64,000 nucleotides of DNA, from contig MGRG01000012.1 in assembly GCA_001798075.1 (NCBI GenBank), positions 91,852 through 155,851 of the forward strand, written 5' to 3'. Positions 1 through 64,000 of this stretch are shown one piece after another. Numbering within the stretch: position 1 is the first letter of the stretch; every line of letters begins with the position of its first letter. The notes under the pieces are model-generated. The model searched no databases. It was not told the origin of the DNA and saw only the letters and a list, made by a program, of their open reading frames with translations. The translations under genes were made by a program, and so were the position numbers. This DNA comes from Deltaproteobacteria bacterium RIFCSPHIGHO2_01_FULL_43_49 (lineage in GTDB: Bacteria > UBA10199 > SPLOWO2-01-44-7).

Positions 1-576
1 AACAAAAGATATTTTTCCCCTCAGGAAATCAGCGCGACGCTTGAAAAGAGTGCCAAATTTTATAGCTGTGCCAAAAAAGGCGATGCAACGGTTCAATTCG
101 AAATTCAGCCGGATGGTCGTGTATTGGAAGCAGAATTGACTGAGAGTCATGGTTTATCTCTAGTACAAAGGGCTTGTGTCATTACGGCTGCACAAGTTTT
201 TCGTTTTTCACCCTTTGAAGAGTCAGAAACAAAAGGCCATACTCATATTTTTCGTTTTGAAACCCATCGATTTGAAGACCTGCGGCATTCCAAGAGACGG
301 GGTAGTGTTGATACCTATCTAAAATTAGCAAATTCTTTTATCCTCAAACAAAATTATCCAGAGGCGATTACGGCACTTCATATGGCGCTAGAGATCGATC
401 CTAAAAATGCAATGGCATATCGATCTTTGGGAGTGGTGCATTCCAGAATGGGTGAGACAAAGAAGGCCATGGAGGCCTACAGGAGATACCTTGAGTTAGC
501 ACCAGATTCTAAAGAAGCACCCTACATCAAGCAAATGCTACAGGAACACGGGAAGACCTCTCCTCGAAAAAAGTAA
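1..576 (+). CDS. TPR-repeat protein with TonB-C-like N-terminal region (5' partial, open to window edge)
   Basis: Frame 1 has no stop from base 1, so the gene starts upstream of the window; the ORF-track start at 124 is an internal TTG. TPR-like C-terminal half (NYPEAITALHMALEIDPKNAMAYRSLGVVHSRMGETKKAMEAYRRYLEL). N-terminal segment ATVQFEIQPDGRV resembles a TonB C-terminal domain. Confidence 0.5.
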   Translation, partial: NKRYFSPQEISATLEKSAKFYSCAKKGDATVQFEIQPDGRVLEAELTESHGLSLVQRACVITAAQVFRFSPFEESETKGHTHIFRFETHRFEDLRHSKRRGSVDTYLKLANSFILKQNYPEAITALHMALEIDPKNAMAYRSLGVVHSRMGETKKAMEAYRRYLELAPDSKEAPYIKQMLQEHGKTSPRKK

Positions 577-590
577 GATAAACATTGTTC

Positions 591-2003
591 CTACACCGCT
601 GCCGGGGTAGTGTGGGGAGCTTTTGTATCCGCCATTGGTCCAAATCTTCTAACAACACCTAAAGTCGCTCTGACCAGAAGATTTTGATTCTGATTCAACC
701 GATCCCAAAGCCTTTTTCTATCTTCAAGACTCAAATCCCTTCTTTTCAAAGCTCTAGCTGCAATCCCCACTTGTTGAGTGTTCGCTGGCAAAATTTCTGA
801 ATCGGAGAAAGCAGTAAAAATCAGGGAATAGGCATAGGCAAACTCAAATGCCATGTGGGGATCCTTTTCCGTTTCTACCTGCCAGGCAGCCCAGTCATAA
901 AGGATCTGTGCGCCGTGCGGGACAAATTTTTCAACCGCGTAAATGGCGTAAGAAAACGCATCTGCTCTGATTTCATTTGGCAAATGATTATTCTTTGCGA
1001 TGTCTAAAAGGGCAAGCGCTCCATCTATAATTTGCTCCGTATAATGCATAGTGTCGATCAAATCGTTCCCATGAAGCGCTAAAATACCTCCAACCATAAT
1101 CAAAAAGTCGTGCCTATCTGATGTTAAATGTCCTTCAATTGTTTTCAAAAAAGAAAGCGCCCAAGGATTGGCTCTGAAACCCAAAAGATTCGCCAAAATT
1201 CGCCTGCCGGTTCTTCTTAGTTCCCCGTCGGATTCCACACAAGCTTGTCCAAACAATTTTTCGGCAGGGGGTCTTAATCCTTCCAAAATAGCACTACGGT
1301 CATTTATTTCGTCGGACAGCTGAGTCAGACGAGTCATCAAAGTTTCGTGCCAAAGCTCAAGGGCTGATATTCTCCTGTAGGCAGGCGCCCTGTCATCTCT
1401 CCAAACTCTTTCCAAGTTCGTTTGTATTTCCTCCTTCGAGGTGCCAGGGGTCATGCCAAAATCTCCTAAATCATGGGCAAGACGAAAACGATCTTGCATC
1501 TCAGGATCGCGTCTATATGCCATTCTAACGATCATTTCATGCTGGCTACCGATGCGAATGCGCTGAGCAAATGCATCACTTGTCAGACCAACCGGTCTTG
1601 CCGGTCTTCCCGGTTGACGCAATTGTAAAAGCCGTGTGTCCAATATTTTTTTACCTTTCTTTTCAACAAGACTCTCTTTGATTGCGGCTCTTCCCAAAGC
1701 ATAATGACCACTTCTCAGGTTCTCAAGATTATTCGCAAAACCCCCTCTTGCGTAGTCTAGTCTCACCCTCGCATTATGATCATCATAGGGTCCCGAAATA
1801 TGGACGAATGACATAAGAATTCTTTTAGTAAACATGCCTGCAGTAAAAACATCTGCAACCGCTGCTAAACTCTCATAATCTTCTTCATTTGAAGCGAAGT
1901 CAGGTTTTGTATCTAAGGCGTGCCAGAATTCTTTCGGGCCGACCAGTAGGGCATCAACCAATGGGGTAACCGCATTTGTAATAAGAACCTGTGATCCAGT
2001 CAT
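591..2003 (-). CDS. hypothetical protein (470 aa)
   Basis: Long intact ORF with ATG start, convergent with the upstream TPR gene; no motif recognised by eye. Confidence 0.55.
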   Translation of the reverse strand: MTGSQVLITNAVTPLVDALLVGPKEFWHALDTKPDFASNEEDYESLAAVADVFTAGMFTKRILMSFVHISGPYDDHNARVRLDYARGGFANNLENLRSGHYALGRAAIKESLVEKKGKKILDTRLLQLRQPGRPARPVGLTSDAFAQRIRIGSQHEMIVRMAYRRDPEMQDRFRLAHDLGDFGMTPGTSKEEIQTNLERVWRDDRAPAYRRISALELWHETLMTRLTQLSDEINDRSAILEGLRPPAEKLFGQACVESDGELRRTGRRILANLLGFRANPWALSFLKTIEGHLTSDRHDFLIMVGGILALHGNDLIDTMHYTEQIIDGALALLDIAKNNHLPNEIRADAFSYAIYAVEKFVPHGAQILYDWAAWQVETEKDPHMAFEFAYAYSLIFTAFSDSEILPANTQQVGIAARALKRRDLSLEDRKRLWDRLNQNQNLLVRATLGVVRRFGPMADTKAPHTTPAAV

Positions 2004-2100
2004 AAAGCCTCTCTACAAGCGAGTCGTATAAAACATCTCGCGCTAAGTCAAATCATTTTGCCAAGCAACTTTTTTTGAATAGTGGCGATAGTATAGGTGT

Positions 2101-2874
2101 ATGCTTTCGGCCGCACAAATCTTTTTAGGAGTGGGACCTGCTATTTATTCAAATCCCATTTTAGCAGGTGAGGCAATAGCAAGTGCTCCTATATTGGGTG
2201 CCGAAGTGATCACCTTAGCCGATGCCTATGAAAACGTGTATCGAAAAAGGGGCATCCTTTTTCGAAGGAGTTTAGATGAATATAGAGAGGGTCTCAAAGA
2301 AGGAAATGATTACAAGACCTCGAGAGCCAAAGCGTCTTTAGCCAAACATGTTACAGCAACAAGTCTGAAGGTATGGAAGCAAATCCTTGCCAAGATTCAA
2401 AAGACCGGCTGGGCCACTTCTGGAGGCTTGTTTGCGACACCACAAGCCAAGTGGAAAATCGTCACCAATAACTTCTTTAAAAGTCTCAAAAACGTCAGTA
2501 TCATTGCAAGACGGCCGGGAGAGACTCTATCATTTAAGCCTCCCTGGATCAATTTCCCGCCGACCCCTTGTGATTTCGATTTTTTGTATGACAATATTGG
2601 ACAGCAGGTCGGTTACATTGGATACCATGATGAAGCTGACAAATTTATCTTAACGGATATAAGGGTGTATCGTCCGCGCGAGGGTATTGGATCAGCAGTG
2701 CTTAAGTGGCTTGCCCAACGTGCTGCAAATAGGGGTCGCAGATTTGTTCTTAAGGATGTTGAGAATCCCACTATCAATCGGATTGTCATAAGAGAAAAGA
2801 TATTTGAGGGACGGCCTCGACACATTCTCAAAGACGGCGCGCTGAACATTACAGGTAGGCCAAGAAAATACTAA
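2101..2874 (+). CDS. hypothetical protein, possible GNAT-like C-terminal region
   Basis: ATG start; C-terminal stretch REGIGSAVLKWLAQRAANRGRRFVL loosely resembles the acetyl-CoA binding motif of GNAT acetyltransferases. Weak. Confidence 0.4.
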   Translation: MLSAAQIFLGVGPAIYSNPILAGEAIASAPILGAEVITLADAYENVYRKRGILFRRSLDEYREGLKEGNDYKTSRAKASLAKHVTATSLKVWKQILAKIQKTGWATSGGLFATPQAKWKIVTNNFFKSLKNVSIIARRPGETLSFKPPWINFPPTPCDFDFLYDNIGQQVGYIGYHDEADKFILTDIRVYRPREGIGSAVLKWLAQRAANRGRRFVLKDVENPTINRIVIREKIFEGRPRHILKDGALNITGRPRKY

Positions 2875-3382
2875 AGAATCCAATCGCTCTCTTGGGTTTT
2901 AGGGGTGGTGGTTCCATGAGTTGTCGAATGGCGTTGAATAAGGAACGGATATGGGTGTCATGTTGAGCAACTTTCTGCTCTATTTCATTTAGTTTTCTAA
3001 AGAGCTCTTTGTGTTGAGATAACATCTCTCGCATTTTTACAAAAGCCCGGACTACATAAATGCTGACCTCGACGGCTCTTTGGCTGTTTAGAATAGATGC
3101 CGCCATAACTGCTCCATGTTCTGTAAAGGCATAGGGTAACCCTTTGTAAAACTTTAGGTTTTTGAGGTGGTCACAATTTGTGACCAGTTCATTTTTCTCT
3201 TCCTCAGACAATTGGATTATGAAATCTTGTGGAAACCGCTGTCGATTGCGCTTCACCGCTTGGTTAAAGACCTTAGTTGGAACCCCGTAGAGCGTCGCCA
3301 AATCAACATCCAGAATGACCTTTTCTCCACGTATGAGAAAAATCCGGTGGGTAATGTCTTCAGTCGGAATCAAATCATTCAT
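2849..3382 (-). CDS. ORF6N-domain protein (phage-associated putative DNA-binding protein)
   Basis: IRGEKVILDVDLATLYGVPTKVFNQAVKRNRQRFPQDFIIQL...LPYAFTEHGAVMAASILNSQRAVEVSIYVVRAFVKMRE matches the ORF6N domain pattern as I recall it. Confidence 0.7.
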   Translation of the reverse strand: MNDLIPTEDITHRIFLIRGEKVILDVDLATLYGVPTKVFNQAVKRNRQRFPQDFIIQLSEEEKNELVTNCDHLKNLKFYKGLPYAFTEHGAVMAASILNSQRAVEVSIYVVRAFVKMREMLSQHKELFRKLNEIEQKVAQHDTHIRSLFNAIRQLMEPPPLKPKRAIGFFSIFLAYL

Positions 3383-3547
3383 GGTTTCTTCTTAAGCAAA
3401 CCGTGTGCCAGTTTTAACGGTGTTAAAATGGCTTTGGTAGTGAGTAGGTGACCGATTTGAAGCAGCTACTGACGGGAAATTGGCAGGCAAGCCATGGTTG
3501 ACTTAAAGCTAGTGTCATGACAAAAAGCGCAAATCTTGGAGGTCTCT

Positions 3548-4705
3548 ATGAATGAAGCTGTGATTGTCGCTGCAGTACGCTCACCAATGGGAAGGGCTAA
3601 CAAAGGACAGTTTATCCACACACGCATTGATGACTTAGCAGCCGAAGTGATTCGTGCTGCACTTGCCAGAGTTCCGCAGATCAAACCGGAAATGGTTGAA
3701 GATGTTTTGATCGGTTGTGCGATGCCGGAAGGGGAGCAGGGCCTCAACGTTGCCCGCAACATCAGTTTTTTAGCCGGCATTCCTTTTGGTGCCGGCGCTG
3801 TGACGGTGAATCGTTTCTGTGCTTCCTCTTTAACAACAATCAATATGGCTGCCGATGCGGTTTTGAGTGGCGGGGCCGATATTTGTGTGACCGGCGGGAT
3901 CGAATCGATGAGTCATGTTCCGATGGGCGGGTTTAATCCAAGCCTCAATGAAAAACTTTTTGGTGATGGAAAACCGGCGGCCTACATCGGAATGGGAGAG
4001 GTCGCAGAAATTTTGGCAACAAAATATAAAATTTCTCGTGAAGAACAAGACAGATTTTCCCTCGGCTCTCATCAAAAAGCAATCAAGGCGCAAAAAGAAG
4101 GAAAATTGAAAAAAGAAATTTTGGAATGCTCTACGGTTCAAGCCGATGGTTCGATCAAAAAAGTTTTAGTCGATGAAGGTCCGAGAGAAGATACGACACT
4201 TGAAAAATTGGCACAGTTGAAGCCGGCCTTCAAGGCCAATGGTACAGTGACTGCAGGAAATTCTTCACCCCTCACCGATGGAGCGGCGTGTGTGATTGTG
4301 ATGTCGGCTGCCAAAGCAAAACAGCTTGGAATCAAACCTTTGGCGAAAATTAGGAGTTGGGCAGTGGCCGGAGTCGATCCAGCCCTCATGGGAATTGGTC
4401 CTGTGGATGCTGTGCCGAAAGCGTTAAAGAAAGCAGGGATGAAACTCTCCGATGTTGATTTGTTGGAACTCAACGAAGCTTTTGCTGTCCAGGTCTTGGC
4501 GGTATCGAGAGATTTGAATTGGGACATGACGAAACTCAATGTCCATGGGGGCGCGATTGCTTTGGGTCACCCGCTAGGGTGTAGCGGTGCTCGAATCATG
4601 GCAACCCTCCTCAATGCCTTGGAAATCTACAACAAGGCGATCGGCCTGGAGACATTGTGTGTCGGCGGCGGCCAAGGTGTGGCGACCATTGTTGAAAGAC
4701 TATAA
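3548..4705 (+). CDS. fadA: acetyl-CoA C-acyltransferase (thiolase)
   Basis: Thiolase signatures (VAAVRSPMGRANKG, NRFCASSLTTINMAADAV, C-terminal GLETLCVGGGQGVATIVE). ATG at 3548 with GGAGG 5 nt upstream; the track start at 3536 is TTG. Confidence 0.9.
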   Translation: MNEAVIVAAVRSPMGRANKGQFIHTRIDDLAAEVIRAALARVPQIKPEMVEDVLIGCAMPEGEQGLNVARNISFLAGIPFGAGAVTVNRFCASSLTTINMAADAVLSGGADICVTGGIESMSHVPMGGFNPSLNEKLFGDGKPAAYIGMGEVAEILATKYKISREEQDRFSLGSHQKAIKAQKEGKLKKEILECSTVQADGSIKKVLVDEGPREDTTLEKLAQLKPAFKANGTVTAGNSSPLTDGAACVIVMSAAKAKQLGIKPLAKIRSWAVAGVDPALMGIGPVDAVPKALKKAGMKLSDVDLLELNEAFAVQVLAVSRDLNWDMTKLNVHGGAIALGHPLGCSGARIMATLLNALEIYNKAIGLETLCVGGGQGVATIVERL

Positions 4706-6954
4706 TGTTATCGATCAAAAAAGCAGCGGTGATTGGTTCGGGAGTCATGGGGTCTGGAATTGCGGCCCATTTGGCCAACTGCGGGATTCCTTCTTATCTG
4801 TTGGATGTTGTTCCTCCCGATTTAGAAAAAATTCGGAAAGCTAGCCCAGCTCATTTATATGATGCCGATGACATTCGTCTCATCACTGTGGGACTATTGG
4901 ACCAAAATTTAGAAAAACTCAGAGAGTGCGACTGGATCATTGAGGCCGTCACCGAAAAGCTCGATGTCAAAAAAAATCTCTACAACAAAATCAAACCCTA
5001 CATTAGAGATTCTGCTTGGGTCTCTTCAAATACTTCTGGTCTTCCACTAAATGAATTAAAGTTTCGCGATAAATTCTGCATCACACATTTTTTCAATCCG
5101 CCACGCTATTTGAAGCTGATCGAAGTTGTTGGGGAAGCCAAAGAATTAGTGGAATTTATCGAAGAAAAATTGGGAAAAGGTGTTGTGAAGGCCAAAGATA
5201 CTCCTAACTTCATTGCCAATCGTATTGGTGTGTTTCATGTTTATGACTGCTTTCACATGACTTATGAAAAAAACTGGCCCCTTTCAAATGTGGAAAAAGT
5301 GATGGGACCTGCCACACTTCACCCCAAGAGTGCTGCTTTTAGAACATGTGATTTGGTGGGGTTGGATACGCTAAGCCTCGTTGCCAAGACTTGTTATGAT
5401 GGATGTAAAGAGGATGAGAACCGAAATCGCTTCAAAAACCCTGCCTTTTTGGACCAGATGATTGCCAAAGGATTGGTAGGTGCCAAAGTTGGCCAAGGTT
5501 TTTACAAAAAGGATAAAGAGACGAAGGAGATTTTGGCAATCAATTTACAAACACTAGAGTACGGCCCTCAACAAAAATTCAGAGCTGATTCTTTGGGCAA
5601 AGTTCGGGAAATGACAGAGCCTGCTGAAAAACTTCGCACCGTTGTCTTTGCTGATGATGAAGCAGGGCAGATCGCCTGGCCCTTGATGTCGAACATGCTG
5701 GTCTATGCTGCCAATCGCGTTCCAGAAATTTCAGATTCGATTGAAGATGTGGATAGAGCATTGCGCTGGGGATTTGGTTGGGAGCTCGGTCCTTTCGAAA
5801 TGTGGGATGCCTTGGGAGTTCCCCAGGTGGTAGAGCGTTTGCAAAAAGAGGGGCGTGCGGTTCCAAAATTGGTTCAAGAAATTCTAAAAAAAGGTGGAAA
5901 GTTTTATCCAAAGCCCAATCTGACCTTTTTGAAATCTCGCAAGGCTAATGGCGGTGTGGTCGAGAGCAATGCCGGCGGCTCCATTGTCGATTTAGGCGAT
6001 GGCGTTTTCTGCGCTGAGTTTCAATCCAAGATGAATGCCATCGATGGGGATGTCATAGAAACGATCAATAAAGCCCTCGCTAGGGCTGAGAAAGAGGGAT
6101 TGGGAGTAGTTATTACAAACGAGGGTGAGAATTTTTCAGTGGGTGCCAATTTGATGCTCATTTTACTCACCGCCCAACAAAAAGATTGGAAGCAACTCGA
6201 CTACATCGTTCAGGAATTTCAAAAAACGATGCAGAAAATTAGGTTTAGTCCAAAACCAGTAGTGGCGGCCCCGTTTAATTTGGTTTTAGGCGGAGGTTGT
6301 GAGGTTTGTCTCTCCGCCGCTCATATTGAGGCCCATGCTGAAACCTACATGGGTTTAGTGGAAGTCGGTGTCGGCATTCTTCCTGCCGGTGGCGGTTGTA
6401 AAAATATGATTCTGCGTTGGGAAGAAAAATTAACAAAACCCAAAAGCCCTCAAAATATGATTTGGTTTTCTCCGCTCGATGGCGGTGTTTTTCCAAAAGT
6501 GGGCAAATCTTTTGAGATGATTGCAATGGGAAAAGTTGCGACCTCCGCCAAAGAGGGAAAGAAATTTGGGCTTTTGAGAAAAAGTGATGGCGTTACTTTG
6601 AATAGAGATAATTTAACTCAGGCAGCCAAGAAAAAAGTTTTGGAACTTGCCAAAAATTATCAGCCCCCAAAAATGCGTGAAGATATTCAGCTGCCGGGCC
6701 GGGGTGGAGAAGTTGCTCTTGTCAGCGGTGCCCATGCTTTCTATTTGCGTGGCGAAATTAGTGATCACGATATGCTGATTGCCAAAACGGTTGCCCATGT
6801 TTTGGCGGGTGGCGATATGCCAACAATCCACTATACCTCCGAGCAGCATATTTTGGATTTGGAACGGGAAGCCTTCCTCAAACTCTGCGGTGAAGAAAAG
6901 ACTCAAGCCCGCATGCAGCACATGCTGATGAACGGAAAACCGCTTCGTAACTAG
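4705..6954 (+). CDS. fused 3-hydroxyacyl-CoA dehydrogenase / enoyl-CoA hydratase
   Basis: N-terminal NAD Rossmann motif AAVIGSGVMGSGIAAHLA; C-terminal crotonase-like region (VVAAPFNLVLGGGCEVCLSAAH). Start ATG overlaps the thiolase stop (TAATG), so the two are an operon. Confidence 0.9.
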   Translation: MLSIKKAAVIGSGVMGSGIAAHLANCGIPSYLLDVVPPDLEKIRKASPAHLYDADDIRLITVGLLDQNLEKLRECDWIIEAVTEKLDVKKNLYNKIKPYIRDSAWVSSNTSGLPLNELKFRDKFCITHFFNPPRYLKLIEVVGEAKELVEFIEEKLGKGVVKAKDTPNFIANRIGVFHVYDCFHMTYEKNWPLSNVEKVMGPATLHPKSAAFRTCDLVGLDTLSLVAKTCYDGCKEDENRNRFKNPAFLDQMIAKGLVGAKVGQGFYKKDKETKEILAINLQTLEYGPQQKFRADSLGKVREMTEPAEKLRTVVFADDEAGQIAWPLMSNMLVYAANRVPEISDSIEDVDRALRWGFGWELGPFEMWDALGVPQVVERLQKEGRAVPKLVQEILKKGGKFYPKPNLTFLKSRKANGGVVESNAGGSIVDLGDGVFCAEFQSKMNAIDGDVIETINKALARAEKEGLGVVITNEGENFSVGANLMLILLTAQQKDWKQLDYIVQEFQKTMQKIRFSPKPVVAAPFNLVLGGGCEVCLSAAHIEAHAETYMGLVEVGVGILPAGGGCKNMILRWEEKLTKPKSPQNMIWFSPLDGGVFPKVGKSFEMIAMGKVATSAKEGKKFGLLRKSDGVTLNRDNLTQAAKKKVLELAKNYQPPKMREDIQLPGRGGEVALVSGAHAFYLRGEISDHDMLIAKTVAHVLAGGDMPTIHYTSEQHILDLEREAFLKLCGEEKTQARMQHMLMNGKPLRN

Positions 6955-7064
6955 TTGATCTTACTTGATAATTTCCAACTAAAAAAAAATTTTAAAAAAT
7001 TTTAGCAACAAATTTAGAATTCTGCCGATAATAAGTGTAAGGGGATGAATTTTAGGAGGTTTAT

Positions 7065-7400
7065 ATGTCAGGTATTGAGTGTAAAAAAGGAACTGGTTTT
7101 CTCGATTTTGATCTGGCTAGATCTTGTAAGGAAGAGTTGGAGCAAAAACACAAGAAGCCCTTTCACATAGCAGTGTCAGAAGTAGGGATGTGGTCAAACC
7201 TTTATGTTCGAGAAGGTTTACAAGAAAATTGTGCTACAGATGCTGTCTTTAAAGATTTTATGGGTGATAACGAAGCGGCGGCAAGGGATTGTGCCAATTC
7301 GTTAATGGTTTTAGCAGGCAAACCGCATGTTACTATACGTGCTTTAGTCAATCGCATCTTTTCCGATCATTGGAAGGTCGAATTGATGAAAAAGAAATAG
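7065..7400 (+). CDS. hypothetical protein (111 aa), first small cassette
   Basis: ATG with AGGAGG RBS upstream; no recognisable domain. Confidence 0.45.
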   Translation: MSGIECKKGTGFLDFDLARSCKEELEQKHKKPFHIAVSEVGMWSNLYVREGLQENCATDAVFKDFMGDNEAAARDCANSLMVLAGKPHVTIRALVNRIFSDHWKVELMKKK

Positions 7401-7402
7401 TA

Positions 7403-7456
7403 CTAAATTGTTTTTGCGAGGCCGGCGGTTTTCTTTTGTAAAGTTTCCAAATTATT
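7403..7456 (-). pseudogene. 3' remnant of a paralog of the 115-aa gene at 9026-9373 (encodes ..NNLETLQKKTAGLAKTI*)
   Basis: Reverse-complement translation matches the C-terminus of the 9026-9373 product (LETIQKKTTQLAKSV*). Immediately follows the stop of the 7065-7400 cassette. Confidence 0.6.
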
Positions 7457-7514
7457 CAATTCTTAATAAAAAATAGAACTTTAAGAATTCAAATATCTCT
7501 GTTATGATCAATCC

Positions 7515-7826
7515 GTGGCCATAGATAAGATTCGGAACTGCCTCGGCAATTTAAAATTCACGAGCCACGCCAAAAATGGGATGTTAAAGGAAGAGTTAGG
7601 CGAAATTACCGAATCTGATATTCGAGAAGCGTTAGTTCAAGGGGAAGTGATTGAGAGTTATATGGAGGATCAACCTTATCCAAGTTTTTTAGTCTATGGA
7701 GAGACAAGCCAGAAGAGACCGTTGCATGTTGTTTGCGCTCCGATTGTTGAGGAGACTACATTAGTTATTATAACTGTTTATGAACCTGATCCGACCAAAT
7801 GGATCAAGTTTCGAAGGAGGATTTGA
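7515..7826 (+). CDS. DUF4258-family protein (toxin-like component of a two-gene module)
   Basis: EVIESYMEDQPYPSFLVYGETSQKRPLHVVCAPIVEETTLVIITVYEPDPTKW matches the DUF4258 pattern as I recall it. GTG start (uncertain). Confidence 0.7.
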   Translation: MAIDKIRNCLGNLKFTSHAKNGMLKEELGEITESDIREALVQGEVIESYMEDQPYPSFLVYGETSQKRPLHVVCAPIVEETTLVIITVYEPDPTKWIKFRRRI

Positions 7827-8053
7827 TGAAATGTGTTTTTTGTAAAGGATCTTTGGTTAAGAAGATGGTGGAAGAGGAAGTTAAAGCGGGCAATGATCAT
7901 ATTTTAGCTGAGGTGGAAGCAGAAGTTTGCGTCAACTGTCATGAACGTTATTTTCCACAAGGAACCATTGACTATCTTCAAAAGCTTAAAAAAGAGCTGA
8001 AGAATAAAAAGGAACAGTTCAAACCGGTGGGGCAAGTTTTTCGAGCAGCCTGA
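7826..8053 (+). CDS. YgiT-type zinc-finger protein (MqsA-like antitoxin-type partner)
   Basis: MKCVFCKG...EVCVNCHERYF has two CxxC pairs. ATG overlaps the DUF4258 stop (TGATG), with AGGAGG upstream. Confidence 0.65.
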   Translation: MKCVFCKGSLVKKMVEEEVKAGNDHILAEVEAEVCVNCHERYFPQGTIDYLQKLKKELKNKKEQFKPVGQVFRAA

Positions 8054-8079
8054 AATAAAACCACTTCGCAGATAAGAAA

Positions 8080-8166
8080 TTAAACAGTTTTTGCGAGGCC
8101 GGTAGTTTTTTTCTGAAGCGTTTCCAACCGAGACAAATAAGAATCCAACTGGCCGATTTGCCTTTG
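8080..8166 (-). pseudogene. 3' remnant of a paralog of the 115-aa gene (encodes ..RQIGQLDSYLSRLETLQKKTTGLAKTV*)
   Basis: Reverse-complement translation aligns with the C-terminus of the 9026-9373 product (QKIGRLDSYLSRLETIQKKTTQLAKSV*). Follows the stop of the zinc-finger gene. Confidence 0.65.
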
Positions 8167-8192
8167 AGGAACTGATTGCGTTTGTCCAATGG

Positions 8193-8438
8193 ATGGATTA
8201 TGCTGATGGTGTGAAAAAGATGACTAAGAAAGAGGGCAAAGCTTATTTGAAAAGATGGAGAGAGGTGCGTTCTATTTTGGCCAAAGAATGGCAGAGGCCA
8301 TCGTTGGCAGAAAGGTTTAAAGAATTTCTATTTTTACTCGACAATTGGTCTTTCTTTTCCTCCTATGAAAAGGGCGTAAAACGCGGCAATATTTCAAATA
8401 ACTGGGCACGGTTGAGAAGACGAGTTCAACATGGCTAA
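8193..8438 (+). CDS. hypothetical protein (81 aa), upstream partner of nucleotidyltransferase-fold gene
   Basis: ATG start; 8-nt overlap with the next gene; no recognised domain. Confidence 0.4.
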   Translation: MDYADGVKKMTKKEGKAYLKRWREVRSILAKEWQRPSLAERFKEFLFLLDNWSFFSSYEKGVKRGNISNNWARLRRRVQHG

Positions 8439-9018
8439 GGTGCAAAGCCTTTCAAAACCATTTCAAATTGCCTTAAAAGATCTATTTACTTGGTTTCATT
8501 CTTCCAAAGTTCGTGGATTAGTTATTGGAGGGGTAGCGTTGGCTTTTTTGGGGCGTCCCCGTTTGACGAAGGATATTGACGCGTTGGTGATGGTGAATTT
8601 GGATGATGTGGAAAGTTTTTTGAAATCAGGGCGACATTATAGCTTTGTTCCGCGTATCTCGGACCCTATTGCTTTTGCAAAGAAAAATCGGGTGCTACTT
8701 TTGAAACATACAAGAACAAAACTACCAATAGACATTTCTTTAGGAGCGCTTTCGTTTGAAGAAGAAAGTTTTCAACGAAGTAAAAAATTTTATGAGGGAA
8801 ATTTATCTATTCGATTTCCGACAACGGAAGACTTGATTATCATGAAAGCGGTTGCCCATCGCCCCCAGGATTTGGCAGATGTTGAAACACTTTTGTTGGT
8901 AAATCCCAGGGTGGATCTGAGACGTATTCGCAAGTGGGTTAAGGAGTTTGCAAAAGTTCTCGAGATGCCCGAGTTACTTCAAGATTTAGAAAGACTTTTG
9001 AAGGAGACAAAGAAATAA
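8431..9018 (+). CDS. nucleotidyltransferase-fold protein (pol-beta superfamily, AbiEii/MNT-like)
   Basis: LVIGGVALAFLGRPRLTKDIDALV resembles the GG...D.D nucleotidyltransferase motif; C-terminal IMKAVAHRPQDLADVETLL. Confidence 0.5.
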   Translation: MAKVQSLSKPFQIALKDLFTWFHSSKVRGLVIGGVALAFLGRPRLTKDIDALVMVNLDDVESFLKSGRHYSFVPRISDPIAFAKKNRVLLLKHTRTKLPIDISLGALSFEEESFQRSKKFYEGNLSIRFPTTEDLIIMKAVAHRPQDLADVETLLLVNPRVDLRRIRKWVKEFAKVLEMPELLQDLERLLKETKK

Positions 9019-9025
9019 TCCTCTT

Positions 9026-9373
9026 TCAAACGCTCTTTGCTAATTGTGTAGTTTTCTTCTGTATTGTTTCCAGCCGAGACAAATAAGAATCTAACCTGCC
9101 AATTTTCTGGTTGAGTGTTCTGGCTTTCAAATGCCATTTTTTGCCATCGACTGCTTTTAGTTTGGTAACCAATTCACTTTTAGCTTTTGTTGTGCGCTCT
9201 TTTTCTTTTTTCAGTTTGGCCTCACGCTCTTTGAGAAAACTTTTGGCAAACTCTTTGAAAGCAGCTTTGAAAGCTTTTTCACCCTCGGACGAAGTTCTTT
9301 TAAGCTTTTTCTTTTTAAACTCTGGGTTCTTTTTTAAAAACTGACCCCAAGTAAACTTGTGTGCTAACGACAT
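9026..9373 (-). CDS. lysine-rich coiled-coil hypothetical protein (115 aa); its 3' end is the repeated unit of the cassette array
   Basis: Intact ORF with ATG; highly charged K/E-rich sequence; its last 25 codons recur as remnants at 8080-8166 and 7403-7456. Confidence 0.5.
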   Translation of the reverse strand: MSLAHKFTWGQFLKKNPEFKKKKLKRTSSEGEKAFKAAFKEFAKSFLKEREAKLKKEKERTTKAKSELVTKLKAVDGKKWHLKARTLNQKIGRLDSYLSRLETIQKKTTQLAKSV

Positions 9374-9493
9374 AAATCCTCCAATTCAAAGTGGGCGGGA
9401 CTATTATGGAATCGGGCATAAAAATCAAGGGACTTTTTTAGTTGACTAAAATGGTGTTTAAGGAGATCCAAACCTCAAGAAAAGGGGGTTTTT

Positions 9494-9871
9494 ATGGCTT
9501 ACACCAACATCAAACCAAAAGAAGCTTATCAGAGGACAAAAGAGGGATATACCTATCTGGATGTCCGCACCGTTGAGGAATTTCAGGCAGGGCACGCCAA
9601 GGGAGCTGTGAACGTTCCTATCATTTTAAAAACACCGGCTGGGCGTGAGCAAAATCCCAATTTTTTGACCGTTGTTCAGGAAAAATTCCCAAAAGGGACC
9701 AAGTTGGTGATTGGTTGTCATTCGGGTGGGAGGTCAGGGATGGCTTGCCAGGTGTTGCAACCACTAGGCTATGAAGTTTTCAATATCGCCGGCGGTTTTG
9801 GAGGAGGTGTCGATTCCGAAACAGGCGAGACGATCAAAGGTTGGAAAGAGGAAGGACTCCCCGTGGAATAA
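9494..9871 (+). CDS. rhodanese-domain sulfurtransferase
   Basis: Rhodanese fold with active-site Cys in VIGCHSGGRSG. Confidence 0.85.
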   Translation: MAYTNIKPKEAYQRTKEGYTYLDVRTVEEFQAGHAKGAVNVPIILKTPAGREQNPNFLTVVQEKFPKGTKLVIGCHSGGRSGMACQVLQPLGYEVFNIAGGFGGGVDSETGETIKGWKEEGLPVE

Positions 9872-9873
9872 TT

Positions 9874-10635
9874 ATGTTGCTAGCGGTCGACGTTGGAAAT
9901 ACCAACATTACATTAGGGCTTTTCGAAGATGCCAATCTCAAACACCATTGGCGCATGGAAACTGCGCGTGCGCGAACGGCCGATGAATTTGGGATTTTGT
10001 TCAAGCAGCTCTTTGATTTGGTTAAAGTTGATTTTCGCATCATCAAAGGGATTGCAATTTCAAATGTTGTTCCACAGCTGCAACATATTTTACTCACCAC
10101 ATGCCAGAGATATTTTGACCGCGAGCCATTATGGGTGACCCCCAAAACCGCAAAAATTCCTTTGCGTGTTGATCATCCCGAAGAGGTTGGTGCTGATCGT
10201 TTGTGCAATGCGGTGGCCGCCTGGGAAAAATTCAAACAGGCAACGATTGTTGTCGATTTTGGAACGGCAACCACTTTGGATATTGTCACAGCCAAAGGAG
10301 AATATGGTGGGGGAGCCATCGCGCCTGGCATTGGGATTGCTAATCTAGCTCTCACCAAAGCCGCGGCGAAACTTCCTCGTGTGGAAATCGATAAACCCAA
10401 ACGAGTTGTGGGCCGCAACACGGTAGAATGTATTCAGGCAGGACTTTATTATGGCTATGTTGGCCTTGTGGATCACTTGATTGAATTGAGTATTAAGGAA
10501 GAAGGTGTGCCAATGAAGGTGGTGGCAACAGGAGGACTCGCTTCCCTCATCGCCAAAGAATCCAAAAAGATCGAAAAGGTCGAACGATTCTTAACTCTCG
10601 AAGGCCTCTATTTTATTTGGAAGAAAAATTCTTAA
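9874..10635 (+). CDS. coaX: type III pantothenate kinase
   Basis: N-terminal LLAVDVGNTNITLGLF and overall CoaX pattern; ATG 3 nt after the rhodanese stop. Confidence 0.9.
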   Translation: MLLAVDVGNTNITLGLFEDANLKHHWRMETARARTADEFGILFKQLFDLVKVDFRIIKGIAISNVVPQLQHILLTTCQRYFDREPLWVTPKTAKIPLRVDHPEEVGADRLCNAVAAWEKFKQATIVVDFGTATTLDIVTAKGEYGGGAIAPGIGIANLALTKAAAKLPRVEIDKPKRVVGRNTVECIQAGLYYGYVGLVDHLIELSIKEEGVPMKVVATGGLASLIAKESKKIEKVERFLTLEGLYFIWKKNS

Positions 10636-11723
10636 ACCCAATTCGGAAATAATTTTTGAATAGCGGAATGAATAGCTTTGCCATTTCTTGTTTGGAGCCC
10701 CAGTTTAAGTGCAGGGTCTGAGGCGAGCGCCTTTTCAATTCCTTGATTCGCTAATTTCAAAAGGTAAGGGAGTGTTGCCGTGGTTAAGGCCTCTGTAGAA
10801 GTGCGCGGCGTTAAAGCGGGCATATTTGTTACACAGTAATGAATCACACCGCGTTCTTTATATGTTGGTTCTGCGTGAGTCGTTGGTCTGGATGTCGCAA
10901 CACATCCTCCCTGATCAATGGCTACATCAACAATGACAGACCCTTCATCCATCGCTCCAACCATTTCTTTGGTGATTACAATCGGGGCTTTGTCGCCGGA
11001 GACCAAAACAGCACCGACAACTAAATCCGATTTCTGTGCCCATTGGGAGACTGATTGAGGCGTTGATGCAATCGCCTTAACTTTTCCGCCAAATTTTTGT
11101 TCAATCAATTTTAGTTTTGCTTCTTTGATATCCAAGACCACCACTTCGCTTCTCAATCCGAGGGCTACTTCTGCCGCGTTGAGTCCCACATGCCCTGCAC
11201 CAATCACTGTTACCAAACCTTTTCGCGTTCCGGTAACACCACCCAACAATAAACCTTTGCCACCATGATTGGAGTGCAAAAGATAAGTTCCAATTTGAGT
11301 GGCAATACGACCGGCGACTTCGCTCATGGGAGTTAGAAGAGGTAGTTCTCCATCAGAGAGTTCCACTGTTTCATAGCCAATACCCGTCACTTTGTTTTGG
11401 CAGAGGGCCTCCATCAAGGGAGGGACGCTGGCCAAATGAAGATAAGTAAAAAGGGAGAGCCCCGGTTTTAAATATCGATATTCACTTTCAACGGGCTCTT
11501 TGACTTTGACGATCAGTTCGGCTTGCTCCCAGACGGCAGTACCATCTCCCAAAAGAGTAGCGCCGGCCCCCTTATAGTCATCATCCTTAAACCCGCTGGA
11601 AAGTCCCACATTTTGTTGAACAAGGACTCTGTGGCCCTCTTGGACGAGTTTTGCCACTCCCTGAGGGGTCACCGAAACTCTGGTCTCTTTGGTCTTAATT
11701 TCCTTAGGAATTCCGATAATCAT
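10632..11723 (-). CDS. ald: alanine dehydrogenase
   Basis: MIIGIPKEIK..., LFTYLHLAS, LLTPMSEVAGR, VIGAGHVGLNAAEVA, VDVAIDQGG all match alanine dehydrogenase. Start taken at the internal ATG (MIIG). Confidence 0.9.
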   Translation of the reverse strand: MIIGIPKEIKTKETRVSVTPQGVAKLVQEGHRVLVQQNVGLSSGFKDDDYKGAGATLLGDGTAVWEQAELIVKVKEPVESEYRYLKPGLSLFTYLHLASVPPLMEALCQNKVTGIGYETVELSDGELPLLTPMSEVAGRIATQIGTYLLHSNHGGKGLLLGGVTGTRKGLVTVIGAGHVGLNAAEVALGLRSEVVVLDIKEAKLKLIEQKFGGKVKAIASTPQSVSQWAQKSDLVVGAVLVSGDKAPIVITKEMVGAMDEGSVIVDVAIDQGGCVATSRPTTHAEPTYKERGVIHYCVTNMPALTPRTSTEALTTATLPYLLKLANQGIEKALASDPALKLGLQTRNGKAIHSAIQKLFPNWV

Positions 11724-11874
11724 AGCGAGTGGCTTGTATCTTAAACTCAAAAGGTAGTCACTACCTTTCTGTAAATTTTACCAAAAGGTAGCGTCTACCT
11801 TTTGATGATGCGCTGCAGCAATTTAATGCGGGCCACCTAGCAACATTCCTTACTTTCTGTCGATAAGGATAGTG

Positions 11875-14800
11875 ATGTTAAAACACCTCCATTTTTTGCT
11901 GATTCTTGGATTGACGACCCTCACTTTGACAGCTTGTCCCGACAACAAACTGGGTGTCAGTGGCGGAACCTCTCCCAATTTGGTTGGCACTCCTGAGACC
12001 GTTCTTACCATCAAAGATTCTTCGCAACTTATTGGTGGTCCCAACGCTCAAGGACGCCTCGGCGATGTTTTGCTTTCCAATTCAAAAATCAAAGTCATTA
12101 TTCAAAAGCCAAATAAGTCGGCAGGGATTGGATCTTTCGGTGGCACGATCATTGATGCCGATCGGGTTCGATTTGGTGGGGAAGGGGCTGATCGTTGGCA
12201 AGAGCTTTTTCCTCTCGTGAATGTGGAGTGGACCGTTAATTATTTTACCTACGGTGTTTTGGCGGATGGCTCCGATGGGGGAGCACAAATTTTGCGCGCT
12301 CAAGGGATCATTGATGTTTATGATTATCTCGATTTGGATTTCATTGCTGATGCCGCTTCTGCAGTGCTCAACCAACAAATCACTTTTGCCGATCGCTTTG
12401 ATGACAGAAGAGATCCCTTCAATATCGATCCCAATCTCAAAGATCTTTATGCAGGGGTAATTACTGAATATCGTTTAGATCCAAGTGCCAATCATGTGAA
12501 AATCGAAACAACCTTCACGAATCCTTCGGACCACCCCATCTCCATGCCCATTGGTGATTTTTTGGTCGGGGGTGGTGAGTTGCAACTCTTGATTCCAGGA
12601 ATCGGTTTTTCTCCTGCTCCCACAATGCAGTTGGGGCAAAACACGCCGGCGATTATTTATGCCGGTTTTCCAGGTGTCGATGTCTCTTACGGCTATTTTT
12701 ATGACCCTTCTTCTTTTCTCCAACCAAAGGTTGAGGAAGATGAAGAAGAGCAATTTTATACTACCACTTCTGTGAGCTACGCGGGGCTCACCGGTGTTTT
12801 GCTCGGGGAAGAATTTTTAAAGATTTTACCTTTGGGAAGTCACGCTTCCCCCGAGGTTCATTTTACGATTCTTCCAAAAAGTGAACGAACAATCACTCGT
12901 TATTTTGTGGTGGGGGATGGCTCTGCCGGGTCTGTTTTGGATGAGGGGCTTAAAGTTTTGAAAGTACCAACCGCTAGCTTATCTGGACAAGTTGTCACGC
13001 CAAATGGAGCCTCCATTGAGGGAGCTACCGTGGCGGTAAAAAAATTGGGAGGGGGAACAATCGTTACCTACACTAGCGATGCCGAAGGTCGTTTTTCAGG
13101 ATTGCTCCCGACGGGTGAGGGAAAAGTTGGAAAACTTTTTGGCGATGGCAAATATGAACTGTGGGTGGACAAAAAGGGTTATCATGAAAATGAAACCGTT
13201 CGCGCTGGGAATTGTGCCCCTTCTCAAATTGATTTGACGAAACTCAGTGGTGCACAAATCGTTTGTAAACTTGGAGAAACAGGTTTTGTGAAACTAGCGG
13301 GTGGTGTGACAGACGCCGCAACAGGCTCCAATATACCTGCGAGACTTACCATTATTGGTCAAGACCCTAGTCCAGAGACAGCCGGTTCTGGAACTTTTTC
13401 CGACACTGATATTTTTTCTAAACCTTTTGGAGTTGTTGATGTGGAATTTGTAAATGCCAAAGGGACATTTGGTCTCACGTCGAACGATTATATGGAGCTA
13501 GAGCCAGGTTTTTATCGTTTTGTTTTTTCTCATGGGACAGAATATTCGGTGGTGGAAAGGGATGTCAACGTTAATGCTGGTGGTGCAGTGACGTTAGAAC
13601 AAATTATTTTAAAAAAAGTAGTTGATTCAAAAGGGTTTGTCTCATCTGATTTTCATATTCATGCGTTGCCCAGTGCCGACAGTGCTTTCAGCATTGAAAG
13701 AAGGGCCTTGGCGGCAGCAGCGGATGGGCTCGATGTTTTGCAAAGTTCCGATCACGATTTTTTAACAGATTATGCGCCGGTGGTGGCAAAACTTATCAAA
13801 GAGGGAATTTTAAAACCAGACAGTATTCAAACACTGGTGGGTGATGAAATTACTCCCAATCATTTTGGTCACATTCACGCCTTTCCACTGACTCCCAATT
13901 TTGATGATGTTGATCATGGGGCCATTGATTGGTCCTCGCATAGTTGGGATGAAATGTCTCCCGCACCCGATTATGTTCTCTCGCCAAAAGAAATTGTAGC
14001 CAAAGCGCTTCAAGATCCTGGTGAAGAGGTCATTCAAATTAATCACATTGCCGATAGTTCTTTAAGTATTCCGGTGGCGACCGGTTGGCTCACCACACCC
14101 ATTTATGAAAATAAATTTAAAATCCCTGCCTTTGTTTCTTACGCTGATCCCATCGAGAGACGCTTGGCCGCTCCAACAGACAGAGCGCCAGCTCCTCCTT
14201 ATGGCATGGGTGCTTCCGATCTCATTTTGGACACCTTCACGGCGATGGAACTGACCATCGGCCCTGAAATGAATGGAAATGCCCTCTGGGAGGTGGCTCT
14301 CCCCACCTGGTTTAATCTTCTGAATTTAGGTTTGGCTCCCACCGCGACCGCTAATTCCGATAGCCATCATGAAATCAAAGTACCATTGGGCATTCCCAGA
14401 AATTTTGTGGCGATGGATGTCGACCCCAGAGACGGTTTGAAAGATAGCTTTGCTGCAATTAATGAAGAAGTTTACGCACATAATATTAATGATCGAAAAG
14501 TCGTTGTCTCCGCAGGGCCTTATATTTCAATGACTGCTTTCAATGCCGATGGAGGTGTAGCGGGTGTGGGAGAAATAATTAAGGGTAATTCAATCCGTTT
14601 TGATATCGAAGTACAAGCTCCCAGTTGGGCCTGGTTTGATACGATTGAAATTTACGCCAATACAGAGCCATTGCCTGCAGAAGACTCAGGTCGTTTTGCC
14701 TTGAGAGATGAGGCAAGTGATCCTGCGCAATTTGCAAAGCCCTATCATATCCCTCATTATATTTATGATTCGGTTAAGCGGTACAAACTTTCTGACGGGA

Positions 14801-15171
14801 CATTAAAAAATTGGTCTGAGAAAGATGGTAAAATTACGGCAAAAGTGGAACTGACCATCAATATAAAAGAAGATACTTGGGTTGTGGTAGCGGCGAGAGG
14901 GACACCCAGCACAGAAGGCTATCGATCGTTGTTTCCAATCGTCCCTGTTGTTTTGAAGGATCCCAAGGATCCCCCAAAGGATTTTGATCCGACCCAGTTA
15001 GAGGAATTTCACAAAGATAAGAAAAAAGTGGGTGGTGCTGCCTGGGCCTTCACCAACCCCATTTTTATCGATGTCGACGGTGACACCGATCAAGACGGTT
15101 TTCCCTTTGAAGCCAAGTGGGTGCGAGAGGGATATTCCAAGTTAAAACCCTTTGTTCAGACAAAGCAATAG
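11875..15171 (+). CDS. large lipoprotein with carboxypeptidase-regulatory-like and PHP-like metal-dependent phosphoesterase regions
   Basis: Lipoprotein signal (LTLTAC); SLSGQVVTPNGASIEGATVAV...DAEGRF is CarbopepD_reg-like; FHIHALPSADS...GLDVLQSSDHD and NSDSHHE resemble PHP-domain motifs. Confidence 0.65.
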   Translation: MLKHLHFLLILGLTTLTLTACPDNKLGVSGGTSPNLVGTPETVLTIKDSSQLIGGPNAQGRLGDVLLSNSKIKVIIQKPNKSAGIGSFGGTIIDADRVRFGGEGADRWQELFPLVNVEWTVNYFTYGVLADGSDGGAQILRAQGIIDVYDYLDLDFIADAASAVLNQQITFADRFDDRRDPFNIDPNLKDLYAGVITEYRLDPSANHVKIETTFTNPSDHPISMPIGDFLVGGGELQLLIPGIGFSPAPTMQLGQNTPAIIYAGFPGVDVSYGYFYDPSSFLQPKVEEDEEEQFYTTTSVSYAGLTGVLLGEEFLKILPLGSHASPEVHFTILPKSERTITRYFVVGDGSAGSVLDEGLKVLKVPTASLSGQVVTPNGASIEGATVAVKKLGGGTIVTYTSDAEGRFSGLLPTGEGKVGKLFGDGKYELWVDKKGYHENETVRAGNCAPSQIDLTKLSGAQIVCKLGETGFVKLAGGVTDAATGSNIPARLTIIGQDPSPETAGSGTFSDTDIFSKPFGVVDVEFVNAKGTFGLTSNDYMELEPGFYRFVFSHGTEYSVVERDVNVNAGGAVTLEQIILKKVVDSKGFVSSDFHIHALPSADSAFSIERRALAAAADGLDVLQSSDHDFLTDYAPVVAKLIKEGILKPDSIQTLVGDEITPNHFGHIHAFPLTPNFDDVDHGAIDWSSHSWDEMSPAPDYVLSPKEIVAKALQDPGEEVIQINHIADSSLSIPVATGWLTTPIYENKFKIPAFVSYADPIERRLAAPTDRAPAPPYGMGASDLILDTFTAMELTIGPEMNGNALWEVALPTWFNLLNLGLAPTATANSDSHHEIKVPLGIPRNFVAMDVDPRDGLKDSFAAINEEVYAHNINDRKVVVSAGPYISMTAFNADGGVAGVGEIIKGNSIRFDIEVQAPSWAWFDTIEIYANTEPLPAEDSGRFALRDEASDPAQFAKPYHIPHYIYDSVKRYKLSDGTLKNWSEKDGKITAKVELTINIKEDTWVVVAARGTPSTEGYRSLFPIVPVVLKDPKDPPKDFDPTQLEEFHKDKKKVGGAAWAFTNPIFIDVDGDTDQDGFPFEAKWVREGYSKLKPFVQTKQ

Positions 15172-15214
15172 TCCTTCCTTGCTGCACTCTGAAATTTAAG
15201 CTATTTTGGCTCGC

Positions 15215-18211
15215 ATGCGACGGGTCTTTGGGGTTGTTTTTCTTTTCTTCACATTTTTTAGTTTTCAAACAGTTGAGGCAGGCCTTTTTCACCCCTTTAA
15301 AGGTTGGCGAACGATCGATATCCAGCATTTTTCAATTCACTATCATCAATCCATTGAAGAGGTCGCTCAAAGGGCGGCAGGCTATCTTGAAGAGGCCCAC
15401 GAAAAACTCTCTCCTCAATATCAATGGAAACCATGGGGAAGGACTCAGATTGTTCTGACCGATAATTTTGACGACTCAAATGGTTTGGCCAGTGTTTTGC
15501 CATACAATTGGATTTTGTTGAGGGTCGTACCGCCGGAACCCGAAAGTTCTTTGGCGATGTATGATGACTGGCTCAAAACGTTGATCACACATGAATACAC
15601 ACACATCCTTCACCTCGATGCCTACGGCGGTTTTTGGAAACCGGTTCACTGGATTCTTGGAAAATTGGTCGCTCCAGCAGGCTTAACCCCCAACTGGGTC
15701 AAAGAGGGAACGGCTACTCTTGAAGAGACCGAGGAAACAGAAGGTGGAAGGGGAAGAGCCGCCTATAGTGAGATGCTCCTTCGCACCGCCATTCTCAACA
15801 AACAATTTCCAACCATTGATCGTGCAGCTGGTGTCCATTGGAAATGGCCCGGCTTTCAAACCCCTTATATTTTTGGTGTGAAATTCATGCAGTATTTAAA
15901 AGAGCGTTTTGGCGAAGAAAAATTTCAGGCTTTTCATAAAAAAACACAGCGCAATTTTTTCATCGGAGCCATCAACTCTCATGCTAGGACTCTTTTTGGA
16001 AAAAGTTTTTATGAACTTTGGAAAGATTGGAAGAAAGAGCTCGAAGAAAAATATGAGGGGTGGGAATCCAATGTCAGACAAAAAGGTTTGACAGAAGTAG
16101 AACGTTTTTTAAGCGGAAAAGAATCTTTTTATCTCCCAACCTTTTCGAGAGATGGAGAAAAGCTTGCCTATGTGACATTGAGTCCAAGAAAAGCCAGCAC
16201 ACTTTGGCTAAAAGATCTAAAAGGTGGAAAACCAGAAAAATTAGGGGAGAGAACGCCAAGCCAAATCAGTTTTTCACCCGATGGAGGCTCTCTTGTTTTT
16301 TCTTCGATGGCAACGCATAAACGTTTTTATCGCTATTACGATCTCTTTCAAGTCGACCTCAAAACAAAAAAGTCTAAAAGACTCACGCATGGAAAAAGGG
16401 CCAGAGATCCCGACTTCAGTCCTGATGGTTCAAAGATATTGTTTGCAGCCGGTGAAGGTGGAACCGATTCTTTAAAAGTTTTTGATGTCGAGACACGGGA
16501 AATAACATCGTTAGTTGAAGCTTCTCCTTTCACGCAGTTTGCAAATCCTCGTTTTTCTCCCGATGGCTCGCAATTTGCGGTGGTGCGCTTCCAGAATCGT
16601 GTGGGTTGGGAATTGTGTCTCTACAGAGCGGATGGATCTTTTATCAAACAGCTTACCAAAAACGGTCTTTCTGTCGAATCGAGACCGACCTGGAGTCCCG
16701 ATGGTCGCTTTGTTTTGTTTAGTTCCGATGAAGATGGGGTCAATAATTTTTATGCCTATGATTTGACGACAGAAAAGAAACAACGTTTAACACAAGTCCT
16801 CACCGGTGTTTTTCAACCAGCCTTGTCGCCCGATGGAAACACTTTGTTGGCAAGATATTACAATGGAGATGGGTATGATATCAGGAAAGTTCCATTGGAT
16901 GGACTAATGACCGTGGACTCTGGACCAAGGACTAAAGATAAGAAAATAAAAAATGAAAAGAGTGAAGAAGGGTTAAAGGCTAATGCGACCGATGTACAAC
17001 CCACTTCGCTTGCGCGATCGCAACAAAGCGAACCACAAGTCACAGATTACGAGCCTCATAAATATAATCCTTTTCGGGGGTCGCTTTTTTTACCGCGATA
17101 CGTGTTGCCAGGATTTATTGTTCTGGACAATGGATTGTTGGTCTCTGGGGCAACGGGCGGGAACGATCCTTTACACTATCACAACTGGATTGGGGGTGCC
17201 ACTTATCGCACCGATGCCAAGCATCTCGGCTATTTTGGGCGTTATACTTTTAGCCGTTATCAACCCACTTTTGGAATAGGAATCGATGACTCTGCTGTCG
17301 ATTTTGGAACGCTTAGTTTTTCCACCGGAAACACCTATCATTTTTATGAAGAAAGAAGACAGGCTTATGCCTTCTTTTCTGTCCCCTTGGGAACAAGACA
17401 AGCCGTTGGGGCGAGTTATTTTTATGAAGATCGCATGCCGATCACTGGAATTTTAGCTAACGAAGCGGCGGCACTCAATTTAGGAATTTTTTCCGGTATC
17501 AACATAAACTATGTCTATGGTGATCGTACAGCCTATCCAGCTTCTATAAGCCCAACAGAAAAAGGGCGGACTTTGAGGCTTAATGGGACAATTACTGATG
17601 GACGATTGGGTGCAAATGAACAAAATGAACAAAAGATTTTTTCAGGGGACTATCGTGAATATATTCCTCTTGGAAAAAATCATGTGATTGCGATGCGTGC
17701 CGCCGGCGGCATTGCCTTTGGTGATGCCATTCTTCCAGGGACATTTAGTTTGGGTGGTTCCCTGGGCGAAGGGGCTTTAACGGGAGGGACTTCCTCTCGC
17801 AGTTTCAGTTTGCGGGGACTTCCTCTTTCCACATTGGTGCGAGACAAGGTCATGCTGTTATCGACAGAATATCGACTTCCGTTGGTTTCTCCGCAAAGAG
17901 GTTTAGGGACCTGGCCCATTTTTCTAAACAATCTTCATCTAGGATTTTTTGCCGACTATGGAGATGCGTGGGGGAGGGCGACCGATCCCACTAAAAATGG
18001 GTTGAGAGATTTCTTTGACGATTTCTTTTTGGGAGTTGGAGCAGAATTGAGGGGTGATTTTGTAATCGGTCACGGACTTCCCTTAACCGGCAGAGTCGGT
18101 TATGCGCGTATTATGGTCAACCGAGATCGTTTGGGAAATTTGAGAGATCCCTTTTTGAATAATCTCGTCAGAAACGGAATGTTTATCTTGCAATGGGGAA
18201 GCTCTTTTTGA
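15215..18211 (+). CDS. secreted multidomain protein: HExxH metalloprotease-like N-domain, TolB/PD40-like beta-propeller repeats, Omp85-like C-terminal region
   Basis: Signal peptide; HEYTHILH (HExxH); repeated SPDG motifs (FSPDGSKILFAA, FSPDGSQFAVV, WSPDGRFVLFSS, LSPDGNTLLA); glycine/aromatic-rich C-terminus ending in F. Confidence 0.6.
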   Translation: MRRVFGVVFLFFTFFSFQTVEAGLFHPFKGWRTIDIQHFSIHYHQSIEEVAQRAAGYLEEAHEKLSPQYQWKPWGRTQIVLTDNFDDSNGLASVLPYNWILLRVVPPEPESSLAMYDDWLKTLITHEYTHILHLDAYGGFWKPVHWILGKLVAPAGLTPNWVKEGTATLEETEETEGGRGRAAYSEMLLRTAILNKQFPTIDRAAGVHWKWPGFQTPYIFGVKFMQYLKERFGEEKFQAFHKKTQRNFFIGAINSHARTLFGKSFYELWKDWKKELEEKYEGWESNVRQKGLTEVERFLSGKESFYLPTFSRDGEKLAYVTLSPRKASTLWLKDLKGGKPEKLGERTPSQISFSPDGGSLVFSSMATHKRFYRYYDLFQVDLKTKKSKRLTHGKRARDPDFSPDGSKILFAAGEGGTDSLKVFDVETREITSLVEASPFTQFANPRFSPDGSQFAVVRFQNRVGWELCLYRADGSFIKQLTKNGLSVESRPTWSPDGRFVLFSSDEDGVNNFYAYDLTTEKKQRLTQVLTGVFQPALSPDGNTLLARYYNGDGYDIRKVPLDGLMTVDSGPRTKDKKIKNEKSEEGLKANATDVQPTSLARSQQSEPQVTDYEPHKYNPFRGSLFLPRYVLPGFIVLDNGLLVSGATGGNDPLHYHNWIGGATYRTDAKHLGYFGRYTFSRYQPTFGIGIDDSAVDFGTLSFSTGNTYHFYEERRQAYAFFSVPLGTRQAVGASYFYEDRMPITGILANEAAALNLGIFSGININYVYGDRTAYPASISPTEKGRTLRLNGTITDGRLGANEQNEQKIFSGDYREYIPLGKNHVIAMRAAGGIAFGDAILPGTFSLGGSLGEGALTGGTSSRSFSLRGLPLSTLVRDKVMLLSTEYRLPLVSPQRGLGTWPIFLNNLHLGFFADYGDAWGRATDPTKNGLRDFFDDFFLGVGAELRGDFVIGHGLPLTGRVGYARIMVNRDRLGNLRDPFLNNLVRNGMFILQWGSSF

Positions 18212-19560
18212 ATAAGTTCCAAGTTCCAAGTTCCAAGTTCCAAAAAAATTCTCTAATTTCCAGACATCTAAAAATTGGAATTTGGATTTTGGTATTTATT
18301 TGGAATTTGGTGCTTGGTACTTGGAGCTTCGCTAGGGAGTTGCCGCCTATTTTGCAGGTGCTTGAAAGAGAACCCTCCAATTTAGAAGACATTGAAGAGC
18401 TTGTTGATTTTCGCTGGTATGATGTCGCGTGGGAAGCTCTTAAACAATACCCCAAAGAAGAAAAAGTTTTATTTTTGAAAGCAAAAACCCTTGCAGGCTT
18501 AAAAAAATATGATGAAGCCCTTCAACTCTTTGATTCTTTAATTCGCGATGTGCAAAATCCTGAGATAAGAAGAGACTGTATCTTAAGGAAGGCTTATATA
18601 TTGACACGTCTCAAGCGTTACAATGAAGCGACTCAAATTTATGAAAATCTCATCAAAAATATTCCAGTTGCAAAAATGCAGAGAAAATTATCTGCGCGAG
18701 CATTCAAGGTAGCGTTAGAAGCAAGAAATTATCAAAAGGCCTTACAACTTTTGAAGGGAATGGGCCCTGCCGAAACGAGTTGGTGGAGAGGGTGGTGTCT
18801 CTTTCGTTTAGGACGTTCACAAGAAGCATTAAAACAATGGAGTCTCTTTACACCCAAACGACACAAAGAATTCTACACCCAGGCTTTGTTTTGGAAATCT
18901 TTTATTTTGGAAGAATTAGGGAAAACAACGCAGGCAAAACCACTTTTGCAAGAACTGGTGACCAAATATCCCCTTTCATTTTATGGGATCCTGGCGCTCC
19001 ATAAACTGTATCCAGACGGCAAGAAAAAATCTCCAGAAATTCCAAAACCAAACGGTTTGGAACAAAAATTCCCTCTTGAGTTTCAAGGGGAGATTAAGCG
19101 TGAGGCAAAAGTGAGAGGGCTCGAACCCTATTTAGTCTTTGCTCTTGTTTGGCAGGAATCAAGATTTCGGGATTGGGTCATCAGTCCTGTTGGGGCTATC
19201 GGGTTGATGCAATTGATGCCTCAGACTGCTTTGCAATTGGCAAAGGCTTCCAAGATAAAACATTTTCACTTAGCCGATATTTTGGAACCCTCGACCAATA
19301 TCAAACTCGGCTCCTTTTATCTAAAATTTCTAAAGCAGTTGTTTTCCAATCAGATCCCCTATGTTTTGGCCGCCTATAACGCGGGCGAAGAAGCGGTAAG
19401 CCGCTGGCTCTCTTCGAGAGAAGACGAATCGGTTGAAATTTTTATTGAAGAGATCCCCTTCGACGAGACCCAAAAATACGTCAAAAAGGTCCTGGCCGCC
19501 TATTGGCTCTACCATTTGGTCTACAACGGCAAGCTGCCCGAAACACTTTTTCATGAATGA
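18193..19560 (+). CDS. lytic transglycosylase (SLT domain) with TPR-like N-terminal region
   Basis: SLT signature LVWQESRFRDWVISPVGAIGLMQLMPQTA and AAYNAGEEAV. Start uncertain; a heptanucleotide repeat lies in codons 8-17 if ATG 18193 is used. Confidence 0.75.
   Translation: MGKLFLNKFQVPSSKFQKNSLISRHLKIGIWILVFIWNLVLGTWSFARELPPILQVLEREPSNLEDIEELVDFRWYDVAWEALKQYPKEEKVLFLKAKTLAGLKKYDEALQLFDSLIRDVQNPEIRRDCILRKAYILTRLKRYNEATQIYENLIKNIPVAKMQRKLSARAFKVALEARNYQKALQLLKGMGPAETSWWRGWCLFRLGRSQEALKQWSLFTPKRHKEFYTQALFWKSFILEELGKTTQAKPLLQELVTKYPLSFYGILALHKLYPDGKKKSPEIPKPNGLEQKFPLEFQGEIKREAKVRGLEPYLVFALVWQESRFRDWVISPVGAIGLMQLMPQTALQLAKASKIKHFHLADILEPSTNIKLGSFYLKFLKQLFSNQIPYVLAAYNAGEEAVSRWLSSREDESVEIFIEEIPFDETQKYVKKVLAAYWLYHLVYNGKLPETLFHE
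18214..18241 (+). repeat. (AAGTTCC)x4 heptanucleotide tandem repeat
   Basis: Four perfect tandem units read directly from the sequence, just after the upstream gene stop and inside the 5' end of the SLT ORF. Confidence 0.9.
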
Positions 19561-19674
19561 GTGTTTGACACGTTTTTGGGTACTTGTTAGAGGCGGCTTG
19601 TGTTTCCTACCCGCCTCCTTTCTTTAAGCCAAAATTGCCAGTCAATGTCAATGCTTATCAAAAGGAGAAACATT

Positions 19675-20667
19675 ATGAAAAATCTGCTTTGGGTTATCGT
19701 TTTAAGTTTTCTTGCCTGCAGCCAACCTTTAAAAACCTCTCCGTCCGGTGCTATGATAAAGATCGACGGTTCCAGCACCGTCTTTCCAGTCACCGAAGCG
19801 GTCGCCGAGGAATTTCAAAAGGCCAAGGAAGGTGCGGTCAAAGTGACAGTCGGCATCTCCGGAACCGGAGGAGGTTTTAAAAAGTTTTGCAGGGGAGAAA
19901 CAGATATTTCAGATGCCTCCAGACCGATTCTCAAAAAAGAAATGGATGACTGTAATTCAGGCGGGATCAAGTATATTGAGCTTCCGGTAGCTTATGATGC
20001 CTTAACCGTGATGATTCATCCTTCCAACACATGGGCAACAAAAATGACCGTTCAGGACCTTAAAAAAATCTGGGAGCCCACTGCGCAAGAAAAAATAACA
20101 AAATGGAATCAAGTTCGGCCCAACTGGCCCGATCAACCGATCAAACTTTATGGAGCCGGGGCTGACTCTGGCACGTTTGATTACTTTACAGAGGCCATTG
20201 TTGGCAAAGCAAAGTCGAGCCGGGGAGACTATACCGCGAGTGAAGATGACAATGTTTTGGTTCAAGGCATTGCCAATGACAAAAATTCTCTGGGCTACTT
20301 TGGATTTGCCTATTATGTTGAAAATCAAAATAAGTTAAAAGCAGTAGCCGTTGATGGAGGCAAAGGAGGTATTTTGCCTTCGCAAAAAACCGTTGAAGAT
20401 GGTACCTATGAACCACTTTCCAGGCCAATCTTTATCTACATCAACAATAAATCGTTGGATAGAAAAGAGGTAAAAGAGTTTGTTGAATTTTATCTGAAGA
20501 ATGCGGCGAAGCTCGTGCAAGAAGTTAAATATATCCCATTGCCAGCCAAAGCTTATGAAATGGTCTTGGGAAATTTTCAAAAAGGTAAAATCGGGACCGT
20601 CTTTGGTGGTAAATCTGAAGTGGGGCTCAAAATTGAAACCCTTTTACAGCGCGAAGCGAAATACTGA
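19675..20667 (+). CDS. pstS: phosphate ABC transporter substrate-binding protein
   Basis: Signal or lipoprotein-type N-terminus (FLACS) and PstS pattern ([19 protein letters not shown]). ATG at 19675 with AAAGGAGAAA upstream. Confidence 0.9.
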
Positions 20668-21526
20668 TCGCATCATAGCAGCGCTACTCTTTCTAGCCGC
20701 TCTCTCCTCGATAGCCATTACCGCGGGGATTGTGGGGATACTCGCCTATGAATCGCTGAGTTTTTTTAAGAATGTCTCCATTATTTCTTTTTTGACCGAT
20801 TCCCAATGGACTCCACTCTTTGATGACGCTCATTATGGAATTCTTCCTTTAGTGACGGGAACTTTAGTGACAACAACGGTTGCGATGCTGGTTGCCTTGC
20901 CTATTGGCACGATCACTGCCGTTTATTTAAGTGAATATGCCCACTTGAGGGTGCGCGAAACGGTGAAGCCCTTTTTGGAATTGCTGAGCGCTGTCCCAAC
21001 CGTCGTTTATGGCTATTTTGCCCTTTTGTTTGTCACTCCGCTTCTCCAACAAATCTTTCCAGACCTATCTGGTTTTAATATGTTAAGTGCCGGCTTGGTG
21101 ATAGGAATCATGATTATCCCCTATGTCAGTTCGGTCAGTGAAGATGCCATGCGTGCTGTGCCGATGAATCTGCGGGAAAGTTCCTACGCCTTGGGAGCTA
21201 CGAGATTGCAGACGGCTTGGAAGGTTGTAGTTCCCTCCGCTTTTTCTGGCATAGCCGCTGCTTACATTCTTGGAATTTCACGGGCTATTGGTGAAACAAT
21301 GGTTGTTGCTATCGCTGCCGGCATGCAACCTAATTTGACTCTCAATCCCATGGAACCTGCGGCAACCATCACCGCTTACATTGTTCAAGTAAGCCTGGGA
21401 GATCTGCCACACGGAAGTATTGGCTACCAAACCATCTTTGCGGCCGGTCTCACTCTTTTTTTGATGACACTTGTCTTTAACCTGATTGGACACATACTCC
21501 GCAAACGTTTTCGGGAAATTTATTAA
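20555..21526 (+). CDS. pstC: phosphate ABC transporter permease
   Basis: Multi-TM permease with PstC-like sequence. Start ambiguous: ATG 20555 overlaps pstS by 113 nt; a TTG near 20640 is an alternative. Confidence 0.8.
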   Translation: MKWSWEIFKKVKSGPSLVVNLKWGSKLKPFYSAKRNTDRIIAALLFLAALSSIAITAGIVGILAYESLSFFKNVSIISFLTDSQWTPLFDDAHYGILPLVTGTLVTTTVAMLVALPIGTITAVYLSEYAHLRVRETVKPFLELLSAVPTVVYGYFALLFVTPLLQQIFPDLSGFNMLSAGLVIGIMIIPYVSSVSEDAMRAVPMNLRESSYALGATRLQTAWKVVVPSAFSGIAAAYILGISRAIGETMVVAIAAGMQPNLTLNPMEPAATITAYIVQVSLGDLPHGSIGYQTIFAAGLTLFLMTLVFNLIGHILRKRFREIY

Positions 21527-21528
21527 AT

Positions 21529-22398
21529 ATGGCCTCTTACGCAAAAATGATTGCTGCAGGGAAAAGATGGGACAAGCTCTTCATTCTCGTTGGCCTTTCT
21601 TCCATGCTGGTGGGGTTGATTACGTTATCTGCATTGATCATCGATTTAGCTATTGATGGAGTGCCCCGCCTTTCTTTGAATTTTTTTACCTCTTTTCCAT
21701 CCCGCTTTCCTGAGGAGGCGGGGATTTTGTCTGCATGGGTTGGAACATCGCTTGTGATGTTAGTGACGGCACTCAGTGCCGTTCCATTGGGCATTGCGGC
21801 AGGTATTTATCTTGAAGAATATTCAAGAAAAAACTGGCTGACCGACTTCATTGAAATCAACATCGCTAATTTGGCTGGAGTCCCCTCCATTATTTATGGT
21901 TTGATGGCCTTGGGGCTTTTTGTCTATCAATTGCATTTAGGGCAAAGCATTTTGACGGCAGGGCTTACTTTGGCACTGTTGATTTTGCCAATGGTCATCA
22001 TGGCAACTCGCGAAGCGATTCGCTCCGTCCCAACGGCAATGCGAGAGGCCGCCTATGCAGTGGGGAGCAACAAATGGGAAGTGGTCAAAGATCATGTTCT
22101 CCCCTATTCTACCGGCGGGATTTTAACAGGAGTGATCATAGGGCTTTCGAGAGCGATCGGCGAAACTGCCCCTCTCATCACCATTGGAGCGTTGACGTTC
22201 ATCGCTTTTCTTCCCAAATCCTTAATGGACCCTTTTACCGTGATGCCGATTCAGATGTTTAACTGGGTATCCAGACCTCAAGAAGCGTTTCATTTCAATG
22301 CAGCAGCCGCGGGTCTTGTTTTGATGGCGATGACCTTAGCGATGAACGGCCTTGCCTTTTACATCCGTTTTCGCTTTAGAAAGAAAATAAAATGGTAA
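21529..22398 (+). CDS. pstA: phosphate ABC transporter permease
   Basis: PstA-like permease directly after pstC. Confidence 0.9.
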
Positions 22399-23156
22399 AA
22401 CACAATGGAATAAAAGCAGAAGTCAAAAATCTCAATTTTTATTATGGCACTAAACAAGCCCTCAAAAATATTAGTCTGACCATTCCTGAAAAAAAAGTGA
22501 CTGCATTTATTGGCCCTTCTGGTTGTGGCAAGACAACCTACCTAAGATGTTTCAACCGGATGCATGATCTTTATGCAGGCAACCGTTATGAGGGGAAAAT
22601 CATTTTACACCCCGATGGGGTTAACATCGTTGATCTAAACTTGGATCCTATTGAAGTGAGAATGCGTATTGGGATGGTCTTTCAAAAACCAAACCCGTTT
22701 CCAAAATCGATTTACGAAAATGTGGCCTATGGGCTCAAAATCCGCGGACTAAAAGGGGTGAGTGAAAAAGTGGAAAAGGCGCTCAAGGAAGCGGCCTTGT
22801 GGGATGAAGCTAAGGATCGTTTGAATGACCATGCTTTCAACCTCTCTGGAGGTCAGCAGCAGCGTTTGTGCATTGCTAGGGCTTTGGCAACCAACCCGGA
22901 AATCCTTCTGTTTGACGAACCAACCTCTGCACTCGATCCCATCGCCACCGCCAAGATTGAAGAATTGTTTACGCAACTAAAAGAGCGAGTCGCCATCATT
23001 ATTGTAACACACAACATGCAACAGGCGGCACGAGTTGCCGACAAAACGGCGTTTCTTTACTTGGGGGAACTAATCGAGTATGGAGATACAAAAACTCTCT
23101 TCACGAATCCAAAAGAGAAACGAACAGAAGACTATATTACAGGAAGATTTGGATAG
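22392..23156 (+). CDS. pstB: phosphate ABC transporter ATP-binding protein
   Basis: Walker [13 protein letters not shown] signature LSGGQQQR, Walker [13 protein letters not shown]. Confidence 0.95.
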
Positions 23157-23168
23157 GAGGAAGAACGA

Positions 23169-23849
23169 ATGAACTTACATACAGACAAACGATATGAAGA
23201 GGGGCTGCAAAGCCTTAAAGAACTGATTCTCAAAATGGGTGAGGTTGTGGAGGAAATGATCGCCCTTGCGATGAAGTCTCTGGTCGATCGCAATTCCAAC
23301 CTTGTTCAGGAAGTGATTCAGAGAGATCCGGAAGTCAATGATCTGGAGATCGCCATTGATGATCGCTGTTTGGAACTGCTAGCCCTACATCAGCCTGCAG
23401 CCTCCGACCTTCGGTTCATTACCATTGGGCTGAAAATTAGCAAAGATTTGGAGCGTATTGGTGATCTCTCGGTCAATATCGTGGAAAATGCCTTGGAGAT
23501 TAATAAGGAACCTGCTTTAAAACCCTATATCGATCTTCCCAAGATGGCTTCCAAATCCCAAACCATGGTCAAAGATTCACTCGATGCCTTTGTCAAAAGG
23601 GACATCCTACAGGCAGAAAGGGTGTGCAAGGTTGATGATGAAGTTGACGATCTCAATGACCGCATTTTTGGTGAATTGGTTGCCATTATGAAAAAAGACC
23701 CAGAGTCCATTTCAAGAAGCACAAGACTCATTTCTATTGCAAAACATTTGGAGCGGATTGCCGATCATGCAACGAATATTGCCGAAGAAATCATCTTTAT
23801 GGTGAAAGGGAAAGATATCCGCCACGGCAAAATATCATTTGAGGAGTAG
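23169..23849 (+). CDS. phoU: phosphate transport system regulator PhoU
   Basis: PhoU two-repeat helical pattern (DLERIGD and HLERIADHATNIAE). Confidence 0.9.
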   Translation: MNLHTDKRYEEGLQSLKELILKMGEVVEEMIALAMKSLVDRNSNLVQEVIQRDPEVNDLEIAIDDRCLELLALHQPAASDLRFITIGLKISKDLERIGDLSVNIVENALEINKEPALKPYIDLPKMASKSQTMVKDSLDAFVKRDILQAERVCKVDDEVDDLNDRIFGELVAIMKKDPESISRSTRLISIAKHLERIADHATNIAEEIIFMVKGKDIRHGKISFEE

Positions 23850-24710
23850 TTTTTCAATTCCTTCAAAAACGGCAATAAGATGGCGGACATTTGAGACAAA
23901 GTCGATTTTGGAGACATCGATTGTCAAAACAGGGCCTTGGTACCAACCGGTCTTTTGTAAAACATCAGCAAATTGATCGTAGCGGTTATTGAGCGCTTTT
24001 ACTAAACGCACCAGCCCTTGCGGCAAGTCCTCTTTCTTATCGGGAACCAATTCTTCTTTTCTTTCTCGTTCACGAATGTTGGTTAACAACATTTCAGAAG
24101 AACCTTTCAATAAAATCATCAAGTGTGGCCTAGGAAGAGAATCAAAATCTCTTCTTAAACGCTCTTCGATATTTTGTAGGCCTTGAGCATTTAAAAACGG
24201 AATCTCCATGTCATTGTGCAACACTTCGCAGAAAGCATAACGATCGGCAAAAGGGGAGCCGTCAATGCAGGTGGAACCTTTCAAGTGGGCCACCGTTTGA
24301 AGCTGCATTTTGCGAAGGTCCAAGTAAGCGTGCTGGATATCGAGGGCCGCCTTTTCCAAATCTTTTTTGTGAAAATCCGATGGGTCTTCTAAAAAGTTGT
24401 TGATGGCTGCGTAGTAACCCCCAAGAGTTCTTTTTGCTGAGTCTTTGGCTGTGTTGAGAAGCGGATAGATCATATAATTGTGAGGGATATGATCTTCAAA
24501 ACCCTCATCCGGGAGTTCAAAAAGGGCATTCATCCCCGTGTTGAACGCCAAAAATTTTACGAGAGAACTTTTTCCTGTGCCAATATTGCCGACACACGTA
24601 ATCAAAATCTGATTTTGAGAAAAAAATTGGTGGAGCCTTCGCTCCACAGAGGTGAGACGATTTGGAATCTGATGGCGGGGTATATTTTCATCCGCAATGA
24701 GGTCAAGCAT
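23835..24710 (-). CDS. deoxynucleoside kinase family protein (P-loop)
   Basis: P-loop VGNIGTGKSS; DRY-like segment; overall dNK-like layout. Confidence 0.55.
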   Translation of the reverse strand: MLDLIADENIPRHQIPNRLTSVERRLHQFFSQNQILITCVGNIGTGKSSLVKFLAFNTGMNALFELPDEGFEDHIPHNYMIYPLLNTAKDSAKRTLGGYYAAINNFLEDPSDFHKKDLEKAALDIQHAYLDLRKMQLQTVAHLKGSTCIDGSPFADRYAFCEVLHNDMEIPFLNAQGLQNIEERLRRDFDSLPRPHLMILLKGSSEMLLTNIRERERKEELVPDKKEDLPQGLVRLVKALNNRYDQFADVLQKTGWYQGPVLTIDVSKIDFVSNVRHLIAVFEGIEKLLLK

Positions 24711-25473
24711 TGTTTCTCCTCGCGGCGATTATCCTTCTTACTTTTTCGCGGATTGTTGCTGCTGCCACATGGACATAGTCGGGGTGATCAACCATATCGA
24801 TTTCAGCTGGCAAAACAATCAAATCGATATCAGGTGGGACGATAGCAATTTCTTGATAGCGTGCGGTCACCTTTTTCCAATTGGTAACTAAGTGTTCGTA
24901 GCATTCATGAATTTCTTTTAAGTAACCGGGCTGGATGGAGGCAGCATAACCATCTCCATCTTTGGCTCTTTTTTCCCTTCTTTTTTCCAAAAGCTCCGGT
25001 TCGGAGCGCAAATAGACCATCAAATCAGGCAGCCGAATGTGCTCTTTTTCCAGAACTTGTCTTAGCATTGTTTTGTAGAGATTGGCATGGGCCTCGGGCA
25101 TCTCACCCGACTGAATCATTCTTTTGACAAAAACTTCTGGGCCATCCAAAAAAGGTCTATCCTCAACAACCAAAACGCCATGGGAATTTTCTCTAGTCAT
25201 CAAATGACGGATCTCTCTTTGTTGTTGGGTACGCATATAGAGAAAAGCGATCTCTGTTGGAAAAATGTTAGCGAGTCGATCTTGATAAAATAAAGCAAGG
25301 CATTGATCGGCTAAAGAATCTTTTTCAATTCTTTCCGAAAAAGTGTGTAGCTCGCCATTATCGAGAAGTAATTCCAAATCTTTTTTGTAAGGATCTTTCG
25401 AGAGGGCATTCATGAGGGTTGTTTTTCCCGAAAAGAGATTCCCCATGATGCCAATATGAAAATTTCTGGTCAC
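24703..25473 (-). CDS. deoxynucleoside kinase-like P-loop protein (second paralog)
   Basis: P-loop GIMGNLFSGKTTL; adjacent to the first dNK-like gene and to dgt. GTG start. Confidence 0.5.
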   Translation of the reverse strand: MTRNFHIGIMGNLFSGKTTLMNALSKDPYKKDLELLLDNGELHTFSERIEKDSLADQCLALFYQDRLANIFPTEIAFLYMRTQQQREIRHLMTRENSHGVLVVEDRPFLDGPEVFVKRMIQSGEMPEAHANLYKTMLRQVLEKEHIRLPDLMVYLRSEPELLEKRREKRAKDGDGYAASIQPGYLKEIHECYEHLVTNWKKVTARYQEIAIVPPDIDLIVLPAEIDMVDHPDYVHVAAATIREKVRRIIAARRNNA

Positions 25474-25485
25474 GCACCCTGTCTA

Positions 25486-26667
25486 TCAAACGCGCTCTTC
25501 AGGGTCAAATAACTTTTTGTACTCTTGTAGGGCGAAGCGGTCGGTCATACCGGCGATATAATCGCAAATGTGGCGTTTGAGGTCGTTGTTTTTCTTAATG
25601 CGGCTATAAAATTCATCCGGCAAGATTTTGGGATTGCCTAAATAGGCGTTGAATAGATCTGTGATCGTTCTTTTGGCCTTTTCAGCCATTCTTTCAACCC
25701 GCCAATGGCAATACATATTTTCGAAAAGAAATTTTTTGAGCTCTGCCGTCTTTTTTTGCGTTTCCGCACTTAAACCGACGACATTTTTTCCTTTGGCGCG
25801 CACCTCTTCCAGTGTTGCGATCTTTTTTTCGGTAAACCTTTTTCTTGTTTCGGTTTGCAGATCATCCACCAGTCTATGAATTAATTTGCTAACCGTTCGA
25901 AAACGCTTGACCTTGTCAGGTGCTTGAGGGAATTTTTTGGTGATTTCAGAAAAAATTTCTCGCCACAATGCAACCTCTTCCAACATTTCAAAGGTCAACA
26001 TTCCATATTGCAAACCATCATCTAAATCGTGATTCATATAGGCGATCTCATCGGCAAAATTGACTATTTGGGCTTCCAAAGTGGGATAGCCGACTTTTTT
26101 TAGTTCCTCATCATCCTCTGGTTTGTCGTATTCTGAGGAGTGTTTCAAAATGCCTTCGAGCACTTCAAACGAAAGGTTCAGTCCTAAAAAATCGGGATAA
26201 CGTTCTTCCAATTGTGTGACCACACGATAGCTTTGCTTGTTATGTTCAAACCCACCGGCGTCTTCCATCAAGACATTCATTGCCGCTTCACCCGCATGAC
26301 CAAATGGTGTATGGCCCAAGTCATGTGCCAGGGCAATCGTTTGTGCTAAATCTTCATTCAGTCTCAGCATTCTTGCGATGCCACGCGAAATTTGGCTCAC
26401 TTCCAAACTGTGTGTTAGCCGAGTGCGATAGTAATCCCCTTCATGATTGATAAAAACTTGAGTCTTGTATTCAAGGCGTCGAAAAGCGGTGGAATGAACA
26501 ATCCGATCGAGATCTCTTTGAAAACGGGTTCTGAAAATACATTCGTCTTCTGTATGTTGGCGACCGAGACTTTTTGAAGAAAGTTGGGCATACGGCGCCA
26601 ACAGATCTTTTTCCCTCTCTTCATAGGCTTCACGGTTATGCAACGGGGCGGACTTTTGTTCCGGCAT
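25486..26667 (-). CDS. dgt: dGTP triphosphohydrolase-like HD-domain protein
   Basis: HD motif region RLTHSLEVSQISRGIA...ALAHDLGHTPFGHAGE. Confidence 0.85.
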   Translation of the reverse strand: MPEQKSAPLHNREAYEEREKDLLAPYAQLSSKSLGRQHTEDECIFRTRFQRDLDRIVHSTAFRRLEYKTQVFINHEGDYYRTRLTHSLEVSQISRGIARMLRLNEDLAQTIALAHDLGHTPFGHAGEAAMNVLMEDAGGFEHNKQSYRVVTQLEERYPDFLGLNLSFEVLEGILKHSSEYDKPEDDEELKKVGYPTLEAQIVNFADEIAYMNHDLDDGLQYGMLTFEMLEEVALWREIFSEITKKFPQAPDKVKRFRTVSKLIHRLVDDLQTETRKRFTEKKIATLEEVRAKGKNVVGLSAETQKKTAELKKFLFENMYCHWRVERMAEKAKRTITDLFNAYLGNPKILPDEFYSRIKKNNDLKRHICDYIAGMTDRFALQEYKKLFDPEERV

Positions 26668-27202
26668 GGTTTACCCCCTCCATTTCTTTAACGTAGGATT
26701 TCAAAACTTCTTTGGAAAAATTCAATGGGTCGATGTCATAATCTTTCAGTCCTTTTGTCAAAACAGGTGTGTTGGCACTGGAGATGTTAATGCCTGTATG
26801 GATCAAACAGGAAACAGGCGAAGAGGTTGCCACAGAGACTGAGAGTTTTGCGTTGTCATCATACAAATCATTTCCTTTTCTTTGAACGTTTCTGCATGAA
26901 GGATTTTTGTGAAGTAAATCATGGAGAATGGCAATTAACAACCGTTGCCTCAACACCATTCTTTCTAAATCTTTGTCAAAGTGTTCCACAATGAAATGAA
27001 GCATATCTTCGCTAAAGATCGGTGCATTACGAGCCACATCTTCAAGGTCTACCATTTTTTCGATAGGGACATTGGCTGGTCCTATGAAGGAGGCGATCAC
27101 ATCCCCTTTAATGTGTGTAAAATCGCGAATCCAGTTGGATCGAAGCTGGATTCCATCATAGAGAATGGGGGTGTCGATAAAGCGACTTTTCATCGTTGCC
27201 AT
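26636..27202 (-). CDS. hypothetical protein (188 aa), first gene of the dNTP-metabolism cluster
   Basis: Intact ORF with ATG, overlapping the dgt start by 32 nt; no motif recognised. Confidence 0.45.
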   Translation of the reverse strand: MATMKSRFIDTPILYDGIQLRSNWIRDFTHIKGDVIASFIGPANVPIEKMVDLEDVARNAPIFSEDMLHFIVEHFDKDLERMVLRQRLLIAILHDLLHKNPSCRNVQRKGNDLYDDNAKLSVSVATSSPVSCLIHTGINISSANTPVLTKGLKDYDIDPLNFSKEVLKSYVKEMEGVNHAGTKVRPVA

Positions 27203-27254
27203 AAGCCAAAAAGGTCATTATCTCAGTCTATGTAAGGAAGCAACTTTTTTGAAA

Positions 27255-27393
27255 AGGTGCCGATAGATTCCCGCGGGCAAGCCCGTGGTATTCTGGGTCT
27301 CGAGTTTTAGGGAATCTACCCAGCCGCCAAAGGCGGCGAGAGGGGGAGGCTCCATCCCCGCCTTGGCGGGGTGGAGGGGGCGACGCGAGCCCC
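27255..27393. repeat. GC-rich compound palindrome in a divergent intergenic region (candidate structured RNA or regulatory DNA)
   Basis: Nested inverted repeats: AGATTCCC...GGGAATCT enclosing CGGGC-AA-GCCCG, then GCCGCC-AAA-GGCGGC and CCCCGCC-TT-GGCGGGG; a TATAAT hexamer sits 10 nt before the downstream ATG. Confidence 0.4.
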
Positions 27394-27408
27394 TATAATA
27401 GACTCATT

Positions 27409-28194
27409 ATGTTGTCTTCAATACAGGTGAGCGCCTCTTTAGCCGGAGAAGTTGGGTTTTGGGGGCAGGCTGTTTTGCTTGCTCCTAGTGGGTTGCATGC
27501 CGCTTTGCAAACCGGTTTTGATCCTGCTCAAAATGATTTAGAAGAGATTCAGGGTGTCTTACACCCTTTACGAAAAGCTCTTCTTGCGCAACATGTTGAT
27601 TTGTTAGACGTGCCGCCTTCCTTCGAAATTGGTGACAGAGAAAACGCCGCAAACCTTAAAAAAATAGCCACTTCATTTCAAGCCATTCCTCATCATCCAT
27701 ACATGGCGGCAGCCAATGCTGTTTTTTTTGGAGGCGCTCTTCGGTTTGCCACGACAAAAGATGTTTTGGAAAAAATGGCCGTCATTACAGGCCCCCCAAA
27801 TCCTTTTTATGTTTTAGTTGCTCCTGTGATTACTGCTTTTTTTATTTGGGGCGGCGAAATGGAAAGTGCTGCATTGATGCATCGAGATTTGGGAGATATT
27901 TGGATTCGCTCTGATCAGGTAGATAAAGCGAGAGAGGCCTATTGCAAAGAGGGAGATATTTGTTTGAGGTGGGCTGAAGAATTATCAAGGGAGTCAGGAA
28001 TTATACAGGGTGAGGATTCTGAGTTCCGGGCCTATTGTTTGGCGAATCAATATGTACAAAAACTGAGGCTTGCAAAAGAAGCTTACCAAAGAGCAGAATC
28101 GGAAGAGGATTTAAAAAAAATTAGAAGATTTATACAAGAAGGGGAGCGCGAAGCAGAGCATTTACGAATGCGCGCTACTTTTGCAGGCCTTTAG
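27409..28194 (+). CDS. hypothetical protein (261 aa)
   Basis: Intact ORF with ATG; no recognised domain. Confidence 0.5.
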   Translation: MLSSIQVSASLAGEVGFWGQAVLLAPSGLHAALQTGFDPAQNDLEEIQGVLHPLRKALLAQHVDLLDVPPSFEIGDRENAANLKKIATSFQAIPHHPYMAAANAVFFGGALRFATTKDVLEKMAVITGPPNPFYVLVAPVITAFFIWGGEMESAALMHRDLGDIWIRSDQVDKAREAYCKEGDICLRWAEELSRESGIIQGEDSEFRAYCLANQYVQKLRLAKEAYQRAESEEDLKKIRRFIQEGEREAEHLRMRATFAGL

Positions 28195-28196
28195 AT

Positions 28197-28886
28197 TTAA
28201 AAGCGGTGGCTGATTTTTTCGGAAAGATCGTTAGCTTTAAAAGCAGCTAGCGTTCTGGCACAGGACTCGCAAACTCCACACATCTTTTCTTTTCCTTCGT
28301 AGCAACTCCAAAAATTATCGAGAGGAAGATCGAGTTCAATGAGTTTTGCAACCATCTCTTTTTTATTTATTTCTTGAACGTAGCTTTTAACTTTTGGAGG
28401 ATAAAGAAGGGTGGAGAGTTCCAGGGCGCGGTTTAGGCGATGGACATAATCAGAACTATTATCGGGAAAAGTGGCGGCCTCTTCGCGGTTAAAGCCGGTG
28501 ATAATCGTTGTTGCGCCTAAACTTTCCGCAAAAGAAGCCGCGATGTTTAAAAAAACGCCATTGCGGTTGGGGACCCAAACAGCCTCCGCTGATTTTTCGG
28601 TTGCCTTTTTGTCTTTGAGTTTTTCCAAATCGCTAAAACGGGGGAGCAAAGTCGTCGTATGGGTCAGGGCATTTTCACCTAAACTTTTAAGCCAAGGGAG
28701 TTCCACAACCTGATGTTTAATCCGCCAAAGCTTTGCGATTTTTTGTGCCGCTTTGGTTTCTTGGTTGGCTGCTCGCTGGCCGTAGTTGAAGGTAAGTGCC
28801 AAGACCACTTCATGATATTGCTTTGCAACGGCCGTCGAAAGGTAGGAATCTAATCCACCAGAAAGTAGAGTAACAGCGCGATCCAT
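28197..28886 (-). CDS. queC: 7-cyano-7-deazaguanine synthase
   Basis: PP-loop LLSGGLDSYLS and C-terminal zinc-binding cysteines (CGVCESCARTLAAF). Confidence 0.9.
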   Translation of the reverse strand: MDRAVTLLSGGLDSYLSTAVAKQYHEVVLALTFNYGQRAANQETKAAQKIAKLWRIKHQVVELPWLKSLGENALTHTTTLLPRFSDLEKLKDKKATEKSAEAVWVPNRNGVFLNIAASFAESLGATTIITGFNREEAATFPDNSSDYVHRLNRALELSTLLYPPKVKSYVQEINKKEMVAKLIELDLPLDNFWSCYEGKEKMCGVCESCARTLAAFKANDLSEKISHRF

Positions 28887-29402
28887 TTATCGTGCAGAAG
28901 GTCTTTTGCCTAAGCCTCTGAGCCTTTTTTCTAAATCGCCAAGTCTTACATTCAGCCTTGCTACATCTTTTCGGGTCGGAAAGTTGAGCATGGAGACCAA
29001 CTCAGAGCCTTTGTTCATCGCCAGCTTTTTGGCTTGTTTGGCCACATTGCTTTTTTCGATTTTGCTAAGGCAGGTTGCAAGACTTTTTTTGGCTTCTTTG
29101 ACCAGGCGGTTTCTATCAGGAAGGATATCGGCACGGCTTATCGTGTTTACGATTCCATCCGCAAAATATTTTACTTCTTTGGTAATCTGGTTTCTCTTTT
29201 TGAGGGCTAAGTGGATGATGTCGCGATGAGTTAGCCCTGTTAATTTCCTTTCCCACTTTGGTGGAAGGGTGTGTTTGAACTGCTTGTAGGCCCACTGAGC
29301 CTGTTTTTCGAGCGTGTTCAGGGCATGGTCAAAAGTTCTCAAACTGAGCGGAAACAGGCTGTGATTTCCTTTCCCTGCCCTCGCTTTGGTTCTTTTTTTC
29401 AT
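28887..29402 (-). CDS. hypothetical protein, possibly phasin-like
   Basis: Charged helical protein with C-terminal ARLNVRLGDLEKRLRGL reminiscent of phasin family C-termini. Weak. Confidence 0.35.
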   Translation of the reverse strand: MKKRTKARAGKGNHSLFPLSLRTFDHALNTLEKQAQWAYKQFKHTLPPKWERKLTGLTHRDIIHLALKKRNQITKEVKYFADGIVNTISRADILPDRNRLVKEAKKSLATCLSKIEKSNVAKQAKKLAMNKGSELVSMLNFPTRKDVARLNVRLGDLEKRLRGLGKRPSAR

Positions 29403-29513
29403 AGTTATCTCCTTGTTTTATATAGTAATCCTATACGTTATTACGCACCGTGTCAATTCCTGTTTTTAGCTTATTTTTTTGCCCCGTCAACCTGATTTAA
29501 ATCAGCTTTCAGC

Positions 29514-29544
29514 ATACCGCACGGTACCAGGTACCTGGCGGTAT
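29514..29544. repeat. REP-like palindrome (ATACCGCACGGTACCAGGTACCTGGCGGTAT)
   Basis: Near-perfect 31-bp palindrome abutting the RAYT stop codon. Confidence 0.8.
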
Positions 29545-30206
29545 TAGAGAACCACTTTTATTCGATTTGCAAGCCCATTTACTTGGTTCACCATCGCCGA
29601 AACCCGGCGTGATGTTGTCGCCTTAGATTCTTCCAAGAGGTTATGAGTTTTATCGGAAGGCAGCGGCGTCATAACAAGTTCTCTGTAAACTCTTTTACGT
29701 TTTTCATCATCGTTCACTAGGCCAAGGTAAGAAGGATGAAATTCTAATAATTCGTTTGGTGTGCCAAATGCATAGTAGGTATAACCACTCCATAACCAAT
29801 CTTCTGGTCTGATTACAAGTCCAGCAGATAGGGAGTTTCTATGCTGATAACGTAAACAAGCTAACGCATAGCGATCATTAGGAATGATATTGCTTCGATA
29901 TCGATGGGCCCAAAAGTGCCCGATTCTGTTATGCCGCTGATTAAAATCTTTAGCATATTTTAAACAAAGTTCCTGCATGATTTGGTCGATAAAATATCCC
30001 GTATGGGTGGAGAGGAGGAGATGGATATGCGAATGAAGCAGTTCATAATTATAAAGCCTGAATGCAAACTTCTCTTTAACCGCAGCTAACATTTCCAAGA
30101 ATATTTTGAAGTCTTCTTCTGTCTGAAGCAAATGCTCTTTGTTATTACATCGCAAAATGGTGTGATAATGAATGTCATCACCTTTGATTCGTGGCGCTCT
30201 AGGCAT
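29544..30206 (-). CDS. REP-associated tyrosine transposase (IS200/IS605 Y1 HUH family)
   Basis: HUH motif HSHIHLLL, conserved Tyr region (HFWAHRYRS), typical ~220-aa size. Confidence 0.85.
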   Translation of the reverse strand: MPRAPRIKGDDIHYHTILRCNNKEHLLQTEEDFKIFLEMLAAVKEKFAFRLYNYELLHSHIHLLLSTHTGYFIDQIMQELCLKYAKDFNQRHNRIGHFWAHRYRSNIIPNDRYALACLRYQHRNSLSAGLVIRPEDWLWSGYTYYAFGTPNELLEFHPSYLGLVNDDEKRKRVYRELVMTPLPSDKTHNLLEESKATTSRRVSAMVNQVNGLANRIKVVL

Positions 30207-30224
30207 GGCAAAACTCCTTTCCCA

Positions 30225-30283
30225 CTTACCGTGTGGTACCTGGTACCAGGCGGTACCGTGGGGTACCTGGTACCGAGTGGTAA
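30225..30283. repeat. REP-like palindrome doublet
   Basis: GTGGTACCTGGTACCAGGCGGTACC followed by GTGGGGTACCTGGTACCGAGTGGTA, directly upstream of the RAYT start. Confidence 0.8.
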
Positions 30284-30383
30284 TGCGAAAGGCGTGCCAA
30301 AATGAAAGGCTTTAGTTTTCAATAGGTTAGATTTTTTGGGGGTGCTGCAACTGACGAAATATGAACAGGTGCCGACGGATTTT

Positions 30384-30412
30384 TACCACCAGGTACCTGG
30401 TACCTGGTGGTA
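30384..30412. repeat. REP-like palindrome (TACCACCAGGTACCTGGTACCTGGTGGTA)
   Basis: Near-perfect palindrome sharing the GGTACC(W)GGTACC core. Confidence 0.8.
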
Positions 30413-30444
30413 TTTTTGGTGGTACTTTAAATTTCCTGATAAGT

Positions 30445-30963
30445 TCACTTAGGCTTCAGCCAGTCTATATTGACGTTGCTACCATCTGAGAGACGTGCAA
30501 GCACCACTCCGCTCAGCTGTTTAGTAAGTGCTAAAACAGTAGCAGTGTTGCCACCGGGTATAATTTTGTCTTTTTCTGGATTTTTCATTAAGTCTCTGTG
30601 ATTTACTTTAGAACCTACTATGAACTTTTCTCCAAACTTGTTTTCGGAGGATGTGATTCTAGGTATAATGGTTATTTTATTTCCATCAGAGAGAATTTCA
30701 GTTCCCGGATCAATATCTACAAATTTAATTTTAGGTGGCACTGTTCCAAAACGATTAACGATTGAGTTGTGGATGGCCTTTGCAGATATTCCTGTATATT
30801 TTGCCCACCCCGCCAAATCATAAATAGGCAGACCGTTGTCCTTAGCTATTTGTTCTACAAGTTTTCCCGCCTTTGCAGGATCGGTTACCACCCCTTGCTG
30901 TAGTAGAACGTCAGCTAATGTGTCTCCTTTTGATGCGACATAGCTAAAAATGGGGATAGTCAT
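30445..30963 (-). CDS. hypothetical protein with possible LysM-like N-terminus
   Basis: Intact ORF with ATG; YVASKGDTLADV is weakly LysM-like. Confidence 0.4.
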   Translation of the reverse strand: MTIPIFSYVASKGDTLADVLLQQGVVTDPAKAGKLVEQIAKDNGLPIYDLAGWAKYTGISAKAIHNSIVNRFGTVPPKIKFVDIDPGTEILSDGNKITIIPRITSSENKFGEKFIVGSKVNHRDLMKNPEKDKIIPGGNTATVLALTKQLSGVVLARLSDGSNVNIDWLKPK

Positions 30964-31234
30964 AACGTCCTCCTTTGTTGTACCAACATCAAATTACAGC
31001 AAATTGCGTGCCAAAACGTACGCACTTTTCGGGCCAGCCTCAGCATAAGAATTAGTTATGATTTTATTATGGTTTTTAGTTTCATTGAATTTTTACACAT
31101 GCTCAGAGCATCTCGGAATGGGTGAAAATGTACCATTTTTCTGCTGGAAACTTTTTTATTTTGGGGGCAACATTTCTATTGCTCAAAGTGTCATCAAAAT
31201 TTTGACGCTTTCCAATTTTATCTGACGATCAACA

Positions 31235-31335
31235 TCACTTCAAATCTTTAATCTTTAGCTGAATGGTTTTGATGTTGAGGTAGGTGTTCCATTGAGGGAC
31301 AAAGGCGATGTTGCCGCTACTTAGTGTTTACCGCC
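31235..31335 (-). pseudogene. duplicated 3' remnant of recJ (encodes ..GNIAFVPQWNTYLNIKTIQLKIKDLK*)
   Basis: Reverse-complement translation matches the true RecJ C-terminus (GGNVAFVPQWNTYQNQKTIQLKIKDLKRI*); about 80% nucleotide identity to 34118-34205 by eye. Confidence 0.7.
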
Positions 31336-31456
31336 AGATACCTAGTGGTACAGTGCACCAGATCCTGAATAGACACGTAGTGTCAACGCAATCGCCTGAG
31401 ATCGAATAGTTAATTATAACTTGACAGTATTTGAGGCCAAAATAGACTTGTGCTGT

Positions 31457-31849
31457 GTGAAAATTCTATTCGTTTGCGAATACAACGCTTGTCGGAGTCA
31501 GATAGCTGAGGGGCTGGCCCGTGCGCTCCTTCCGGAAAATTTTTCAATAACGAGTGCCGGTATTTATCCTGGTGAGTTGAATTGGGTCACCATTGAAGTA
31601 ATGAAGGAGATCGGGATCGACATCTCAACCCAGAGGTCCAAGTTGCTTGCAGAAGTATTGGACAGGCGTTTTGATCAAGTAATTGTCCTGGCAGAAGCGG
31701 CATGGAGGGCGGTCGAGATGTTAAAAACCGACCACAAATTGCTTTGGCCCTTTCCTGATCCAGCATGCGATCCCGGCGATGCCGAAGCGGTGAAAGGACG
31801 AATCCGCAGAGTTCGAGATCAGTTGAGAGAGAGGATTTTAACCCTATGA
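31457..31849 (+). CDS. low-molecular-weight phosphotyrosine phosphatase / arsenate reductase family protein
   Basis: CX5R P-loop VCEYNACRSQ near the N-terminus. Start taken at GTG 31457 (track start is TTG 31421). Stop overlaps the otsA start (ATGA). Confidence 0.7.
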   Translation: MKILFVCEYNACRSQIAEGLARALLPENFSITSAGIYPGELNWVTIEVMKEIGIDISTQRSKLLAEVLDRRFDQVIVLAEAAWRAVEMLKTDHKLLWPFPDPACDPGDAEAVKGRIRRVRDQLRERILTL

Positions 31850-34104
31850 AGTTTTCCCGTTTTGGGATTTTAGTCATCGGTTCTTTGCTGGTTGTTGTTG
31901 TCGGCATCTCTTTTATCCATTTTCAGCGAGAGCAGACCGCTCTTCGCGATGACCTCAACCGACGCGCCCGTGTGATCTCAAAAAGCCTCGCGCCGCCTGC
32001 AATCCGTATCTTGAAGAATCCCCCCGCCATTGACGAAGAAGACGTTGCGGAGCGGTTGGAGGGGCAGGGTCGTACTATCGGACTCATGATTTGCAACCTT
32101 GAGGGAAAACCGATCGCATTGTCGTCGACACTGACTGACACAGTAACCTGCAACGATGAGGTCATGGCCACGTTGGAAAGCGGAAAGGAATCTATTTTAC
32201 TGGATGAAATAGGGGGTCAGTCGCTCCACCGCCTGATTTTGCCATTGAAAGATCGCACCGGTTCTCTTCTTGGCACCCTTACCATCGTTCACGATTCCTC
32301 ATACATTACCAAACGGGTCACGTCCGCAGTCACCTGGATGACCCTCAGCCTCGCCATTTTGGCGATTGTCATTGCTCTTGGAACCTATCTTGCCTCTCGT
32401 CGCTCATTCCAAAGGTCGGTCACTCAGCTCCTCGACTGGATGAAATCATCGAAGAGTGCGGAAGACCTCCCTCCACCCACCGAATCTCTTTTGAGACCTG
32501 TCTCCAGGGAGGTTGAAAAGCTGACCGCGCGGCTACGGGCGGCCAAAGAGACAGCCAAAGAGGTTTCGGAGGCAAATCGTGTGAGTAATCTTTGGACTGG
32601 GGCACGACTCAAGGGTCACGCTACGTTTTCTATCGGAAATAAATCGCTGATCGTTGTTTCCAACCGGGAACCATACATGCATGTCAAGAAGGAGGGAAAA
32701 CAGCGAGTCATCATCCCTGCCAGCGGTCTTGTAACAGCCCTCGATCCCGTCCTTCGGGCGACGAGCGGTATCTGGATTGCCCACGGGTCAGGAGAAGAGG
32801 ACCGCGACTTTGTGAATAGTGAGGACAAGATTCTGGTACCGCCAGAGTCTCCGCTTTATACGCTTCGCCGGATCTGGCTCACGCGAGAAGAAGAAGAGCG
32901 ATACTATTATGGCTTCTCCAACGAGGCAGTCTGGCCCCTCTGCCATCTCACCCATCACCGTCCACATTTTGAGGAGAAGGACTGGCAGTCTTACATAAAG
33001 GTGAATGAGAAATTTGCCGACGCTGTCCTCCAAGAATGTGGCAAAGACCAACCGTTTGTCCTAGTTCAGGATTATCATTTTACCCTGCTCCCAAAGTTGA
33101 TTCGCGAGAGGCGGCCGGATGCCGTGGTTGGCCTTTTCTGGCACATTCCCTGGCCTACGCCTGAATCGTTTCAAATCTGTCCCTGGAAACGAGAGATATT
33201 GGAAGGGATGCTGGGAGCAAATTTTGTAGGTTTTCATCTGCAATCGTACTGCAACAACTTCCTGGACACTGTAAACAGCCTTCTCCCTGTGCGAATTGAT
33301 TGGGATCGACCTGGCATCCTTCACAATGAAGGCTTAACAACGGTCAAACCGTTTCCCATTGGCGTCCAGTTGTGGTCGGAGCGAGGAGTCGCTTCAGATG
33401 AGAGATTTCGGGAAAAAGCAAATATGTGGCGGAAGGAGTTGGAGTTAAATGCCAAGCGTCTGATCGTGAGCGTTGATCGGCTCGATTACACCAAGGGGAT
33501 TCCAGAGAGGATTGGTGCCATTGATCGGTTTTTGGAAAAGTATCCAGCCCATCGGGGAAAAGTTGTCTTTGTTCAACTTGCGGCCCCCAGCCGGGTTCAC
33601 ATCCCCCGTTACAGAGAATTTGTGACAGAGGTGGAGGGGCTTGTGGAACAAATCAATTGGAGACATGGGACAGAAGACTGGAAACCGATTCTTTTTCTCA
33701 AATCGCATCATGACCCCGAAACAGTTTATACCTTTCTGCGGATGGCCGATGTTTGCATCATTAGCTCTCTTTCAGACGGCATGAATCTTGTCGCCAAGGA
33801 ATTTGTCGCGGCGCGAGAAAAGGGAGATGGAGTGTTGATCCTTTCGGAATTTACCGGGGCCGCTCGGGAGTTTCAAGACGCGTTGCAGATCAATCCCTAT
33901 GCCCGTGCCGACTTTGCCGAGGTCATCAGGGTGGCCATTGAGATGCCGATGGAAGAGCAAAAAAAACGGATGAGCCGGATGAAAGCACAGGTCATAGAGC
34001 ACAATGTCTACGGATGGGCCGCGAATCTTATCACGGAAATGACTCAAACTGTAGAAGTCGGCATTTCATCCCGTCAAGATTTTCAAACAAGCAAGTACCT
34101 TTAA
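31846..34104 (+). CDS. otsA: trehalose-6-phosphate synthase (GT20) with ~265-aa N-terminal membrane-anchored extension
   Basis: GT20 catalytic region from about 32640 (LIVVSNREPY, FWHIPWPTPE, ANFVGFHLQSY); two predicted TM helices upstream (FGILVIGSLLVVVVGISFIHF; VTWMTLSLAILAIVIALGTYLA). Confidence 0.85.
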   Translation: MKFSRFGILVIGSLLVVVVGISFIHFQREQTALRDDLNRRARVISKSLAPPAIRILKNPPAIDEEDVAERLEGQGRTIGLMICNLEGKPIALSSTLTDTVTCNDEVMATLESGKESILLDEIGGQSLHRLILPLKDRTGSLLGTLTIVHDSSYITKRVTSAVTWMTLSLAILAIVIALGTYLASRRSFQRSVTQLLDWMKSSKSAEDLPPPTESLLRPVSREVEKLTARLRAAKETAKEVSEANRVSNLWTGARLKGHATFSIGNKSLIVVSNREPYMHVKKEGKQRVIIPASGLVTALDPVLRATSGIWIAHGSGEEDRDFVNSEDKILVPPESPLYTLRRIWLTREEEERYYYGFSNEAVWPLCHLTHHRPHFEEKDWQSYIKVNEKFADAVLQECGKDQPFVLVQDYHFTLLPKLIRERRPDAVVGLFWHIPWPTPESFQICPWKREILEGMLGANFVGFHLQSYCNNFLDTVNSLLPVRIDWDRPGILHNEGLTTVKPFPIGVQLWSERGVASDERFREKANMWRKELELNAKRLIVSVDRLDYTKGIPERIGAIDRFLEKYPAHRGKVVFVQLAAPSRVHIPRYREFVTEVEGLVEQINWRHGTEDWKPILFLKSHHDPETVYTFLRMADVCIISSLSDGMNLVAKEFVAAREKGDGVLILSEFTGAAREFQDALQINPYARADFAEVIRVAIEMPMEEQKKRMSRMKAQVIEHNVYGWAANLITEMTQTVEVGISSRQDFQTSKYL

Positions 34105-35807
34105 ATTCTTTTGAGGTCTTTTATCTTTAATTGGATTGTTTTTTGATTTTGGTAGGTGTTCCATTGGGGGACAAAGGCGACATTGCCCCCCTTAAGTGTC
34201 AACGGATGGTTGTTGCTCATATTAAACCCGATTGCTTCCAATGTGGTTTCCAAATCGGTCACTTTGAATTTCAAATGTTTTTCGCCCACGACACGCAAGT
34301 CATTAAATTTTAGATCGTTGCAGGCAAAAACCGGTTCTGGATTTTTGATTCCAAAAGGTTTGAGAGACCCCAATTCTTCAAGAAACTTTGCTTGAATGTC
34401 ATTTAATTTTAATTCGCAATCGATATTCAAGAAAGGCTTAAATGGTTCTTCCAAGACTTTTTGTTGGAGTGCCTTTTCGAAACGTTCTTCAAATTGGCTT
34501 AAATTTGTTAGCGAAACCGTAAGGCCGGCCGCTTGTTTGTGCCCACCAAATTGCTCTAGCAAATCGGAACAGGCCTCTAAAATTTCAACAATGTGTACTC
34601 CGGGAATGCTTCTTGCCGAACCTCTCGCAAAATCTTTTTCGATCGCCAAAGCAATAGAGGGGCGGTAATAATTTTCTGCGAGTTTGGAAGCGACCAATCC
34701 GACGATGCCCGGATGCCAATCTTTTGAAGAAACAACAAAACCGTTTTTTGCTAATTTATCTTCCGCCTGTCTAAAAGCTTCTCTCACATGTTTTTCCTGC
34801 ATCGCCTGTCTTTCTTGATTGCATTGGTCTAAAATCTTAGCAAGCTTACTAGCCCTTTCTAAATCGGCAGCACAAAGCAGATCCAAGCCCAGAGAGGCTT
34901 TGGCGATCCGACCACCGGCATTGATGCGGGGTGCTAATCGAAATCCAATATCGGATGGCTCCATGGTTTTACCGCCATCTAACTTACAGACTTCTTTCAG
35001 CGCGATGATGCCCATTTTTTTTGTGACTGCTAACTCTTTGAGCCCATAAGTCACCAAAATCCGGTTGATGCCGGTCAAGGGCGCTAAATCACCGACGGTT
35101 CCCAGTGCCACAAGATCTAAATGTTGCCTTAAGTTTGGCTCCCCATTTTTGAAGAGACCCTCCTCCCGCATTTTTTGACGTAGGGCTATGAGCAACATAA
35201 AAACAACACCGACACCGGCAAGCTCTCTGCCAGGTGTTCCTTCTTTCAACATCTGCGGATTGATGAAAGCAAAAGCAGGAGATTTCCTCGAATCCAATTC
35301 GTGATGATCGGTAACAATCACATCCAACCCATTTTTTTTAGCCCATTGAAGTGCATCCTGCGACTTTGTGCCGCAGTCGGCTGTAATAATGAGCGAAATC
35401 TTTTTGGCTTTCAGCTCCTCCAAGGCTTTGATATTGATTCCATAACCTTCTTGAATTCGGTCAGGGATATAAACAGTGAGGGGCAAGCTCAACTCAGTAA
35501 AAAATGTTTGAAGAAGTGCGGAAGAAGTAAGTCCATCGACATCATAGTCTCCATAAACAGCAATCGATTCTCGATTTTGGATGGCTTGAATCAAACGCCG
35601 GACAGCTTTTTCCATATCTGGAAAAAGAAAGGGGTTGGGCAAATCTTTTAAAGAAGGCTTCAAAAAAGCTTGTACCTTTTCTGGTTCGTCAATGCCACGA
35701 TTAATAAGGATTTGCGCAGTAACCCAAGAGATTCCCAGCGCTTCAGCTAAACGCTTCTGGAGTGATGGGTTAGGGGACGAAATCCTCCAGGTTTTTTGCA
35801 GGGGCAT
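34101..35807 (-). CDS. recJ: single-stranded-DNA-specific exonuclease RecJ
   Basis: DHH-family motifs (VYGDYDVDGLTS, DHHE) and RecJ-like overall sequence. Confidence 0.9.
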   Translation of the reverse strand: MPLQKTWRISSPNPSLQKRLAEALGISWVTAQILINRGIDEPEKVQAFLKPSLKDLPNPFLFPDMEKAVRRLIQAIQNRESIAVYGDYDVDGLTSSALLQTFFTELSLPLTVYIPDRIQEGYGINIKALEELKAKKISLIITADCGTKSQDALQWAKKNGLDVIVTDHHELDSRKSPAFAFINPQMLKEGTPGRELAGVGVVFMLLIALRQKMREEGLFKNGEPNLRQHLDLVALGTVGDLAPLTGINRILVTYGLKELAVTKKMGIIALKEVCKLDGGKTMEPSDIGFRLAPRINAGGRIAKASLGLDLLCAADLERASKLAKILDQCNQERQAMQEKHVREAFRQAEDKLAKNGFVVSSKDWHPGIVGLVASKLAENYYRPSIALAIEKDFARGSARSIPGVHIVEILEACSDLLEQFGGHKQAAGLTVSLTNLSQFEERFEKALQQKVLEEPFKPFLNIDCELKLNDIQAKFLEELGSLKPFGIKNPEPVFACNDLKFNDLRVVGEKHLKFKVTDLETTLEAIGFNMSNNHPLTLKGGNVAFVPQWNTYQNQKTIQLKIKDLKRI

Positions 35808-35816
35808 AAATTAACA

Positions 35817-36743
35817 CTACGCTTTTTTGCCAACCAAAAATTGAAAACGAGGCGCTGCTTTGTACATTGCGAGATAAATGGGACAGGCAATCGAAAAAGT
35901 GGAATAGGTTCCCGTGACGACTCCGACAATCAACGCTAGCGCAAAATCTTTGATGGTCGCCCCACCCAAGAAGTAAAGAACAATACAAACAAAAAGGGTG
36001 CTCAAAGAGGTGATGAGTGTTCGCGATAAGGTTTCGTTGATGCTGGTATTAACAATTTCTTCTACCGTGTCGGGGGCAATCAATCTTGTATGTTCACGAA
36101 TGCGATCAAAGACAATAATGGTATCATTAATAGAGTAACCGACAATTGTTAAGCAAGCAGCCAAGATCGTGAGATTGAATTCCAATTGCAAAAGGGCAAA
36201 AAGTCCCAACGTCACCATCACATCGTGAAAGAGAGCAACAATGGCCCCTGGTGAAAAATAAAAGTCGAAGCGAAAACCGACATAAACAAGCATGCAAAAC
36301 AGAGAAAATAAAACAGCCAGTGTTCCTTTGCGACGCAGTTCCTGGCCCACTTTGGGGCCAACGATCTCTTCTTGTTCTAAAATTAATCCCTCTTCTCCAA
36401 ACGCCTTTGCCAATTCTGGAGTGACGGTGGTTGAGAGGGAGGCGGATTCTTCAGAAGGTTTAGCAACTTTGATCACCAGTCTTCTTTCTTGGGGGTTACC
36501 GTAGCGAACAACGGAGGCATCGCCCAGCCCCAAATTGGCAAGCAGATTTCGTACTTCTGTCTCGGAAACCTCTTTTGGAAATTGATATTGAAGTTTCACG
36601 CCACCCATAAAGTCAGTTCCGTAGTTAAGCCCGCGCGTGAAAAGAAGAAAAAGGCTAGCTCCGACAATCAAAGAAGACAAAATCAAAAAGAGAAAACGAT
36701 TTTTTACAAAAGGGAAATTCGGCGTTTCTTTAAAAATACGCAT
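35817..36743 (-). CDS. secF: protein translocase subunit SecF
   Basis: SecF-like membrane protein directly downstream of secD. Confidence 0.9.
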   Translation of the reverse strand: MRIFKETPNFPFVKNRFLFLILSSLIVGASLFLLFTRGLNYGTDFMGGVKLQYQFPKEVSETEVRNLLANLGLGDASVVRYGNPQERRLVIKVAKPSEESASLSTTVTPELAKAFGEEGLILEQEEIVGPKVGQELRRKGTLAVLFSLFCMLVYVGFRFDFYFSPGAIVALFHDVMVTLGLFALLQLEFNLTILAACLTIVGYSINDTIIVFDRIREHTRLIAPDTVEEIVNTSINETLSRTLITSLSTLFVCIVLYFLGGATIKDFALALIVGVVTGTYSTFSIACPIYLAMYKAAPRFQFLVGKKA

Positions 36744-36745
36744 GG

Positions 36746-38491
36746 TTAAATACTAATCCTCGCAATTTTGCGCCTTGATAAAAAGAATTCATAAACTGTT
36801 TTTGTCATCGTGACAGCGGTAAGGAGGTTACACATAAGGCCTATCATCAAGGTGACCGCGAAACCGCGAATTGGTCCTGTTCCGAACTGATACAAAATAA
36901 TCCCTGCGATGATTGTTGTTAAATTGGAATCCATGATGGCTCGCACGGCATTGCTGTAACCCGCTTCTACGGCGGCTCTTGGTTGTTGGCCAGCTTTCAG
37001 TTCATCTCGAATGCGCTCAAAAATAAGGACATTGGCATCGACCGCCATACCGATTGTCAAAGCAATTCCCGCCATGCCAGGGAGTGTGAGGGTTGCTTGA
37101 AACATTGCGAGCAAGGCGAAAATAAAAAGTGTGTTGATGAGGACCGCCGCGTCGGCCAACAATCCGGAAAGATTGTAATAAACCACCATAAAAATAACGA
37201 CGAGAAGAGTTCCTATCAACATCGCCTTCAAGCTTTTTTGAATCGAATCGGCACCCAGTGTCGGGCCAATCACCGTTTTGGTTGCCTCTTGGAGTCTGGC
37301 GGGTAGAGCCCCTTCTTGCAAAACCAATGTCAAATCTTTTGCCTCTTTGAGTTGTGATTGTCGATCCAAATTGCCGCCCAGGTCGATTTTGCACTGACCA
37401 TTTAAAATCGGTTCTCTAATTTGTGGGGCCGACATGACATTGCCATCCAGCATGATGGCCAATAATTCCTTCACATGCGCTTTGGTCAATTCGCCAAAAT
37501 TTTTGGCCCCCTCAGGGCTGAAAGTCAGGCTGACATAGGGTTGAGAGGTCTGTGGGTCAATTTGGACTTGAGCATTTTTGAGCATGTCACCGGTGATGTA
37601 GGACGTTTGCTCTAGAAGGTAAGGGAGTGCTTGAGTCACCTGTCCTGTTGCACTGTCGCGAGTCAGTTCAAAAGCAATTTCTGTTCCTTCCGGCAACTTG
37701 TCGTTCAAAATTTCGTTTAGTTTTTTCACATCATCTGCACTATAAGCGATTGGCAAATTATTTTCTTTTCTGGCGTTTCCAATCAAATCACCCAATGTCT
37801 TGCTCTCCAACTTTCCACTCACCAGCTTGAATTCCAACTTGCCTGCTTGCTGGATGACTTTGATCGCTCTTTCAGGGTCTTTTACACCCGGAAGTTCCAC
37901 AATAAGTCTTGTATCCCCTTGCTGTTGGACTGTTGGTTCTGAAAGACCATAGCGATCGATACGATTGCGCACCGCTTGGACCGCCTGCGAGACCACATCT
38001 TTTCTAACAAGACTTTCATATTCTGGATCGAGGCTGAAATTTGCCATCGGTTGCGGTTGCAAGGTGGAACCCTTTTTTACAAGGGCAGTTTTATAATCTT
38101 TAGCAACCAGCTCGAGTGTGGTTTGCAAATCACTATCGGATTTAAAAGTAAACTGGAGTTGATGACTTGCCGGATCGCGTTTCCAATCGGCAGGTTCGAT
38201 GTTTCGTTTTTTAAGATCTCTCAAAAGGTCTTGCGCTAACAGATCTACCTTTGTGGCAATCCCTTCTTCCACCATCACATCCATTTCGATATAAATCCCG
38301 CCGCGCAAATCCAAACCTAGGTTTAAACCTTTTTCCGGGAAGAAATCAAAATACCAGGGAATCGGCTTTTGTTGTGATTCGAGTTCCTGTCGGATTTGTG
38401 GGAATTTGAAGAAAGTGGGAACCAGTGCATAGATGGCCAACACAACGGAACCTAACATTCCCCCAATTTTCCACTTCCATGAAGAAGTCAT
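36746..38491 (-). CDS. secD: protein translocase subunit SecD
   Basis: SecD pattern (GLDLRGGIYI) and multi-TM C-terminal region. Confidence 0.9.
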   Translation of the reverse strand: MTSSWKWKIGGMLGSVVLAIYALVPTFFKFPQIRQELESQQKPIPWYFDFFPEKGLNLGLDLRGGIYIEMDVMVEEGIATKVDLLAQDLLRDLKKRNIEPADWKRDPASHQLQFTFKSDSDLQTTLELVAKDYKTALVKKGSTLQPQPMANFSLDPEYESLVRKDVVSQAVQAVRNRIDRYGLSEPTVQQQGDTRLIVELPGVKDPERAIKVIQQAGKLEFKLVSGKLESKTLGDLIGNARKENNLPIAYSADDVKKLNEILNDKLPEGTEIAFELTRDSATGQVTQALPYLLEQTSYITGDMLKNAQVQIDPQTSQPYVSLTFSPEGAKNFGELTKAHVKELLAIMLDGNVMSAPQIREPILNGQCKIDLGGNLDRQSQLKEAKDLTLVLQEGALPARLQEATKTVIGPTLGADSIQKSLKAMLIGTLLVVIFMVVYYNLSGLLADAAVLINTLFIFALLAMFQATLTLPGMAGIALTIGMAVDANVLIFERIRDELKAGQQPRAAVEAGYSNAVRAIMDSNLTTIIAGIILYQFGTGPIRGFAVTLMIGLMCNLLTAVTMTKTVYEFFLSRRKIARISI

Positions 38492-38493
38492 AG

Positions 38494-39962
<1,469 letters not shown>

Positions 39963-40011
39963 TTATATTTTTGATTTATGTTTTTGATTTTTAATTTTTG
40001 ATCTTTGATTT

Positions 40012-41010
40012 TCATAAAATTAGCATGCAATCTCCATAACTGAACAAGCGATACTGCTTCGTAATGGCTTCTTGGTAAGCCTGCAAGATAAATTCTCTGT
40101 TCGCAAAAGCAGAGACCAAAACAATCAGCGTCGATTCTGGTTGATGAAAGTTAGTCAAGATTCCATCCACTATTTTGAATGGATATTCAGGATAAATAAA
40201 AAGATCGGTTAGGGATTTATTCCAATCACTTTCTAGTGCTCGAACAACTGTTGTTCCCACAGCAATGACACGTCTTCCTTCTTTTTTAGCTTGGTGGATG
40301 ATATCGGCAGTCTCTTTCGGTACCGAAAATTTTTCTCCATGCATTCTATGTTGTGTGATGTCTGATGAACGAATTGGCAAAAAAGTGTCGGTAGAAACAT
40401 GAAGGGTCACAGAAGTTGTTTGCACACCACAATCAATGATTTTTTGCAAAAGTTCTTGGCTAAAATGAAAACTGGCGGTAGGGGCGGCGGCAGACCCAGA
40501 GATTTTGGCAAAAATCGATTGATAACGTTCACGATCAATATCTGTGTAATCTTGTTTTGTTTTTCGCTGGATGTAGGGCGGAAGAGGGGGTAATCCCCAT
40601 TTTTCAATTTGTTGCTCACTATTTTCCCCTTCGAATTCTACCGTGCAATCTTCAGCAGTTTTCTCTAAAATTTTTCCAAAAAAATCATCTCCGAATTGGA
40701 GTCTTAAACCCTCTTTTACTTTTTTGAGTGGTTTTCCAAGACACCGCCAAACATTTTCTCCCAATTTTTCCAAAAGCAGCAATTCGATATTTGTCCCTTG
40801 AGCCAGGATTCTTGCAGGGAAAACTTTTGTGTTGTTAAAAACCAAAACATCTCCCTTGCTCAAAAAATCAGGAAGTTCTTTAATAGAATGATGTGCCCAT
40901 TTTTTTGGCACGCGGTTCAAAACCATCATCTTGCTCGCATCCCGCTCCGTAAGCGGTTGTTGGGCAATGAGCTCTTTGGGGTAGTTGTAAGAAAAAAGTT
41001 TCAAATCCAT
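40012..41010 (-). CDS. queA: S-adenosylmethionine:tRNA ribosyltransferase-isomerase
   Basis: QueA-like sequence (DLKLFSYNYPKELIAQQPL, PPYIQR). Confidence 0.9.
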   Translation of the reverse strand: MDLKLFSYNYPKELIAQQPLTERDASKMMVLNRVPKKWAHHSIKELPDFLSKGDVLVFNNTKVFPARILAQGTNIELLLLEKLGENVWRCLGKPLKKVKEGLRLQFGDDFFGKILEKTAEDCTVEFEGENSEQQIEKWGLPPLPPYIQRKTKQDYTDIDRERYQSIFAKISGSAAAPTASFHFSQELLQKIIDCGVQTTSVTLHVSTDTFLPIRSSDITQHRMHGEKFSVPKETADIIHQAKKEGRRVIAVGTTVVRALESDWNKSLTDLFIYPEYPFKIVDGILTNFHQPESTLIVLVSAFANREFILQAYQEAITKQYRLFSYGDCMLIL

Positions 41011-41023
41011 AATTAACGCGTGT

Positions 41024-41062
41024 GGTGAGAAAGTGATGGACAGGACCCGTCACTTTCTCACC
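41024..41062. repeat. 16-bp-stem hairpin between the SpoIID-like gene and queA
   Basis: GGTGAGAAAGTGATGG / CCGTCACTTTCTCACC with loop ACAGGAC; no adjacent U-tract on either strand. Loop resembles the CAGGACCC motif of the covarying element. Confidence 0.6.
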
Positions 41063-41065
41063 TTC

Positions 41066-42160
41066 CTAATATAATTTTCGCAAAGTGGCTTTGGGATAGT
41101 AGTGTTCCAAAATAGTTTTGTAATCGGCTCCTTGGTCGGCCATGCCTTTTGCCCCCCACTGGCAAAGCCCTACGCCATGGCCATAACCGGTTCCTTTGAA
41201 AACGACATGACGGTTGTTCAATTCCACATCAAACCAAGTACTTTTTAAATTTTTAAAACCCAAAGTATTTCGCAAGTCGGTTGCTTTCAAATAAAGGTTG
41301 TTTTCGTCTGTTTCGATAATGATCATGGCATTTCGGGGGGAGTCATCAAAGCGCTCCAACTGGATTGAAACAATTTTTGAACCGGTCAACCCCCTGTTTT
41401 TCAGTGCGTTAAGAAGTTGGTGGTGAGAAAGGGTTAATTCCCAATCTTGATGCGGCGAATCTTTGCAATAATGATCAATAATGCTGCTGGATATTTCCTT
41501 TTTGCCCCACACTCTGGGTGCTACCTCTGTTTGTCCACCACAAGTGCTGTGAAAATAGGCAGGAAACATTCCAAGATACCAGAGGACTTCACCTCTTGTG
41601 GCATCCACCGCCTCTTTGACAATATTATCTTGAGTTGTTCCCAATGATCCTTTGTAGACTTGATCGGCGGTATCAGATTCCAAATCATAACTCCCGCTTT
41701 GACGGCGTTGCTTTTGTCTAAAAAGGGCATAAGTTCTGGCTGCCACCACTTGAGCCTTAATCGCTTCCTCAGGCCAGCTAGAAAAAATTTCACCATGCAC
41801 GAGCCCTACCAAATAGTCCTCCAGAGGCAACTCATTGAGGACGAGCAATTGATTATTCGAATCTTTTTTGATTTCTAACCAACCTTTAAATTGTTTCCCT
41901 TGAATTTCGACCGCTTCCGTTCGGCTGCCGATTTTGATCACAGGATAGGAAAAAGTTTGGCTTCCAACTTTGAACCCATTTTCCGTGGAGGTAACCAGGG
42001 CAGGGCTGTCGATAAAATGACTAATGGGACGCGGTTCATTCCCTAATAGCCACAAATTTTCACCCTCAACAGTCAATTTTGGAAGGTCCTTGAAAATAGC
42101 AACCCGAACGGAAGGGATAACAAGCAGAGAACACAAAATCAGACTCTTCAATCTTTGCAT
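41066..42160 (-). CDS. SpoIID/LytB-domain protein
   Basis: Signal peptide; SpoIID-like region (VVAARTYALFRQ, YFHSTCGGQTE). Confidence 0.8.
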   Translation of the reverse strand: MQRLKSLILCSLLVIPSVRVAIFKDLPKLTVEGENLWLLGNEPRPISHFIDSPALVTSTENGFKVGSQTFSYPVIKIGSRTEAVEIQGKQFKGWLEIKKDSNNQLLVLNELPLEDYLVGLVHGEIFSSWPEEAIKAQVVAARTYALFRQKQRRQSGSYDLESDTADQVYKGSLGTTQDNIVKEAVDATRGEVLWYLGMFPAYFHSTCGGQTEVAPRVWGKKEISSSIIDHYCKDSPHQDWELTLSHHQLLNALKNRGLTGSKIVSIQLERFDDSPRNAMIIIETDENNLYLKATDLRNTLGFKNLKSTWFDVELNNRHVVFKGTGYGHGVGLCQWGAKGMADQGADYKTILEHYYPKATLRKLY

Positions 42161-42211
42161 GTCGGTTCTCTAACATAACTACTTGAATTGACAAAGAATT
42201 TATTCTTGCTG

Positions 42212-42300
42212 CTTGGTGAGTGGGTGGCCCGGAGTGTTTGTTGTGGGGTTTAGTTAGGGGCCCCCACAAAAACACGGAGGGACAGGCCCTACTCACCAAG
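42212..42300 (+). repeat. palindromic structured element, copy 1
   Basis: Conserved core TGGGTGGCCCGGAGTGTTTG.TGTGGGGTTTAGTTAGGGGCCCCCACA.AAACACGGAGGG.CAGG shared with 60460-60546; outer stem CTTGGTGAGT / ACTCACCAAG is complementary. Confidence 0.65.
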
Positions 42301-42305
42301 CCAAG

Positions 42306-42335
42306 GAAGCAACATTTTTGGGGATTTGCCGATAA
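42306..42335 (+). promoter_or_regulatory. conserved 30-bp box (GAAGCAACATTTTTGGGGATTTGCCGATAA), candidate ECF-type promoter or operator
   Basis: 27 of 30 positions identical to 46416-46445; AAC at the -35-like position and CGA about 17 nt downstream. Confidence 0.35.
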
Positions 42336-42430
42336 GTATAGTGTGGCCGACGACCACTGAGACTCTAATTAGAATTGACACTCTGTGTCGGCACCCTTAA
42401 AATTCGATGCAAAAGAGGAATCATTCCAAA

Positions 42431-43951
42431 ATGTTACGACTCTCCATACCGGTCAAGGTCCTTTTGGCCGCAGGCTTTGGTTATGTTGCCATTCTTTTCG
42501 CGACCACCTGGGCCACTTTGGTTTACTCTCTCGACACTCAGGACCTCTGGCTGGGAATAAAAATTGAACATTGGTTTCTGATCGGAGAAATTTTCTTCGT
42601 CGTTTTAGTGGCCACCATTACCTCCTATTTTTTACTGGATCGTCCCTTGAACAAGTTGACCGAGATCATGAACAAGGCCGGAGAGGGAGATTTCTTAATC
42701 CGTGCTCCCAACAATCGCTCGGACGAAATCGGCATGTTGGCAGACAATTTTAATAAGATGCTAGCAAGAGTCACCGATCTCTCCGCCAACAAAATCCAGA
42801 CCGATCACGATTTGATCATTGTTCAAGAAGAGTTGAAGTACAAAAAGAGTTTAGAGGAGAAGACAAAACTTATTGAAAGGGCAAATCACACTCTCGAAAA
42901 TCTTGTCAAAGATTTATCCCTTCTTTACGAAATTGGGCAGAGTATTAACCAAACAATCGATCTAGAACAACTCTATCAAGTCATTGGAGATGTTTTGAAA
43001 CGCAATTTAAGGTTGAAAAATTTTTCTTTGATGGTTTGGAACGACAAACATCAAGTTTTAACCGTCAAAACGGTCTTCGGTTTTGAAAAAGACTCCAAAG
43101 TAAAACAGATGACATTCCAAGCAGGAGAGGGAATTGCCGGAGAAGTTTTGAAAACGGGAAAAACGATTTATGTTGGCGATGTAAAAAAGGAAACGCGCCT
43201 TGTTGAAAGGGGTCTTGAGTTATTGGGCTCCATATTGTCCGTGCCGTTAACCTATAAGGGTGAGACACTGGGTGTTATTAATTTTGGCAGAGACAAGACC
43301 TATTCTTTCACCAATCATGATGTGAAAATGCTGACCTTGGTTGCCAATCAGGTTGCCCTCGCGATGGCGAATGCCAGACTCTACACGCAAACCAGAGAAC
43401 TTTCCGTGACCGACGAACTGACCGGTGTTTTCAATCGCAGACACTTTGCGCAAGTTTTACAATTGGAGTGGAAAAGGGCAGTCCGTTTTAAACGAGAACT
43501 TTCTTTGCTTATGATCGATGTCGACTATTTCAAACGCTACAATGATACCTATGGGCATTTGAAAGGAGACGAGGCCTTAAAAGAAATTGGAAAGATACTG
43601 ATTGCCAATTTGCGTGAGGTTGATACCGTCGCCCGCTTTGGTGGGGAAGAATTTATTGTGCTCCTGCCCGATACCGATAAGCGTGGCGCTCAAGCGGTGG
43701 CTGAAAAATTAAGACATCTTGTTCAAGAAAAAATCGAAGCGATCACGATTAGTGTGGGAGTGGCAACGTATCCCGATGATGTGACCGAGATGGATGACTT
43801 GATTGACCATGCCGATATCGCTCTTTATAACGCCAAAGACAAAGGCCGCAACCGGGTGTTGACCTACACGGGCGGTAAACCCCCAGAATCTTTAAATCCC
43901 CCCTCCGAAGAAAAACAAGATTCCAACATCAAACCAAGGTTAGTGCATTAA
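42431..43951 (+). CDS. diguanylate cyclase with TM, HAMP and GAF regions
   Basis: GGEEF active-site motif (RFGGEEFIVLLPDTD); HAMP-like LNKLTEIMNKAGEGDFLIRAP; two N-terminal TM helices. ATG 42407 is an alternative start. Confidence 0.85.
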   Translation: MLRLSIPVKVLLAAGFGYVAILFATTWATLVYSLDTQDLWLGIKIEHWFLIGEIFFVVLVATITSYFLLDRPLNKLTEIMNKAGEGDFLIRAPNNRSDEIGMLADNFNKMLARVTDLSANKIQTDHDLIIVQEELKYKKSLEEKTKLIERANHTLENLVKDLSLLYEIGQSINQTIDLEQLYQVIGDVLKRNLRLKNFSLMVWNDKHQVLTVKTVFGFEKDSKVKQMTFQAGEGIAGEVLKTGKTIYVGDVKKETRLVERGLELLGSILSVPLTYKGETLGVINFGRDKTYSFTNHDVKMLTLVANQVALAMANARLYTQTRELSVTDELTGVFNRRHFAQVLQLEWKRAVRFKRELSLLMIDVDYFKRYNDTYGHLKGDEALKEIGKILIANLREVDTVARFGGEEFIVLLPDTDKRGAQAVAEKLRHLVQEKIEAITISVGVATYPDDVTEMDDLIDHADIALYNAKDKGRNRVLTYTGGKPPESLNPPSEEKQDSNIKPRLVH

Positions 43952-44613
43952 GTTTTTTGCAAGAGATCCCGCACTTTCTTCATATCTTCCCAAACAGGCC
44001 TTTTTGCATCGGGGTTTCGGAGTAAAAAGGCAGGGTGGTAGGTAGGCATGACTTTGATTCCTCTAAACTCCTGCCACTGACCTCTCATCGCAGAGATTTT
44101 TTGGTCAGTTTCCAAGAGATATTGAAAGGCAACCGAACCTAAACAAACAATAACCTTTGGTTTGATCGTTTCGATTTGCTGATGCAAAAATGGAATACAG
44201 GTTGCCGCTTCATCCGGCAGTGGCGCTCTGTTTTCAGGAGGGCGGCATTTGGCTATATTCGCAATATAGACAGTGCTTCTTTTGAGGCCCATTGCCTCAA
44301 TGATTTTGGTGAGCAATTGACCGGCACGGCCGACAAAAGGCTCTCCTTGAATATCTTCATCACGCCCGGGGCCTTCGCCAATAAACATCAATTGAGCCTT
44401 GGGACTTCCCACACCAAAGACGATGTTTTTGCGCCCCTCGCAAAGCCGGCAGCGCTTGCAATCACCAATCTCGGCACGAATTTCTTCAAGGGTTTTTGGT
44501 TTTTCTGAGCCACCTTTTTTTGATTCCCCTTTAGGCACCCATTCCAGGCCTAGCTGCTTTTGATAAAGGAGGCTTTGTTTTAAATCTTGCACTAACTTTG
44601 TGATATCTGACAT
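43948..44613 (-). CDS. uracil-DNA glycosylase, family 4
   Basis: CKRCRLCEGRKNIVFGVGSPKAQLMFIGEGPGRDED...GRAG matches the family 4 UDG pattern. Confidence 0.85.
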   Translation of the reverse strand: MSDITKLVQDLKQSLLYQKQLGLEWVPKGESKKGGSEKPKTLEEIRAEIGDCKRCRLCEGRKNIVFGVGSPKAQLMFIGEGPGRDEDIQGEPFVGRAGQLLTKIIEAMGLKRSTVYIANIAKCRPPENRAPLPDEAATCIPFLHQQIETIKPKVIVCLGSVAFQYLLETDQKISAMRGQWQEFRGIKVMPTYHPAFLLRNPDAKRPVWEDMKKVRDLLQKT

Positions 44614-44643
44614 ATGTATTGATGTTGCCGGCTTGGCTACCTG

Positions 44644-44775
44644 GCGATGAGGGCGCCGAAAGTACGTGATATTTTTTGGGTCGGCCCAAAAAATTCGCTC
44701 GACTCTCGCCCCGCCAGTCTTTTATCCCGATAAGGTGTGGCGGGGCTGCGAGACGACTTTCGTCCCCCTCATCGC
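44644..44775. repeat. GC-rich compound palindrome between the UDG and phospholipase-C-like genes
   Basis: 20-bp outer inverted repeat (GCGATGAGGGCGCCGAAAGT / ACTTTCGTCCCCCTCATCGC) enclosing hairpin TTTTTTGGG-TCGG-CCCAAAAAA and a second imperfect inverted repeat. Confidence 0.5.
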
Positions 44776-44809
44776 CACGCCACGCCGGCAACAGTCAATA
44801 ACGAATGAA

Positions 44810-45733
44810 ATGTTTCTTGTCTATCTTACAATTATAATTCTCGGTCTGTTTCTGGATCCCATTGTTGCGCACGCCTGGGGCCCAGGAACGCATCTTGATA
44901 TTGCTCTGACTGTTTTGCAACATTCTTTTTGGGCGTTGCCGACTGTTCGTGCCCTCATTGAAACTTATCGTGACGACTTTATCTACGGGGCTGTCAGCCC
45001 CGACATCATCGTTGGAAAAAAGTATGCGGGGGCCATTTATCACTGTCACAACTGGTCGATTGGCAAACTCATTTTGGAAGAGGCTCAAACCGACATGGAA
45101 CGGGCCGCGGCGTGGGGTTATCTCACACACCTTGCCGCCGACACGGTGGCCCATAATTATTTTGTACCCTTTAAAATCATTCGCAGTTTTTCGACACGGT
45201 CTCTTTCTCATGTTTATTGGGAGATGCGTTATGACCTTCATATTCCAGATCATTGTTGGAAAGAGTTTAAACATGTCATCCGCCAGGACTACAGACCTTT
45301 TGATCATCTCTTAGAGCGCGTTTTGAAGAAAACAATTTTTTCTTTTCGCACCAACAAAAAGATTTTTAATAGCATTTTAATTCTGCAAAAAATGAAGCAA
45401 CTTCGTTTTGGGCTTAAAGTTTATGCAAAAGCCTCCCGGTGGGAATTGCCAGAAAGAGATAGGAGACACTATAAAGAATTGACTTTAGAGACGATTAAAG
45501 ATTTTTTGCGCCACCCCCAACAAGCAAAATGTTTAAAAGCTGATCCGGCAGGACAGAGAAAATTACTTTATGCCGCGGAGACGAGAAAACAACTAAAAGA
45601 CTTCACAAAAGAAAAGAGGCGTAACAAAGAAATCACTCAATTTCTCGAATCAGTAAAACAAAAACTCCATCGCGGCCTGTTTGATTCAACAGTGAGCCTA
45701 CCAAATCTTTACGATTTCGCTAACTATCGTTGA
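44810..45733 (+). CDS. zinc-dependent phospholipase C-like protein
   Basis: Signal-like N-terminus then HAWGPGTHLDIA, GAVSPD, THLAADTVAHNYF. Start taken at internal ATG 44810 because the track ORF start lies inside the palindrome. Confidence 0.65.
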   Translation: MFLVYLTIIILGLFLDPIVAHAWGPGTHLDIALTVLQHSFWALPTVRALIETYRDDFIYGAVSPDIIVGKKYAGAIYHCHNWSIGKLILEEAQTDMERAAAWGYLTHLAADTVAHNYFVPFKIIRSFSTRSLSHVYWEMRYDLHIPDHCWKEFKHVIRQDYRPFDHLLERVLKKTIFSFRTNKKIFNSILILQKMKQLRFGLKVYAKASRWELPERDRRHYKELTLETIKDFLRHPQQAKCLKADPAGQRKLLYAAETRKQLKDFTKEKRRNKEITQFLESVKQKLHRGLFDSTVSLPNLYDFANYR

Positions 45734-46243
45734 GGGTTCACACAGACGGCCTTTTCCTTCATAGCCACAAGCCAGCTCACCGCTGTCTGGCTCCAAAACT
45801 TTGTAGCCCAATTCTTTAAGACGCCCAATGTTCCACTGCGTTGCCTTGTGTTCCCACATATGAACATTCATCGAAGGGCAAAACAAAACGGGTGCGCGTG
45901 TGGCGAGCAAAATGTTGGTGAGCAAATCATTGGCCAAACCGTGAGCTGCTTTGGCAATAAGATCAGCCGTGGTTGGTGCAATGACAACAATGTTTGCTTT
46001 ATCAGCCAGCGCAATGTGTCCAATTTTTTGCTCTTGGGTAAGGTCAAACAAATCAGTGTGGACCGGATTGTGAGAGAGAGTTTGAAGGGTTAAAGGGGTT
46101 ACAAATTCTTTGGCGGCACCTGTCAAAACCACATGGACATCAGCCTCTTCTTGAACCAGCAGGCGCACCAACTCACAGCTCTTATAAGCCGCAATTCCAC
46201 CCCCAACCCCCAAAACAACGGTTTTGTTTTTTAGCGAATTCAT
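45698..46243 (-). CDS. coaC: phosphopantothenoylcysteine decarboxylase (flavoprotein, stand-alone CoaC)
   Basis: Flavoprotein fold (VVLGVGGGIAAYKS, PTTADLIAKAAHGLANDLL, PSMN); no CoaB domain attached. Confidence 0.8.
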   Translation of the reverse strand: MNSLKNKTVVLGVGGGIAAYKSCELVRLLVQEEADVHVVLTGAAKEFVTPLTLQTLSHNPVHTDLFDLTQEQKIGHIALADKANIVVIAPTTADLIAKAAHGLANDLLTNILLATRAPVLFCPSMNVHMWEHKATQWNIGRLKELGYKVLEPDSGELACGYEGKGRLCEPSTIVSEIVKIW

Positions 46244-46415
46244 TTCAAAGAGGGCAAATCACAATAACTTATGAAAAGCCATGAAATTTTAAAATACATC
46301 GGATTTGGAACATAATGCTTTAAAACTTAGACATTCCGAACTGGTTTTGAATAAATTCTATTTATTTTTCAATGAGTTACCAATAAAATTTCTGGCCCAT
46401 TTTTTGTATGCTTTT

Positions 46416-46445
46416 GAAGCAACTTTTTTGAGGATTTGCCGAAAA
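46416..46445 (+). promoter_or_regulatory. conserved 30-bp box copy 2 (GAAGCAACTTTTTTGAGGATTTGCCGAAAA), candidate promoter of the four-gene operon
   Basis: 27 of 30 identical to 42306-42335; ends about 20 nt before the operon start codon, followed by RBS AGGAGAGG. Confidence 0.35.
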
Positions 46446-46465
46446 CAATTAGGAGAGGTTTTTTA

Positions 46466-48046
46466 ATGGCTGAGAAGTGTCAATTAATTAGTAAATTATC
46501 AGTGTCACCCTCCATACTGCTCGGTAGTTTTCTTTATGATATCAGCAAGTTAGGTGGAAATCCTGGGGAGCTAGACACCTGTGACCTAAAGGTTTTCCAA
46601 AAGGAATTGGGTATTTCTTTGCCCCAAAAAGCATTTCTCGACAAATTTGGAAAAGGGGATTCGTTTAAACTCATTGAAGCCTCTGAATTTCTTTATAATC
46701 AGTATTTATATGCCCCCAACAATAAATATTATGCGTTTTACCCCAAATATTTCAGCAATCAGACCCATGCGGATCTCGCAGAAGTGGCTCTTCGTGACCT
46801 AAAAACGACCCTGGAACCTATCGTCGAAGTAGGAGTCCTCAAAAAAATTCCTATCTACGAGCGCATCTTGAAAGAACCGGCCCTGGCAGAATGGCTTTCT
46901 GTTGATGAAAAAGAAAAAATTGGAGCAGACATTGCAAAAATTCGTGAACTTTTTGAAGAAAAGAACTGGAAAGACCTCTACCCCCGCATGGACACTTTTG
47001 AAGTATCTCTCCCTGATTTGTACGAGACGATTAGCCAACGAGCTCAGGATAACGTTAAATTTTGGGAAAGGGCTGTTGTTGCAACGGAAGTTGTTCACAA
47101 TGTGTTATTTATCGGGGCCGGTGTTGCAGTGGGAATCGTTGCTGGCCCTGTGGCAGCTGTTGGTGCGACACTGGCATTCGGTTTATCTTCCCTCGCCTCC
47201 GAAGAAACTGCCAAAGCTATTTCACAAGATGACTATACATGGCAAAATGCTTTGAAATCTTTTGGCTATCACGCACCGTTTGATATTATCAAAAGTGCCG
47301 CTTTCCTATTTCCGCCACTCAAGGCTGCAACCATCTTTGTGGGAGCCACTTTTGTGGAAGTTGCGGCAGACCCATTTGGAGAACCGAAACCTGTTGTTGA
47401 CCGTTTGATTGATGGAGGTTTTTCAGCTCTGGTTGCAGCGGCCACTTTTTTCGTTGGGAAAAAAGCCGGCGAAAAACTGGGGCCTTATTTTGCAAAATAT
47501 TTTAGAAGAGCCATCCAGCCAGTTCCGGAGTCACCTCAACTTGTCAGACCAACAGTTGTTGAAACTCGAACGGCTACTTCTCCCTCGCCACCTGTTGAAC
47601 CGCCTCCTCCAAAAATGGAAGTGGAGCCTGCACCGCCACCCCCCACCCCCAAACCAAAAAGGGTCGAAGCCAGACCCAAAAATGGTGGCCCTAATGGAGC
47701 ATCGCATTCAGAGAAGGTCTTGCACACCATCAAGAAAACACGATTTGCAGAAGATTGTTTTGAAAAGCTCACACCGTTGGTTAAAGGAAAAATGGAGGAG
47801 TTTGTTGCAACACTCGTTAATAAATTAAATTTCGGAGTTCCTATTGCAAAAATTGCTAATGTCATGCGGAACAAGGATTTCGCCGGTGTTTGGGAAGGAC
47901 GTTTCATGTCTGCTAGCAATGCGAGAGTCTATTTTAAAATCACCGATGATCCCAATGGTTCCAAAATAGTTGAGATTCTCGGTTATTCTTTAGGAGAAGC
48001 CGATCGCATTGCTATTTTACAGCATTTTGCTGGTGGGAGGCATTAA
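46466..48046 (+). CDS. operon gene 1: membrane-type protein with Gly/Ala-rich hydrophobic segments, Pro-rich linker and RelE/ParE-like C-terminal domain
   Basis: ATG 46466 with AGGAGAGG RBS; hydrophobic segments (VLFIGAGVAVGIVAGPVAAVGATLAFGL; FSALVAAATFFVG); linker SPSPPVEPPPPKMEVEPAPPPPTPKPK; C-terminus AGVWEGRFMSASNARVYFKITDDPNGSKIVEILGYS resembles the RelE/ParE toxin pattern. Confidence 0.6.
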   Translation: MAEKCQLISKLSVSPSILLGSFLYDISKLGGNPGELDTCDLKVFQKELGISLPQKAFLDKFGKGDSFKLIEASEFLYNQYLYAPNNKYYAFYPKYFSNQTHADLAEVALRDLKTTLEPIVEVGVLKKIPIYERILKEPALAEWLSVDEKEKIGADIAKIRELFEEKNWKDLYPRMDTFEVSLPDLYETISQRAQDNVKFWERAVVATEVVHNVLFIGAGVAVGIVAGPVAAVGATLAFGLSSLASEETAKAISQDDYTWQNALKSFGYHAPFDIIKSAAFLFPPLKAATIFVGATFVEVAADPFGEPKPVVDRLIDGGFSALVAAATFFVGKKAGEKLGPYFAKYFRRAIQPVPESPQLVRPTVVETRTATSPSPPVEPPPPKMEVEPAPPPPTPKPKRVEARPKNGGPNGASHSEKVLHTIKKTRFAEDCFEKLTPLVKGKMEEFVATLVNKLNFGVPIAKIANVMRNKDFAGVWEGRFMSASNARVYFKITDDPNGSKIVEILGYSLGEADRIAILQHFAGGRH

Positions 48047-50418
48047 TGACCACTATTAATTTTGGCTTTATTGAAGCAGCCATCACTGCAGCCCAGGCAG
48101 CCCAAGCGGCTTCTAATAGGGCTGAATTAGATGCCGCATTGGAAAAATTGGGGAGGGCGATCCATCCCCTGGATACCTTTGCTGATGGCAATCTATCCCC
48201 CTTGGTGGAAAGGCTGACGAGTGGTAGAAGAGCTGTCACTGAAGCAGAACTGAATCAAGTTATCAGGACTATCAACGATGCCGGGGATAAATACCGGGCA
48301 AGTTCAGGCACAAAGGAATCAAAAGCCAGCAGTGCGCACACAGGGCACGGTGTTCATGGAAGCCCCAATCCTTATCTTATTCAAGTAGGTCAGTCTAAAA
48401 CTTTTTCCCCGCGCCCTAACCAAGCCTACATCGCACGGAAAGCAGTGAGCCATTTTAGAGAAGAACACAGAGGTTTTTTTCGCCTCGATACAGGTGAGGG
48501 TAAAACACCAACATACGGATTCATCATTCAAGAACTTCGCAAAGAACTTCCCGATGAATACCAAGAGGCACTTGTTGTCATGGGTTGCCATCAAGCAGAA
48601 CCCGCTCGCAAATTGGCAGAGACGATGAAACATATGTTTCGTGATGAAAAAATCATGTTTTTAGAGGGAGGTATTGAAGCAGAAGATTTTAAAAGAGTTA
48701 CTTTTGTGGTGGGGACCTATCAACAACTAGCACAAAAATCGAGTATTGACGTTTTGAAAGAATGGGCTGGTCAAAAAAGAATTCTTTTTGTCTTGGATGA
48801 AGCGGACATGGTTGTTTTCAAAGGTATTGCAGAAGATGAACATCGAATGGCTACTTGGATTCGTCTCTTGATCGACTTTGGAGTCTTTACACAACATGGG
48901 CATTATCTTGCCAGAACACGGCATCGACTGTTGGGGGCCTCTGCAACCCTTGATCGCCCTGATGAAATTTCTCTCTCAACTGTTTGGGGTCCTGGAAATG
49001 TTTTCTATCATACACCGATGGCAGAGGGGGTTCGGCGCGGCACTCTTGTGCCCGTGGTTGGTCATGTCTTAGAAATGGATGTTCCAGAAAAAGAAAAACA
49101 TCTCTTCAGGGATTTTACGAAGATTGTGGATGGTAAGATTGTGGTTGATAAAACAAAAGTGATGTCTGCCTGCGGCAGTGATCATGCTGTTAAAACATCG
49201 GTTCGAGCTGTGATCGATCATATGAAGATGAAGATTGGTGCTGGAACGACAAAGGGTGAAGCAGTGCGGCGTGGGATCGGTTATGCCATGGACACCACTG
49301 CCTTGGAAAAACACATGCGCTGGCAGCAAGAATTATTTGGGTTGGTAGAGGTTATTTTCCAAATTTATCAAGGCTTGGCTGCATCAAAACCAATGCATGT
49401 TGATACAATCCTCGCTCATCTTGGTGGTCTGGAGAAACTAGATGCGTTTGGTCAAACTTTAAAACGGTTTCTCTATGCTAGAGAATGGAAAACGGTGGAA
49501 TCCCTTTACAGAAAGGCGGTCAGTTCTTTAAAAAATGGGAGAAAAGAAGGTATTTCGGAATTGTTCACTACTCTCTATTCTATTTTGAATGTTGATGTTC
49601 GCAGAATCAAAGGAAGACCTTTGGTGGCCACGGCTGTCTGGCAAAGTATGGACATGGATCGTGAAGGCAAAAAAATTCCTCGTGAGGCTCGTCGCACTCA
49701 ATATCTCAACAAATTTGGTGATCGGGAACTAACGATGAAGGGCTTCAATGCTGGGGTGATCGACATGCTCTGGAGCATTGGGATGTTGGACAGAGGTTTC
49801 GACGAACCGATGGCAAGCTTAATTGTTGATAATGCCCCTAGTTCATCGAGAAGAGAAGTGGTGCAAAGGGCAGGCCGTATCATGCGACCACCCGACCCCA
49901 AAAATCCTAAAGATCATAGTCAAAAACCAGAATCTATTTATATTACACTGACACCCAATTTGGAAGCCCACCATCTCGATGTGGCCAGAAAAGATTTAGC
50001 CCGAGTTTTTGGTACCGAAGTAGATCCTGAGCTCAATATCATTAAGATTCGCCCTACCAAAGAAGGGGATTTTGAGTGGCGTACTCCCGATCCTGTTCAA
50101 CTTGATTTGGGAGGTGATAAAAAAGTCCATTTAGTGTTGGTTGGGGCTAGAACCGTGGAGGCATTGGTTCATTTTTTAAAAGGACGTTATGGGAAAGATT
50201 ATGATCCCGAAATTTTGGCCTTCGATGCCGGTGTTGGGGTTGAAGAAGTTGATGATTTATTGCGGGCCATTCGTTTTCCCAAGGAATCCAGATTACGTGC
50301 CTTTTTAAAAAATTGGCGTGCCGATGATGCAACAATCCACCAAATCATGGCAATCTATCACTCCGATCTTGCCGACATGAAAACGGTCTATGGTAACGCC
50401 TGGAGGATTGTGCAATGA
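48046..50418 (+). CDS. operon gene 2: SF2 helicase / ResIII-type ATPase
   Basis: Motif I LDTGEGKT (about 48490), motif II LDEADM (about 48796), motif III SAT (about 48934), motif VI QRAGRIMRP (about 49861). Start overlaps the gene 1 stop by 1 nt. Confidence 0.75.
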   Translation: MTTINFGFIEAAITAAQAAQAASNRAELDAALEKLGRAIHPLDTFADGNLSPLVERLTSGRRAVTEAELNQVIRTINDAGDKYRASSGTKESKASSAHTGHGVHGSPNPYLIQVGQSKTFSPRPNQAYIARKAVSHFREEHRGFFRLDTGEGKTPTYGFIIQELRKELPDEYQEALVVMGCHQAEPARKLAETMKHMFRDEKIMFLEGGIEAEDFKRVTFVVGTYQQLAQKSSIDVLKEWAGQKRILFVLDEADMVVFKGIAEDEHRMATWIRLLIDFGVFTQHGHYLARTRHRLLGASATLDRPDEISLSTVWGPGNVFYHTPMAEGVRRGTLVPVVGHVLEMDVPEKEKHLFRDFTKIVDGKIVVDKTKVMSACGSDHAVKTSVRAVIDHMKMKIGAGTTKGEAVRRGIGYAMDTTALEKHMRWQQELFGLVEVIFQIYQGLAASKPMHVDTILAHLGGLEKLDAFGQTLKRFLYAREWKTVESLYRKAVSSLKNGRKEGISELFTTLYSILNVDVRRIKGRPLVATAVWQSMDMDREGKKIPREARRTQYLNKFGDRELTMKGFNAGVIDMLWSIGMLDRGFDEPMASLIVDNAPSSSRREVVQRAGRIMRPPDPKNPKDHSQKPESIYITLTPNLEAHHLDVARKDLARVFGTEVDPELNIIKIRPTKEGDFEWRTPDPVQLDLGGDKKVHLVLVGARTVEALVHFLKGRYGKDYDPEILAFDAGVGVEEVDDLLRAIRFPKESRLRAFLKNWRADDATIHQIMAIYHSDLADMKTVYGNAWRIVQ

Positions 50419-51725
50419 GTGTAAGTGTTGTCACTCCTGCAGGATATGTTACCGGCCTACTTGGTAATCTGGAGACCCTAAGTGTTGCCGGTCAAGAATC
50501 AGACATTGCAGAGGTCTTAAACGATTTATTTCCTCAAGTAGATCGTCTTGGTAATGCTGAACTTGGACAGCGTTTAAAAAAAGTAGCAACCGCGTTGCAA
50601 AATGGTGATTATAAAAGAACTCAATGGTTACAATCTTCATTATATCGTGAACTCACTGATCTTCAAGCAGCACTCCAAAGTGGTCAAGCTATTGAAGAGG
50701 CATTGCAAGCAAGACAAGCTGCTCAAGCGTTAAAAAAAATAGAAGGACCAGGCGGCGGGCGATTTACCTCTTCCATTACTGCAAGACCAGTTCAAAGAGT
50801 TTCTGTTGGACCACCACCAGTCATTGAATGGGAGAAGTTTGGATCTAGAAGGTATCCTGCACCGCTCCCCCCAAGTGAAGAGGTGAATACAGCGGGCAGA
50901 CGATTGGCTTATGTTGTCAGTTACGTTGCCGGAATGGCAGGTCATGGGGAATTCACGGCTGATACAGAAGATTTTTATAGCATCAGTTCTGAGATGCGCA
51001 GACGTATCGAAAAAGCGTTATTCGTTCCCAAAGCATTGGGCCAGTTTCCAACACGGGATGCAAGATCGATTATTATCAAAGCCCATCAATTAGAGCCGCT
51101 TTATGGAAGATTAGTTCAAGAACTTCTGATCCAATCTATTTTTGAATCACAGGGTTGGTCGTTGGGCGTTCCACTCTCCGATGCCCCGTGGGATCTCTCT
51201 TTTTTGTATGCCTTGAGACGCTATGGTGCGATGCAGTTGTTGGCCTCCGAAGAGAAAGCAAAAGAAGTGTCGGAAGACAAAGCGCTCATTCGCGTTGTGC
51301 AAGGCAAAGTCAGTTTGGAAGCGGTGAACTGGCATCCAGGCAAAACCCGTCGCGAAGTTTTTGAGCCTTGGTTACAAGGGATAGCCAGCAGAAATGGTAA
51401 CAATGAAAAACTTTTAGAGAGACAACGCAAATATATTGGCGATGGAATTTTGCGTGCAACAAATTGGCAGCCTCCTCGCAATGGCGCTGGTTGGGAGCCG
51501 CAACTCCAATGGATGGTCAGGCGCTGGATTGCCCATTTTCATTTTGGTGCTTTGCCGGCCCGGGGACTTCCATTTAAAACCGATGTGATCATTCGTTTTG
51601 CAATGGCGAAACACCCAACAAAACTAGATTTAACTTTTGCGAGAGCTTTGTTGGCCATGATGCGTGATTATTATTCAAAGGCAGAATTACAAGCCATGGG
51701 GGATTTTATACCGAGGGATAAATGA
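50415..51725 (+). CDS. operon gene 3: hypothetical protein (436 aa)
   Basis: 4-nt overlap (ATGA) with the helicase stop; no recognisable motif. Confidence 0.6.
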   Translation: MSVSVVTPAGYVTGLLGNLETLSVAGQESDIAEVLNDLFPQVDRLGNAELGQRLKKVATALQNGDYKRTQWLQSSLYRELTDLQAALQSGQAIEEALQARQAAQALKKIEGPGGGRFTSSITARPVQRVSVGPPPVIEWEKFGSRRYPAPLPPSEEVNTAGRRLAYVVSYVAGMAGHGEFTADTEDFYSISSEMRRRIEKALFVPKALGQFPTRDARSIIIKAHQLEPLYGRLVQELLIQSIFESQGWSLGVPLSDAPWDLSFLYALRRYGAMQLLASEEKAKEVSEDKALIRVVQGKVSLEAVNWHPGKTRREVFEPWLQGIASRNGNNEKLLERQRKYIGDGILRATNWQPPRNGAGWEPQLQWMVRRWIAHFHFGALPARGLPFKTDVIIRFAMAKHPTKLDLTFARALLAMMRDYYSKAELQAMGDFIPRDK

Positions 51726-54700
51726 GTATTGTTATCTCAAGGGGTTTAGCAGCACTTCAGTCTCAGATGGCAGAAGGTCTTGCCCGACTAACAGCTGACA
51801 ATGCCGCACTTTTTCAACCAGATTCTTCGTCTTCTTATGAAAACCCTGCTTTGTTAGCTGCGCAACGTTACACAAAAGAAGAACCAAGGAAAATTTCGCC
51901 CGGCATTTTCCTTCACGACATGCACGGGGCCTTGAAAAAAGTTGCCGGTTCTCGTTTCGTTGCTAAAACTCCAGAGAATGAAGACAAAGCATTTTTAAGG
52001 GCTATCGTGGGTGGTCTTTCCCTCTTTTTGGGGAAAATGGACGCGCAAAGTGAAACAGAGATTGCAGGAATGGTAGATCAAGTAATCTCGCAGATTGCAG
52101 ACCCTGCCATTCAAAAGCTTATTTTGGGTGCCGGCATTGCATTGCCAACTTCTTCCACAACGTCTGTAGCTGTTTCAGCTCCTTTAACGGTCTTGCCACC
52201 TGTTGTAGCCGCACCACAACCTCCTGCTCCAACTGTTGCTGCTCCTATCACGACAACTCTTACCCCTTTTGACTATCATCCAAACAGTGAAGAGAGGTTG
52301 GATGCTGAGTTTGAATATCGTCTCGCGAATGTTCACCAGCGCATTCAAGATGCAAATATTTCCTGGCCCTATGATTTTGTCAGATGGTGTCGCTCCCTTT
52401 ATCTTTTGGCAGGTGAGTTGCCAAATGGAGATGCAGCAAGGGTACGTGGAAATATCACCCGTGGTTTAAGAAGAATCAACGAGTTAGCCTCCATCAGTGT
52501 CGAAGATATTCGTCGCCTGTTAGGTCCTTCTGCGATGGCAGTGGGTCGTTACCCCGAAGGAATTTCGCAAGATTGGCCACGAGATATATCCAATGATTTT
52601 GGTTCTGCCATTATTGCTGTCCACGATGTCGGTGAAACTGTCATTGCCAACAAAGCAGCCCTCCTCTGGAAGGCAAGCACTGGCTTAGAAAATCAAGATG
52701 AGATTAGAGGTGATTTGGTTTCGATCCTGCGTCGTTTCGAAATAGCTTTGTTATCGGGAAGAGAAACAGATCATGAGGAAATAGAAAAAGCGCTTGATGA
52801 AATTGCGTTGAAAATTCCGGAAGCCAAACGCCCGGAAATGTTCTTAAAGAAAGAAACAGTACCACAGCCTTCACCCATCCCGTTAGAACCCATGTCGCAA
52901 GCAGAGTGGGTACAAAAAAGTTTGGATTTTTTGGTTTATGAAAAATCAAAATGGGGAAGTATGGAAGGAGAACTCTCCAATCAATTAGAGCATCTTTTTA
53001 AATTATTGAAAGTCGAAGAGGCTTTAGCACCACGTGCACCAGAGCTGTTGGGATTGGCATTTCAACTGATGTTATCTTATCGCCAGATGGTGGGGGTATC
53101 CGGAATAGAAGCTTTGGCATTGGGTAAAGATCCCAGCCTACCGATCAGTTTTGAAGACAGGGCTAAAGCCTTTGACATGATGAAGGCTGCCCACAACCAG
53201 CTCGATCTTCTTCAAGAGTGGGGTGATGCCTATAATAAAGATCCAAAAGCTTATCAACCGTTGTTCGGTGAAAATGGTCTTGCCGAAATAGTCTCTCGCT
53301 ACATCGTTCATGCTCGAGGAGGATCCCAAAACCCACTTGAAGAAGCGAGTGGAAATTTTGTTCAAGCACACCCTGAGTTGAAACTTTCAACTGCTATGGC
53401 CCGCAGGTTACTATCCTATTTTGTTGGGCTAACAGATGGAACTTTTAACGAGGCTTTCTTACAAGAAGTGTTAGGGGCCAAACCTAAGGCTCAAGAAGCG
53501 GCTGGACCAGAGCTTGATTTAGAAAATACCCCATTTTTGGATGTTGATCCAAATAAATACACTCCCTATGGGCGCGTTTTTGGAAAAGTTGTTCTGGATG
53601 GAGGAGTCATCCGAGTAGGCGGTGGCAAAAATAGACCTGGGATCTTTTTTGGGATTTATTTGACAACCTTAGAAAAGATTTACCGAAAATACCGTGAACA
53701 AGTTCGCACATCCGGTAGCAGTAGTTTCGAGTCGGCCTATACATTGGCCGTGAAGCAGGAAAAATATCAAGAAAGATATAGAAAAGACTATGAAAAATTG
53801 TTTGGGGATCTTCTTAGATTGCTGGGTGAAAATAAGGATATGGCCGATTTGGTGGAAACAGCAATTTTGTCTGGTAAGACTCAGTTAAAGGTACCTGAAA
53901 AGCAAGCAATACCTACAAGTGGCGGCCCTCCCATGGAACGACCTGTGGAAGAGGCGCCTACTGCAGCGCTAGCGCCAACACCAGCTCCAGTTTCAGTACC
54001 ACCATCGGTTGAAGTATCGAGACCAGCTGCAACAAGGGTTGATGAAGCCGTCTTTGCCGGTGCCGCACTCGTTTCACCCGATGCTCCTCCTGCCGAAGCT
54101 AACCCCTTTATCGAAGCAGCTGCAATAGTATCAGAGTTTGTTCCACCCCCAGCAGAGGTAGTTGTATCTTCAGGAGTTGCCGTAGTCGAAGTGCCACCAC
54201 CTGTTGAAACAGCGACAATTCCAGCGATCGAAGAAGAAATATTAATTGTAGATGAAGTAGAGGTAGAAACATTTCCAGCGATTCTAGCCCCCTATATTAC
54301 TAAATGGTCCCTGGGTGAAGTTGAGAAAAAAGTATTGCAAGATATGTGCGCGGTAACTTCACCAGAAGCTGTTTTGAAAGCTCTGGATAATATTGAACAA
54401 AACAGTTGGGAGAGTGAGGAGCGAAAAAGAAAGATTCTGACAGAATATGCAAGGGCTTTAGAACTTGGAAGAATAACAGAGAGAGGTAAAAAAAGAGTTG
54501 TAGAGCTTCTGGCCTCTAAGGAAAATTTTGGGAGGGTGAGACTTCTCCTATCTGTTGCCGCTGCAAAACCGACCAGTCTGGTTTTGGATCAGATTATTCC
54601 AGACCCCATTCAGTTGGGCAAAAAGGGGGGGCGATATCTAGATATTGACTTTAAATCTTACCCTCCTGTAGCTGTGGTTCGGCCTGCAATCACTCTTGCA

Positions 54701-57145
54701 GAAGGATTATACGAAGAAATAGCCGTCATGCCGAGTGGGCGTTCCGTATTGATTAGAGGACCTTTTAAAGGGGATGCCATTGATATCGGAATAGATCACG
54801 GGCAGCTCCAGAAAGGGATCGGTGGTCTTTTAGGTGAATTGGCAAGGGCTCAAGGGGCCATTGAAAGTGGCGCGCGAACCTCTCTCTTGCTCCTCGTTTT
54901 TAACGAAAATGGCATGACACCGCGTGCCCGAAAATACTTTTTTAGCCAGCACCCTCAAGGCACTTTGATTGAATGGTATGGAAACACTTTTAGTCGGTGG
55001 TCTTTAGAAAAATATGACGATGAAATTATGCTGCAGGAAACCCGTTTTGATAGAGAAGGGAATAAAATTTCTGAAAAACTTAATTCTATTGAAACATTCG
55101 AAGGAGAAGTAGAAGTTCATTTTGTTACAGCCAATGATCGCAATCCCCACACGGAACGCCTGATAGAAAAACCAACCACGCGAGCAATTGAAGATTTAAG
55201 GGCGATGGGAGAATCCAAAGAAGCGATTCGTTTGAAAGTTGTTCGGGATGCGGCCATTAACGCCGTCGGTTTTCTCAATCCCAATCACCCCGATGCAGAT
55301 AAAGTCATCGAAGTGGCTAAGAAGTTTGGTCAATCTCGTCTTAGTAAGAGACAAATTGTTGAATTGAAAGAGGAGCTGGATGCAGTTGTCATTGAAATAG
55401 AACATCGCTTTGACTCCACAATACCTCCTAAAGCTGTCGAATTGGCAGCCCTTGTGGGTGTAGAAAAATTAACTCAGTTGCTGACAATAAAAGGAATCTC
55501 TTCTGAAAATGTCGATGAATTGATCCATCACCTCTTGGTTTTAAAAACCAAGTTCAATGGAGAAGTCATTGTCAAAATAGTCGATCAATTGTTGGAAGTG
55601 AGTACAAAAAATCTCGCCCACTTTACAACACTTCTCAACCGCCTTGCTCAACTAGAAAGACTAGTAAGACAACGGGGTTTAAACATCACCGATATCACTT
55701 TAAAACCAGAAACCCTTTATGGTGGATGGGCCCTGACTTTGGATGGAAAGGTCATCTTGATCGGTTCTACTAAGGGGGAACCTTTTCATGTCCCATTCCC
55801 ATTGGGCGGGACAATGAAACAGGCTGAAGGGATTGCCGGAGCTTTAGCTCCCAATTTCGAAAGGGTAGAAGATGCGATTTTAGAAGGGAATGTGAGTGGC
55901 TTGCTTTTAATGTTGGTTGGAGAAGATGGAATTACCGAGCAAGGTAGAGACTCACTTTGGACAACCTTTGGATCCGATGCAGAAGTCTGGGTTCTCAAAA
56001 TAACCAATGATCAACAGGCCGATCATTATATCTTCAAAAAGAATAAAGAGGGCCCTTTGGCCGAATCGCTGGGAGAAGAAATTTATGAGGTGATCTCCTT
56101 TGCTCGTGAAGAAGAAGAAATTAAAATTGAAAAACTGGAACGAAAAGAAAGCCGTCAGGTCGTCAGTCCACTTTTGCTTGCAAAAAGAATTCTCGGTGTT
56201 GTGAAGCCCAAACCTTCTCCAGAGGGTGCACCAGCAAAGAAGCGTTGGGAACACATTGACGCGGATTTTGCAAAAATCTTTGCTGATCATGAGGTTACTG
56301 CACAACAAATTTGGGGACCTTTGAGCGAAATTGTGAATGATGAACGTGTTTTGAAAAAAGGAGATGCATTTATTGATTTGATGGAGTTTGCCGATCAGTT
56401 AAATGGAACCTTTGAAGCTCATTTAATGCCAATGAGTGCCTTGGCAACGGGAATTCAAATTGGAGAGCCCGTTTTTCCGGGAATAGACTTGCTCAAATGG
56501 AGAGATTTAATCGAAACTTCGACATTAGGAATCCAAGAAGCACTGTTTGATCTTAGTGACACAGAAGAAGAGGGAATCGCAAAAATCGTAAAGATTCCCC
56601 AACATCTGCATGAGTTTCATCTTTTGCTTCATCAGATTTTGATGGTTGAACTAAACGGTTATCGCAACCTCCTTAATCGGTTAGACAGTGTGAAGGCTTC
56701 AAGCGACATCCCGCCCGATTTGGCAAGACAAAAGGAATTGATTGAAACACTTCGAGGGCGTGCTGCAGATTTGGGAAAATACCTGGGGGCCGATTTCTTT
56801 AAAGAGCTCAATAAGATTCGGACCATCATGCAAAACAGAATCAATTACTTTAATGAAGTGTTGAAACCCAAGATTTTTGAATTTCAAACGAGGGATGATT
56901 TGGAGCTTCCTTCTTCGAATCCAATAACATCCGACCTCTATGCTTTTGTGGATAAATATGGTTTTAAACGGGGAAGGGAGGCAGAGCATGGAGTTCTCTT
57001 TGTAAATCCAGCTACAGGAATAACCGTAAATCTGCCCTACGACGATAAAGGTCTTGATCCACGCACGATGAAAAACTCCAGATCGGATGCTATAAAAGCT
57101 GTCGAAGAATCTTTGCGTAAAGAAGGCCGCATGCCCCCTGCTTAG
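51722..57145 (+). CDS. operon gene 4: giant hypothetical protein (1,807 aa) with Pro/Ala/Val-rich linkers and an internally duplicated ~95-aa module
   Basis: 4-nt overlap with gene 3; low-complexity linker at about 53910-54250; paired modules at about 54730-54990 and 55740-56000 share GxxxLLxLVxExGxT; no catalytic motif recognised. Confidence 0.65.
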   Translation: MSIVISRGLAALQSQMAEGLARLTADNAALFQPDSSSSYENPALLAAQRYTKEEPRKISPGIFLHDMHGALKKVAGSRFVAKTPENEDKAFLRAIVGGLSLFLGKMDAQSETEIAGMVDQVISQIADPAIQKLILGAGIALPTSSTTSVAVSAPLTVLPPVVAAPQPPAPTVAAPITTTLTPFDYHPNSEERLDAEFEYRLANVHQRIQDANISWPYDFVRWCRSLYLLAGELPNGDAARVRGNITRGLRRINELASISVEDIRRLLGPSAMAVGRYPEGISQDWPRDISNDFGSAIIAVHDVGETVIANKAALLWKASTGLENQDEIRGDLVSILRRFEIALLSGRETDHEEIEKALDEIALKIPEAKRPEMFLKKETVPQPSPIPLEPMSQAEWVQKSLDFLVYEKSKWGSMEGELSNQLEHLFKLLKVEEALAPRAPELLGLAFQLMLSYRQMVGVSGIEALALGKDPSLPISFEDRAKAFDMMKAAHNQLDLLQEWGDAYNKDPKAYQPLFGENGLAEIVSRYIVHARGGSQNPLEEASGNFVQAHPELKLSTAMARRLLSYFVGLTDGTFNEAFLQEVLGAKPKAQEAAGPELDLENTPFLDVDPNKYTPYGRVFGKVVLDGGVIRVGGGKNRPGIFFGIYLTTLEKIYRKYREQVRTSGSSSFESAYTLAVKQEKYQERYRKDYEKLFGDLLRLLGENKDMADLVETAILSGKTQLKVPEKQAIPTSGGPPMERPVEEAPTAALAPTPAPVSVPPSVEVSRPAATRVDEAVFAGAALVSPDAPPAEANPFIEAAAIVSEFVPPPAEVVVSSGVAVVEVPPPVETATIPAIEEEILIVDEVEVETFPAILAPYITKWSLGEVEKKVLQDMCAVTSPEAVLKALDNIEQNSWESEERKRKILTEYARALELGRITERGKKRVVELLASKENFGRVRLLLSVAAAKPTSLVLDQIIPDPIQLGKKGGRYLDIDFKSYPPVAVVRPAITLAEGLYEEIAVMPSGRSVLIRGPFKGDAIDIGIDHGQLQKGIGGLLGELARAQGAIESGARTSLLLLVFNENGMTPRARKYFFSQHPQGTLIEWYGNTFSRWSLEKYDDEIMLQETRFDREGNKISEKLNSIETFEGEVEVHFVTANDRNPHTERLIEKPTTRAIEDLRAMGESKEAIRLKVVRDAAINAVGFLNPNHPDADKVIEVAKKFGQSRLSKRQIVELKEELDAVVIEIEHRFDSTIPPKAVELAALVGVEKLTQLLTIKGISSENVDELIHHLLVLKTKFNGEVIVKIVDQLLEVSTKNLAHFTTLLNRLAQLERLVRQRGLNITDITLKPETLYGGWALTLDGKVILIGSTKGEPFHVPFPLGGTMKQAEGIAGALAPNFERVEDAILEGNVSGLLLMLVGEDGITEQGRDSLWTTFGSDAEVWVLKITNDQQADHYIFKKNKEGPLAESLGEEIYEVISFAREEEEIKIEKLERKESRQVVSPLLLAKRILGVVKPKPSPEGAPAKKRWEHIDADFAKIFADHEVTAQQIWGPLSEIVNDERVLKKGDAFIDLMEFADQLNGTFEAHLMPMSALATGIQIGEPVFPGIDLLKWRDLIETSTLGIQEALFDLSDTEEEGIAKIVKIPQHLHEFHLLLHQILMVELNGYRNLLNRLDSVKASSDIPPDLARQKELIETLRGRAADLGKYLGADFFKELNKIRTIMQNRINYFNEVLKPKIFEFQTRDDLELPSSNPITSDLYAFVDKYGFKRGREAEHGVLFVNPATGITVNLPYDDKGLDPRTMKNSRSDAIKAVEESLRKEGRMPPA

Positions 57146-57573
57146 GCCTTTTCCCTTTTGGCGAGGTAGTCCAACACAGATTTGGCAAAGAGTTCGAAGT
57201 CGCTTAGATGTTGCTTAAGAACGCTATAAATTTCTTTGTCATCCGTTTCCCAATAAAGATGCACCAAGCGGTTTCTCATTTTTGCCATTTTTCGCAATTT
57301 TGTGAGAAAGCCCTCGGTGACCACTCCATTTTCCACGAGTACTTTAAAGCTGTCGGCATAGTCCTTTGGCGCTCTAAAGCCAAATCTGGAGATGAGATGG
57401 TTTGTCAAATCAAGACATGTCTCTAAAGCATATTGGAGATTGAGGCGAGCGCTGTCTTTTTTCATCGCATCTTTTAGGAAATCAGCCTCAGAAAATGCGC
57501 CGAGTTCTTTCAACTTTAAAACATATTGACGAAGCCGATCTACGAGCATTGTTACTTTTTTTATATCAACCAT
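57142..57573 (-). CDS. hepT: HepT-like (DUF86) toxin
   Basis: Rx4HxY motif (RNRLVHLY) near the C-terminus; overlaps the upstream MNT gene by 8 nt. Confidence 0.8.
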   Translation of the reverse strand: MVDIKKVTMLVDRLRQYVLKLKELGAFSEADFLKDAMKKDSARLNLQYALETCLDLTNHLISRFGFRAPKDYADSFKVLVENGVVTEGFLTKLRKMAKMRNRLVHLYWETDDKEIYSVLKQHLSDFELFAKSVLDYLAKREKA

Positions 57574-58015
57574 GCGTCAACCCTTGTTCGCGAATCGTTC
57601 GCAAACGTTCCGAGCAATAGTTATCGATAAAAAATTTGAAATCAAAATAATGTTTGCGTGTTCGCTCTTCATAATTTGCTCGTATAGTATCCGAAATTGC
57701 GTAGAGTAATTTGCCGTCTGTGATTACTTTTCCTTGAAAATCAAGAGGGGCATCATTGATAATTCGAACATCAAACTCAAACGTTGGAAAGGAACCTTCC
57801 AAAAGGTCTTCGATCTCAATTTCAAAATCCCATCGATTCTTTCCAAAGTGTTTTGTATTAATAACCAAAGCAATATCGACATCACTAAGGGGCGTGGAGT
57901 TGCCTGTTGCGTAGGAACCATGCAAATAAACAAGTTCCAAAAAGGAATTTTTTTTTGCTAATTCTCGGAAGGCCCTCCCCAAATTTTCTTTATCCTGAGG
58001 TTTCATGACACTCAT
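57566..58015 (-). CDS. mntA: MNT-type nucleotidyltransferase antitoxin
   Basis: Nucleotidyltransferase motif LHGSYATGNSTPLSDVDIALV immediately upstream of hepT. Confidence 0.8.
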   Translation of the reverse strand: MSVMKPQDKENLGRAFRELAKKNSFLELVYLHGSYATGNSTPLSDVDIALVINTKHFGKNRWDFEIEIEDLLEGSFPTFEFDVRIINDAPLDFQGKVITDGKLLYAISDTIRANYEERTRKHYFDFKFFIDNYCSERLRTIREQGLTHG

Positions 58016-58065
58016 TATAGCGAATATGCTTAAAGTTTCAACCCATTTTCATTTTCAACAATACA

Positions 58066-59232
58066 TTATAATGACTTCTTGAGGGCTTCTTTGATTCTTT
58101 GGATACCTTCTTTGATGGATTCGGTGTCACAGGCGTAAGAAAGTCGCAAATAGCCTGGGGCGCCAAAGCCTTCGCCGGCAACCACAGCAACGTGGGCTTC
58201 TTCTAAAAGGGTGTCGGCAATTTGTTGCGAAGGTTTTTTAAAGGCTGTGATATTGGGGAATAAATAAAAAGCCCCTTGGGGTTTGAAGCAGGTGACACCT
58301 GGAATTTTTGTCACCAGCTCGAACATCAGGTTGCGTCTTTTTTCAAATTCCTTACGCATTTTTTCTATTTCACCATCACAATCGTTGAACGCCGTCACAG
58401 AGGCCCTCTGAACAAAAGTGGCAATCGAAGTAATTTCTTGGCTCTGTAAAATCTTCATTTTGTCGATCAGTTCTTTTGGGCCGGCGGCAAATCCCATCCG
58501 CCAACCGGTCATTGAATAAGCTTTGGAAGCACCATTGATCAAGATCGTTTGATTGCGCATGGCAGGTGCCGCCTCTACGAAAGAGGCTTGTTTGAAACCA
58601 TCGTAAGTTAGTTTTGAATAAATTTCGTCCGACAAAACCCAGATTTTTTTCTTGGTACAGATGTCGCCAAATTCTTTTAGCTCTTCTTTTGTATAACAAG
58701 CTCCTGTTGGGTTGGAGGGAGAATTAAGGATGAGCATTTTTGTTTTAGGGATAATCGCTTTCTCGAGTTGTTGCGGTGTCATTTTAAAACCGGCCTTGTC
58801 ATCGGTTTGAATGATAACCGGTTTGCCACCCGCCAACAAAACCTGATCGAGATAAGAGACCCAATAAGGAGCAGGGATAATCACTTCATCTTCATTATCA
58901 ATCAAAACCTGAAGAACAATATAAATAGATTGTTTCGCTCCACAGCCGACAATGATTTCGTCTGGTGAATAATCGAGCCCGTGATCTTTTTTGAGTTTTT
59001 GCGCGATGGCTTGGCGCAGTTCTGGAATTCCAGGCACCGGGGCATATTTTGTCCAATTTTCATCGAGCGCTTTTTTGCAGGCCTCTTTAATTTTTTCAGG
59101 CGTTGGGAAATCGGGCTCCCCGGTGGTGAAATCAATCACCTTGATTCCCTTGGCTTTTAGCTCCCTGGCCTTGGCCGCCGCCGCCAAAGTCGAAGAAGGT
59201 TTGATGTTTAAAATTCGCTTTGAAAATCGCAT
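58066..59232 (-). CDS. PLP-dependent aminotransferase (aspartate aminotransferase-like, class I)
   Basis: Class I aminotransferase pattern with PLP-lysine region NGASKAYSMTGWRMGF. Confidence 0.85.
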   Translation of the reverse strand: MRFSKRILNIKPSSTLAAAAKARELKAKGIKVIDFTTGEPDFPTPEKIKEACKKALDENWTKYAPVPGIPELRQAIAQKLKKDHGLDYSPDEIIVGCGAKQSIYIVLQVLIDNEDEVIIPAPYWVSYLDQVLLAGGKPVIIQTDDKAGFKMTPQQLEKAIIPKTKMLILNSPSNPTGACYTKEELKEFGDICTKKKIWVLSDEIYSKLTYDGFKQASFVEAAPAMRNQTILINGASKAYSMTGWRMGFAAGPKELIDKMKILQSQEITSIATFVQRASVTAFNDCDGEIEKMRKEFEKRRNLMFELVTKIPGVTCFKPQGAFYLFPNITAFKKPSQQIADTLLEEAHVAVVAGEGFGAPGYLRLSYACDTESIKEGIQRIKEALKKSL

Positions 59233-59274
59233 ACTTATTAAAAAGGCGTCGGACGCCTTTTAAGGGCATAGTGA

Positions 59275-59757
59275 TTATTTTAATTTCGATTTTAGAAGTT
59301 TTTCCACTTGTGGGTGGATCATCCCTTTGCAAGAGCCTCCAAACGTTAAAATCTCTCGTATAAATGTTGAGCTCAGATGGGAATATTTTCCCTCTGTCAT
59401 CATAAAAATGGTTTCCAGTGAAGGGTAGAGGGCTTTGTTGACCAATGCCATTTGCGATTCATATTCATAGTCACTCATGTTGCGAATACCTCTCAGTAGT
59501 GTGCGAACTTTTCTTTGTTTTGCAAAATCGACCAACAAACCGTTAAAAGAAACAACTTCAATTTTATCTTTATAAGCTTTAAGAAGTTTTGCCAATAAGT
59601 CCACACGTTCTTTAACATTTAGGATTGGTTTTTTGGAGGTATTGGTTGCAACAGCAACAACGAGTTTGTCAAAAATTTTCAAACCCCGCTCAATGATATT
59701 GAGATGTCCCATCGTGGGAGGATCAAATGACCCGGCACAAATTGCAATTTTATCCAT
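59275..59757 (-). CDS. coaD: phosphopantetheine adenylyltransferase
   Basis: N-terminal ICAGSFDPPTMGHLNIIERG (T/HxGH motif). Confidence 0.9.
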   Translation of the reverse strand: MDKIAICAGSFDPPTMGHLNIIERGLKIFDKLVVAVATNTSKKPILNVKERVDLLAKLLKAYKDKIEVVSFNGLLVDFAKQRKVRTLLRGIRNMSDYEYESQMALVNKALYPSLETIFMMTEGKYSHLSSTFIREILTFGGSCKGMIHPQVEKLLKSKLK

Positions 59758-59759
59758 GA

Positions 59760-60305
59760 TTATCCTCTCTTCAAAAAACTGACCAAGGTTTGTCCATATT
59801 TTCTTTCGTCCGTCAAGCGCAAGCCCTCTATTGCTCCAATTGGTTCCTTGGGATGGTGCTCTACTATAATAATTGTTTCATCGTGCAGAAGAAAGCTATT
59901 TGCCAGTTTGTTTAATGTTTTTTTGACGAAACGTTTTTCATAAGGGGGGTCGACAAAGATAAGATCGAATTTTTTTTGTTTTTTAGAAAGAATAGCGATT
60001 GTCTTTGCCGCCGACAGGTAAAAGACATTGGCTCTATCGGCAAAGCCACATAGATCAATATTTTTGCCGATCAATTTTAAAGACTCTTTGGAATCATCCG
60101 CAAAAACAGCTTCTTTAGCCCCTCGGCTTAAAGCCTCAATCCCCATAGAACCGGTCCCTGCAAAAAGATCCAAAACAGTCCAATCGGTGACATCAAAAAG
60201 GATATTGAAAACCGCCTCTTTGACCTGATCGAGTACGGGCCTGATGAGATTGGATTTAGGGCTGGCAAGTCGCCTCCCTTTGGCTTCACCTGCAATCACA
60301 CGCAT
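59760..60305 (-). CDS. rsmD: 16S rRNA (guanine966-N2)-methyltransferase
   Basis: SAM-binding LDLFAGTGSMGIEALSRGA and DPPY motif. Confidence 0.85.
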   Translation of the reverse strand: MRVIAGEAKGRRLASPKSNLIRPVLDQVKEAVFNILFDVTDWTVLDLFAGTGSMGIEALSRGAKEAVFADDSKESLKLIGKNIDLCGFADRANVFYLSAAKTIAILSKKQKKFDLIFVDPPYEKRFVKKTLNKLANSFLLHDETIIIVEHHPKEPIGAIEGLRLTDERKYGQTLVSFLKRG

Positions 60306-60322
60306 TTATTTACCTCCGTTTT

Positions 60323-60411
60323 GTTGAAAATGACGGGCTCCGGGTCGGCTTGCTGCACGCCCTCCCGACAGATCGGGCTGACAGCTGCGCCGACCACCCG
60401 TCATTTTCAAC
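60323..60411. repeat. GC-rich palindromic element in the rsmD leader region
   Basis: Perfect 14-bp inverted repeat GTTGAAAATGACGG / CCGTCATTTTCAAC separated by a GC-rich 61 bp with internal complementarity; lies 18 nt upstream of the rsmD start, adjacent to its GGAGG RBS. Confidence 0.55.
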
Positions 60412-60459
60412 TTCACATTTTTCGGAGCACCTATGCGAAAACACCCTATCTTAATGATT

Positions 60460-60546
60460 GGAGTGAATGGGTGGCCCGGAGTGTTTGCTGTGGGGTTTAG
60501 TTAGGGGCCCCCACAGAAACACGGAGGGGCAGGACCCGTTCACTCC
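60460..60546 (+). repeat. palindromic structured element, copy 2
   Basis: Same core as 42212-42300 with a different but still complementary outer stem (GGAGTGAA / TTCACTCC). Confidence 0.65.
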
Positions 60547-60651
60547 ACTCAATATTATTAAGGTGTTTTCGCAAAGGTCGGAGAAGTCTATGCATAGAAC
60601 TTGCATTAATTCAAAAGACAAGCTATGGCGAGCGAATAATAAGGAGGATTC

Positions 60652-61470
60652 ATGAAACGCAAATTTTGGCATTGGGCTTTTTTATTAGCTTTGACCCTGT
60701 CACCCGTTCTGGCAGAGGCTGCCAAGACAACCTATGTCTACACCGACAGACGCTTTCATTTCGTGAAGCGTGTTGAGATGGACAAAGAGGAACTCAAAGA
60801 ACGTCAAGTGAACCATCCTTACACCTTCACCGATTTGCAGCTCAGAGATATGTTGGCAGGTGTTAAATTTAGCAGACAGCTTGTTTTCAAAAAAGAGGTT
60901 CAAGAAGATGCTGTTTTCAACCAGGCAAATTTGGATTTTTTAGTGCCACACCTTGTTCAGGCTTTTAAAGAATCGCAACCCAACGAAGAAATTGTTTTTG
61001 CTTTTATCACTCATCGATCAAAGTTTGTTGTGAGAGACGACCAGCTAACGATTGTGCGTTCGTGGGTGGAAGGGAATCAGCTTCATATGGAATTTCGCAA
61101 GCTGATGGCCAAGGTTGATGTGACGAACTACGACAAGTTGGGCGATGTGAATCAGGCGATGAATCGGGCGCAAGGCTTGCGCGTTGCTTTGGAATTAACA
61201 CCGGGTCAGCAGTATGGCAGAAGCACCGATGAGGTTTTGTTGACCATTCCTTCTGCTTCTGCTGTGGCGAGTGCTCTTGAAAAACCAAAAGAAGAAAAGG
61301 CCAAAGAAGAGAAGAAAACGGCCAAGGTTGAGAAAAGGACGACAGTTTCTGAGCCGGTTAGTGGTTCTGCTGCCGATCGGTTGAAACAACTAGATCAACT
61401 CAAAAAACAGGGGCTTATTAGTAAGGAAGAATACCAACAAAAGCGCCAGGAAATCTTGAATCAGCTGTAG
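60652..61470 (+). CDS. secreted hypothetical protein with SHOCT-like C-terminus
   Basis: Signal peptide (LALTLSPVLAEA); C-terminal LDQLKKQGLISKEEYQQKRQEIL is SHOCT-like; AAGGAGG RBS. Confidence 0.55.
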   Translation: MKRKFWHWAFLLALTLSPVLAEAAKTTYVYTDRRFHFVKRVEMDKEELKERQVNHPYTFTDLQLRDMLAGVKFSRQLVFKKEVQEDAVFNQANLDFLVPHLVQAFKESQPNEEIVFAFITHRSKFVVRDDQLTIVRSWVEGNQLHMEFRKLMAKVDVTNYDKLGDVNQAMNRAQGLRVALELTPGQQYGRSTDEVLLTIPSASAVASALEKPKEEKAKEEKKTAKVEKRTTVSEPVSGSAADRLKQLDQLKKQGLISKEEYQQKRQEILNQL

Positions 61471-61483
61471 GCGAAAAAAATAG

Positions 61484-61505
61484 CGGGTCCTGCCCCTCCG
61501 TGTTT
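61484..61505 (-). repeat. inverted partial copy of the palindromic element core
   Basis: CGGGTCCTGCCCCTCCGTGTTT is the reverse complement of the 3' part of copy 2 (AAACACGGAGGGGCAGGACCCG) and is followed by a T-run, just after the SHOCT gene stop. Confidence 0.6.
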
Positions 61506-61568
61506 TTTTGTTCAGAAGCAACTTTTTTGGCGCCCCGCCGAAGAACCCATCAGAAAGGTCTTATTTCC

Positions 61569-63332
61569 ATGAATGCACCTTTAACGAGTTTATTTCTAAA
61601 TCCAGGCATGGTTGCCAATCTTGGTGTGCCTAACATTTTGTCGGGGTTGCCCCCAACAGTGGAACTGGGTTCGGTAGTTGAGGGTTTTGGCCAAGCCATT
61701 GAACATGCTGCTCCAAATTATTTTACTGATTGGGCGGAGTCTGCTCGACGTCTACAAGAGCTATTACAAAGAGGTGGAACTCCTGAAAAATTTCAACGCC
61801 TTCAAAGTTCTTTATCAGGCATCATTGACGAACTGGGGGAAGACGAATTGAACGCCGTTTTGGCCAAAACCGGCTGGAAACCTTCAGAACAATTTTTAAA
61901 AGATCGTTCCCCCGTGAAAATTGAGACGACGATGGCTTATGTAGATGCAACTGCAGGTGTTGTCATTCATGAACTGGCCGAACTTGTTGCTGCGGAGAGT
62001 GTCAGCCGACCAGGAAGTAAGACTGAGGCAACGTATGACTCGGCAGAGTGGATCAAGGATCGCATGACCGATTTAGGTTTTAAGGATATCATCCTGCTCG
62101 AGGCGGAGAACAGTAATCCCAGTGTTTTTGGCCAAATTGTCGTCGATCCCAAAGCACCAACTGTTCTTTTCTATGCCCATCATGATGTGAAACCCCCTGG
62201 AGGGGAGTGGAAACAGGTAGATCCTTTTAAAGCAGAAGTGCACAATGGTAGATTATTTGGAAGAGGGGCAGCCGATGACAAAGCAGGTATTATGGCTATT
62301 TTGTCTGCTGTGCAGGCGTATCAAGATGCCGGTTTAAAACTCCCTGTTAACGTCGCTGTACTGTTTGAAGGGGAAGAAGAAATCGGCTCTCCACATTTAG
62401 ATAAAATTCTTGAAGTGTTAAAAACCAGGGTTCAAGATTTTCAACCCAATGTTGTGGTGACTTGCGATTCCATGAATATGAAGGTTGGACTCCCCACTGT
62501 AATAGCAAGCACTCGTGGGATTGCCGATCTGATGGTGACCGTCCAGTCGGTAGCTCAAGGTTCCCACGCTGGTCGCAATAGTTATGCCATGGATGCTTAT
62601 CAAGCCTTCTCAGCATTGATCTATAATATGATAGGCTCTTACGGAGAACTTTATGTTTGGGGATTGACCGATTGTGCCCCCGAAATTCCAATAAGTTTTC
62701 GAAAAAGTTTAGATAAGCTTGCAGAACTTATTACATTGGATGAATTGCGTGATGCAGCTCACATGTCGCATGATGCCAATTTTTTAGTCCCCCGAGAAGA
62801 ACCGACTGTCCAAGATGTTTTGGGTCATACCTGGCGTGGTTACGCGATGAAGATTTTAGCAGTGCAAGGAGCTCAAGATATCGAAAACGCGGCTGGTATG
62901 ATTGTTCCTAAAGTTAAAACGTTAATTCAATTGCGAATTCCTCCCCGTGTTGATTCAGTCCAAGCGGCACTAATTTTAATTAAAACTTTACAAGAAAAAG
63001 CACCCAAGGGGGTACGTGTTGATATTGTTGTGGCGGGGGAAATCGTTGATCCTTGGGAGACAAAAATTGATGGCCCTGCTGCCAATGCTTTACTCAGTGC
63101 TTTAGACATGGGTTATGGAAGAGAAGCGGTCTTGGGTGGTTCGGGTGGGGGGATCGGTTTTTTAAGTATTATTGGAAAACATTTTCCAGAGGCAACCGTG
63201 TTACCGATTGGAACAGAAGATCCTCTTTCCAATGCGCACGGTCCCAACGAGAGTGTAGCCATAGAAAATGTTATAGGGACAGCCCGCTCGATTGTCGCCT
63301 TTCTTTATAATATCTCGAGGCGTTTAGGGTAG
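61569..63332 (+). CDS. M20-family metallopeptidase (dipeptidase-like) with N-terminal extension
   Basis: M20 motifs (FYAHHDVKPPG, GRGAADDKAG, FEGEEEIGS). Start taken at internal ATG; uncertain. Confidence 0.75.
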   Translation: MNAPLTSLFLNPGMVANLGVPNILSGLPPTVELGSVVEGFGQAIEHAAPNYFTDWAESARRLQELLQRGGTPEKFQRLQSSLSGIIDELGEDELNAVLAKTGWKPSEQFLKDRSPVKIETTMAYVDATAGVVIHELAELVAAESVSRPGSKTEATYDSAEWIKDRMTDLGFKDIILLEAENSNPSVFGQIVVDPKAPTVLFYAHHDVKPPGGEWKQVDPFKAEVHNGRLFGRGAADDKAGIMAILSAVQAYQDAGLKLPVNVAVLFEGEEEIGSPHLDKILEVLKTRVQDFQPNVVVTCDSMNMKVGLPTVIASTRGIADLMVTVQSVAQGSHAGRNSYAMDAYQAFSALIYNMIGSYGELYVWGLTDCAPEIPISFRKSLDKLAELITLDELRDAAHMSHDANFLVPREEPTVQDVLGHTWRGYAMKILAVQGAQDIENAAGMIVPKVKTLIQLRIPPRVDSVQAALILIKTLQEKAPKGVRVDIVVAGEIVDPWETKIDGPAANALLSALDMGYGREAVLGGSGGGIGFLSIIGKHFPEATVLPIGTEDPLSNAHGPNESVAIENVIGTARSIVAFLYNISRRLG

Positions 63333-64000
63333 GTCGGAAATAATTCGCAGCCTTTTTTGGTGACAGTAACAATATCTTCAATGCGCACGCCACCGGTTTT
63401 TCGGTAGTAAAGACCAGGTTCCACAGTGACGATTTGACCCTCTTCAAGATAAAAATCTCTCGCAGTCATTCGCACGGGCTCTTCATGAATTTCTAGCCCA
63501 ATCCCATGGCCCGTGCCGTGAATGAAACCTTGTTTCACTCCGTTGATCTCTTTTGTGGGATAACCTTGGGCTTGAAAATATTTTTGGATCGCTTGATGGA
63601 TTGTTTTGCCATTGATGCCCGCCTTAATTTTTGAAATTGCCATTTCTTGCGCAAACTTCACGGCCGCATATTGTTTTTTTAACTGAGGGGTAGCCCTCCC
63701 TTTGCAAAAAGTTCTGGTCGCATCGCCATAAAATCTCGTTTTATCGGAGCGGGGAAAAATATCGACGATGATGGCTTGATTGGGTCTCAAAGGCCCAGAG
63801 CCAACGCAGTGGGGGTCGGTTGCTTGCAAACCTCCTGCAACAATGATGTCGGTGGTACGAAACCCAAGTTCCAACAAAAAGCGATCCAATTCAAATCGCA
63901 ATCGCTCCGAACTTAAAATTTTTCCTTTCCAGTAGAGTTGACCCTTTTTGATTTGAGACTCTCTTAAGATTTTTTCTGCCAAACCAATGGCTCTAAAGAC
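63305..64000 (-). CDS. M24-family peptidase (Xaa-Pro aminopeptidase/dipeptidase-like), 5' partial at window edge
   Basis: M24 catalytic region (HGTGHGIGLEIHE, VTVEPGLY, GVRIEDIV); reading frame open to base 64000, and the track start is an internal TTG. Confidence 0.8.
   Translation of the reverse strand, partial: VFRAIGLAEKILRESQIKKGQLYWKGKILSSERLRFELDRFLLELGFRTTDIIVAGGLQATDPHCVGSGPLRPNQAIIVDIFPRSDKTRFYGDATRTFCKGRATPQLKKQYAAVKFAQEMAISKIKAGINGKTIHQAIQKYFQAQGYPTKEINGVKQGFIHGTGHGIGLEIHEEPVRMTARDFYLEEGQIVTVEPGLYYRKTGGVRIEDIVTVTKKGCELFPTYPKRLEIL

What the first reader, a model, noticed from the sequence alone, without database searches (positions are those of the whole stretch)
51722..57145. 1,807-aa giant protein with Pro/Ala/Val-rich linkers and an internally duplicated ~95-aa module
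The protein has low-complexity linkers (about 53910-54250: APTAALAPTPAPVSVPPSVEVSRPAA...VPPPAEVVVSSGVAVVEVPPPVE) and a smaller one near residues 150-190. Two segments at about 54730-54990 and 55740-56000 align to each other (..VLIRG..G....G.GGLLGELA....G...S.LLLLVFNENGMT versus ..VILIGS..G....AEGIAGALA....G..SGLLLMLVGEDGIT). The GxxLLxLVxExGxT pattern is faintly reminiscent of Roadblock/LC7 domains, but that is speculation. No catalytic motif was recognised, and proteins of this size are rare in bacteria.
Basis: partly seen in the sequence, partly recalled or inferred. Interest (0 to 1): 0.7.

Follow-up and report, generated by a model that had tools for sequence, protein, structure and literature searches.

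The report
Orphan modular giant protein beside helicase
The 1,807-residue gene is real, has real flexible linkers and a real internal duplication, and belongs to a very rare, undescribed protein family that sits in an operon with an XPB-like helicase in a few uncultured groundwater bacteria; its function is still only inferred.

The parts
51722..57145 (+). Giant ORF, 1,807 aa. No signal peptide or transmembrane segment.
51722..52141 (+). N-terminal region, aa 1-140. The extreme N-terminus is variable; it is followed by the conserved 'EDKxFLRxxVGGL...IAGMVEEV' segment. No structure was predicted for this part.
   Evidence: Resemblance to the N-termini of the helicase and Y was not significant (hhalign P 0.007-0.06).
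52142..52261 (+). Linker 1, aa 141-180, 85% P/A/V/S/T. Its length is 14-45 aa in orthologues.
52262..53896 (+). All-alpha body, aa 181-725. Conserved motifs are PFDYHP, WPYDFxRWxRxLY, DWPxD-NDFGSA and YTPYGR. Its first ~200 aa form a subdomain that is itself duplicated in the separate protein P0008.
53897..54271 (+). Linker 2, aa 726-850, 64% P/A/V/S/T. It contains short conserved islands: GGPP at aa 734-737 and E..F...A.VSPD at aa 775-786.
54272..54643 (+). Conserved region preceding module A, aa 851-974, with the motifs 'W.L...EK', 'RITxRGK' and 'LLxVAA...LDQI.P'. No structure was predicted for it. In relatives it repeats together with the module.
54644..55126 (+). Module A, aa 975-1135. An alpha/beta core followed by a beta-meander, weakly restriction-endonuclease-like. 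D1021 ('DIG') is invariant in the four-sequence alignment and is also seen in the sequences of P0005-P0007. There is no (D/E)xK.
55127..55678 (+). Inter-module region, aa 1136-1319, with the conserved motif 'AVGFLxPxHPDA'. Its second half is variable and expands to ~250 aa in orthologues.
   Evidence: It is not detectably homologous to the region before module A.
55679..56131 (+). Module B, aa 1320-1470. A degenerate second copy of module A that lacks the DIG aspartate and the arginine that is invariant in the unit alignment A6.
56132..56926 (+). C-terminal region, aa 1471-1735. Shared with P0002, P0003 and P0009; replaced by an unrelated ~900-aa region in P0004-P0007.
56927..57142 (+). Small C-terminal domain, aa 1736-1807, ending '...AIxAVEESLRKEGRMxPA'. 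HicA-like only at sub-threshold level.
   Evidence: Pfam HicA_toxin hit only for orthologue P0003: E 9e-4, 19.7 bits against a cut-off of 27. No HicA appeared in the PDB profile search.
50415..51725 (+). Y, 436 aa. An orphan protein that follows the helicase gene wherever the upstream DNA is readable.
48046..50418 (+). SF2 helicase, 790 aa. Motifs: I GEGKT, II DEAD, III SAT followed by an invariant LDRPD, VI QRAGRIMR. Its RecA2 domain is closest to archaeal XPB.
46436..48046 (+). X, 536 aa; the true start is probably the ATG at 46466. It has a Gly/Ala-rich transmembrane-like segment (aa 213-254), a Pro-rich linker and a small C-terminal domain. It is poorly conserved and sits at different places in the operon in other genomes.

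Best explanation
The ORF encodes a cytoplasmic, modular, flexible scaffold protein. It is the fast-evolving accessory subunit of a lineage-restricted machine built around a helicase.

Shown:
- The gene is the last in a translationally coupled operon, X - SF2 helicase - Y - giant.
- Helicase plus Y form the conserved core of that operon.
- The giant consists of a 545-aa all-helical body, two Pro/Ala/Val-rich linkers of variable length, two copies of a ~150-aa alpha/beta module, and a small C-terminal domain.
- The modules lack a nuclease active site.

Inferred:
- The modules are degenerate restriction-endonuclease-fold domains that have lost catalysis. They would act as binding modules for a nucleic-acid structure or a partner protein, as inactive nuclease-fold domains do in ERCC1 or Zip2.
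- The helical body and the conserved motifs inside linker 2 dock the helicase and/or Y.
- The linkers let the modules reach around the substrate that the XPB-like translocase engages.
- The complex serves nucleic-acid surveillance, either repair-like or directed against foreign DNA.

The duplication itself is ordinary domain accretion. Relatives have one to three copies.
For: Operon and coupling: stop/start overlaps TAATG, ATGA and ATGA, with GGAGG-like sites upstream.

Synteny of helicase - Y - giant: seen in the window, L001, L002, L003, L004 and the ERZ27297570 contig. Y - giant is seen in L007 and L009.

Helicase: motifs I, II, III and VI are intact. The helicase family profile matches archaeal XPB/RAD25 best (E 5e-7) and XPBII next (E 5e-6), ahead of type ISP enzymes, eIF4A and UvrB.

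Location in the cell: no signal peptide or transmembrane segment.

Helical body: confidently all-alpha.

Evolution: an identity gradient to orthologous loci. Flanking housekeeping genes are 64-80% identical, the helicase 51-56%, Y 47%, the giant ~40%, and X 25% or undetectable. The giant ranges from absent (L008) through 593-703 aa (P0011, P0012) to 2,408 aa.
Against: - No biochemical function is demonstrated for any of the four proteins.
- The XPB link covers only the RecA2 domain. The RecA1 half gave no PDB match.
- Y shows no similarity to Bax1.
- No physical interaction between the proteins was tested.
- Nucleic-acid binding by the modules is pure inference.
- The helicase-Y pair exists without the giant in L008, so the giant is dispensable for whatever the core does.
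Confidence: 0.35

Rival explanations
1. The four genes form a new anti-phage or anti-mobile-element defence (conflict) system. The helicase senses or translocates on foreign nucleic acid. The giant is a variable sensor or effector platform. The membrane-like X protein is the killing effector.
For: - The giant and X diverge rapidly compared with their neighbours.
- The giant's C-terminal ~600-1,100 aa are swapped between two types, and modules are gained and lost.
- X has a Gly/Ala-rich membrane-like segment.
- Toxin-antitoxin or abortive-infection-type genes sit next to three loci: MNT/HepT in the window, HEPN/NTase plus AAA_14-DUF4143 in L008, and AbiEii in L010.
- The helicase C-terminus gives partial hits to PbeA and dnd_restrict_1.
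Against: - The operon sits at the same chromosomal site, between a flavoprotein gene and aminotransferase-CoaD-RsmD, in genomes whose housekeeping genes are only 64-80% identical (window, L001, L002; the downstream neighbours are also the same in L006). That is unusual for defence islands.
- No PADLOC model matches beyond the generic helicase C-domain.
- No recognisable effector domain is present.
- There are no matches on phages, plasmids or viral contigs.
- HEPN/MNT pairs are, to my knowledge, very common genes, so their adjacency may be chance.
Confidence: 0.3
2. It is a bacterial counterpart of the archaeal XPB-Bax1 helicase-nuclease repair machine. Y would play the Bax1 role, and the giant would be an added damage- or structure-recognition subunit.
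For: - The best PDB matches of the helicase profile are archaeal XPB and XPBII, including chains solved with Bax1.
- A gene of Bax1-like size (436 aa) immediately follows the helicase.
- Motif III is followed by an invariant LDRPD. From my memory of XPB sequences, the RED motif sits in that position in XPB.
- The genomic setting is housekeeping, with a uracil-DNA glycosylase gene 2 kb upstream.
Against: - RED is described as absolutely conserved in XPB (PMC3353954). Here it reads RPD, and I could not align the RecA1 halves.
- Pfam ERCC3_RAD25_C scores only 11.8 bits against a cut-off of 27.
- Y has no DUF790/Bax1 hit in Pfam and no hit to the Bax1 chains in the PDB at E<=10.
- The helicase carries large extra N-terminal, internal and C-terminal regions.
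Confidence: 0.15
3. The giant is a polymorphic-toxin-like effector. Its C-terminal HicA-like domain would be an RNase toxin, and the repeated modules would be active nucleases.
For: - There is a sub-threshold HicA_toxin match for the C-terminal domain of orthologue P0003: E 9e-4 on the isolated domain.
- C-terminal regions are alternative between family members.
Against: - The HicA hit is below Pfam's cut-off (19.7 against 27 bits). It is absent for the window protein and for P0002 and absent in the PDB profile search.
- In alignment A5, the only His in the first strand region of the window protein (H1764) is not matched in P0002 or P0003, and their His is not matched in the window protein. 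Which His HicA uses catalytically is from my memory.
- There is no (D/E)xK in the modules.
- There is no trafficking domain, no signal peptide and no downstream immunity-like gene. The next gene is a convergent HepT.
Confidence: 0.07
4. The modules are Roadblock/LC7 domains that regulate a small GTPase, or the protein is a secreted adhesin or RTX-type protein.
Against: - There is no Robl_LC7, adhesin or RTX Pfam match at E<=1.
- No GTPase gene lies in the operon, and there is no signal peptide.
- No tandem Ig-like, cadherin-like or RTX repeat family matched in Pfam.
Confidence: 0.03

Closest known systems
Archaeal XPB-Bax1 helicase-nuclease pair
   Same: An SF2 helicase whose RecA2 domain is most similar to XPB is followed directly by a co-transcribed partner gene of about 430 aa. 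A restriction-endonuclease-like fold occurs in the system: Bax1's nuclease domain is of that superfamily (PMC7293015).
   Different: The XPB-specific RED motif reads RPD. Y has no detectable similarity to Bax1/DUF790. The nuclease-like fold lies in a third protein, is duplicated and lacks catalytic residues. A membrane-like fourth protein is present. The helicase is about 300 aa longer than the archaeal XPB chains it matches (790 aa against 440-472 aa).
Catalytically inactive nuclease-fold domains used as binding modules (ERCC1 central domain, Zip2-Spo16)
   Different: There is no sequence homology and no HhH2 partner domain. The similarity is at the grey-zone level only and is not seen by Foldseek.
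HicA toxin (PF07927)
   Same: The last ~70 aa have a helix-strands-helix pattern that fits HicA as I read it, and one orthologue gives a sub-threshold HicA_toxin hit.
   Different: The hit is below the gathering threshold. The window's own sequence gives no hit. No His is conserved across the three orthologues in that region. The domain is fused to the end of an 1,800-aa protein rather than being a ~60-aa stand-alone toxin with a HicB partner.
Helicase-containing defence systems in PADLOC (e.g. Pbe, Dnd restriction)
   Same: It is a multi-gene operon with an SF2 helicase and large uncharacterised partners, and there are partial PbeA and dnd_restrict_1 hits.
   Different: The hits cover only ~60 residues of the generic helicase C-domain. 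Scores are far below family cut-offs (38.8 bits against 600 for dnd_restrict_1). None of the other three proteins matches any PADLOC model.

Membership tests
Roadblock/LC7 (Pfam Robl_LC7) | Sequence match to the Robl_LC7 profile | tested here: not met
   There is no hit at E<=1 in hmmscan of the whole protein or of the orthologues.
Roadblock/LC7 (Pfam Robl_LC7) | Roadblock alpha/beta fold | tested here: not met
PD-(D/E)xK (restriction-endonuclease-like) nuclease superfamily | [quoted passage not shown] | tested here: inconclusive
PD-(D/E)xK (restriction-endonuclease-like) nuclease superfamily | Catalytic D ... (D/E)xK residues | tested here: not met
   Module A keeps one conserved Asp (D1021, 'DIG'), but the following strand has no conserved (D/E)xK. 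Module B and the copies in P0011-P0014 lack even the Asp.
HicA toxin (PF07927) | Profile match above the gathering score | tested here: not met
   Only orthologue P0003 scores (19.7 bits against 27). The window's C-terminus and that of P0002 give no hit. The profile of the three C-termini finds no HicA chain in the PDB.
HicA toxin (PF07927) | Conserved catalytic histidine | tested here: not met
   In alignment A5 no His column is shared by all three orthologues. The position of the catalytic His in HicA is from my memory.
XPB/RAD25 helicases (for the upstream helicase) | SF2 motifs I, II, III and VI | tested here: met
   GEGKT, DEAD, SAT and QRAGRIMR are present. Pfam ResIII, DEAD and Helicase_C all score above their cut-offs.
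XPB/RAD25 helicases (for the upstream helicase) | RecA2 domain closest to XPB | tested here: met
   The helicase family profile matches 2fwr and 6p66 at E 5e-7 and XPBII at E 5e-6, ahead of all other helicases in the PDB.
XPB/RAD25 helicases (for the upstream helicase) | RED motif after motif III ('absolutely conserved' in XPB, PMC3353954) | tested here: not met
   All five orthologues read SAT-[LF]-D-R-P-D. The equivalence of position rests on my memory of XPB sequences, because the RecA1 halves could not be aligned to any PDB chain.
Bax1 / DUF790 (for Y) | Sequence match to DUF790 or to solved Bax1 chains | tested here: not met
   Pfam gives no such hit at E<=1. Neither the single sequence nor the six-sequence profile finds any Bax1 chain in the PDB at E<=10.
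Bax1 / DUF790 (for Y) | Four-domain fold with a Cas2-like domain and a nuclease domain | not tested
Surface adhesins / RTX proteins | Export signal and tandem Ig-like, cadherin-like or RTX repeats | tested here: not met
   The N-terminus has no hydrophobic signal-like segment, and the maximum 19-residue hydropathy anywhere is 1.44. No repeat family matched in Pfam.
Known anti-phage defence systems (PADLOC 2.0) | Match of the system's proteins to defence-system models | tested here: not met
   The giant, Y and X match nothing. The helicase matches only ~60 residues of the PbeA models.

The most novel reading that the evidence does not exclude
Helicase - Y - giant (+X) is a previously undescribed helicase-centred nucleic-acid surveillance system confined to an uncultured groundwater lineage. 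In it, a rapidly diversifying giant subunit built from dead nuclease-fold repeats and flexible linkers acts as the substrate-recognition platform for an XPB-like translocase. That would make it either a new class of defence system or a bacterial, much elaborated analogue of XPB-Bax1.
Probability: 0.3. Interest if true: 0.75.

Novelty: categorically new. Interest (0 to 1): 0.55.

Why it matters
Three of the four operon proteins have no detectable relative in any curated family or solved structure. The giant has only 13 relatives among 1.84 billion representative proteins, and Y only 12 in a word-indexed search of 5.8 billion clusters. If the operon is a functional helicase machine, it would be a new partner set for an XPB-like translocase in bacteria. 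One paper in hand (PMC3353954, 2012) noted that no XPB-partner complex like archaeal XPB-Bax1 had been identified in bacteria. It would also show catalytically dead nuclease-fold domains being multiplied as binding modules. The family also records domain accretion clearly: relatives run from no giant gene at all, through 182-703-aa versions with one or two modules, to 2,400-aa versions. The limits are real. The lineage is uncultured, the family is very small, and every functional statement is inferred.

Tried and rejected
- Self-BLASTP missed the repeat; Smith-Waterman with shuffles was needed.
- HicA-like C-terminus. Pfam was sub-threshold for one orthologue only. The PDB profile search gave ribosomal eL24 noise.
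- RelE/ParE-like C-terminus of X. There was no Pfam hit at E<=10.
- A shared N-terminal adaptor domain in the helicase, Y and the giant. The hhalign alignments are roughly in register, but P is only 0.007-0.06, so this is not established.
- Homology between the regions before module A and before module B of the window protein: none.
- Cross-homology of Y or the helicase with the module, the repeat unit or the helical body: none.
- The search for homologous proteins with the repeat-unit alignment returned nothing, not even the query proteins, so that search is uninformative.
- Scans of JGI metagenome contigs with Y and with the giant, and of viral contigs, found nothing.
- Plasmid and phage collections gave no match: Y against both, the helicase and the giant's C-terminal half against plasmids only.
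- The AFDB Foldseek library was unavailable.
- Promoter and terminator scans were uninformative.
- Literature searches for the genome name and for related giant-gene work found nothing relevant.


Full report
**1. The observation**

The window has one ATG-initiated ORF at 51722..57145 (+) of 1,807 aa. Its ATG overlaps the stop codon of the upstream gene (ATGA) and is preceded by a GAGGGA site.

Two low-complexity spacers are present as described. Residues 726-850 (nt 53897-54271) are 64% P/A/V/S/T. Residues 141-180 (nt 52142-52261) are 85% P/A/V/S/T. Both change length between orthologues, 97-125 aa and 14-45 aa. This is what flexible linkers do.

The internal similarity is real. Residues ~989-1131 align with ~1324-1465 at a Smith-Waterman score of 88. 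A thousand shuffles gave 31.3 +/- 5.1, with a maximum of 63. The best hit of the first copy anywhere else in the protein is exactly the second copy. BLASTP of the protein against itself had missed it.

An HMM trained on the two copies from the orthologues found an untrained third copy in orthologue P0002 (i-E 4e-4).

**2. What the protein is made of**

No Pfam, NCBIfam, PADLOC or PHROG family matches at meaningful levels, and no PDB sequence matches. There is no signal peptide or transmembrane segment. The highest 19-residue hydropathy is 1.44.

I predicted two pieces with AlphaFold2.

- **Module A**, with eight module sequences, gave pLDDT 78.3 and pTM 0.77. Its order of elements is three strands, helix, strand, helix, strand, followed by a beta-meander.

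The catalytic signature is absent. Module A keeps one conserved Asp (D1021, 'DIG'), placed just before the second strand of the model, but no (D/E)xK follows. Module B and the copies in distant relatives lack even that Asp. I read the modules as non-catalytic.

The last ~70 residues look HicA-like to my eye. Only orthologue P0003 gives a Pfam HicA_toxin hit, and it is below threshold (19.7 bits against 27). The window's own C-terminus gives none. A profile of the three C-termini finds no HicA chain in the PDB. No His is conserved across the three orthologues in that region. This remains a lead only.

**3. The family**

A word-indexed search of 5.8 billion protein clusters found only the protein itself and three relatives. 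The identical protein is named 'hypothetical protein A3F82_04255, Deltaproteobacteria bacterium RIFCSPLOWO2_12_FULL_44_12'.

An exhaustive HMMER search of 1.84 billion representatives, using a profile of residues 178-1235, found 13 proteins in all.

- Six are giants of 1,655-2,408 aa.
- Four of the giants (P0004-P0007) replace everything after about residue 1,230 with an unrelated ~900-aa region.
- P0008 (679 aa) is a separate gene holding the N-terminus plus two copies of the first ~200 aa of the helical body.
- P0010 (1,091 aa) matches only within the helical body.
- P0011-P0014 (182-703 aa) are short proteins holding one or two copies of a larger unit: a ~100-aa conserved stretch ('W.L...EK', 'RITxRGK', 'LLxVAA...LD') followed by the module.

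None has a Pfam domain. In the window protein, the stretch before module B is not detectably related to the one before module A.

The family is absent from the GTDB species representatives except for two genomes. It is also absent from JGI metagenome contigs and from viral contigs. The plasmid collection has no match to the giant's C-terminal half.

**4. Genomic context**

In the window four genes are translationally coupled, with junctions TAATG, ATGA and ATGA.

- **X (46436/46466-48046)** has a Gly/Ala-rich membrane-like segment and a Pro-rich linker.
- **The SF2 helicase (48046-50418)** has intact motifs GEGKT, DEAD, SAT and QRAGRIMR.
- **Y (50415-51725)** is 436 aa with no family or PDB match.
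- **The giant** is the last gene.

The order helicase - Y - giant recurs in L001, L002, L003, L004 and an ENA contig. In L004, P0008 is inserted between Y and the giant. Y - giant recurs in L007 and L009.

Y has only 12 relatives in the word-indexed search. Their contexts show that helicase + Y can occur without a giant (L008). They also show that X can follow the giant (L007) or follow Y (L010). The conserved core is therefore helicase + Y, and the giant is a variable addition.

In the window, L001 and L002 the operon sits at the same chromosomal site. A flavoprotein gene lies upstream in the window and L001 (L002's contig is cut there), and aminotransferase-CoaD-RsmD lie downstream. In L006 the short relative P0011 sits next to the same three downstream genes. 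Those neighbours are 64-80% identical to the window's. The helicase is 51-56% identical, Y 47%, the giant ~40%, and X 25% or undetectable. That pattern fits vertical inheritance within a lineage with fast evolution of the giant and X.

None of the three proteins tested (helicase, Y, giant) matched the plasmid collection, and Y did not match the phage collection.

**5. The helicase**

A five-sequence profile matches archaeal XPB/RAD25 best (2fwr, 6p66; E 5e-7), then XPBII (E 5e-6). These are ahead of type ISP restriction enzymes, eIF4A and UvrB. Only the RecA2 domain matches. The RecA1 half finds nothing in the PDB.

Motif III is followed by an invariant LDRPD. From my memory of XPB sequences, XPB has its RED motif at this position. 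RED is described as absolutely conserved in XPB (PMC3353954), so strict membership fails.

In archaea XPB is partnered by the ~450-aa nuclease Bax1, encoded next to it, whose nuclease domain belongs to the restriction-endonuclease-like superfamily (PMC7293015). Y has the right size and position but no detectable similarity to Bax1.

**6. Mechanism**

Shown:
- A real, conserved, cytoplasmic modular protein.
- Linkers of variable length.
- A duplicated alpha/beta module without a nuclease active site.
- Operon coupling to a helicase with intact motifs and to Y.
- Fast, modular evolution.

Inferred, at about 0.35 confidence: the giant is a flexible scaffold or recognition subunit for the helicase-Y core. 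Its dead nuclease-fold modules would bind a nucleic-acid structure or a partner. Its helical body and the conserved islands within linker 2 (GGPP; E..F...A.VSPD) would be docking sites.

Whether the machine serves repair or defence is open.
- **For defence:** rapid diversification, swapped C-termini, a membrane-like X, and toxin-antitoxin or abortive-infection-type neighbours at three loci.
- **Against defence:** the conserved chromosomal site, the lack of any PADLOC match and the absence from the mobile-element collections searched.
- **For an XPB-Bax1-like repair role:** the helicase's closest relatives and the gene order.
- **Against a repair role:** the altered RED motif and an unrelated Y sequence.

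Toxin, adhesin and Roadblock readings are poorly supported.

**7. Novelty and verdict**

With these tools, the giant, Y and X lie outside every curated family and every solved structure searched. The four-gene arrangement matches no system in PADLOC or in the literature I could search.

I rate it categorically new as a protein family and gene arrangement. Three cautions apply. Its function is inferred only. The module's fold assignment is weak. The family is tiny and confined to uncultured groundwater-type bacteria.

Interest is 0.55. The most novel reading still open is a new helicase-centred surveillance system with a diversifying dead-nuclease-repeat recognition subunit. I give it about 0.3 probability and 0.75 interest if true.

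Noticed in passing
window 57142-58015 (-): A HepT-like RNase (143 aa, Pfam E 2e-32) and its MNT nucleotidyltransferase partner (149 aa) form a toxin-antitoxin pair. It is wedged between the giant gene and the aminotransferase gene. HepT's stop codon overlaps the giant's stop codon, and the two genes converge. The pair is absent at the same site in L001, L002 and L006. A HEPN/NTase pair also abuts the helicase-Y pair in L008, and an AbiEii gene lies upstream in L010.
   Followed up: partly
window 53921-54112 (giant aa 734-797, inside linker 2): The otherwise variable Pro/Ala/Val linker contains short conserved islands: GGPP (aa 734-737), E..F...A.VSPD (aa 775-786) and, in most orthologues, a following NPF. 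These look like short linear docking motifs.
   Followed up: no
window 46436-48046 (+), protein X: The first operon gene probably starts at the ATG at 46466, which has AGGAGAGG upstream. It encodes a Gly/Ala-rich transmembrane-like segment (aa 213-254), a Pro-rich linker and a small C-terminal domain that looked RelE/ParE-like by eye but has no Pfam support. X homologues sit after the giant in L007 and after Y in L010.
   Followed up: partly
L004 8414-10660 (protein P0008): In one genome a separate 679-aa gene lies between Y and the giant. It encodes the giant-type N-terminus plus two tandem copies of the first ~200-aa subdomain of the helical body (PFDYHP...WPYDF). That subdomain is therefore an independent, duplicable unit.
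   Followed up: partly
window 48046-50418 (+), helicase aa 299-306: Helicase motif III (SAT) is followed by LDRPD, invariant in five orthologues. To my memory this is where XPB helicases carry their RED motif. The helicase also has ~115 extra N-terminal residues, a long stretch between motif III (aa 299) and the C-terminal helicase-domain match (aa ~560), and ~170 extra C-terminal residues.
   Followed up: partly
window 31765-34104 (+): The 32-34 kb stretch has 51.5% G+C against ~44% elsewhere in the window. It encodes a 779-aa protein with a glycosyltransferase family 20 (trehalose-6-phosphate synthase-type) domain in its C-terminal 470 aa and an unassigned ~290-aa N-terminal part. The raised G+C might reflect horizontal acquisition.
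   Followed up: no
window 43948-45733: Just upstream of the operon lie a uracil-DNA glycosylase superfamily gene (43948-44613, -) and a zinc-dependent phospholipase C-like gene (44666-45733, +).
   Followed up: no
window 11872-18211 (+): Two adjacent ORFs of about 1,000 aa. One has a CarboxypepD_reg domain. The other has PD40/WD40-like beta-propeller repeats and a DPPIV-N-like region.
   Followed up: no

Follow-up and report, generated by a model that had tools for sequence, protein, structure and literature searches.

Within the window (the whole 64-kb stretch of DNA that was analysed), rsmD lies on the minus strand as the first gene of rsmD-coaD-aminotransferase and is divergent from a gene for a signal-peptide-like protein with a weak SHOCT domain (hereafter the SHOCT gene); two long hairpins, H1 and H2, lie between them (Table 1). 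The original prediction had named the three minus-strand genes correctly: their products match RsmD (PF03602), a CoaD-like protein (PF01467) and a class I/II aminotransferase. The window belongs to scaffold_16 of a Rifle groundwater assembly (Anantharaman 2016), and the names under which proteins identical to those of the window have been deposited are Deltaproteobacteria bacterium RIFCSPLOWO2_01_44_7 and RIFCSPHIGHO2_01_FULL_43_49. An identical RsmD is found in four NCBI MAGs (OGQ04425, OGQ14675, OGQ28061 and OGQ31273). Immediately downstream of the aminotransferase gene, at 57142-58015, is a toxin-antitoxin-type pair made up of a PF01909 nucleotidyltransferase and a PF01934 HepT-like protein, which is also present in one of the related loci described below (L004). 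At window ~50415-57145 (L001 13161-19891), ORFs of 1807 and 436 aa with no Pfam match lie beside a ResIII/DEAD helicase gene and may form a defence or restriction-like island with it.

Table 1. Window coordinates of the rsmD-SHOCT intergenic features and of the H2-type copies and derivatives found elsewhere in the window
Feature	Position	Strand	Basis
Minimal derivative, core deleted, 4 nt past a stop codon	41024..41062	+	
Second H2-type copy, compensatory stem differences	42204..42310	+	
rsmD, 16S rRNA m2G966 methyltransferase family (PF03602), first gene of rsmD-coaD-aminotransferase	59760..60305	-	
GCAT, left 4-bp direct repeat (current rsmD ATG + C on the minus strand)	60302..60305	.	
Lineage-specific insertion: left tail, H1, spacer, H2 composite, tail CGGAGAAGTCTAT	60306..60591	.	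gap in alignment A3 and empty site in L053
17-nt left tail with the rsmD Shine-Dalgarno GGAGG (60317-60313)	60306..60322	-	
H1, 89-nt hairpin repeat	60323..60411	- (assigned)	inverted repeat, folds, copies elsewhere
H1 left arm, GTTGAAAATGACGGG	60323..60337	.	perfect 15-bp inverted-repeat search
H1 right arm, CCCGTCATTTTCAAC	60397..60411	.	perfect 15-bp inverted-repeat search
17-nt H1-H2 spacer, minus strand GCUCCGAAAAAUGUGAA	60412..60428	.	
H2, 150-nt composite hairpin; conserved 70-nt core at 60469-60537; shell CCTATGCGAAAA.../...TTTTCGCAAAGG; TCGGAG on both flanks	60429..60578	+	
GCAT, right 4-bp direct repeat (relic of the ancestral ATGC on the minus strand)	60592..60595	.	
Ancestral rsmD-proximal motif TTGAATTAATGCAAG, extended -10-like, putative promoter	60600..60614	-	
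Gene for a 272-aa signal-peptide-like protein, weak SHOCT domain, divergent from rsmD, syntenic in relatives	60652..61470	+	
Half element (H2-type, 3' half), immediately past the SHOCT-gene stop codon	61471..61510	-	

H1 and H2 as hairpins

H1 had been predicted from the sequence as a perfect 14-bp inverted repeat with a 61-bp spacer, ending 18 nt before the rsmD start. The perfect inverted repeat is there, with arms (100% complementary) of 15 bp rather than 14 and 59 nt rather than 61 between them, and it does end close to the rsmD start, at a distance of 17 nt from the ATG (60305-60303, minus strand). The adjoining GGAGG ribosome-binding site lies 7 nt before the ATG and 5 nt from H1. The outer shell of H1 (GTTGAAAATGACGG/CCGTCATTTTCAAC) surrounds a core that is GC-rich, as proposed (GC 0.55-0.60 vs 0.443 for the window), and the proposed internal complementarity of this core is borne out by folding, in which stretches of 89-115 nt form a single long hairpin. 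Folding of the minus strand, one of the checks suggested at the outset, gave -58.3 kcal/mol (z -7.39) and folding of the plus strand -51.3 kcal/mol (z -5.79), with 0/200 shuffles as good in either case. The 64-kb window contains no other perfect inverted repeat whose arms reach 15 bp and whose spacer does not exceed 100 nt, and no further copies of the H1 arms were found within it above chance.

H2 lies 17 nt from H1 in the opposite orientation, each of the two being directed towards its own neighbouring gene. Its folding energy is -85.9 kcal/mol (z -8.1) for the plus strand and -83.0 kcal/mol (z -10.4) for the minus strand, and its centre is repeated at 42204-42296 with 86% identity. The TCGGAG seen on both sides of H2 has counterparts in similar flanks (TTCGGAG/TTCGAAG ... 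CGGAGAAG) of ~7 other composite copies, and these flanks may belong to the element rather than represent a target-site duplication.

Hairpins of this family do break assemblies. A contig from another Rifle sample (L009 1-162, equivalent to window 60490-60651) ends at the H2 apex and shows one loop difference, GTTAG to GTGAG. Such breaks, the L009 end among them, would be the one reason to regard H1 as an assembly artefact, but homologous copies occur in independent JGI assemblies; a chance palindrome is at odds with first-order Markov simulations, which give 0.01 such inverted repeats per window. We consider chance or artefact to be a negligible explanation.

An insertion block at the rsmD start codon

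Starting from RsmD homologues, we compiled seven related loci (L002, L004, L007, L005/L006, L053, L054 and L055). Conservation of the element upstream of rsmD had been put forward as a check, and the outcome was negative: H1 is present in 0/7 relatives, the closest (L053, RsmD 74% identical) included, and H2 is likewise missing from all seven. Three of them preserve the gene order exactly, with the SHOCT gene divergent from rsmD-coaD-aminotransferase, and the intergenic region there is 58 bp (L002), 124 bp (L004) or 42 bp (L007) long vs 346 bp in the window; related loci with greA upstream have an intergenic region of 55 bp. When these regions were aligned (alignment A3), window positions 60579-60651 matched the entire intergenic region of the relatives, plus one gap of ~290 nt, and the block comprising both hairpins appeared as one gap against L002, L004 and L007.

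The closest relative provides an empty site. In L053 the sequence is TCTTTTGAATTAATGCAAG-TCCC-ATGCGCGTC (also written TCTTTTGAATTAATGCAAGTCCC-ATGCGCGTC), with the rsmD ATG 4 nt past the motif, while the filled site on the minus strand of the window reads TCTTTTGAATTAATGCAAG-TTCT-ATGC (= TCTTTTGAATTAATGCAAGTTCT-ATGC), then 286 nt (60591 down to 60306) and then ATGCGTGTG. Comparison of the two sites shows that the window has gained an inserted block of 286 bp immediately past the ancestral ATGC, with 4-bp GCAT repeats on either side, 286 bp being the size of the insertion block in this window and not that of a repeat unit. The tail at the far end of the block agrees with the 3' end that is canonical among the other H2-type composites. 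The GCAT duplication flanks the whole block and is only 4 bp long, and start-codon selection could have favoured GCAT; no clear target-site duplication directly flanks H1. We looked for the Shine-Dalgarno tail and the 17-nt spacer beside other copies of the repeat and found neither.

One of the relatives, L004, has a palindrome of its own in the orthologous SHOCT-rsmD intergenic region (~60 nt at 3890-3950, TTCGTATCTCGTGAAGCG / CGCTTCACGAGATACGAA), unrelated to H1 and H2, and this spot seems to accept hairpin insertions repeatedly.

The insertion may also bear on how rsmD is expressed. A conserved motif, TTGAATTAA(A/T)(T/G)CAAG, lies 4-5 nt before the rsmD ATG in the relatives and ~290 nt upstream of it in the window, and its position in the relatives suggests that the window's version (60614-60600) may be the rsmD promoter. 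No Shine-Dalgarno sequence was found before rsmD in the relatives, and a -10-like TTAAAT is located 9-10 nt before their ATG, which together suggest that their rsmD mRNA is leaderless or near-leaderless. In the window, on the other hand, the rsmD ribosome-binding site falls within the inserted block. If the motif is indeed the promoter, rsmD would plausibly be transcribed with a leader of ~290 nt that is predicted to fold into the minus-strand forms of H2 and H1, and in which CUCCG of the spacer (60427-60423) would pair with CGGAG of the ribosome-binding site in a 5-bp helix. A consensus scan of 60200-60750 returned no promoter-like or terminator-like site. The relic rsmD start codon (60595-60593, minus strand) opens a 32-codon ORF that runs into H2 (MHRLLRPLRKH...). 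If the mRNA has stayed leaderless at this position, this might serve as a translated upstream ORF.

The original prediction had interpreted H1 as a 5'-leader regulatory structure for rsmD-coaD-aminotransferase. One half of this interpretation, the placement in a leader, stands as plausible with a promoter-like motif upstream, while the regulatory function is not supported. A dedicated cis-regulatory leader (riboswitch, attenuator, thermometer or protein-binding element) that evolved for this gene series would fit the closeness of H1 to the GGAGG (5 nt) and the ATG (17 nt), the very high stability of the hairpin, the predicted CUCCG-CGGAG pairing at the ribosome-binding site, and the upstream motif from which H1 may be transcribed. 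It does not fit the absence of H1 upstream of rsmD in the seven relatives, nor the outcome of the Rfam scan that had been suggested as a further check, in which Rfam 15 gave nothing relevant either for 59500-61500 at the permissive threshold of E<=1 or for the whole window at gathering score. Rfam searches of four related loci gave nothing relevant either. H1 as a small SRP RNA and H2 as a 6S-like RNA, both considered from shape, were rejected when no covariance model matched. The copies described in the next section weigh further against a dedicated leader.

Dispersed copies and a modular superfamily

Metagenomes were scanned with a 21-base pattern from the H2 core, and relatives of H1 were then sought by blastn and nhmmer in the DNA retrieved. 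The pattern yielded 46 exact matches at 43 metagenome loci, with three contigs of 366-484 kb carrying 8-11 matches each, and the unique copies of the family number 45-50. Two further full-length copies of H1 were found, one (L023 159-248) 90% identical and located 3' of a DNA methyltransferase gene, the other (L033 4978-5065) 86.5% identical and located between a 537-aa gene and a prpB-like gene. Moreover, L018 1381-1445 is a hybrid in which an H1 apex sits on an H2-type base (GGGTGGCCCGGAG.../...GGGGCAGGACCC), so that the H1 type comprises three full copies, the window's included, and one hybrid. The reverse combination is also seen: an H2-type core lies within the H1 shell (GTTGAAAATGACGG/CCGTCATTTTCAAC) at L024 9024-9154, and in L017 an H1 arm/shell flanks an H2-type core. 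When H1 was scored with a covariance model built from 48 H2-type copies, its minus strand reached 20.4 bits vs 13.7 for the plus strand. These chimeras and scores place H1 and H2 in one modular superfamily, in which the minus strand of H1 is equivalent to the plus strand of H2.

The differences between H1 copies preserve the hairpin. Between the window and L023, ATGACGGG/CCCGUCAU is replaced by AUGGUGGG/CCCGCUAU, which amounts to one A-U to G-C swap and two G-U pairs, and the minus strand folds better in all three H1 copies because the G-U pairs form on the minus strand only. We found no orthologous region shared by the window and the copy-bearing metagenome contigs, and therefore copies within the same genome are established for H2 (three in the window) and not for H1. 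A scan of GTDB species genomes for the exact apical 20-mer of H1 gave only a chance match with unrelated flanks, in a Longimicrobiales genome; the scan is blind to the other H1 copies, since these differ from the window by one base within the 20-mer.

With 86-90% identical copies at unrelated loci, including one on the 3' side of a gene, and with H1 modules that recombine with a family of >45 copies, the comparative data largely refute the reading of H1 as a dedicated leader, which we now regard as very unlikely. That H1, alone or with H2, is an independent small RNA gene located between rsmD and the SHOCT gene appears to us extremely improbable. Very low folding energies on both strands, an intergenic position and a GC content above background are what such a gene might show, but no promoter-like or terminator-like signals were found in 60200-60750, no Rfam family matches (SRP and 6S RNA included), the hairpins are absent in the relatives, and a multi-copy, modular element with truncated and internally deleted derivatives behaves as repeat DNA does.

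Across the family, an apex of ~70 nt is nearly invariant, and the basal stems vary among copies yet remain complementary. RNAalifold called 34 pairs, with changes on both sides in 13/34, and the family covariation score was 0.285 vs <=0.10 in controls. Paired cells amounted to 96.4% vs 86.5% in shuffles, and double-changed cells to 199 vs 68, values that 0/500 shuffles reached in either measure; shifting the 3' partner by 1-3 columns made pairing collapse to 39-61%. The alignments thus point to a hairpin that is kept through compensatory changes in the family. Strong covariation by itself does not identify a regulatory RNA. The apex carries two GGAG internal-loop motifs on the same strand. As CGGAG recurs at module junctions, nested insertion at CGGAG targets was considered; it was not adopted, since the 'minimal' copies differ in their deletion end-points and look like apex deletions, not empty sites, and since the two internal GGAG motifs can equally be seen as one symmetric internal loop.

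Family members are placed mostly between genes. Among 45 copies, a crude ORF-based caller put 19 in co-directional regions, 10 in convergent and 7 in divergent ones, 7 inside an ORF and 2 at the end of a locus, and none of the copies lies in a confident gene. In co-directional regions, 14/18 copies are closer to the stop codon of the upstream gene, in many cases at a distance of 10-40 nt; several copies exactly fill convergent gaps; and many show an A-tract, stem, T-tract layout (GAAAAAGTAGT...ACTACTTTTTC). In their GC-rich stems with an A-tract and a T-tract, and in the location of many members 10-40 nt past stops or between convergent genes, they are similar to intrinsic bidirectional terminators. 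At the same time, hairpins of 90-150 nt far exceed ordinary terminators, and H1 in particular differs from them: its only run of U's (U4) falls within the stem, with CAAC / AAAACGG after it, and no U-tract follows the stem-loop; it is situated in a divergent promoter region, right next to a ribosome-binding site; and the scan called nothing there as terminator-like.

REP-type repeats attenuate transcription and stabilise mRNA. The family could be a domesticated module (such as an intrinsic terminator, perhaps bidirectional, or a hairpin that stabilises transcript 3' ends or binds protein), with H1 serving rsmD as an insulator, attenuator or 5' stabiliser; this reading overlaps the repeat reading, adding a function to the same element. 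The nearly invariant apex on covarying stems, the tract layout of many copies, their proximity to upstream stops and the filling of convergent gaps all agree with it. However, H1, H2 and the 42.2-kb copy are in divergent promoter regions with nothing there to terminate, H1 has only four T's and the terminator scan was empty, copies point both ways relative to the upstream gene (11 antisense, 3 sense), and proximity to stop codons can also be explained by where insertions are tolerated. On balance we find a domesticated role unlikely, if worth keeping in view.

Several other palindromic sequences came up in these searches. A 171-nt branched palindrome at 44623-44793, with nested inverted repeats and two internal hairpins, occupies a divergent intergenic region and has no Rfam match at gathering score; it has at least 7 relatives at 65-72% identity in L039, L038, L043, L052 and L013/L037 and constitutes a separate repeat family. 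At 11747-11805 there is a 59-nt palindromic doublet based on CCAAAAGGTAG...CTACCTTTTGG, a motif also present in L032, L023, L052, L024 and L030, often beside H2-type copies. Another short palindromic family is represented at 30384-30412 and 29514-29543 by a perfect 14-bp palindrome (TACCACCAGGTACC/GGTACCTGGTGGTA) that is repeated in L024, L051, L049 and L022. In L019, L049, L050 and L025, a nearly identical block of ~250 nt with palindromic ends (GGGCAGGAGTGGGGTGTTCAAAAC / GTTTTTCACACCCCACTCCTGCCC) lies directly upstream of H2 composites (e.g. L050 ~3900-4200), and Rfam gave no match in L050.

Relation to known repeats and origin of the block

No transposase, parent element or autonomous IS with matching ends was found in the sampled loci. 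A regular expression for HUH motifs (DH[VILFM]H-type) had no match in six frames of ~490 kb, and Pfam searches of ten ORFs flanked by repeats returned housekeeping families only. Viral and phage contigs scanned with H1 and H2 patterns gave nothing, as did a blastn search of plasmids with the whole intergenic region. An integron attC site was rejected as an identity for the hairpin: attC sites have a defined order of their R''/R' ends, and the GTT...AAC ends seen here are reversed in order with respect to it.

Like REPs and REPINs, the family consists of short, non-coding, extragenic, multi-copy sequences that form long hairpins in single-stranded DNA or RNA and occur singly or clustered in alternating orientation, as H1 and H2 do here. 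REP/REPIN elements are mobilised by RAYT transposases (Bertels & Rainey 2011, PMC3116915; PMC3337134), and REPIN hairpins often carry compensatory changes in their two halves (PMC3116915). Of the features that define them, many extragenic copies (for the superfamily) and a compensatory hairpin are found here, and conserved inverted REP ends are not. In REPINs the ends (the REP 16-mers) are conserved and the spacer or apex is variable, whereas in this family variation is found in the basal stems and hardly at all in the apex. The family is without a GTAG-type REP head; REPINs are tied to a RAYT gene, whereas the ~490 kb sampled here contained no RAYT/HUH gene; and, unlike REPINs, the family has nested modules whose shells, bases and apices can be exchanged.

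Bacterial MITEs and modular intergenic repeats include the Correia, ERIC/IRU, pneumococcal BOX and RUP, and Rickettsia palindromic elements. By description, the family resembles them in its units of 90-150 bp with terminal inverted repeats and a stable fold, and in insertion beside or into gene starts, where such elements can donate or displace promoters and ribosome-binding sites; again by description, it shares interchangeable modules with BOX. The terminal inverted repeats of H1 are its perfect 15-bp arms, which are conserved in L023, L033 and L024. The family differs from MITEs in the lack of a clear target-site duplication at H1 and in that no parent IS sharing its ends was seen, the only duplications being the 4 bp around the whole block and TCGGAG around H2. 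Given the mismatches with REPINs, MITEs and Rfam, we file these sequences as a new family of dispersed intergenic palindromic repeats and not as a REPIN, a named MITE or an RNA family.

Taken as a whole, the evidence makes it likely that H1 is a copy of a lineage-specific REP/REPIN- or MITE-like repeat that came to lie before rsmD together with H2 in the 286-bp block, and that it is not a purpose-built regulator. In the history that we propose, the block carrying H1 and H2 would have inserted immediately past the ancestral rsmD ATGC with a 4-bp duplication, moving the ancestral promoter-like motif ~290 bp away from the coding sequence and leaving a relic start codon behind. The gene would now begin at the duplicated ATG, behind the GGAGG inside the inserted block, and H1 would probably be part of a new, long and strongly folded rsmD 5' UTR as a by-product of repeat insertion, in which case it may also affect rsmD expression. 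As to how the repeats spread, our guess is that single-stranded hairpin DNA is handled by a transposase or recombinase encoded elsewhere. The strong covariation and the nearly invariant 70-nt apex could reflect a selected function, and not merely a selfish repeat.

Repeat insertion is an ordinary kind of event; what is unusual is the modular architecture, in a family that is undescribed. The comparison removes a false lead, since H1 is no conserved riboswitch or attenuator of rsmD. It also documents, in an uncultivated groundwater bacterium, a superfamily of nested palindromic repeats restricted to its lineage, together with a clean empty- versus filled-site case in which a repeat block has landed precisely at a start codon. 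Annotation and the search for RNA motifs can be misled by insertions of this kind, which also break assemblies at the apices of the hairpins. More speculatively, and in our view doubtful, the family could be an undescribed modular 'Russian-doll' hairpin system, with a nearly invariant 70-nt apex on covarying basal stems, that owes its persistence either to a hairpin-specific single-stranded DNA transposase or recombinase or to selection for a role as an RNA module that binds protein or acts like a terminator. If this were true, the system could rewire gene starts, as in the change of rsmD from a leaderless-type gene to a Shine-Dalgarno-led one behind a 290-nt folded leader.

Follow-up and report, generated by a model that had tools for sequence, protein, structure and literature searches.

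Pieces of a high-copy, hairpin-forming intergenic repeat family very probably bracket a resident SHOCT gene through independent insertions

Introduction

The described systems closest to the repeat analyzed here are the REP and BIME elements, which are known from enterobacteria and pseudomonads, the long two-armed hairpins of the REPIN–RAYT systems (PMC3116915; PMC2817692) and the foldable MITEs of the Correia/NEMIS, ERIC/IRU and RUP kind (PMC3184786). Palindromes of this type can themselves be targeted by mobile DNA, since the insertion sequences IS1397/ISKpn1, IS621 and ISPpu9/10 insert into REPs (PMC1525189).

The window, i.e. the whole stretch of DNA that was analyzed, comprises 64,000 nt. 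A sequence-only reading had noted that a SHOCT-domain gene in it is bounded by inverted copies of one palindromic element, and had considered terminator-type reuse of the element or a small mobilised unit. Our analysis makes it very probable that we are dealing with three pieces of a high-copy, hairpin-forming intergenic repeat family around an ordinary resident SHOCT gene.

Results

Repeat pieces in the window

The SHOCT gene (60652–61470, plus strand) encodes a protein of 272 aa whose N-terminus is signal-peptide-like by prediction and whose C-terminus carries a SHOCT domain (PF09851, 30.4 bits); the gene ends in a TAG stop codon at 61468–61470. As previously described, an intact copy of the element is located upstream of the gene and an inverted partial copy downstream. 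The upstream element, copy 2 (60421–60586, plus strand, nhmmer 79 bits), is of the composite 'type b' and intact; its core, GGTGGCCC...CAGGACC, is located at 60470–60536. The core is enclosed by an inner outer-stem (TTGGAGTGAATG / CGTTCACTCCA), a second stem (GCGAAAACACC / GGTGTTTTCGC) and conserved flanks (TCGGAGCACC on the left, GGTCGGAGAAG on the right). Over 60421–60586 (~166 nt) copy 2 shares 79–82% identity with five other loci (L018, L040, L067, L068 and L069), and its hairpin at 60429–60578 has a predicted RNA MFE of −83.4 kcal/mol (z −7.7).

A repeat search aligned 60463–60543 of copy 2 to 42216–42296 of copy 1 with 90% identity over 81 nt. Copy 1 is likewise intact (42213–42299, plus strand, core 42223–42289, nhmmer 83 bits) and possesses a locus-specific outer stem, TTGGTGAGTG / TACTCACCAA. 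It resides between the divergent genes spoIID← →GGDEF, with a conserved sigma-28-like promoter motif (42306–42335) shortly downstream of it; in the relative L013 the motif of this spacer is present and the repeat element is absent. Both intact copies of the window are found in divergent promoter regions and not at gene 3′ ends.

Copy 2 is abutted by another palindrome, hairpin A (60323–60411, plus strand), which contains a different core (core-2) within a similarly styled outer stem (GTTGAAAATGACGGG / CCCGTCATTTTCAAC) and belongs to a second dispersed family with further members in L032, L046 and L025. Together, hairpin A and copy 2 constitute a 290-nt mosaic block (60306–60595) between the rsmD start codon and a conserved segment upstream of the SHOCT gene. 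A 13-nt match to hairpin A at 58049–58061 was judged a chance match from its AT-rich sequence. The related hairpin at 41024–41062 (plus strand), which had also been pointed out before, lies between spoIID and queA and has a stem of 13–16 bp (z about −5) with a type-a outer stem, GGTGAGAAAGTGA / GTCACTTTCTCACC. Its loop, GGACAGGACCC, is common to the 3′ end of the core and is the sole surviving part of it. A full copy in L054 has an outer stem matching the stem GGTGAGAAAGTG/CACTTTCTCACC of this hairpin. Judged from these sequence matches, the hairpin is a copy of the repeat with its core deleted.

The half copy behind the SHOCT stop codon

The inverted fragment downstream of the SHOCT gene is real, but its earlier coordinates were off by one: the 22-mer AACACGGAGGGGCAGGACCCGT matches 61483–61504 on the minus strand with one mismatch, and 0 such matches are expected in 100 shuffles. 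Compared to the right arm of copy 2 (60512–60538), the stretch 61484–61510 is 93% complementary over 27 ungapped nucleotides, which is far beyond chance. Alignment with other family members, among them L019 and L023, includes the outer arm CGCTATTTTTTTCGCC and extends the fragment via an outer-arm remnant to 61471–61511. This half copy of ~40 nt consists of the right core arm and the right outer arm (ACAAAAAAACACGGAGGGGCAGGACCC-GCTATTTTTTTCGCC on the minus strand), starts 1 nt past the SHOCT stop codon, is truncated at the apical stem and gives a partial nhmmer match to model positions 50–72. It lies in the family's majority orientation relative to the upstream gene.

The T-run reported next to the fragment is present as seven T at 61503–61509; most of them belong to the ...GTGTTTTTGTGGGG arm of the element itself, and two T are additional. 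The half copy is bordered on its far side by a sigma-28-like promoter motif, GAAGCAACTTTTTTG-N7-GCCGAAGA (61515–61544, plus strand), upstream of an M20 peptidase gene (61569–63332). A search for this motif returned 6 matches against 0.24 expected, and in the relative L013 it comes directly after the SHOCT stop codon. A degenerate left arm of the fragment, considered for 61515–61550, was rejected, as the similarity there represents the recurrent promoter motif and the region has no fold.

Folding predictions gave no stable structure for the half copy (MFE −14.4 kcal/mol compared to −14.6 kcal/mol in shuffles, z 0.08) and no significant structure for the larger region around it (z −0.14), and a terminator scan at this site returned no match. 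The sole pairing is A7/U7 around a 23-nt loop. At 61484–61511 a U7 tract is present and a stable G+C-rich hairpin is absent. Since there is no fold, the half copy is unlikely to be a terminator; it is most likely inert, being predicted as unable to form a hairpin.

Census and distribution of the repeat family

A 20-mer scan and an nhmmer census identified at least 57 distinct full copies (redundancy removed) in about 0.4 Mb of the window's species; the sample comprised the window and ~0.38 Mb around seeds. The right-arm 20-mer matched at 58 metagenome loci, and nine of the 57 full copies found by nhmmer lack the exact 20-mer. Because further copies are this abundant, the possibility that the 22-nt match arose by chance without further copies, which the sequence-only reading had named as a refutation, is excluded. 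The sampled repeat loci belong to 'Deltaproteobacteria bacterium RIFCSPLOWO2_01_44_7', an uncultured groundwater species, and all six proteins compared from repeat-bearing contigs were identical to proteins of the window's MAG species. Scanning the GTDB representative genomes, which do not include the source genome, with the right-arm 20-mer yielded four matches only; the two that were inspected (L003 and L004) were chance matches in coding sequence. BLAST against plasmids and phages and a scan of viral contigs returned no matches to the repeat. As far as these collections reach, the family is restricted to its species. Rfam 15 contained nothing relevant at gathering or permissive thresholds (E≤10) for the window regions and 10 loci.

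Copies of either orientation were found, and the spacers that contain them can be convergent, tandem or divergent. A stop-to-stop ORF analysis placed them mainly between ORFs; a crude ORF caller put 14 of 57 inside an ORF, presumably a spurious or edge-open one. For 37 of the 57 intact copies an ORF of at least 100 codons ends within 120 nt, mostly at a distance of 2–30 nt. The GGGTGG-first strand is antisense to the adjoining upstream gene 23 times, against 6 cases of the opposite arrangement (binomial p ~0.002), and no replication-strand bias was apparent from the local GC skew (19:14). In 25 of 57 copies the long hairpin has an A-run on one side and a T-run on the other. Decayed forms comprise a second half copy (L049) and internally deleted copies (L031 and L048), and mosaic nesting with other repeats recurs at L032 (159–248) and L034 (9024–9154) in addition to the window block at 60306–60595. 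Target-site duplications did not exceed the control, the lengths of direct repeats being about the same as for shuffled partners, and no orthologous pair of empty and occupied alleles was found among the 58 metagenome loci.

An invariant core within locus-specific complementary stems

The family core, GGTGGCCCGGAGTGTTTGYYGTGGGGTTTWGTTAGGGGCCCCCACRRAAACACGGAGGGRCAGGNCC, is 67 nt long and almost invariant, varying at only ~7 of its 67 positions. The basal stem around it comprises 10–23 bp and differs by locus but remains complementary; a frequent form is GGTGAAAAAGTAGTG–core–CACTACTTTTTCACC. Flank positions 1–13 are paired in 38–56 of the 57 copies when G-T pairs are included and in 38–54 when Watson–Crick pairs alone are counted. 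Covariation analysis yielded 258 double-change cells; shuffles gave 101 ± 9, and sliding the partner gave no more than 89. The signal was very strong in the basal helix and likewise at three inner pairs. The core haplotypes (TT/AA, CT/AG and TC/GA) do not track the outer-stem types. The flanks show stepwise T-A, T-G, C-G series, and several copies (e.g. L021, L027, L028 and L065) possess perfect outer stems of 9–13 bp that are unrelated to the family consensus. At flank positions 1–2, beside the core, G-T mismatches outnumber A-C mismatches by 18:1. We set aside selection at the RNA level as a conclusion from these wobbles because they lie on the strand that is mostly antisense to the mRNA of the neighbouring gene. 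The family fold is stable in both orientations, and the termini GGGTGG...CAGGACCC are common to at least three different cores.

The RAYT-like gene of the window

The window contains a gene for a RAYT-like Y1 transposase at 29556–30206 (protein OGQ04402.1; PF01797; NF047646 with 54 bits against a cut-off of 80). It is flanked by a different REP of 29 nt of the GGTACC type, TACCGCCAGGTACCWGGTACCTGGCGGTA, which is itself dispersed. As this REP differs from the 67-nt core, we set aside a link between the transposase and the family. No RAYT gene was found beside any of the 57 copies, and in the sequence examined no second RAYT paralogue could be assigned to this MAG. Neither ~0.44 Mb of sequence nor the plasmid, phage or viral collections showed an autonomous insertion sequence whose ends match.

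The SHOCT gene in related genomes

Relatives were compared at the loci L006/L013, L008 and L009/L012. Four related genomes share the conserved order Tgt/QueA/SpoIID← →GGDEF, UDG, PLPC, flavoprotein, aminotransferase, CoaD, RsmD← →SHOCT, M24, and their SHOCT proteins are 43–56% identical to that of the window. In each of them the SHOCT gene is present in the same slot next to rsmD, with no change in presence or position. The rsmD–SHOCT spacer measures 42–75 nt in these genomes, and no repeat element was detected in 95 kb of their syntenic loci. The C-terminus and the stop codon of the SHOCT protein (..ILNQL, stop) are also conserved in the relatives. Comparison with them further reveals a conserved segment, CTTG(A/C)ATTAATT.AAAA, which in the window is placed downstream of copy 2 in the rsmD–SHOCT spacer. 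Since the four relatives keep the rsmD← →SHOCT arrangement without the element, the comparison identifies the SHOCT gene as an old, syntenic resident and not the cargo of a mobile cassette, and the repeats as insertions; the pieces on either side of it appear to have arrived independently and after the gene. Neither direct repeats nor a target-site duplication were found around the bracketed unit, and no terminal repeats are specific to it, its 'ends' being parts of a family that numbers at least 57 copies.

Discussion

The most probable course of events is that copy 2 and the second hairpin repeat inserted into the divergent rsmD/SHOCT spacer, upstream of the conserved promoter-like SHOCT segment, and that the inverted fragment is the right half left from an independent insertion 1 nt past the SHOCT stop codon in the preferred orientation. 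This parent insertion would subsequently have lost its apex and its other arm. Loss of the apex and of one arm is the usual decay of long palindromes. The break in the half copy coincides with a lineage-specific junction: relatives lack the M20 peptidase gene, along with its promoter, at this position. The hairpin at 41024 would be a third copy, with its core deleted. We infer that the family is a non-autonomous selfish element of the REP/REPIN/MITE kind that may have spread as a single-stranded hairpin without target duplication, accumulating directly past stop codons and within other hairpin repeats. Intact copies with A-run, hairpin and T-run probably also act as bidirectional terminators or 3′-end stabilisers. 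Against an origin as selfish repeats it can be held that insertion was never directly observed, as no allele pair emerged from the 58 loci, that another REP flanks the sole RAYT-like gene encountered, and that both intact window copies occupy divergent promoter regions rather than gene 3′ ends.

The mobilised unit suggested by the sequence-only reading, in which the gene and its flanks (about 60512–61510) would move by 27-nt inverted repeats with a transposase acting in trans, is contradicted by the synteny and very improbable. The inverted pair does bracket the gene and a Y1 transposase is present in the window, but the gene occupies the same slot in four related genomes without the element, its stop codon and C-terminus are ancestral, the left 'end' belongs, as one of its arms, to a complete palindromic copy, 57 or more other loci carry this arm sequence too, and flanking direct repeats are missing. 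Equally far-fetched is that the fragment pairs with the right arm of copy 2 within one SHOCT transcript to mediate 5′–3′ long-range regulation: 25 of 27 nt are complementary (60512–60538 versus 61484–61510), but every other genomic copy is complementary to the same extent and the copy 2 arm is already paired in its own hairpin of −83 kcal/mol. Moreover, copy 2 probably lies outside the SHOCT mRNA because the conserved segment, likely the promoter, is located downstream of it. Reuse of the half copy as intrinsic terminator of the SHOCT gene, by remnant structure and the U7 tract before the next promoter, is quite unlikely. Its position directly behind the stop codon and just upstream of the promoter-like motif would fit this role, as would the resemblance of intact members to A-run/hairpin/T-run bidirectional terminators 2–30 nt past stop codons; against it stand the lack of a stable hairpin before the T-run, with A7/U7 as the only pairing, and the empty terminator scan. 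Of the proposed terminator-type reuse, the part concerning the fragment hence finds no support, while at the level of the family it retains some basis in the siting at 3′ ends and the A-run/T-run arrangement.

Two further explanations concern the nature of the family as a whole. If it were a functional structured RNA (a 3′-UTR stabiliser or terminator, or a protein-binding element) and not selfish DNA, copy 2 and the fragment would be cis-regulatory. The very strong covariation, both of the basal helix and of three inner pairs, and the orientation bias relative to the upstream gene (23:6) but not to the GC skew (19:14) are also expected of a functional 3′-UTR RNA element and thereby weigh against the selfish reading; the preference for G-T over A-C mismatches next to the core and the stability of the fold in either orientation point the same way. 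We nevertheless regard this as unlikely: a one-species family with near-identical cores is typical of a recent repeat expansion, the family is absent from the orthologous spacers of relatives, its copies occupy all three spacer types in both orientations, are nested within other repeat families and include decayed ones, Rfam provides no match, and the strand carrying the G-T wobbles is in most cases antisense to the mRNA. It is likewise improbable that gene conversion keeps the cores identical among old copies whose flanks drift with compensation, without ongoing transposition. An invariant core with paired, divergent flanks could result from such conversion or from selection on a functional RNA, and the shuffling of core haplotypes relative to flank types as well as the stepwise T-A, T-G, C-G series agree with it; perfect outer stems of 9–13 bp off the family consensus are, however, hard to reach by drift, and the absence of any copy from relatives at 55–70% protein identity argues against a great age of the family.

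Within the preferred reading as insertions of a selfish repeat, the core might represent a new hairpin-seeking or hairpin-building mobile module that enters the apices of stem-loops (terminators, other REPs) or builds its basal stem via fold-back template switching, although we consider this doubtful. Such a module would be a short non-coding element with the termini GGGTGG...CAGGACCC that spreads without target duplication and independently of the RAYT/REP pair, and its copies could serve as portable bidirectional terminators seeded at stop codons, sometimes supplying the stop codon as well. If hairpin insertion or building holds true, it adds to the few mechanisms that give bacterial genomes terminator-like palindromes and offers a test case for compensatory 'covariation' arising without functional RNA, which calls for caution where ncRNAs are sought in metagenomes by covariation. 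For the SHOCT locus the outcome is deflationary: an abundant repeat would by coincidence have inserted twice, independently, around the gene, with one of the insertions now decayed, and neither a gene cassette nor any special regulatory design is indicated. The family itself is noteworthy for its invariant central hairpin, whose basal stem is re-invented at each locus yet complementary, and for its concentration at stop codons, its orientation bias to the upstream gene and its lack of linkage to the RAYT/REP pair of the genome.

Comparison with known systems

Like REP and BIME elements, the repeat is an extragenic, high-copy imperfect palindrome (57 copies in about 0.38 Mb plus the window) found mostly after gene 3′ ends, with compensatory changes that preserve the hairpin and with mosaics of other repeat motifs (hairpin A with copy 2 and the nests in L032 and L034). 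It resembles REPs such as GTAGGGTGGGC.... (PMC2817692), and 17 of the 57 copies, but only these, carry a GT(A/G)G head beside the palindrome. In contrast to the short REP palindromes of 20–40 nt, the conserved unit here is a 67-nt hairpin (97–166 nt with stems) in which the centre is conserved and the base of the stem variable, and the host is an uncultured 'Deltaproteobacteria' MAG. With REPIN–RAYT systems the family shares long hairpins of two inverted arms, half copies ('singlets') as decay products (61471–61511 and L049), the lack of target duplication and a single-copy RAYT-like Y1 transposase in the genome; it differs in that the RAYT-like gene is flanked by the other REP, TACCGCCAGGTACCWGGTACCTGGCGGTA, instead of the same inverted repeat, and in that its arms are not small palindromes. 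MITEs are comparable as non-coding, foldable intergenic repeats of about 100–170 nt with conserved inverted termini, here GGGTGG...CAGGACCC, that can carry terminator-like or promoter-proximal signals, but the flanks here are inverted and not direct duplicates, with direct-repeat lengths as in the control, and a parent insertion sequence with the same ends was not found in the ~0.44 Mb and the collections searched.

Bidirectional intrinsic terminators share the A-run, strong hairpin and T-run 2–30 nt past stop codons, often between convergent genes; the repeat, by contrast, has an unusually long, bulged stem of about 40 bp, one sequence is common across loci, both runs occur in only 25 of 57 copies and termination is predicted from sequence. 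No known RNA family of Rfam 15 matched at gathering score or E≤10. The palindrome-targeting insertion sequences, in turn, are autonomous and carry transposase genes, whereas the insert here is a 67-nt non-coding hairpin whose flanks pair right up to the core without leftover loop bases. They nonetheless provide a precedent for insertion into existing hairpins, which would explain both the locus-specific complementary flanks and the nesting of the repeat in other hairpin repeats.

Pieces of one palindromic repeat surround the SHOCT-domain gene

The SHOCT-domain gene (60652–61470, plus strand) is separated from rsmD (59760–60305, minus strand) by an intergenic region of 346 nt containing two large hairpins. 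The second of these, copy 2 of the repeat, matches 42216–42296 with 90% identity over 81 nt in a repeat search and folds into a long imperfect hairpin (60429–60578, −83.4 kcal/mol, z −7.7), similar to that of copy 1 (−57.6 kcal/mol, z −4.95). A 22-mer from the right arm of copy 2 recurs once in inverted orientation (one mismatch; none expected from 100 shuffles), and the ungapped complementarity between this arm and the inverted fragment extends over 27 nt at 93%. Together, these matches confirm the observation of the sequence-only reading that copy 2 lies upstream and an inverted partial copy downstream of the gene, although the position reported for the fragment was one base off, the 22-mer match being 61483–61504.

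In an alignment with full copies, 61471–61511 reads ACAAAAAAACACGGAGGGGCAGGACCC-GCTATTTTTTTCGCC on the minus strand, i.e. the core right arm followed by a type-a right outer arm as in L019 and L023, two metagenome loci, and it ends abruptly where the apical stem should start. Judged from this alignment, the fragment is a half copy of the repeat and not a free-standing 22-mer. A second right-half copy is found in L049, cores with internal deletions in L031 and L048, and 'core-less' outer stems retaining only ..CAGGACCC at position 2613 of L054 and in the window hairpin 41024–41062. A full copy in L054 has an outer stem matching that of the latter. The SHOCT gene surroundings hence comprise one intact, one half and one core-deleted copy of a single palindromic repeat family, for which about six decayed forms were identified vs 57 intact copies.

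Size, distribution and anatomy of the repeat family

The right-arm pattern AAACACGGAGGGRCAGGNCC was scanned against one genome per GTDB species and against JGI metagenome contigs. Only four matches were obtained in the GTDB set; the two inspected (L003 and L004) were rejected as chance matches within coding sequence. The JGI contigs yielded 58 loci, mostly on a few contigs of 100–480 kb. All six proteins sampled from these contigs are identical to those of one MAG species from the Rifle aquifer, 'Deltaproteobacteria bacterium RIFCSPLOWO2_01_44_7', in which an identical SHOCT protein is also encoded; these loci therefore lie elsewhere in the same genome. A core profile run with nhmmer retrieved 70 full-length matches, 57 of them non-redundant (nine lie in flanks and lack the exact 20-mer), implying about one copy per 30–45 kb; a chance 22-nt match with no further copies is thereby dismissed. 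Related species lack the repeat over 95 kb of syntenic sequence, it was not found in plasmid, phage and viral collections either, and it had no Rfam family match. At least 57 distinct copies of it were found, and as a family of palindromic repeats it has not been described before.

Only about seven positions of the 67-nt core (GGTGGCCCGGAGTGTTTGYYGTGGGGTTTWGTTAGGGGCCCCCACRRAAACACGGAGGGRCAGGNCC) vary, two of them covarying (TT/AA, CT/AG or TC/GA). The adjacent flanks are complementary to each other for 10–23 nt, while their sequence varies by locus. Many copies approximate type a, GGTGAAAAAGTAGTG|core|CACTACTTTTTCACC, with an A-run, a T-run and TGA and TAG triplets; about a quarter, including copy 2, belong to type b, TTGGAGCGAAGG|core|CCGAAGCTCCAA, in a larger unit, conserved over about 166 nt, and others carry unrelated perfect stems of 9–13 bp. 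When 46 copies were aligned without gaps, 258 cells of the named structure had changed on both sides, compared with 101 ± 9 in shuffles and at most 89 for slid partners. Flank types are not tracked by core haplotypes, repeat copies occur one inside another, and direct target duplications around the copies were not detectable. The family's architecture, with its apex conserved and its base specific to each locus, is unusual and the sole part that deserves further attention.

At flank positions 1–2 next to the core, mismatches on the GGGTGG-first strand were G-T/T-G in 18 cases vs A-C in one, and the series T-A, T-G, C-G is seen across copies. These G-T-rich mismatches hint at strand-specific selection on a single-stranded form, although the strand concerned is usually antisense to the neighbouring gene.

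The SHOCT gene is a resident of its locus

We compared synteny on contigs carrying SHOCT homologues of 43–56% identity. The order Tgt, QueA, SpoIID, divergent GGDEF, UDG, PLPC, flavoprotein, aminotransferase, CoaD, RsmD, divergent SHOCT and M24 peptidase is conserved, and the relatives' rsmD–SHOCT (42–75 nt) and spoIID–GGDEF (50–100 nt) spacers lack the element, which refutes the suggestion that the gene is a small mobilised unit. Since 60590–60651, downstream of copy 2, aligns with the short ancestral rsmD–SHOCT spacer, the insertion here was a 290-nt mosaic that separates the conserved segment upstream of SHOCT from the rsmD start codon.

The C-terminus of the SHOCT protein is conserved, as is the stop codon, and the half copy begins one base past that stop, exactly at a lineage-specific SHOCT/M20 junction. 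In the related loci L008 and L012, SHOCT directly adjoins M24, and in L013 a different island follows, which marks both the M20 peptidase gene and its promoter motif as lineage-specific. The SHOCT stop of L013 is immediately followed by a sigma-28-like promoter motif, an arrangement that fits insertion of the element between stop codon and promoter with later truncation.

What lies between SHOCT and M24 is variable (61471–63332 in the window): here the M20 peptidase gene, nothing in L008 and L012, and in L013 (10865–16030) a defence-like methylase/AAA_15/DUF4276 island. Another lineage-specific island (~46300–58030) separates the flavoprotein gene from the aminotransferase gene, its direct neighbour in relatives; the island contains four large plus-strand ORFs (536, 790, 436 and 1807 aa) and a HepT/MNT toxin-antitoxin pair, and no Pfam match is on record for the 436- and 1807-aa ORFs, the two looked up. 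Homologues of the SHOCT protein are confined to related 'Deltaproteobacteria' MAGs, and the only similarity of the protein outside its C-terminal SHOCT domain is a weak one, far below the NCBIfam cut-off (E 3e-4), to the Leptospira lipoprotein family LA_1326/LA_4305.

The promoter-like motif, GCAACWTTTTTG-N7-GCCGAWA, occurs on the plus strand at 2065, 7005, 27240, 42309, 46419 (preceding the ~46300–58030 island) and 61518, six matches vs 0.24 expected in the window, and its downstream half corresponds to the sigma-28/FliA −10 consensus GCCGATAA. It lies upstream of GGDEF, M20 peptidase and island genes, is also present in L013 (~4085–4115 and 10863–10890), and its position upstream of GGDEF is conserved in a relative.

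Transcription termination

The sequence-only reading also considered reuse of the element as a terminator. For the half copy, termination is unlikely by these predictions, because the region is no more structured than shuffled controls (z 0.08 and −0.14), a terminator scan gave no match there, and most of its T7 run comes from the GTGTTTTTG arm of the element itself. For intact family members only, the idea has merit and is plausible from their sequence context: in 37 of 57, an ORF of at least 100 codons ends within 120 nt, mostly at 2–30 nt, so that the outer stem often includes the stop codon, and 25 of 57 have an A-run as well as a T-run. Orientation relative to the upstream gene is biased: with convergent pairs excluded, the GGGTGG-first strand was antisense to it in 23 cases against six in sense (p ~0.002), and the half copy shares this majority orientation; relative to local GC skew, repeat orientation showed no bias (19:14).

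Other palindromic repeats form mosaics with the family

At least two other cores have the same termini and outer-stem style, namely hairpin A (60323–60411), which adjoins copy 2, and one in L017. Since cores with shared termini, nesting and the dispersal of other window hairpins coincide, the genome has BIME-like mosaics of palindromic repeats.

Hairpin A represents a second dispersed family (core-2), also present in L032 (159–248) and L046 (~4975–5067); its outer stems are GTTGAAAATGACGGG/CCCGTCATTTTCAAC, its termini GGGTGG.../...GGAGCCC resemble those of the main family, and in L034 its outer stem surrounds a main-family copy. The strongly folding intergenic segments 44624–44795, 11747–11805, 18211–18330 and 27256–27375 each have relatives elsewhere in the genome, which brings the number of palindromic repeat families to at least six; the one at 11747 (AAAAGGTAGCGTCTACCTTTT) is a palindrome that often adjoins type-b copies. 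GCAT stands on both sides of the 290-nt mosaic of hairpin A and copy 2 (60302–60305, overlapping the rsmD start codon, and 60592–60595), which could be a 4-nt duplication or chance.

Mobility and comparison with REP/RAYT systems

The family is restricted to one species, has near-identical cores and decayed as well as nested copies, and lacks target duplications, all of which suggests that it is probably a selfish, non-autonomous element of the REP/REPIN/MITE kind and is processed as a single-stranded hairpin. Simple descent from a master copy cannot account for its locus-specific complementary flanks. They might reflect insertion into already existing hairpins, for which REP-targeting insertion sequences provide a precedent (PMC1525189), intrastrand template switching that extended the palindrome outwards, or gene conversion homogenising the cores of old copies.

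The window encodes a RAYT-like Y1 transposase (29556–30206, minus strand; OGQ04402.1; PF01797; NF047646 54 bits, below cut-off), flanked by 29-nt GGTACC-type palindromes at 29514–29543, 30226–30282 (tandem pair) and 30383–30412 that differ from the main family and recur at five other genome loci (L028, L031, L034, L067 and L069). The segment 29514–30412 has the appearance of a REP/RAYT pair of the classical type, here in a MAG outside the gammaproteobacteria. Cross-mobilisation of the repeat family by this transposase may occur. RAYT genes are defined by their own REP in flanking copies (PMC2817692); whereas in REPIN-RAYT systems the flanking REP is thus the RAYT's own, the RAYT-like gene here is flanked by a different, separately dispersed GGTACC-type REP, and by that definition the repeat family does not qualify as a member of such a system.
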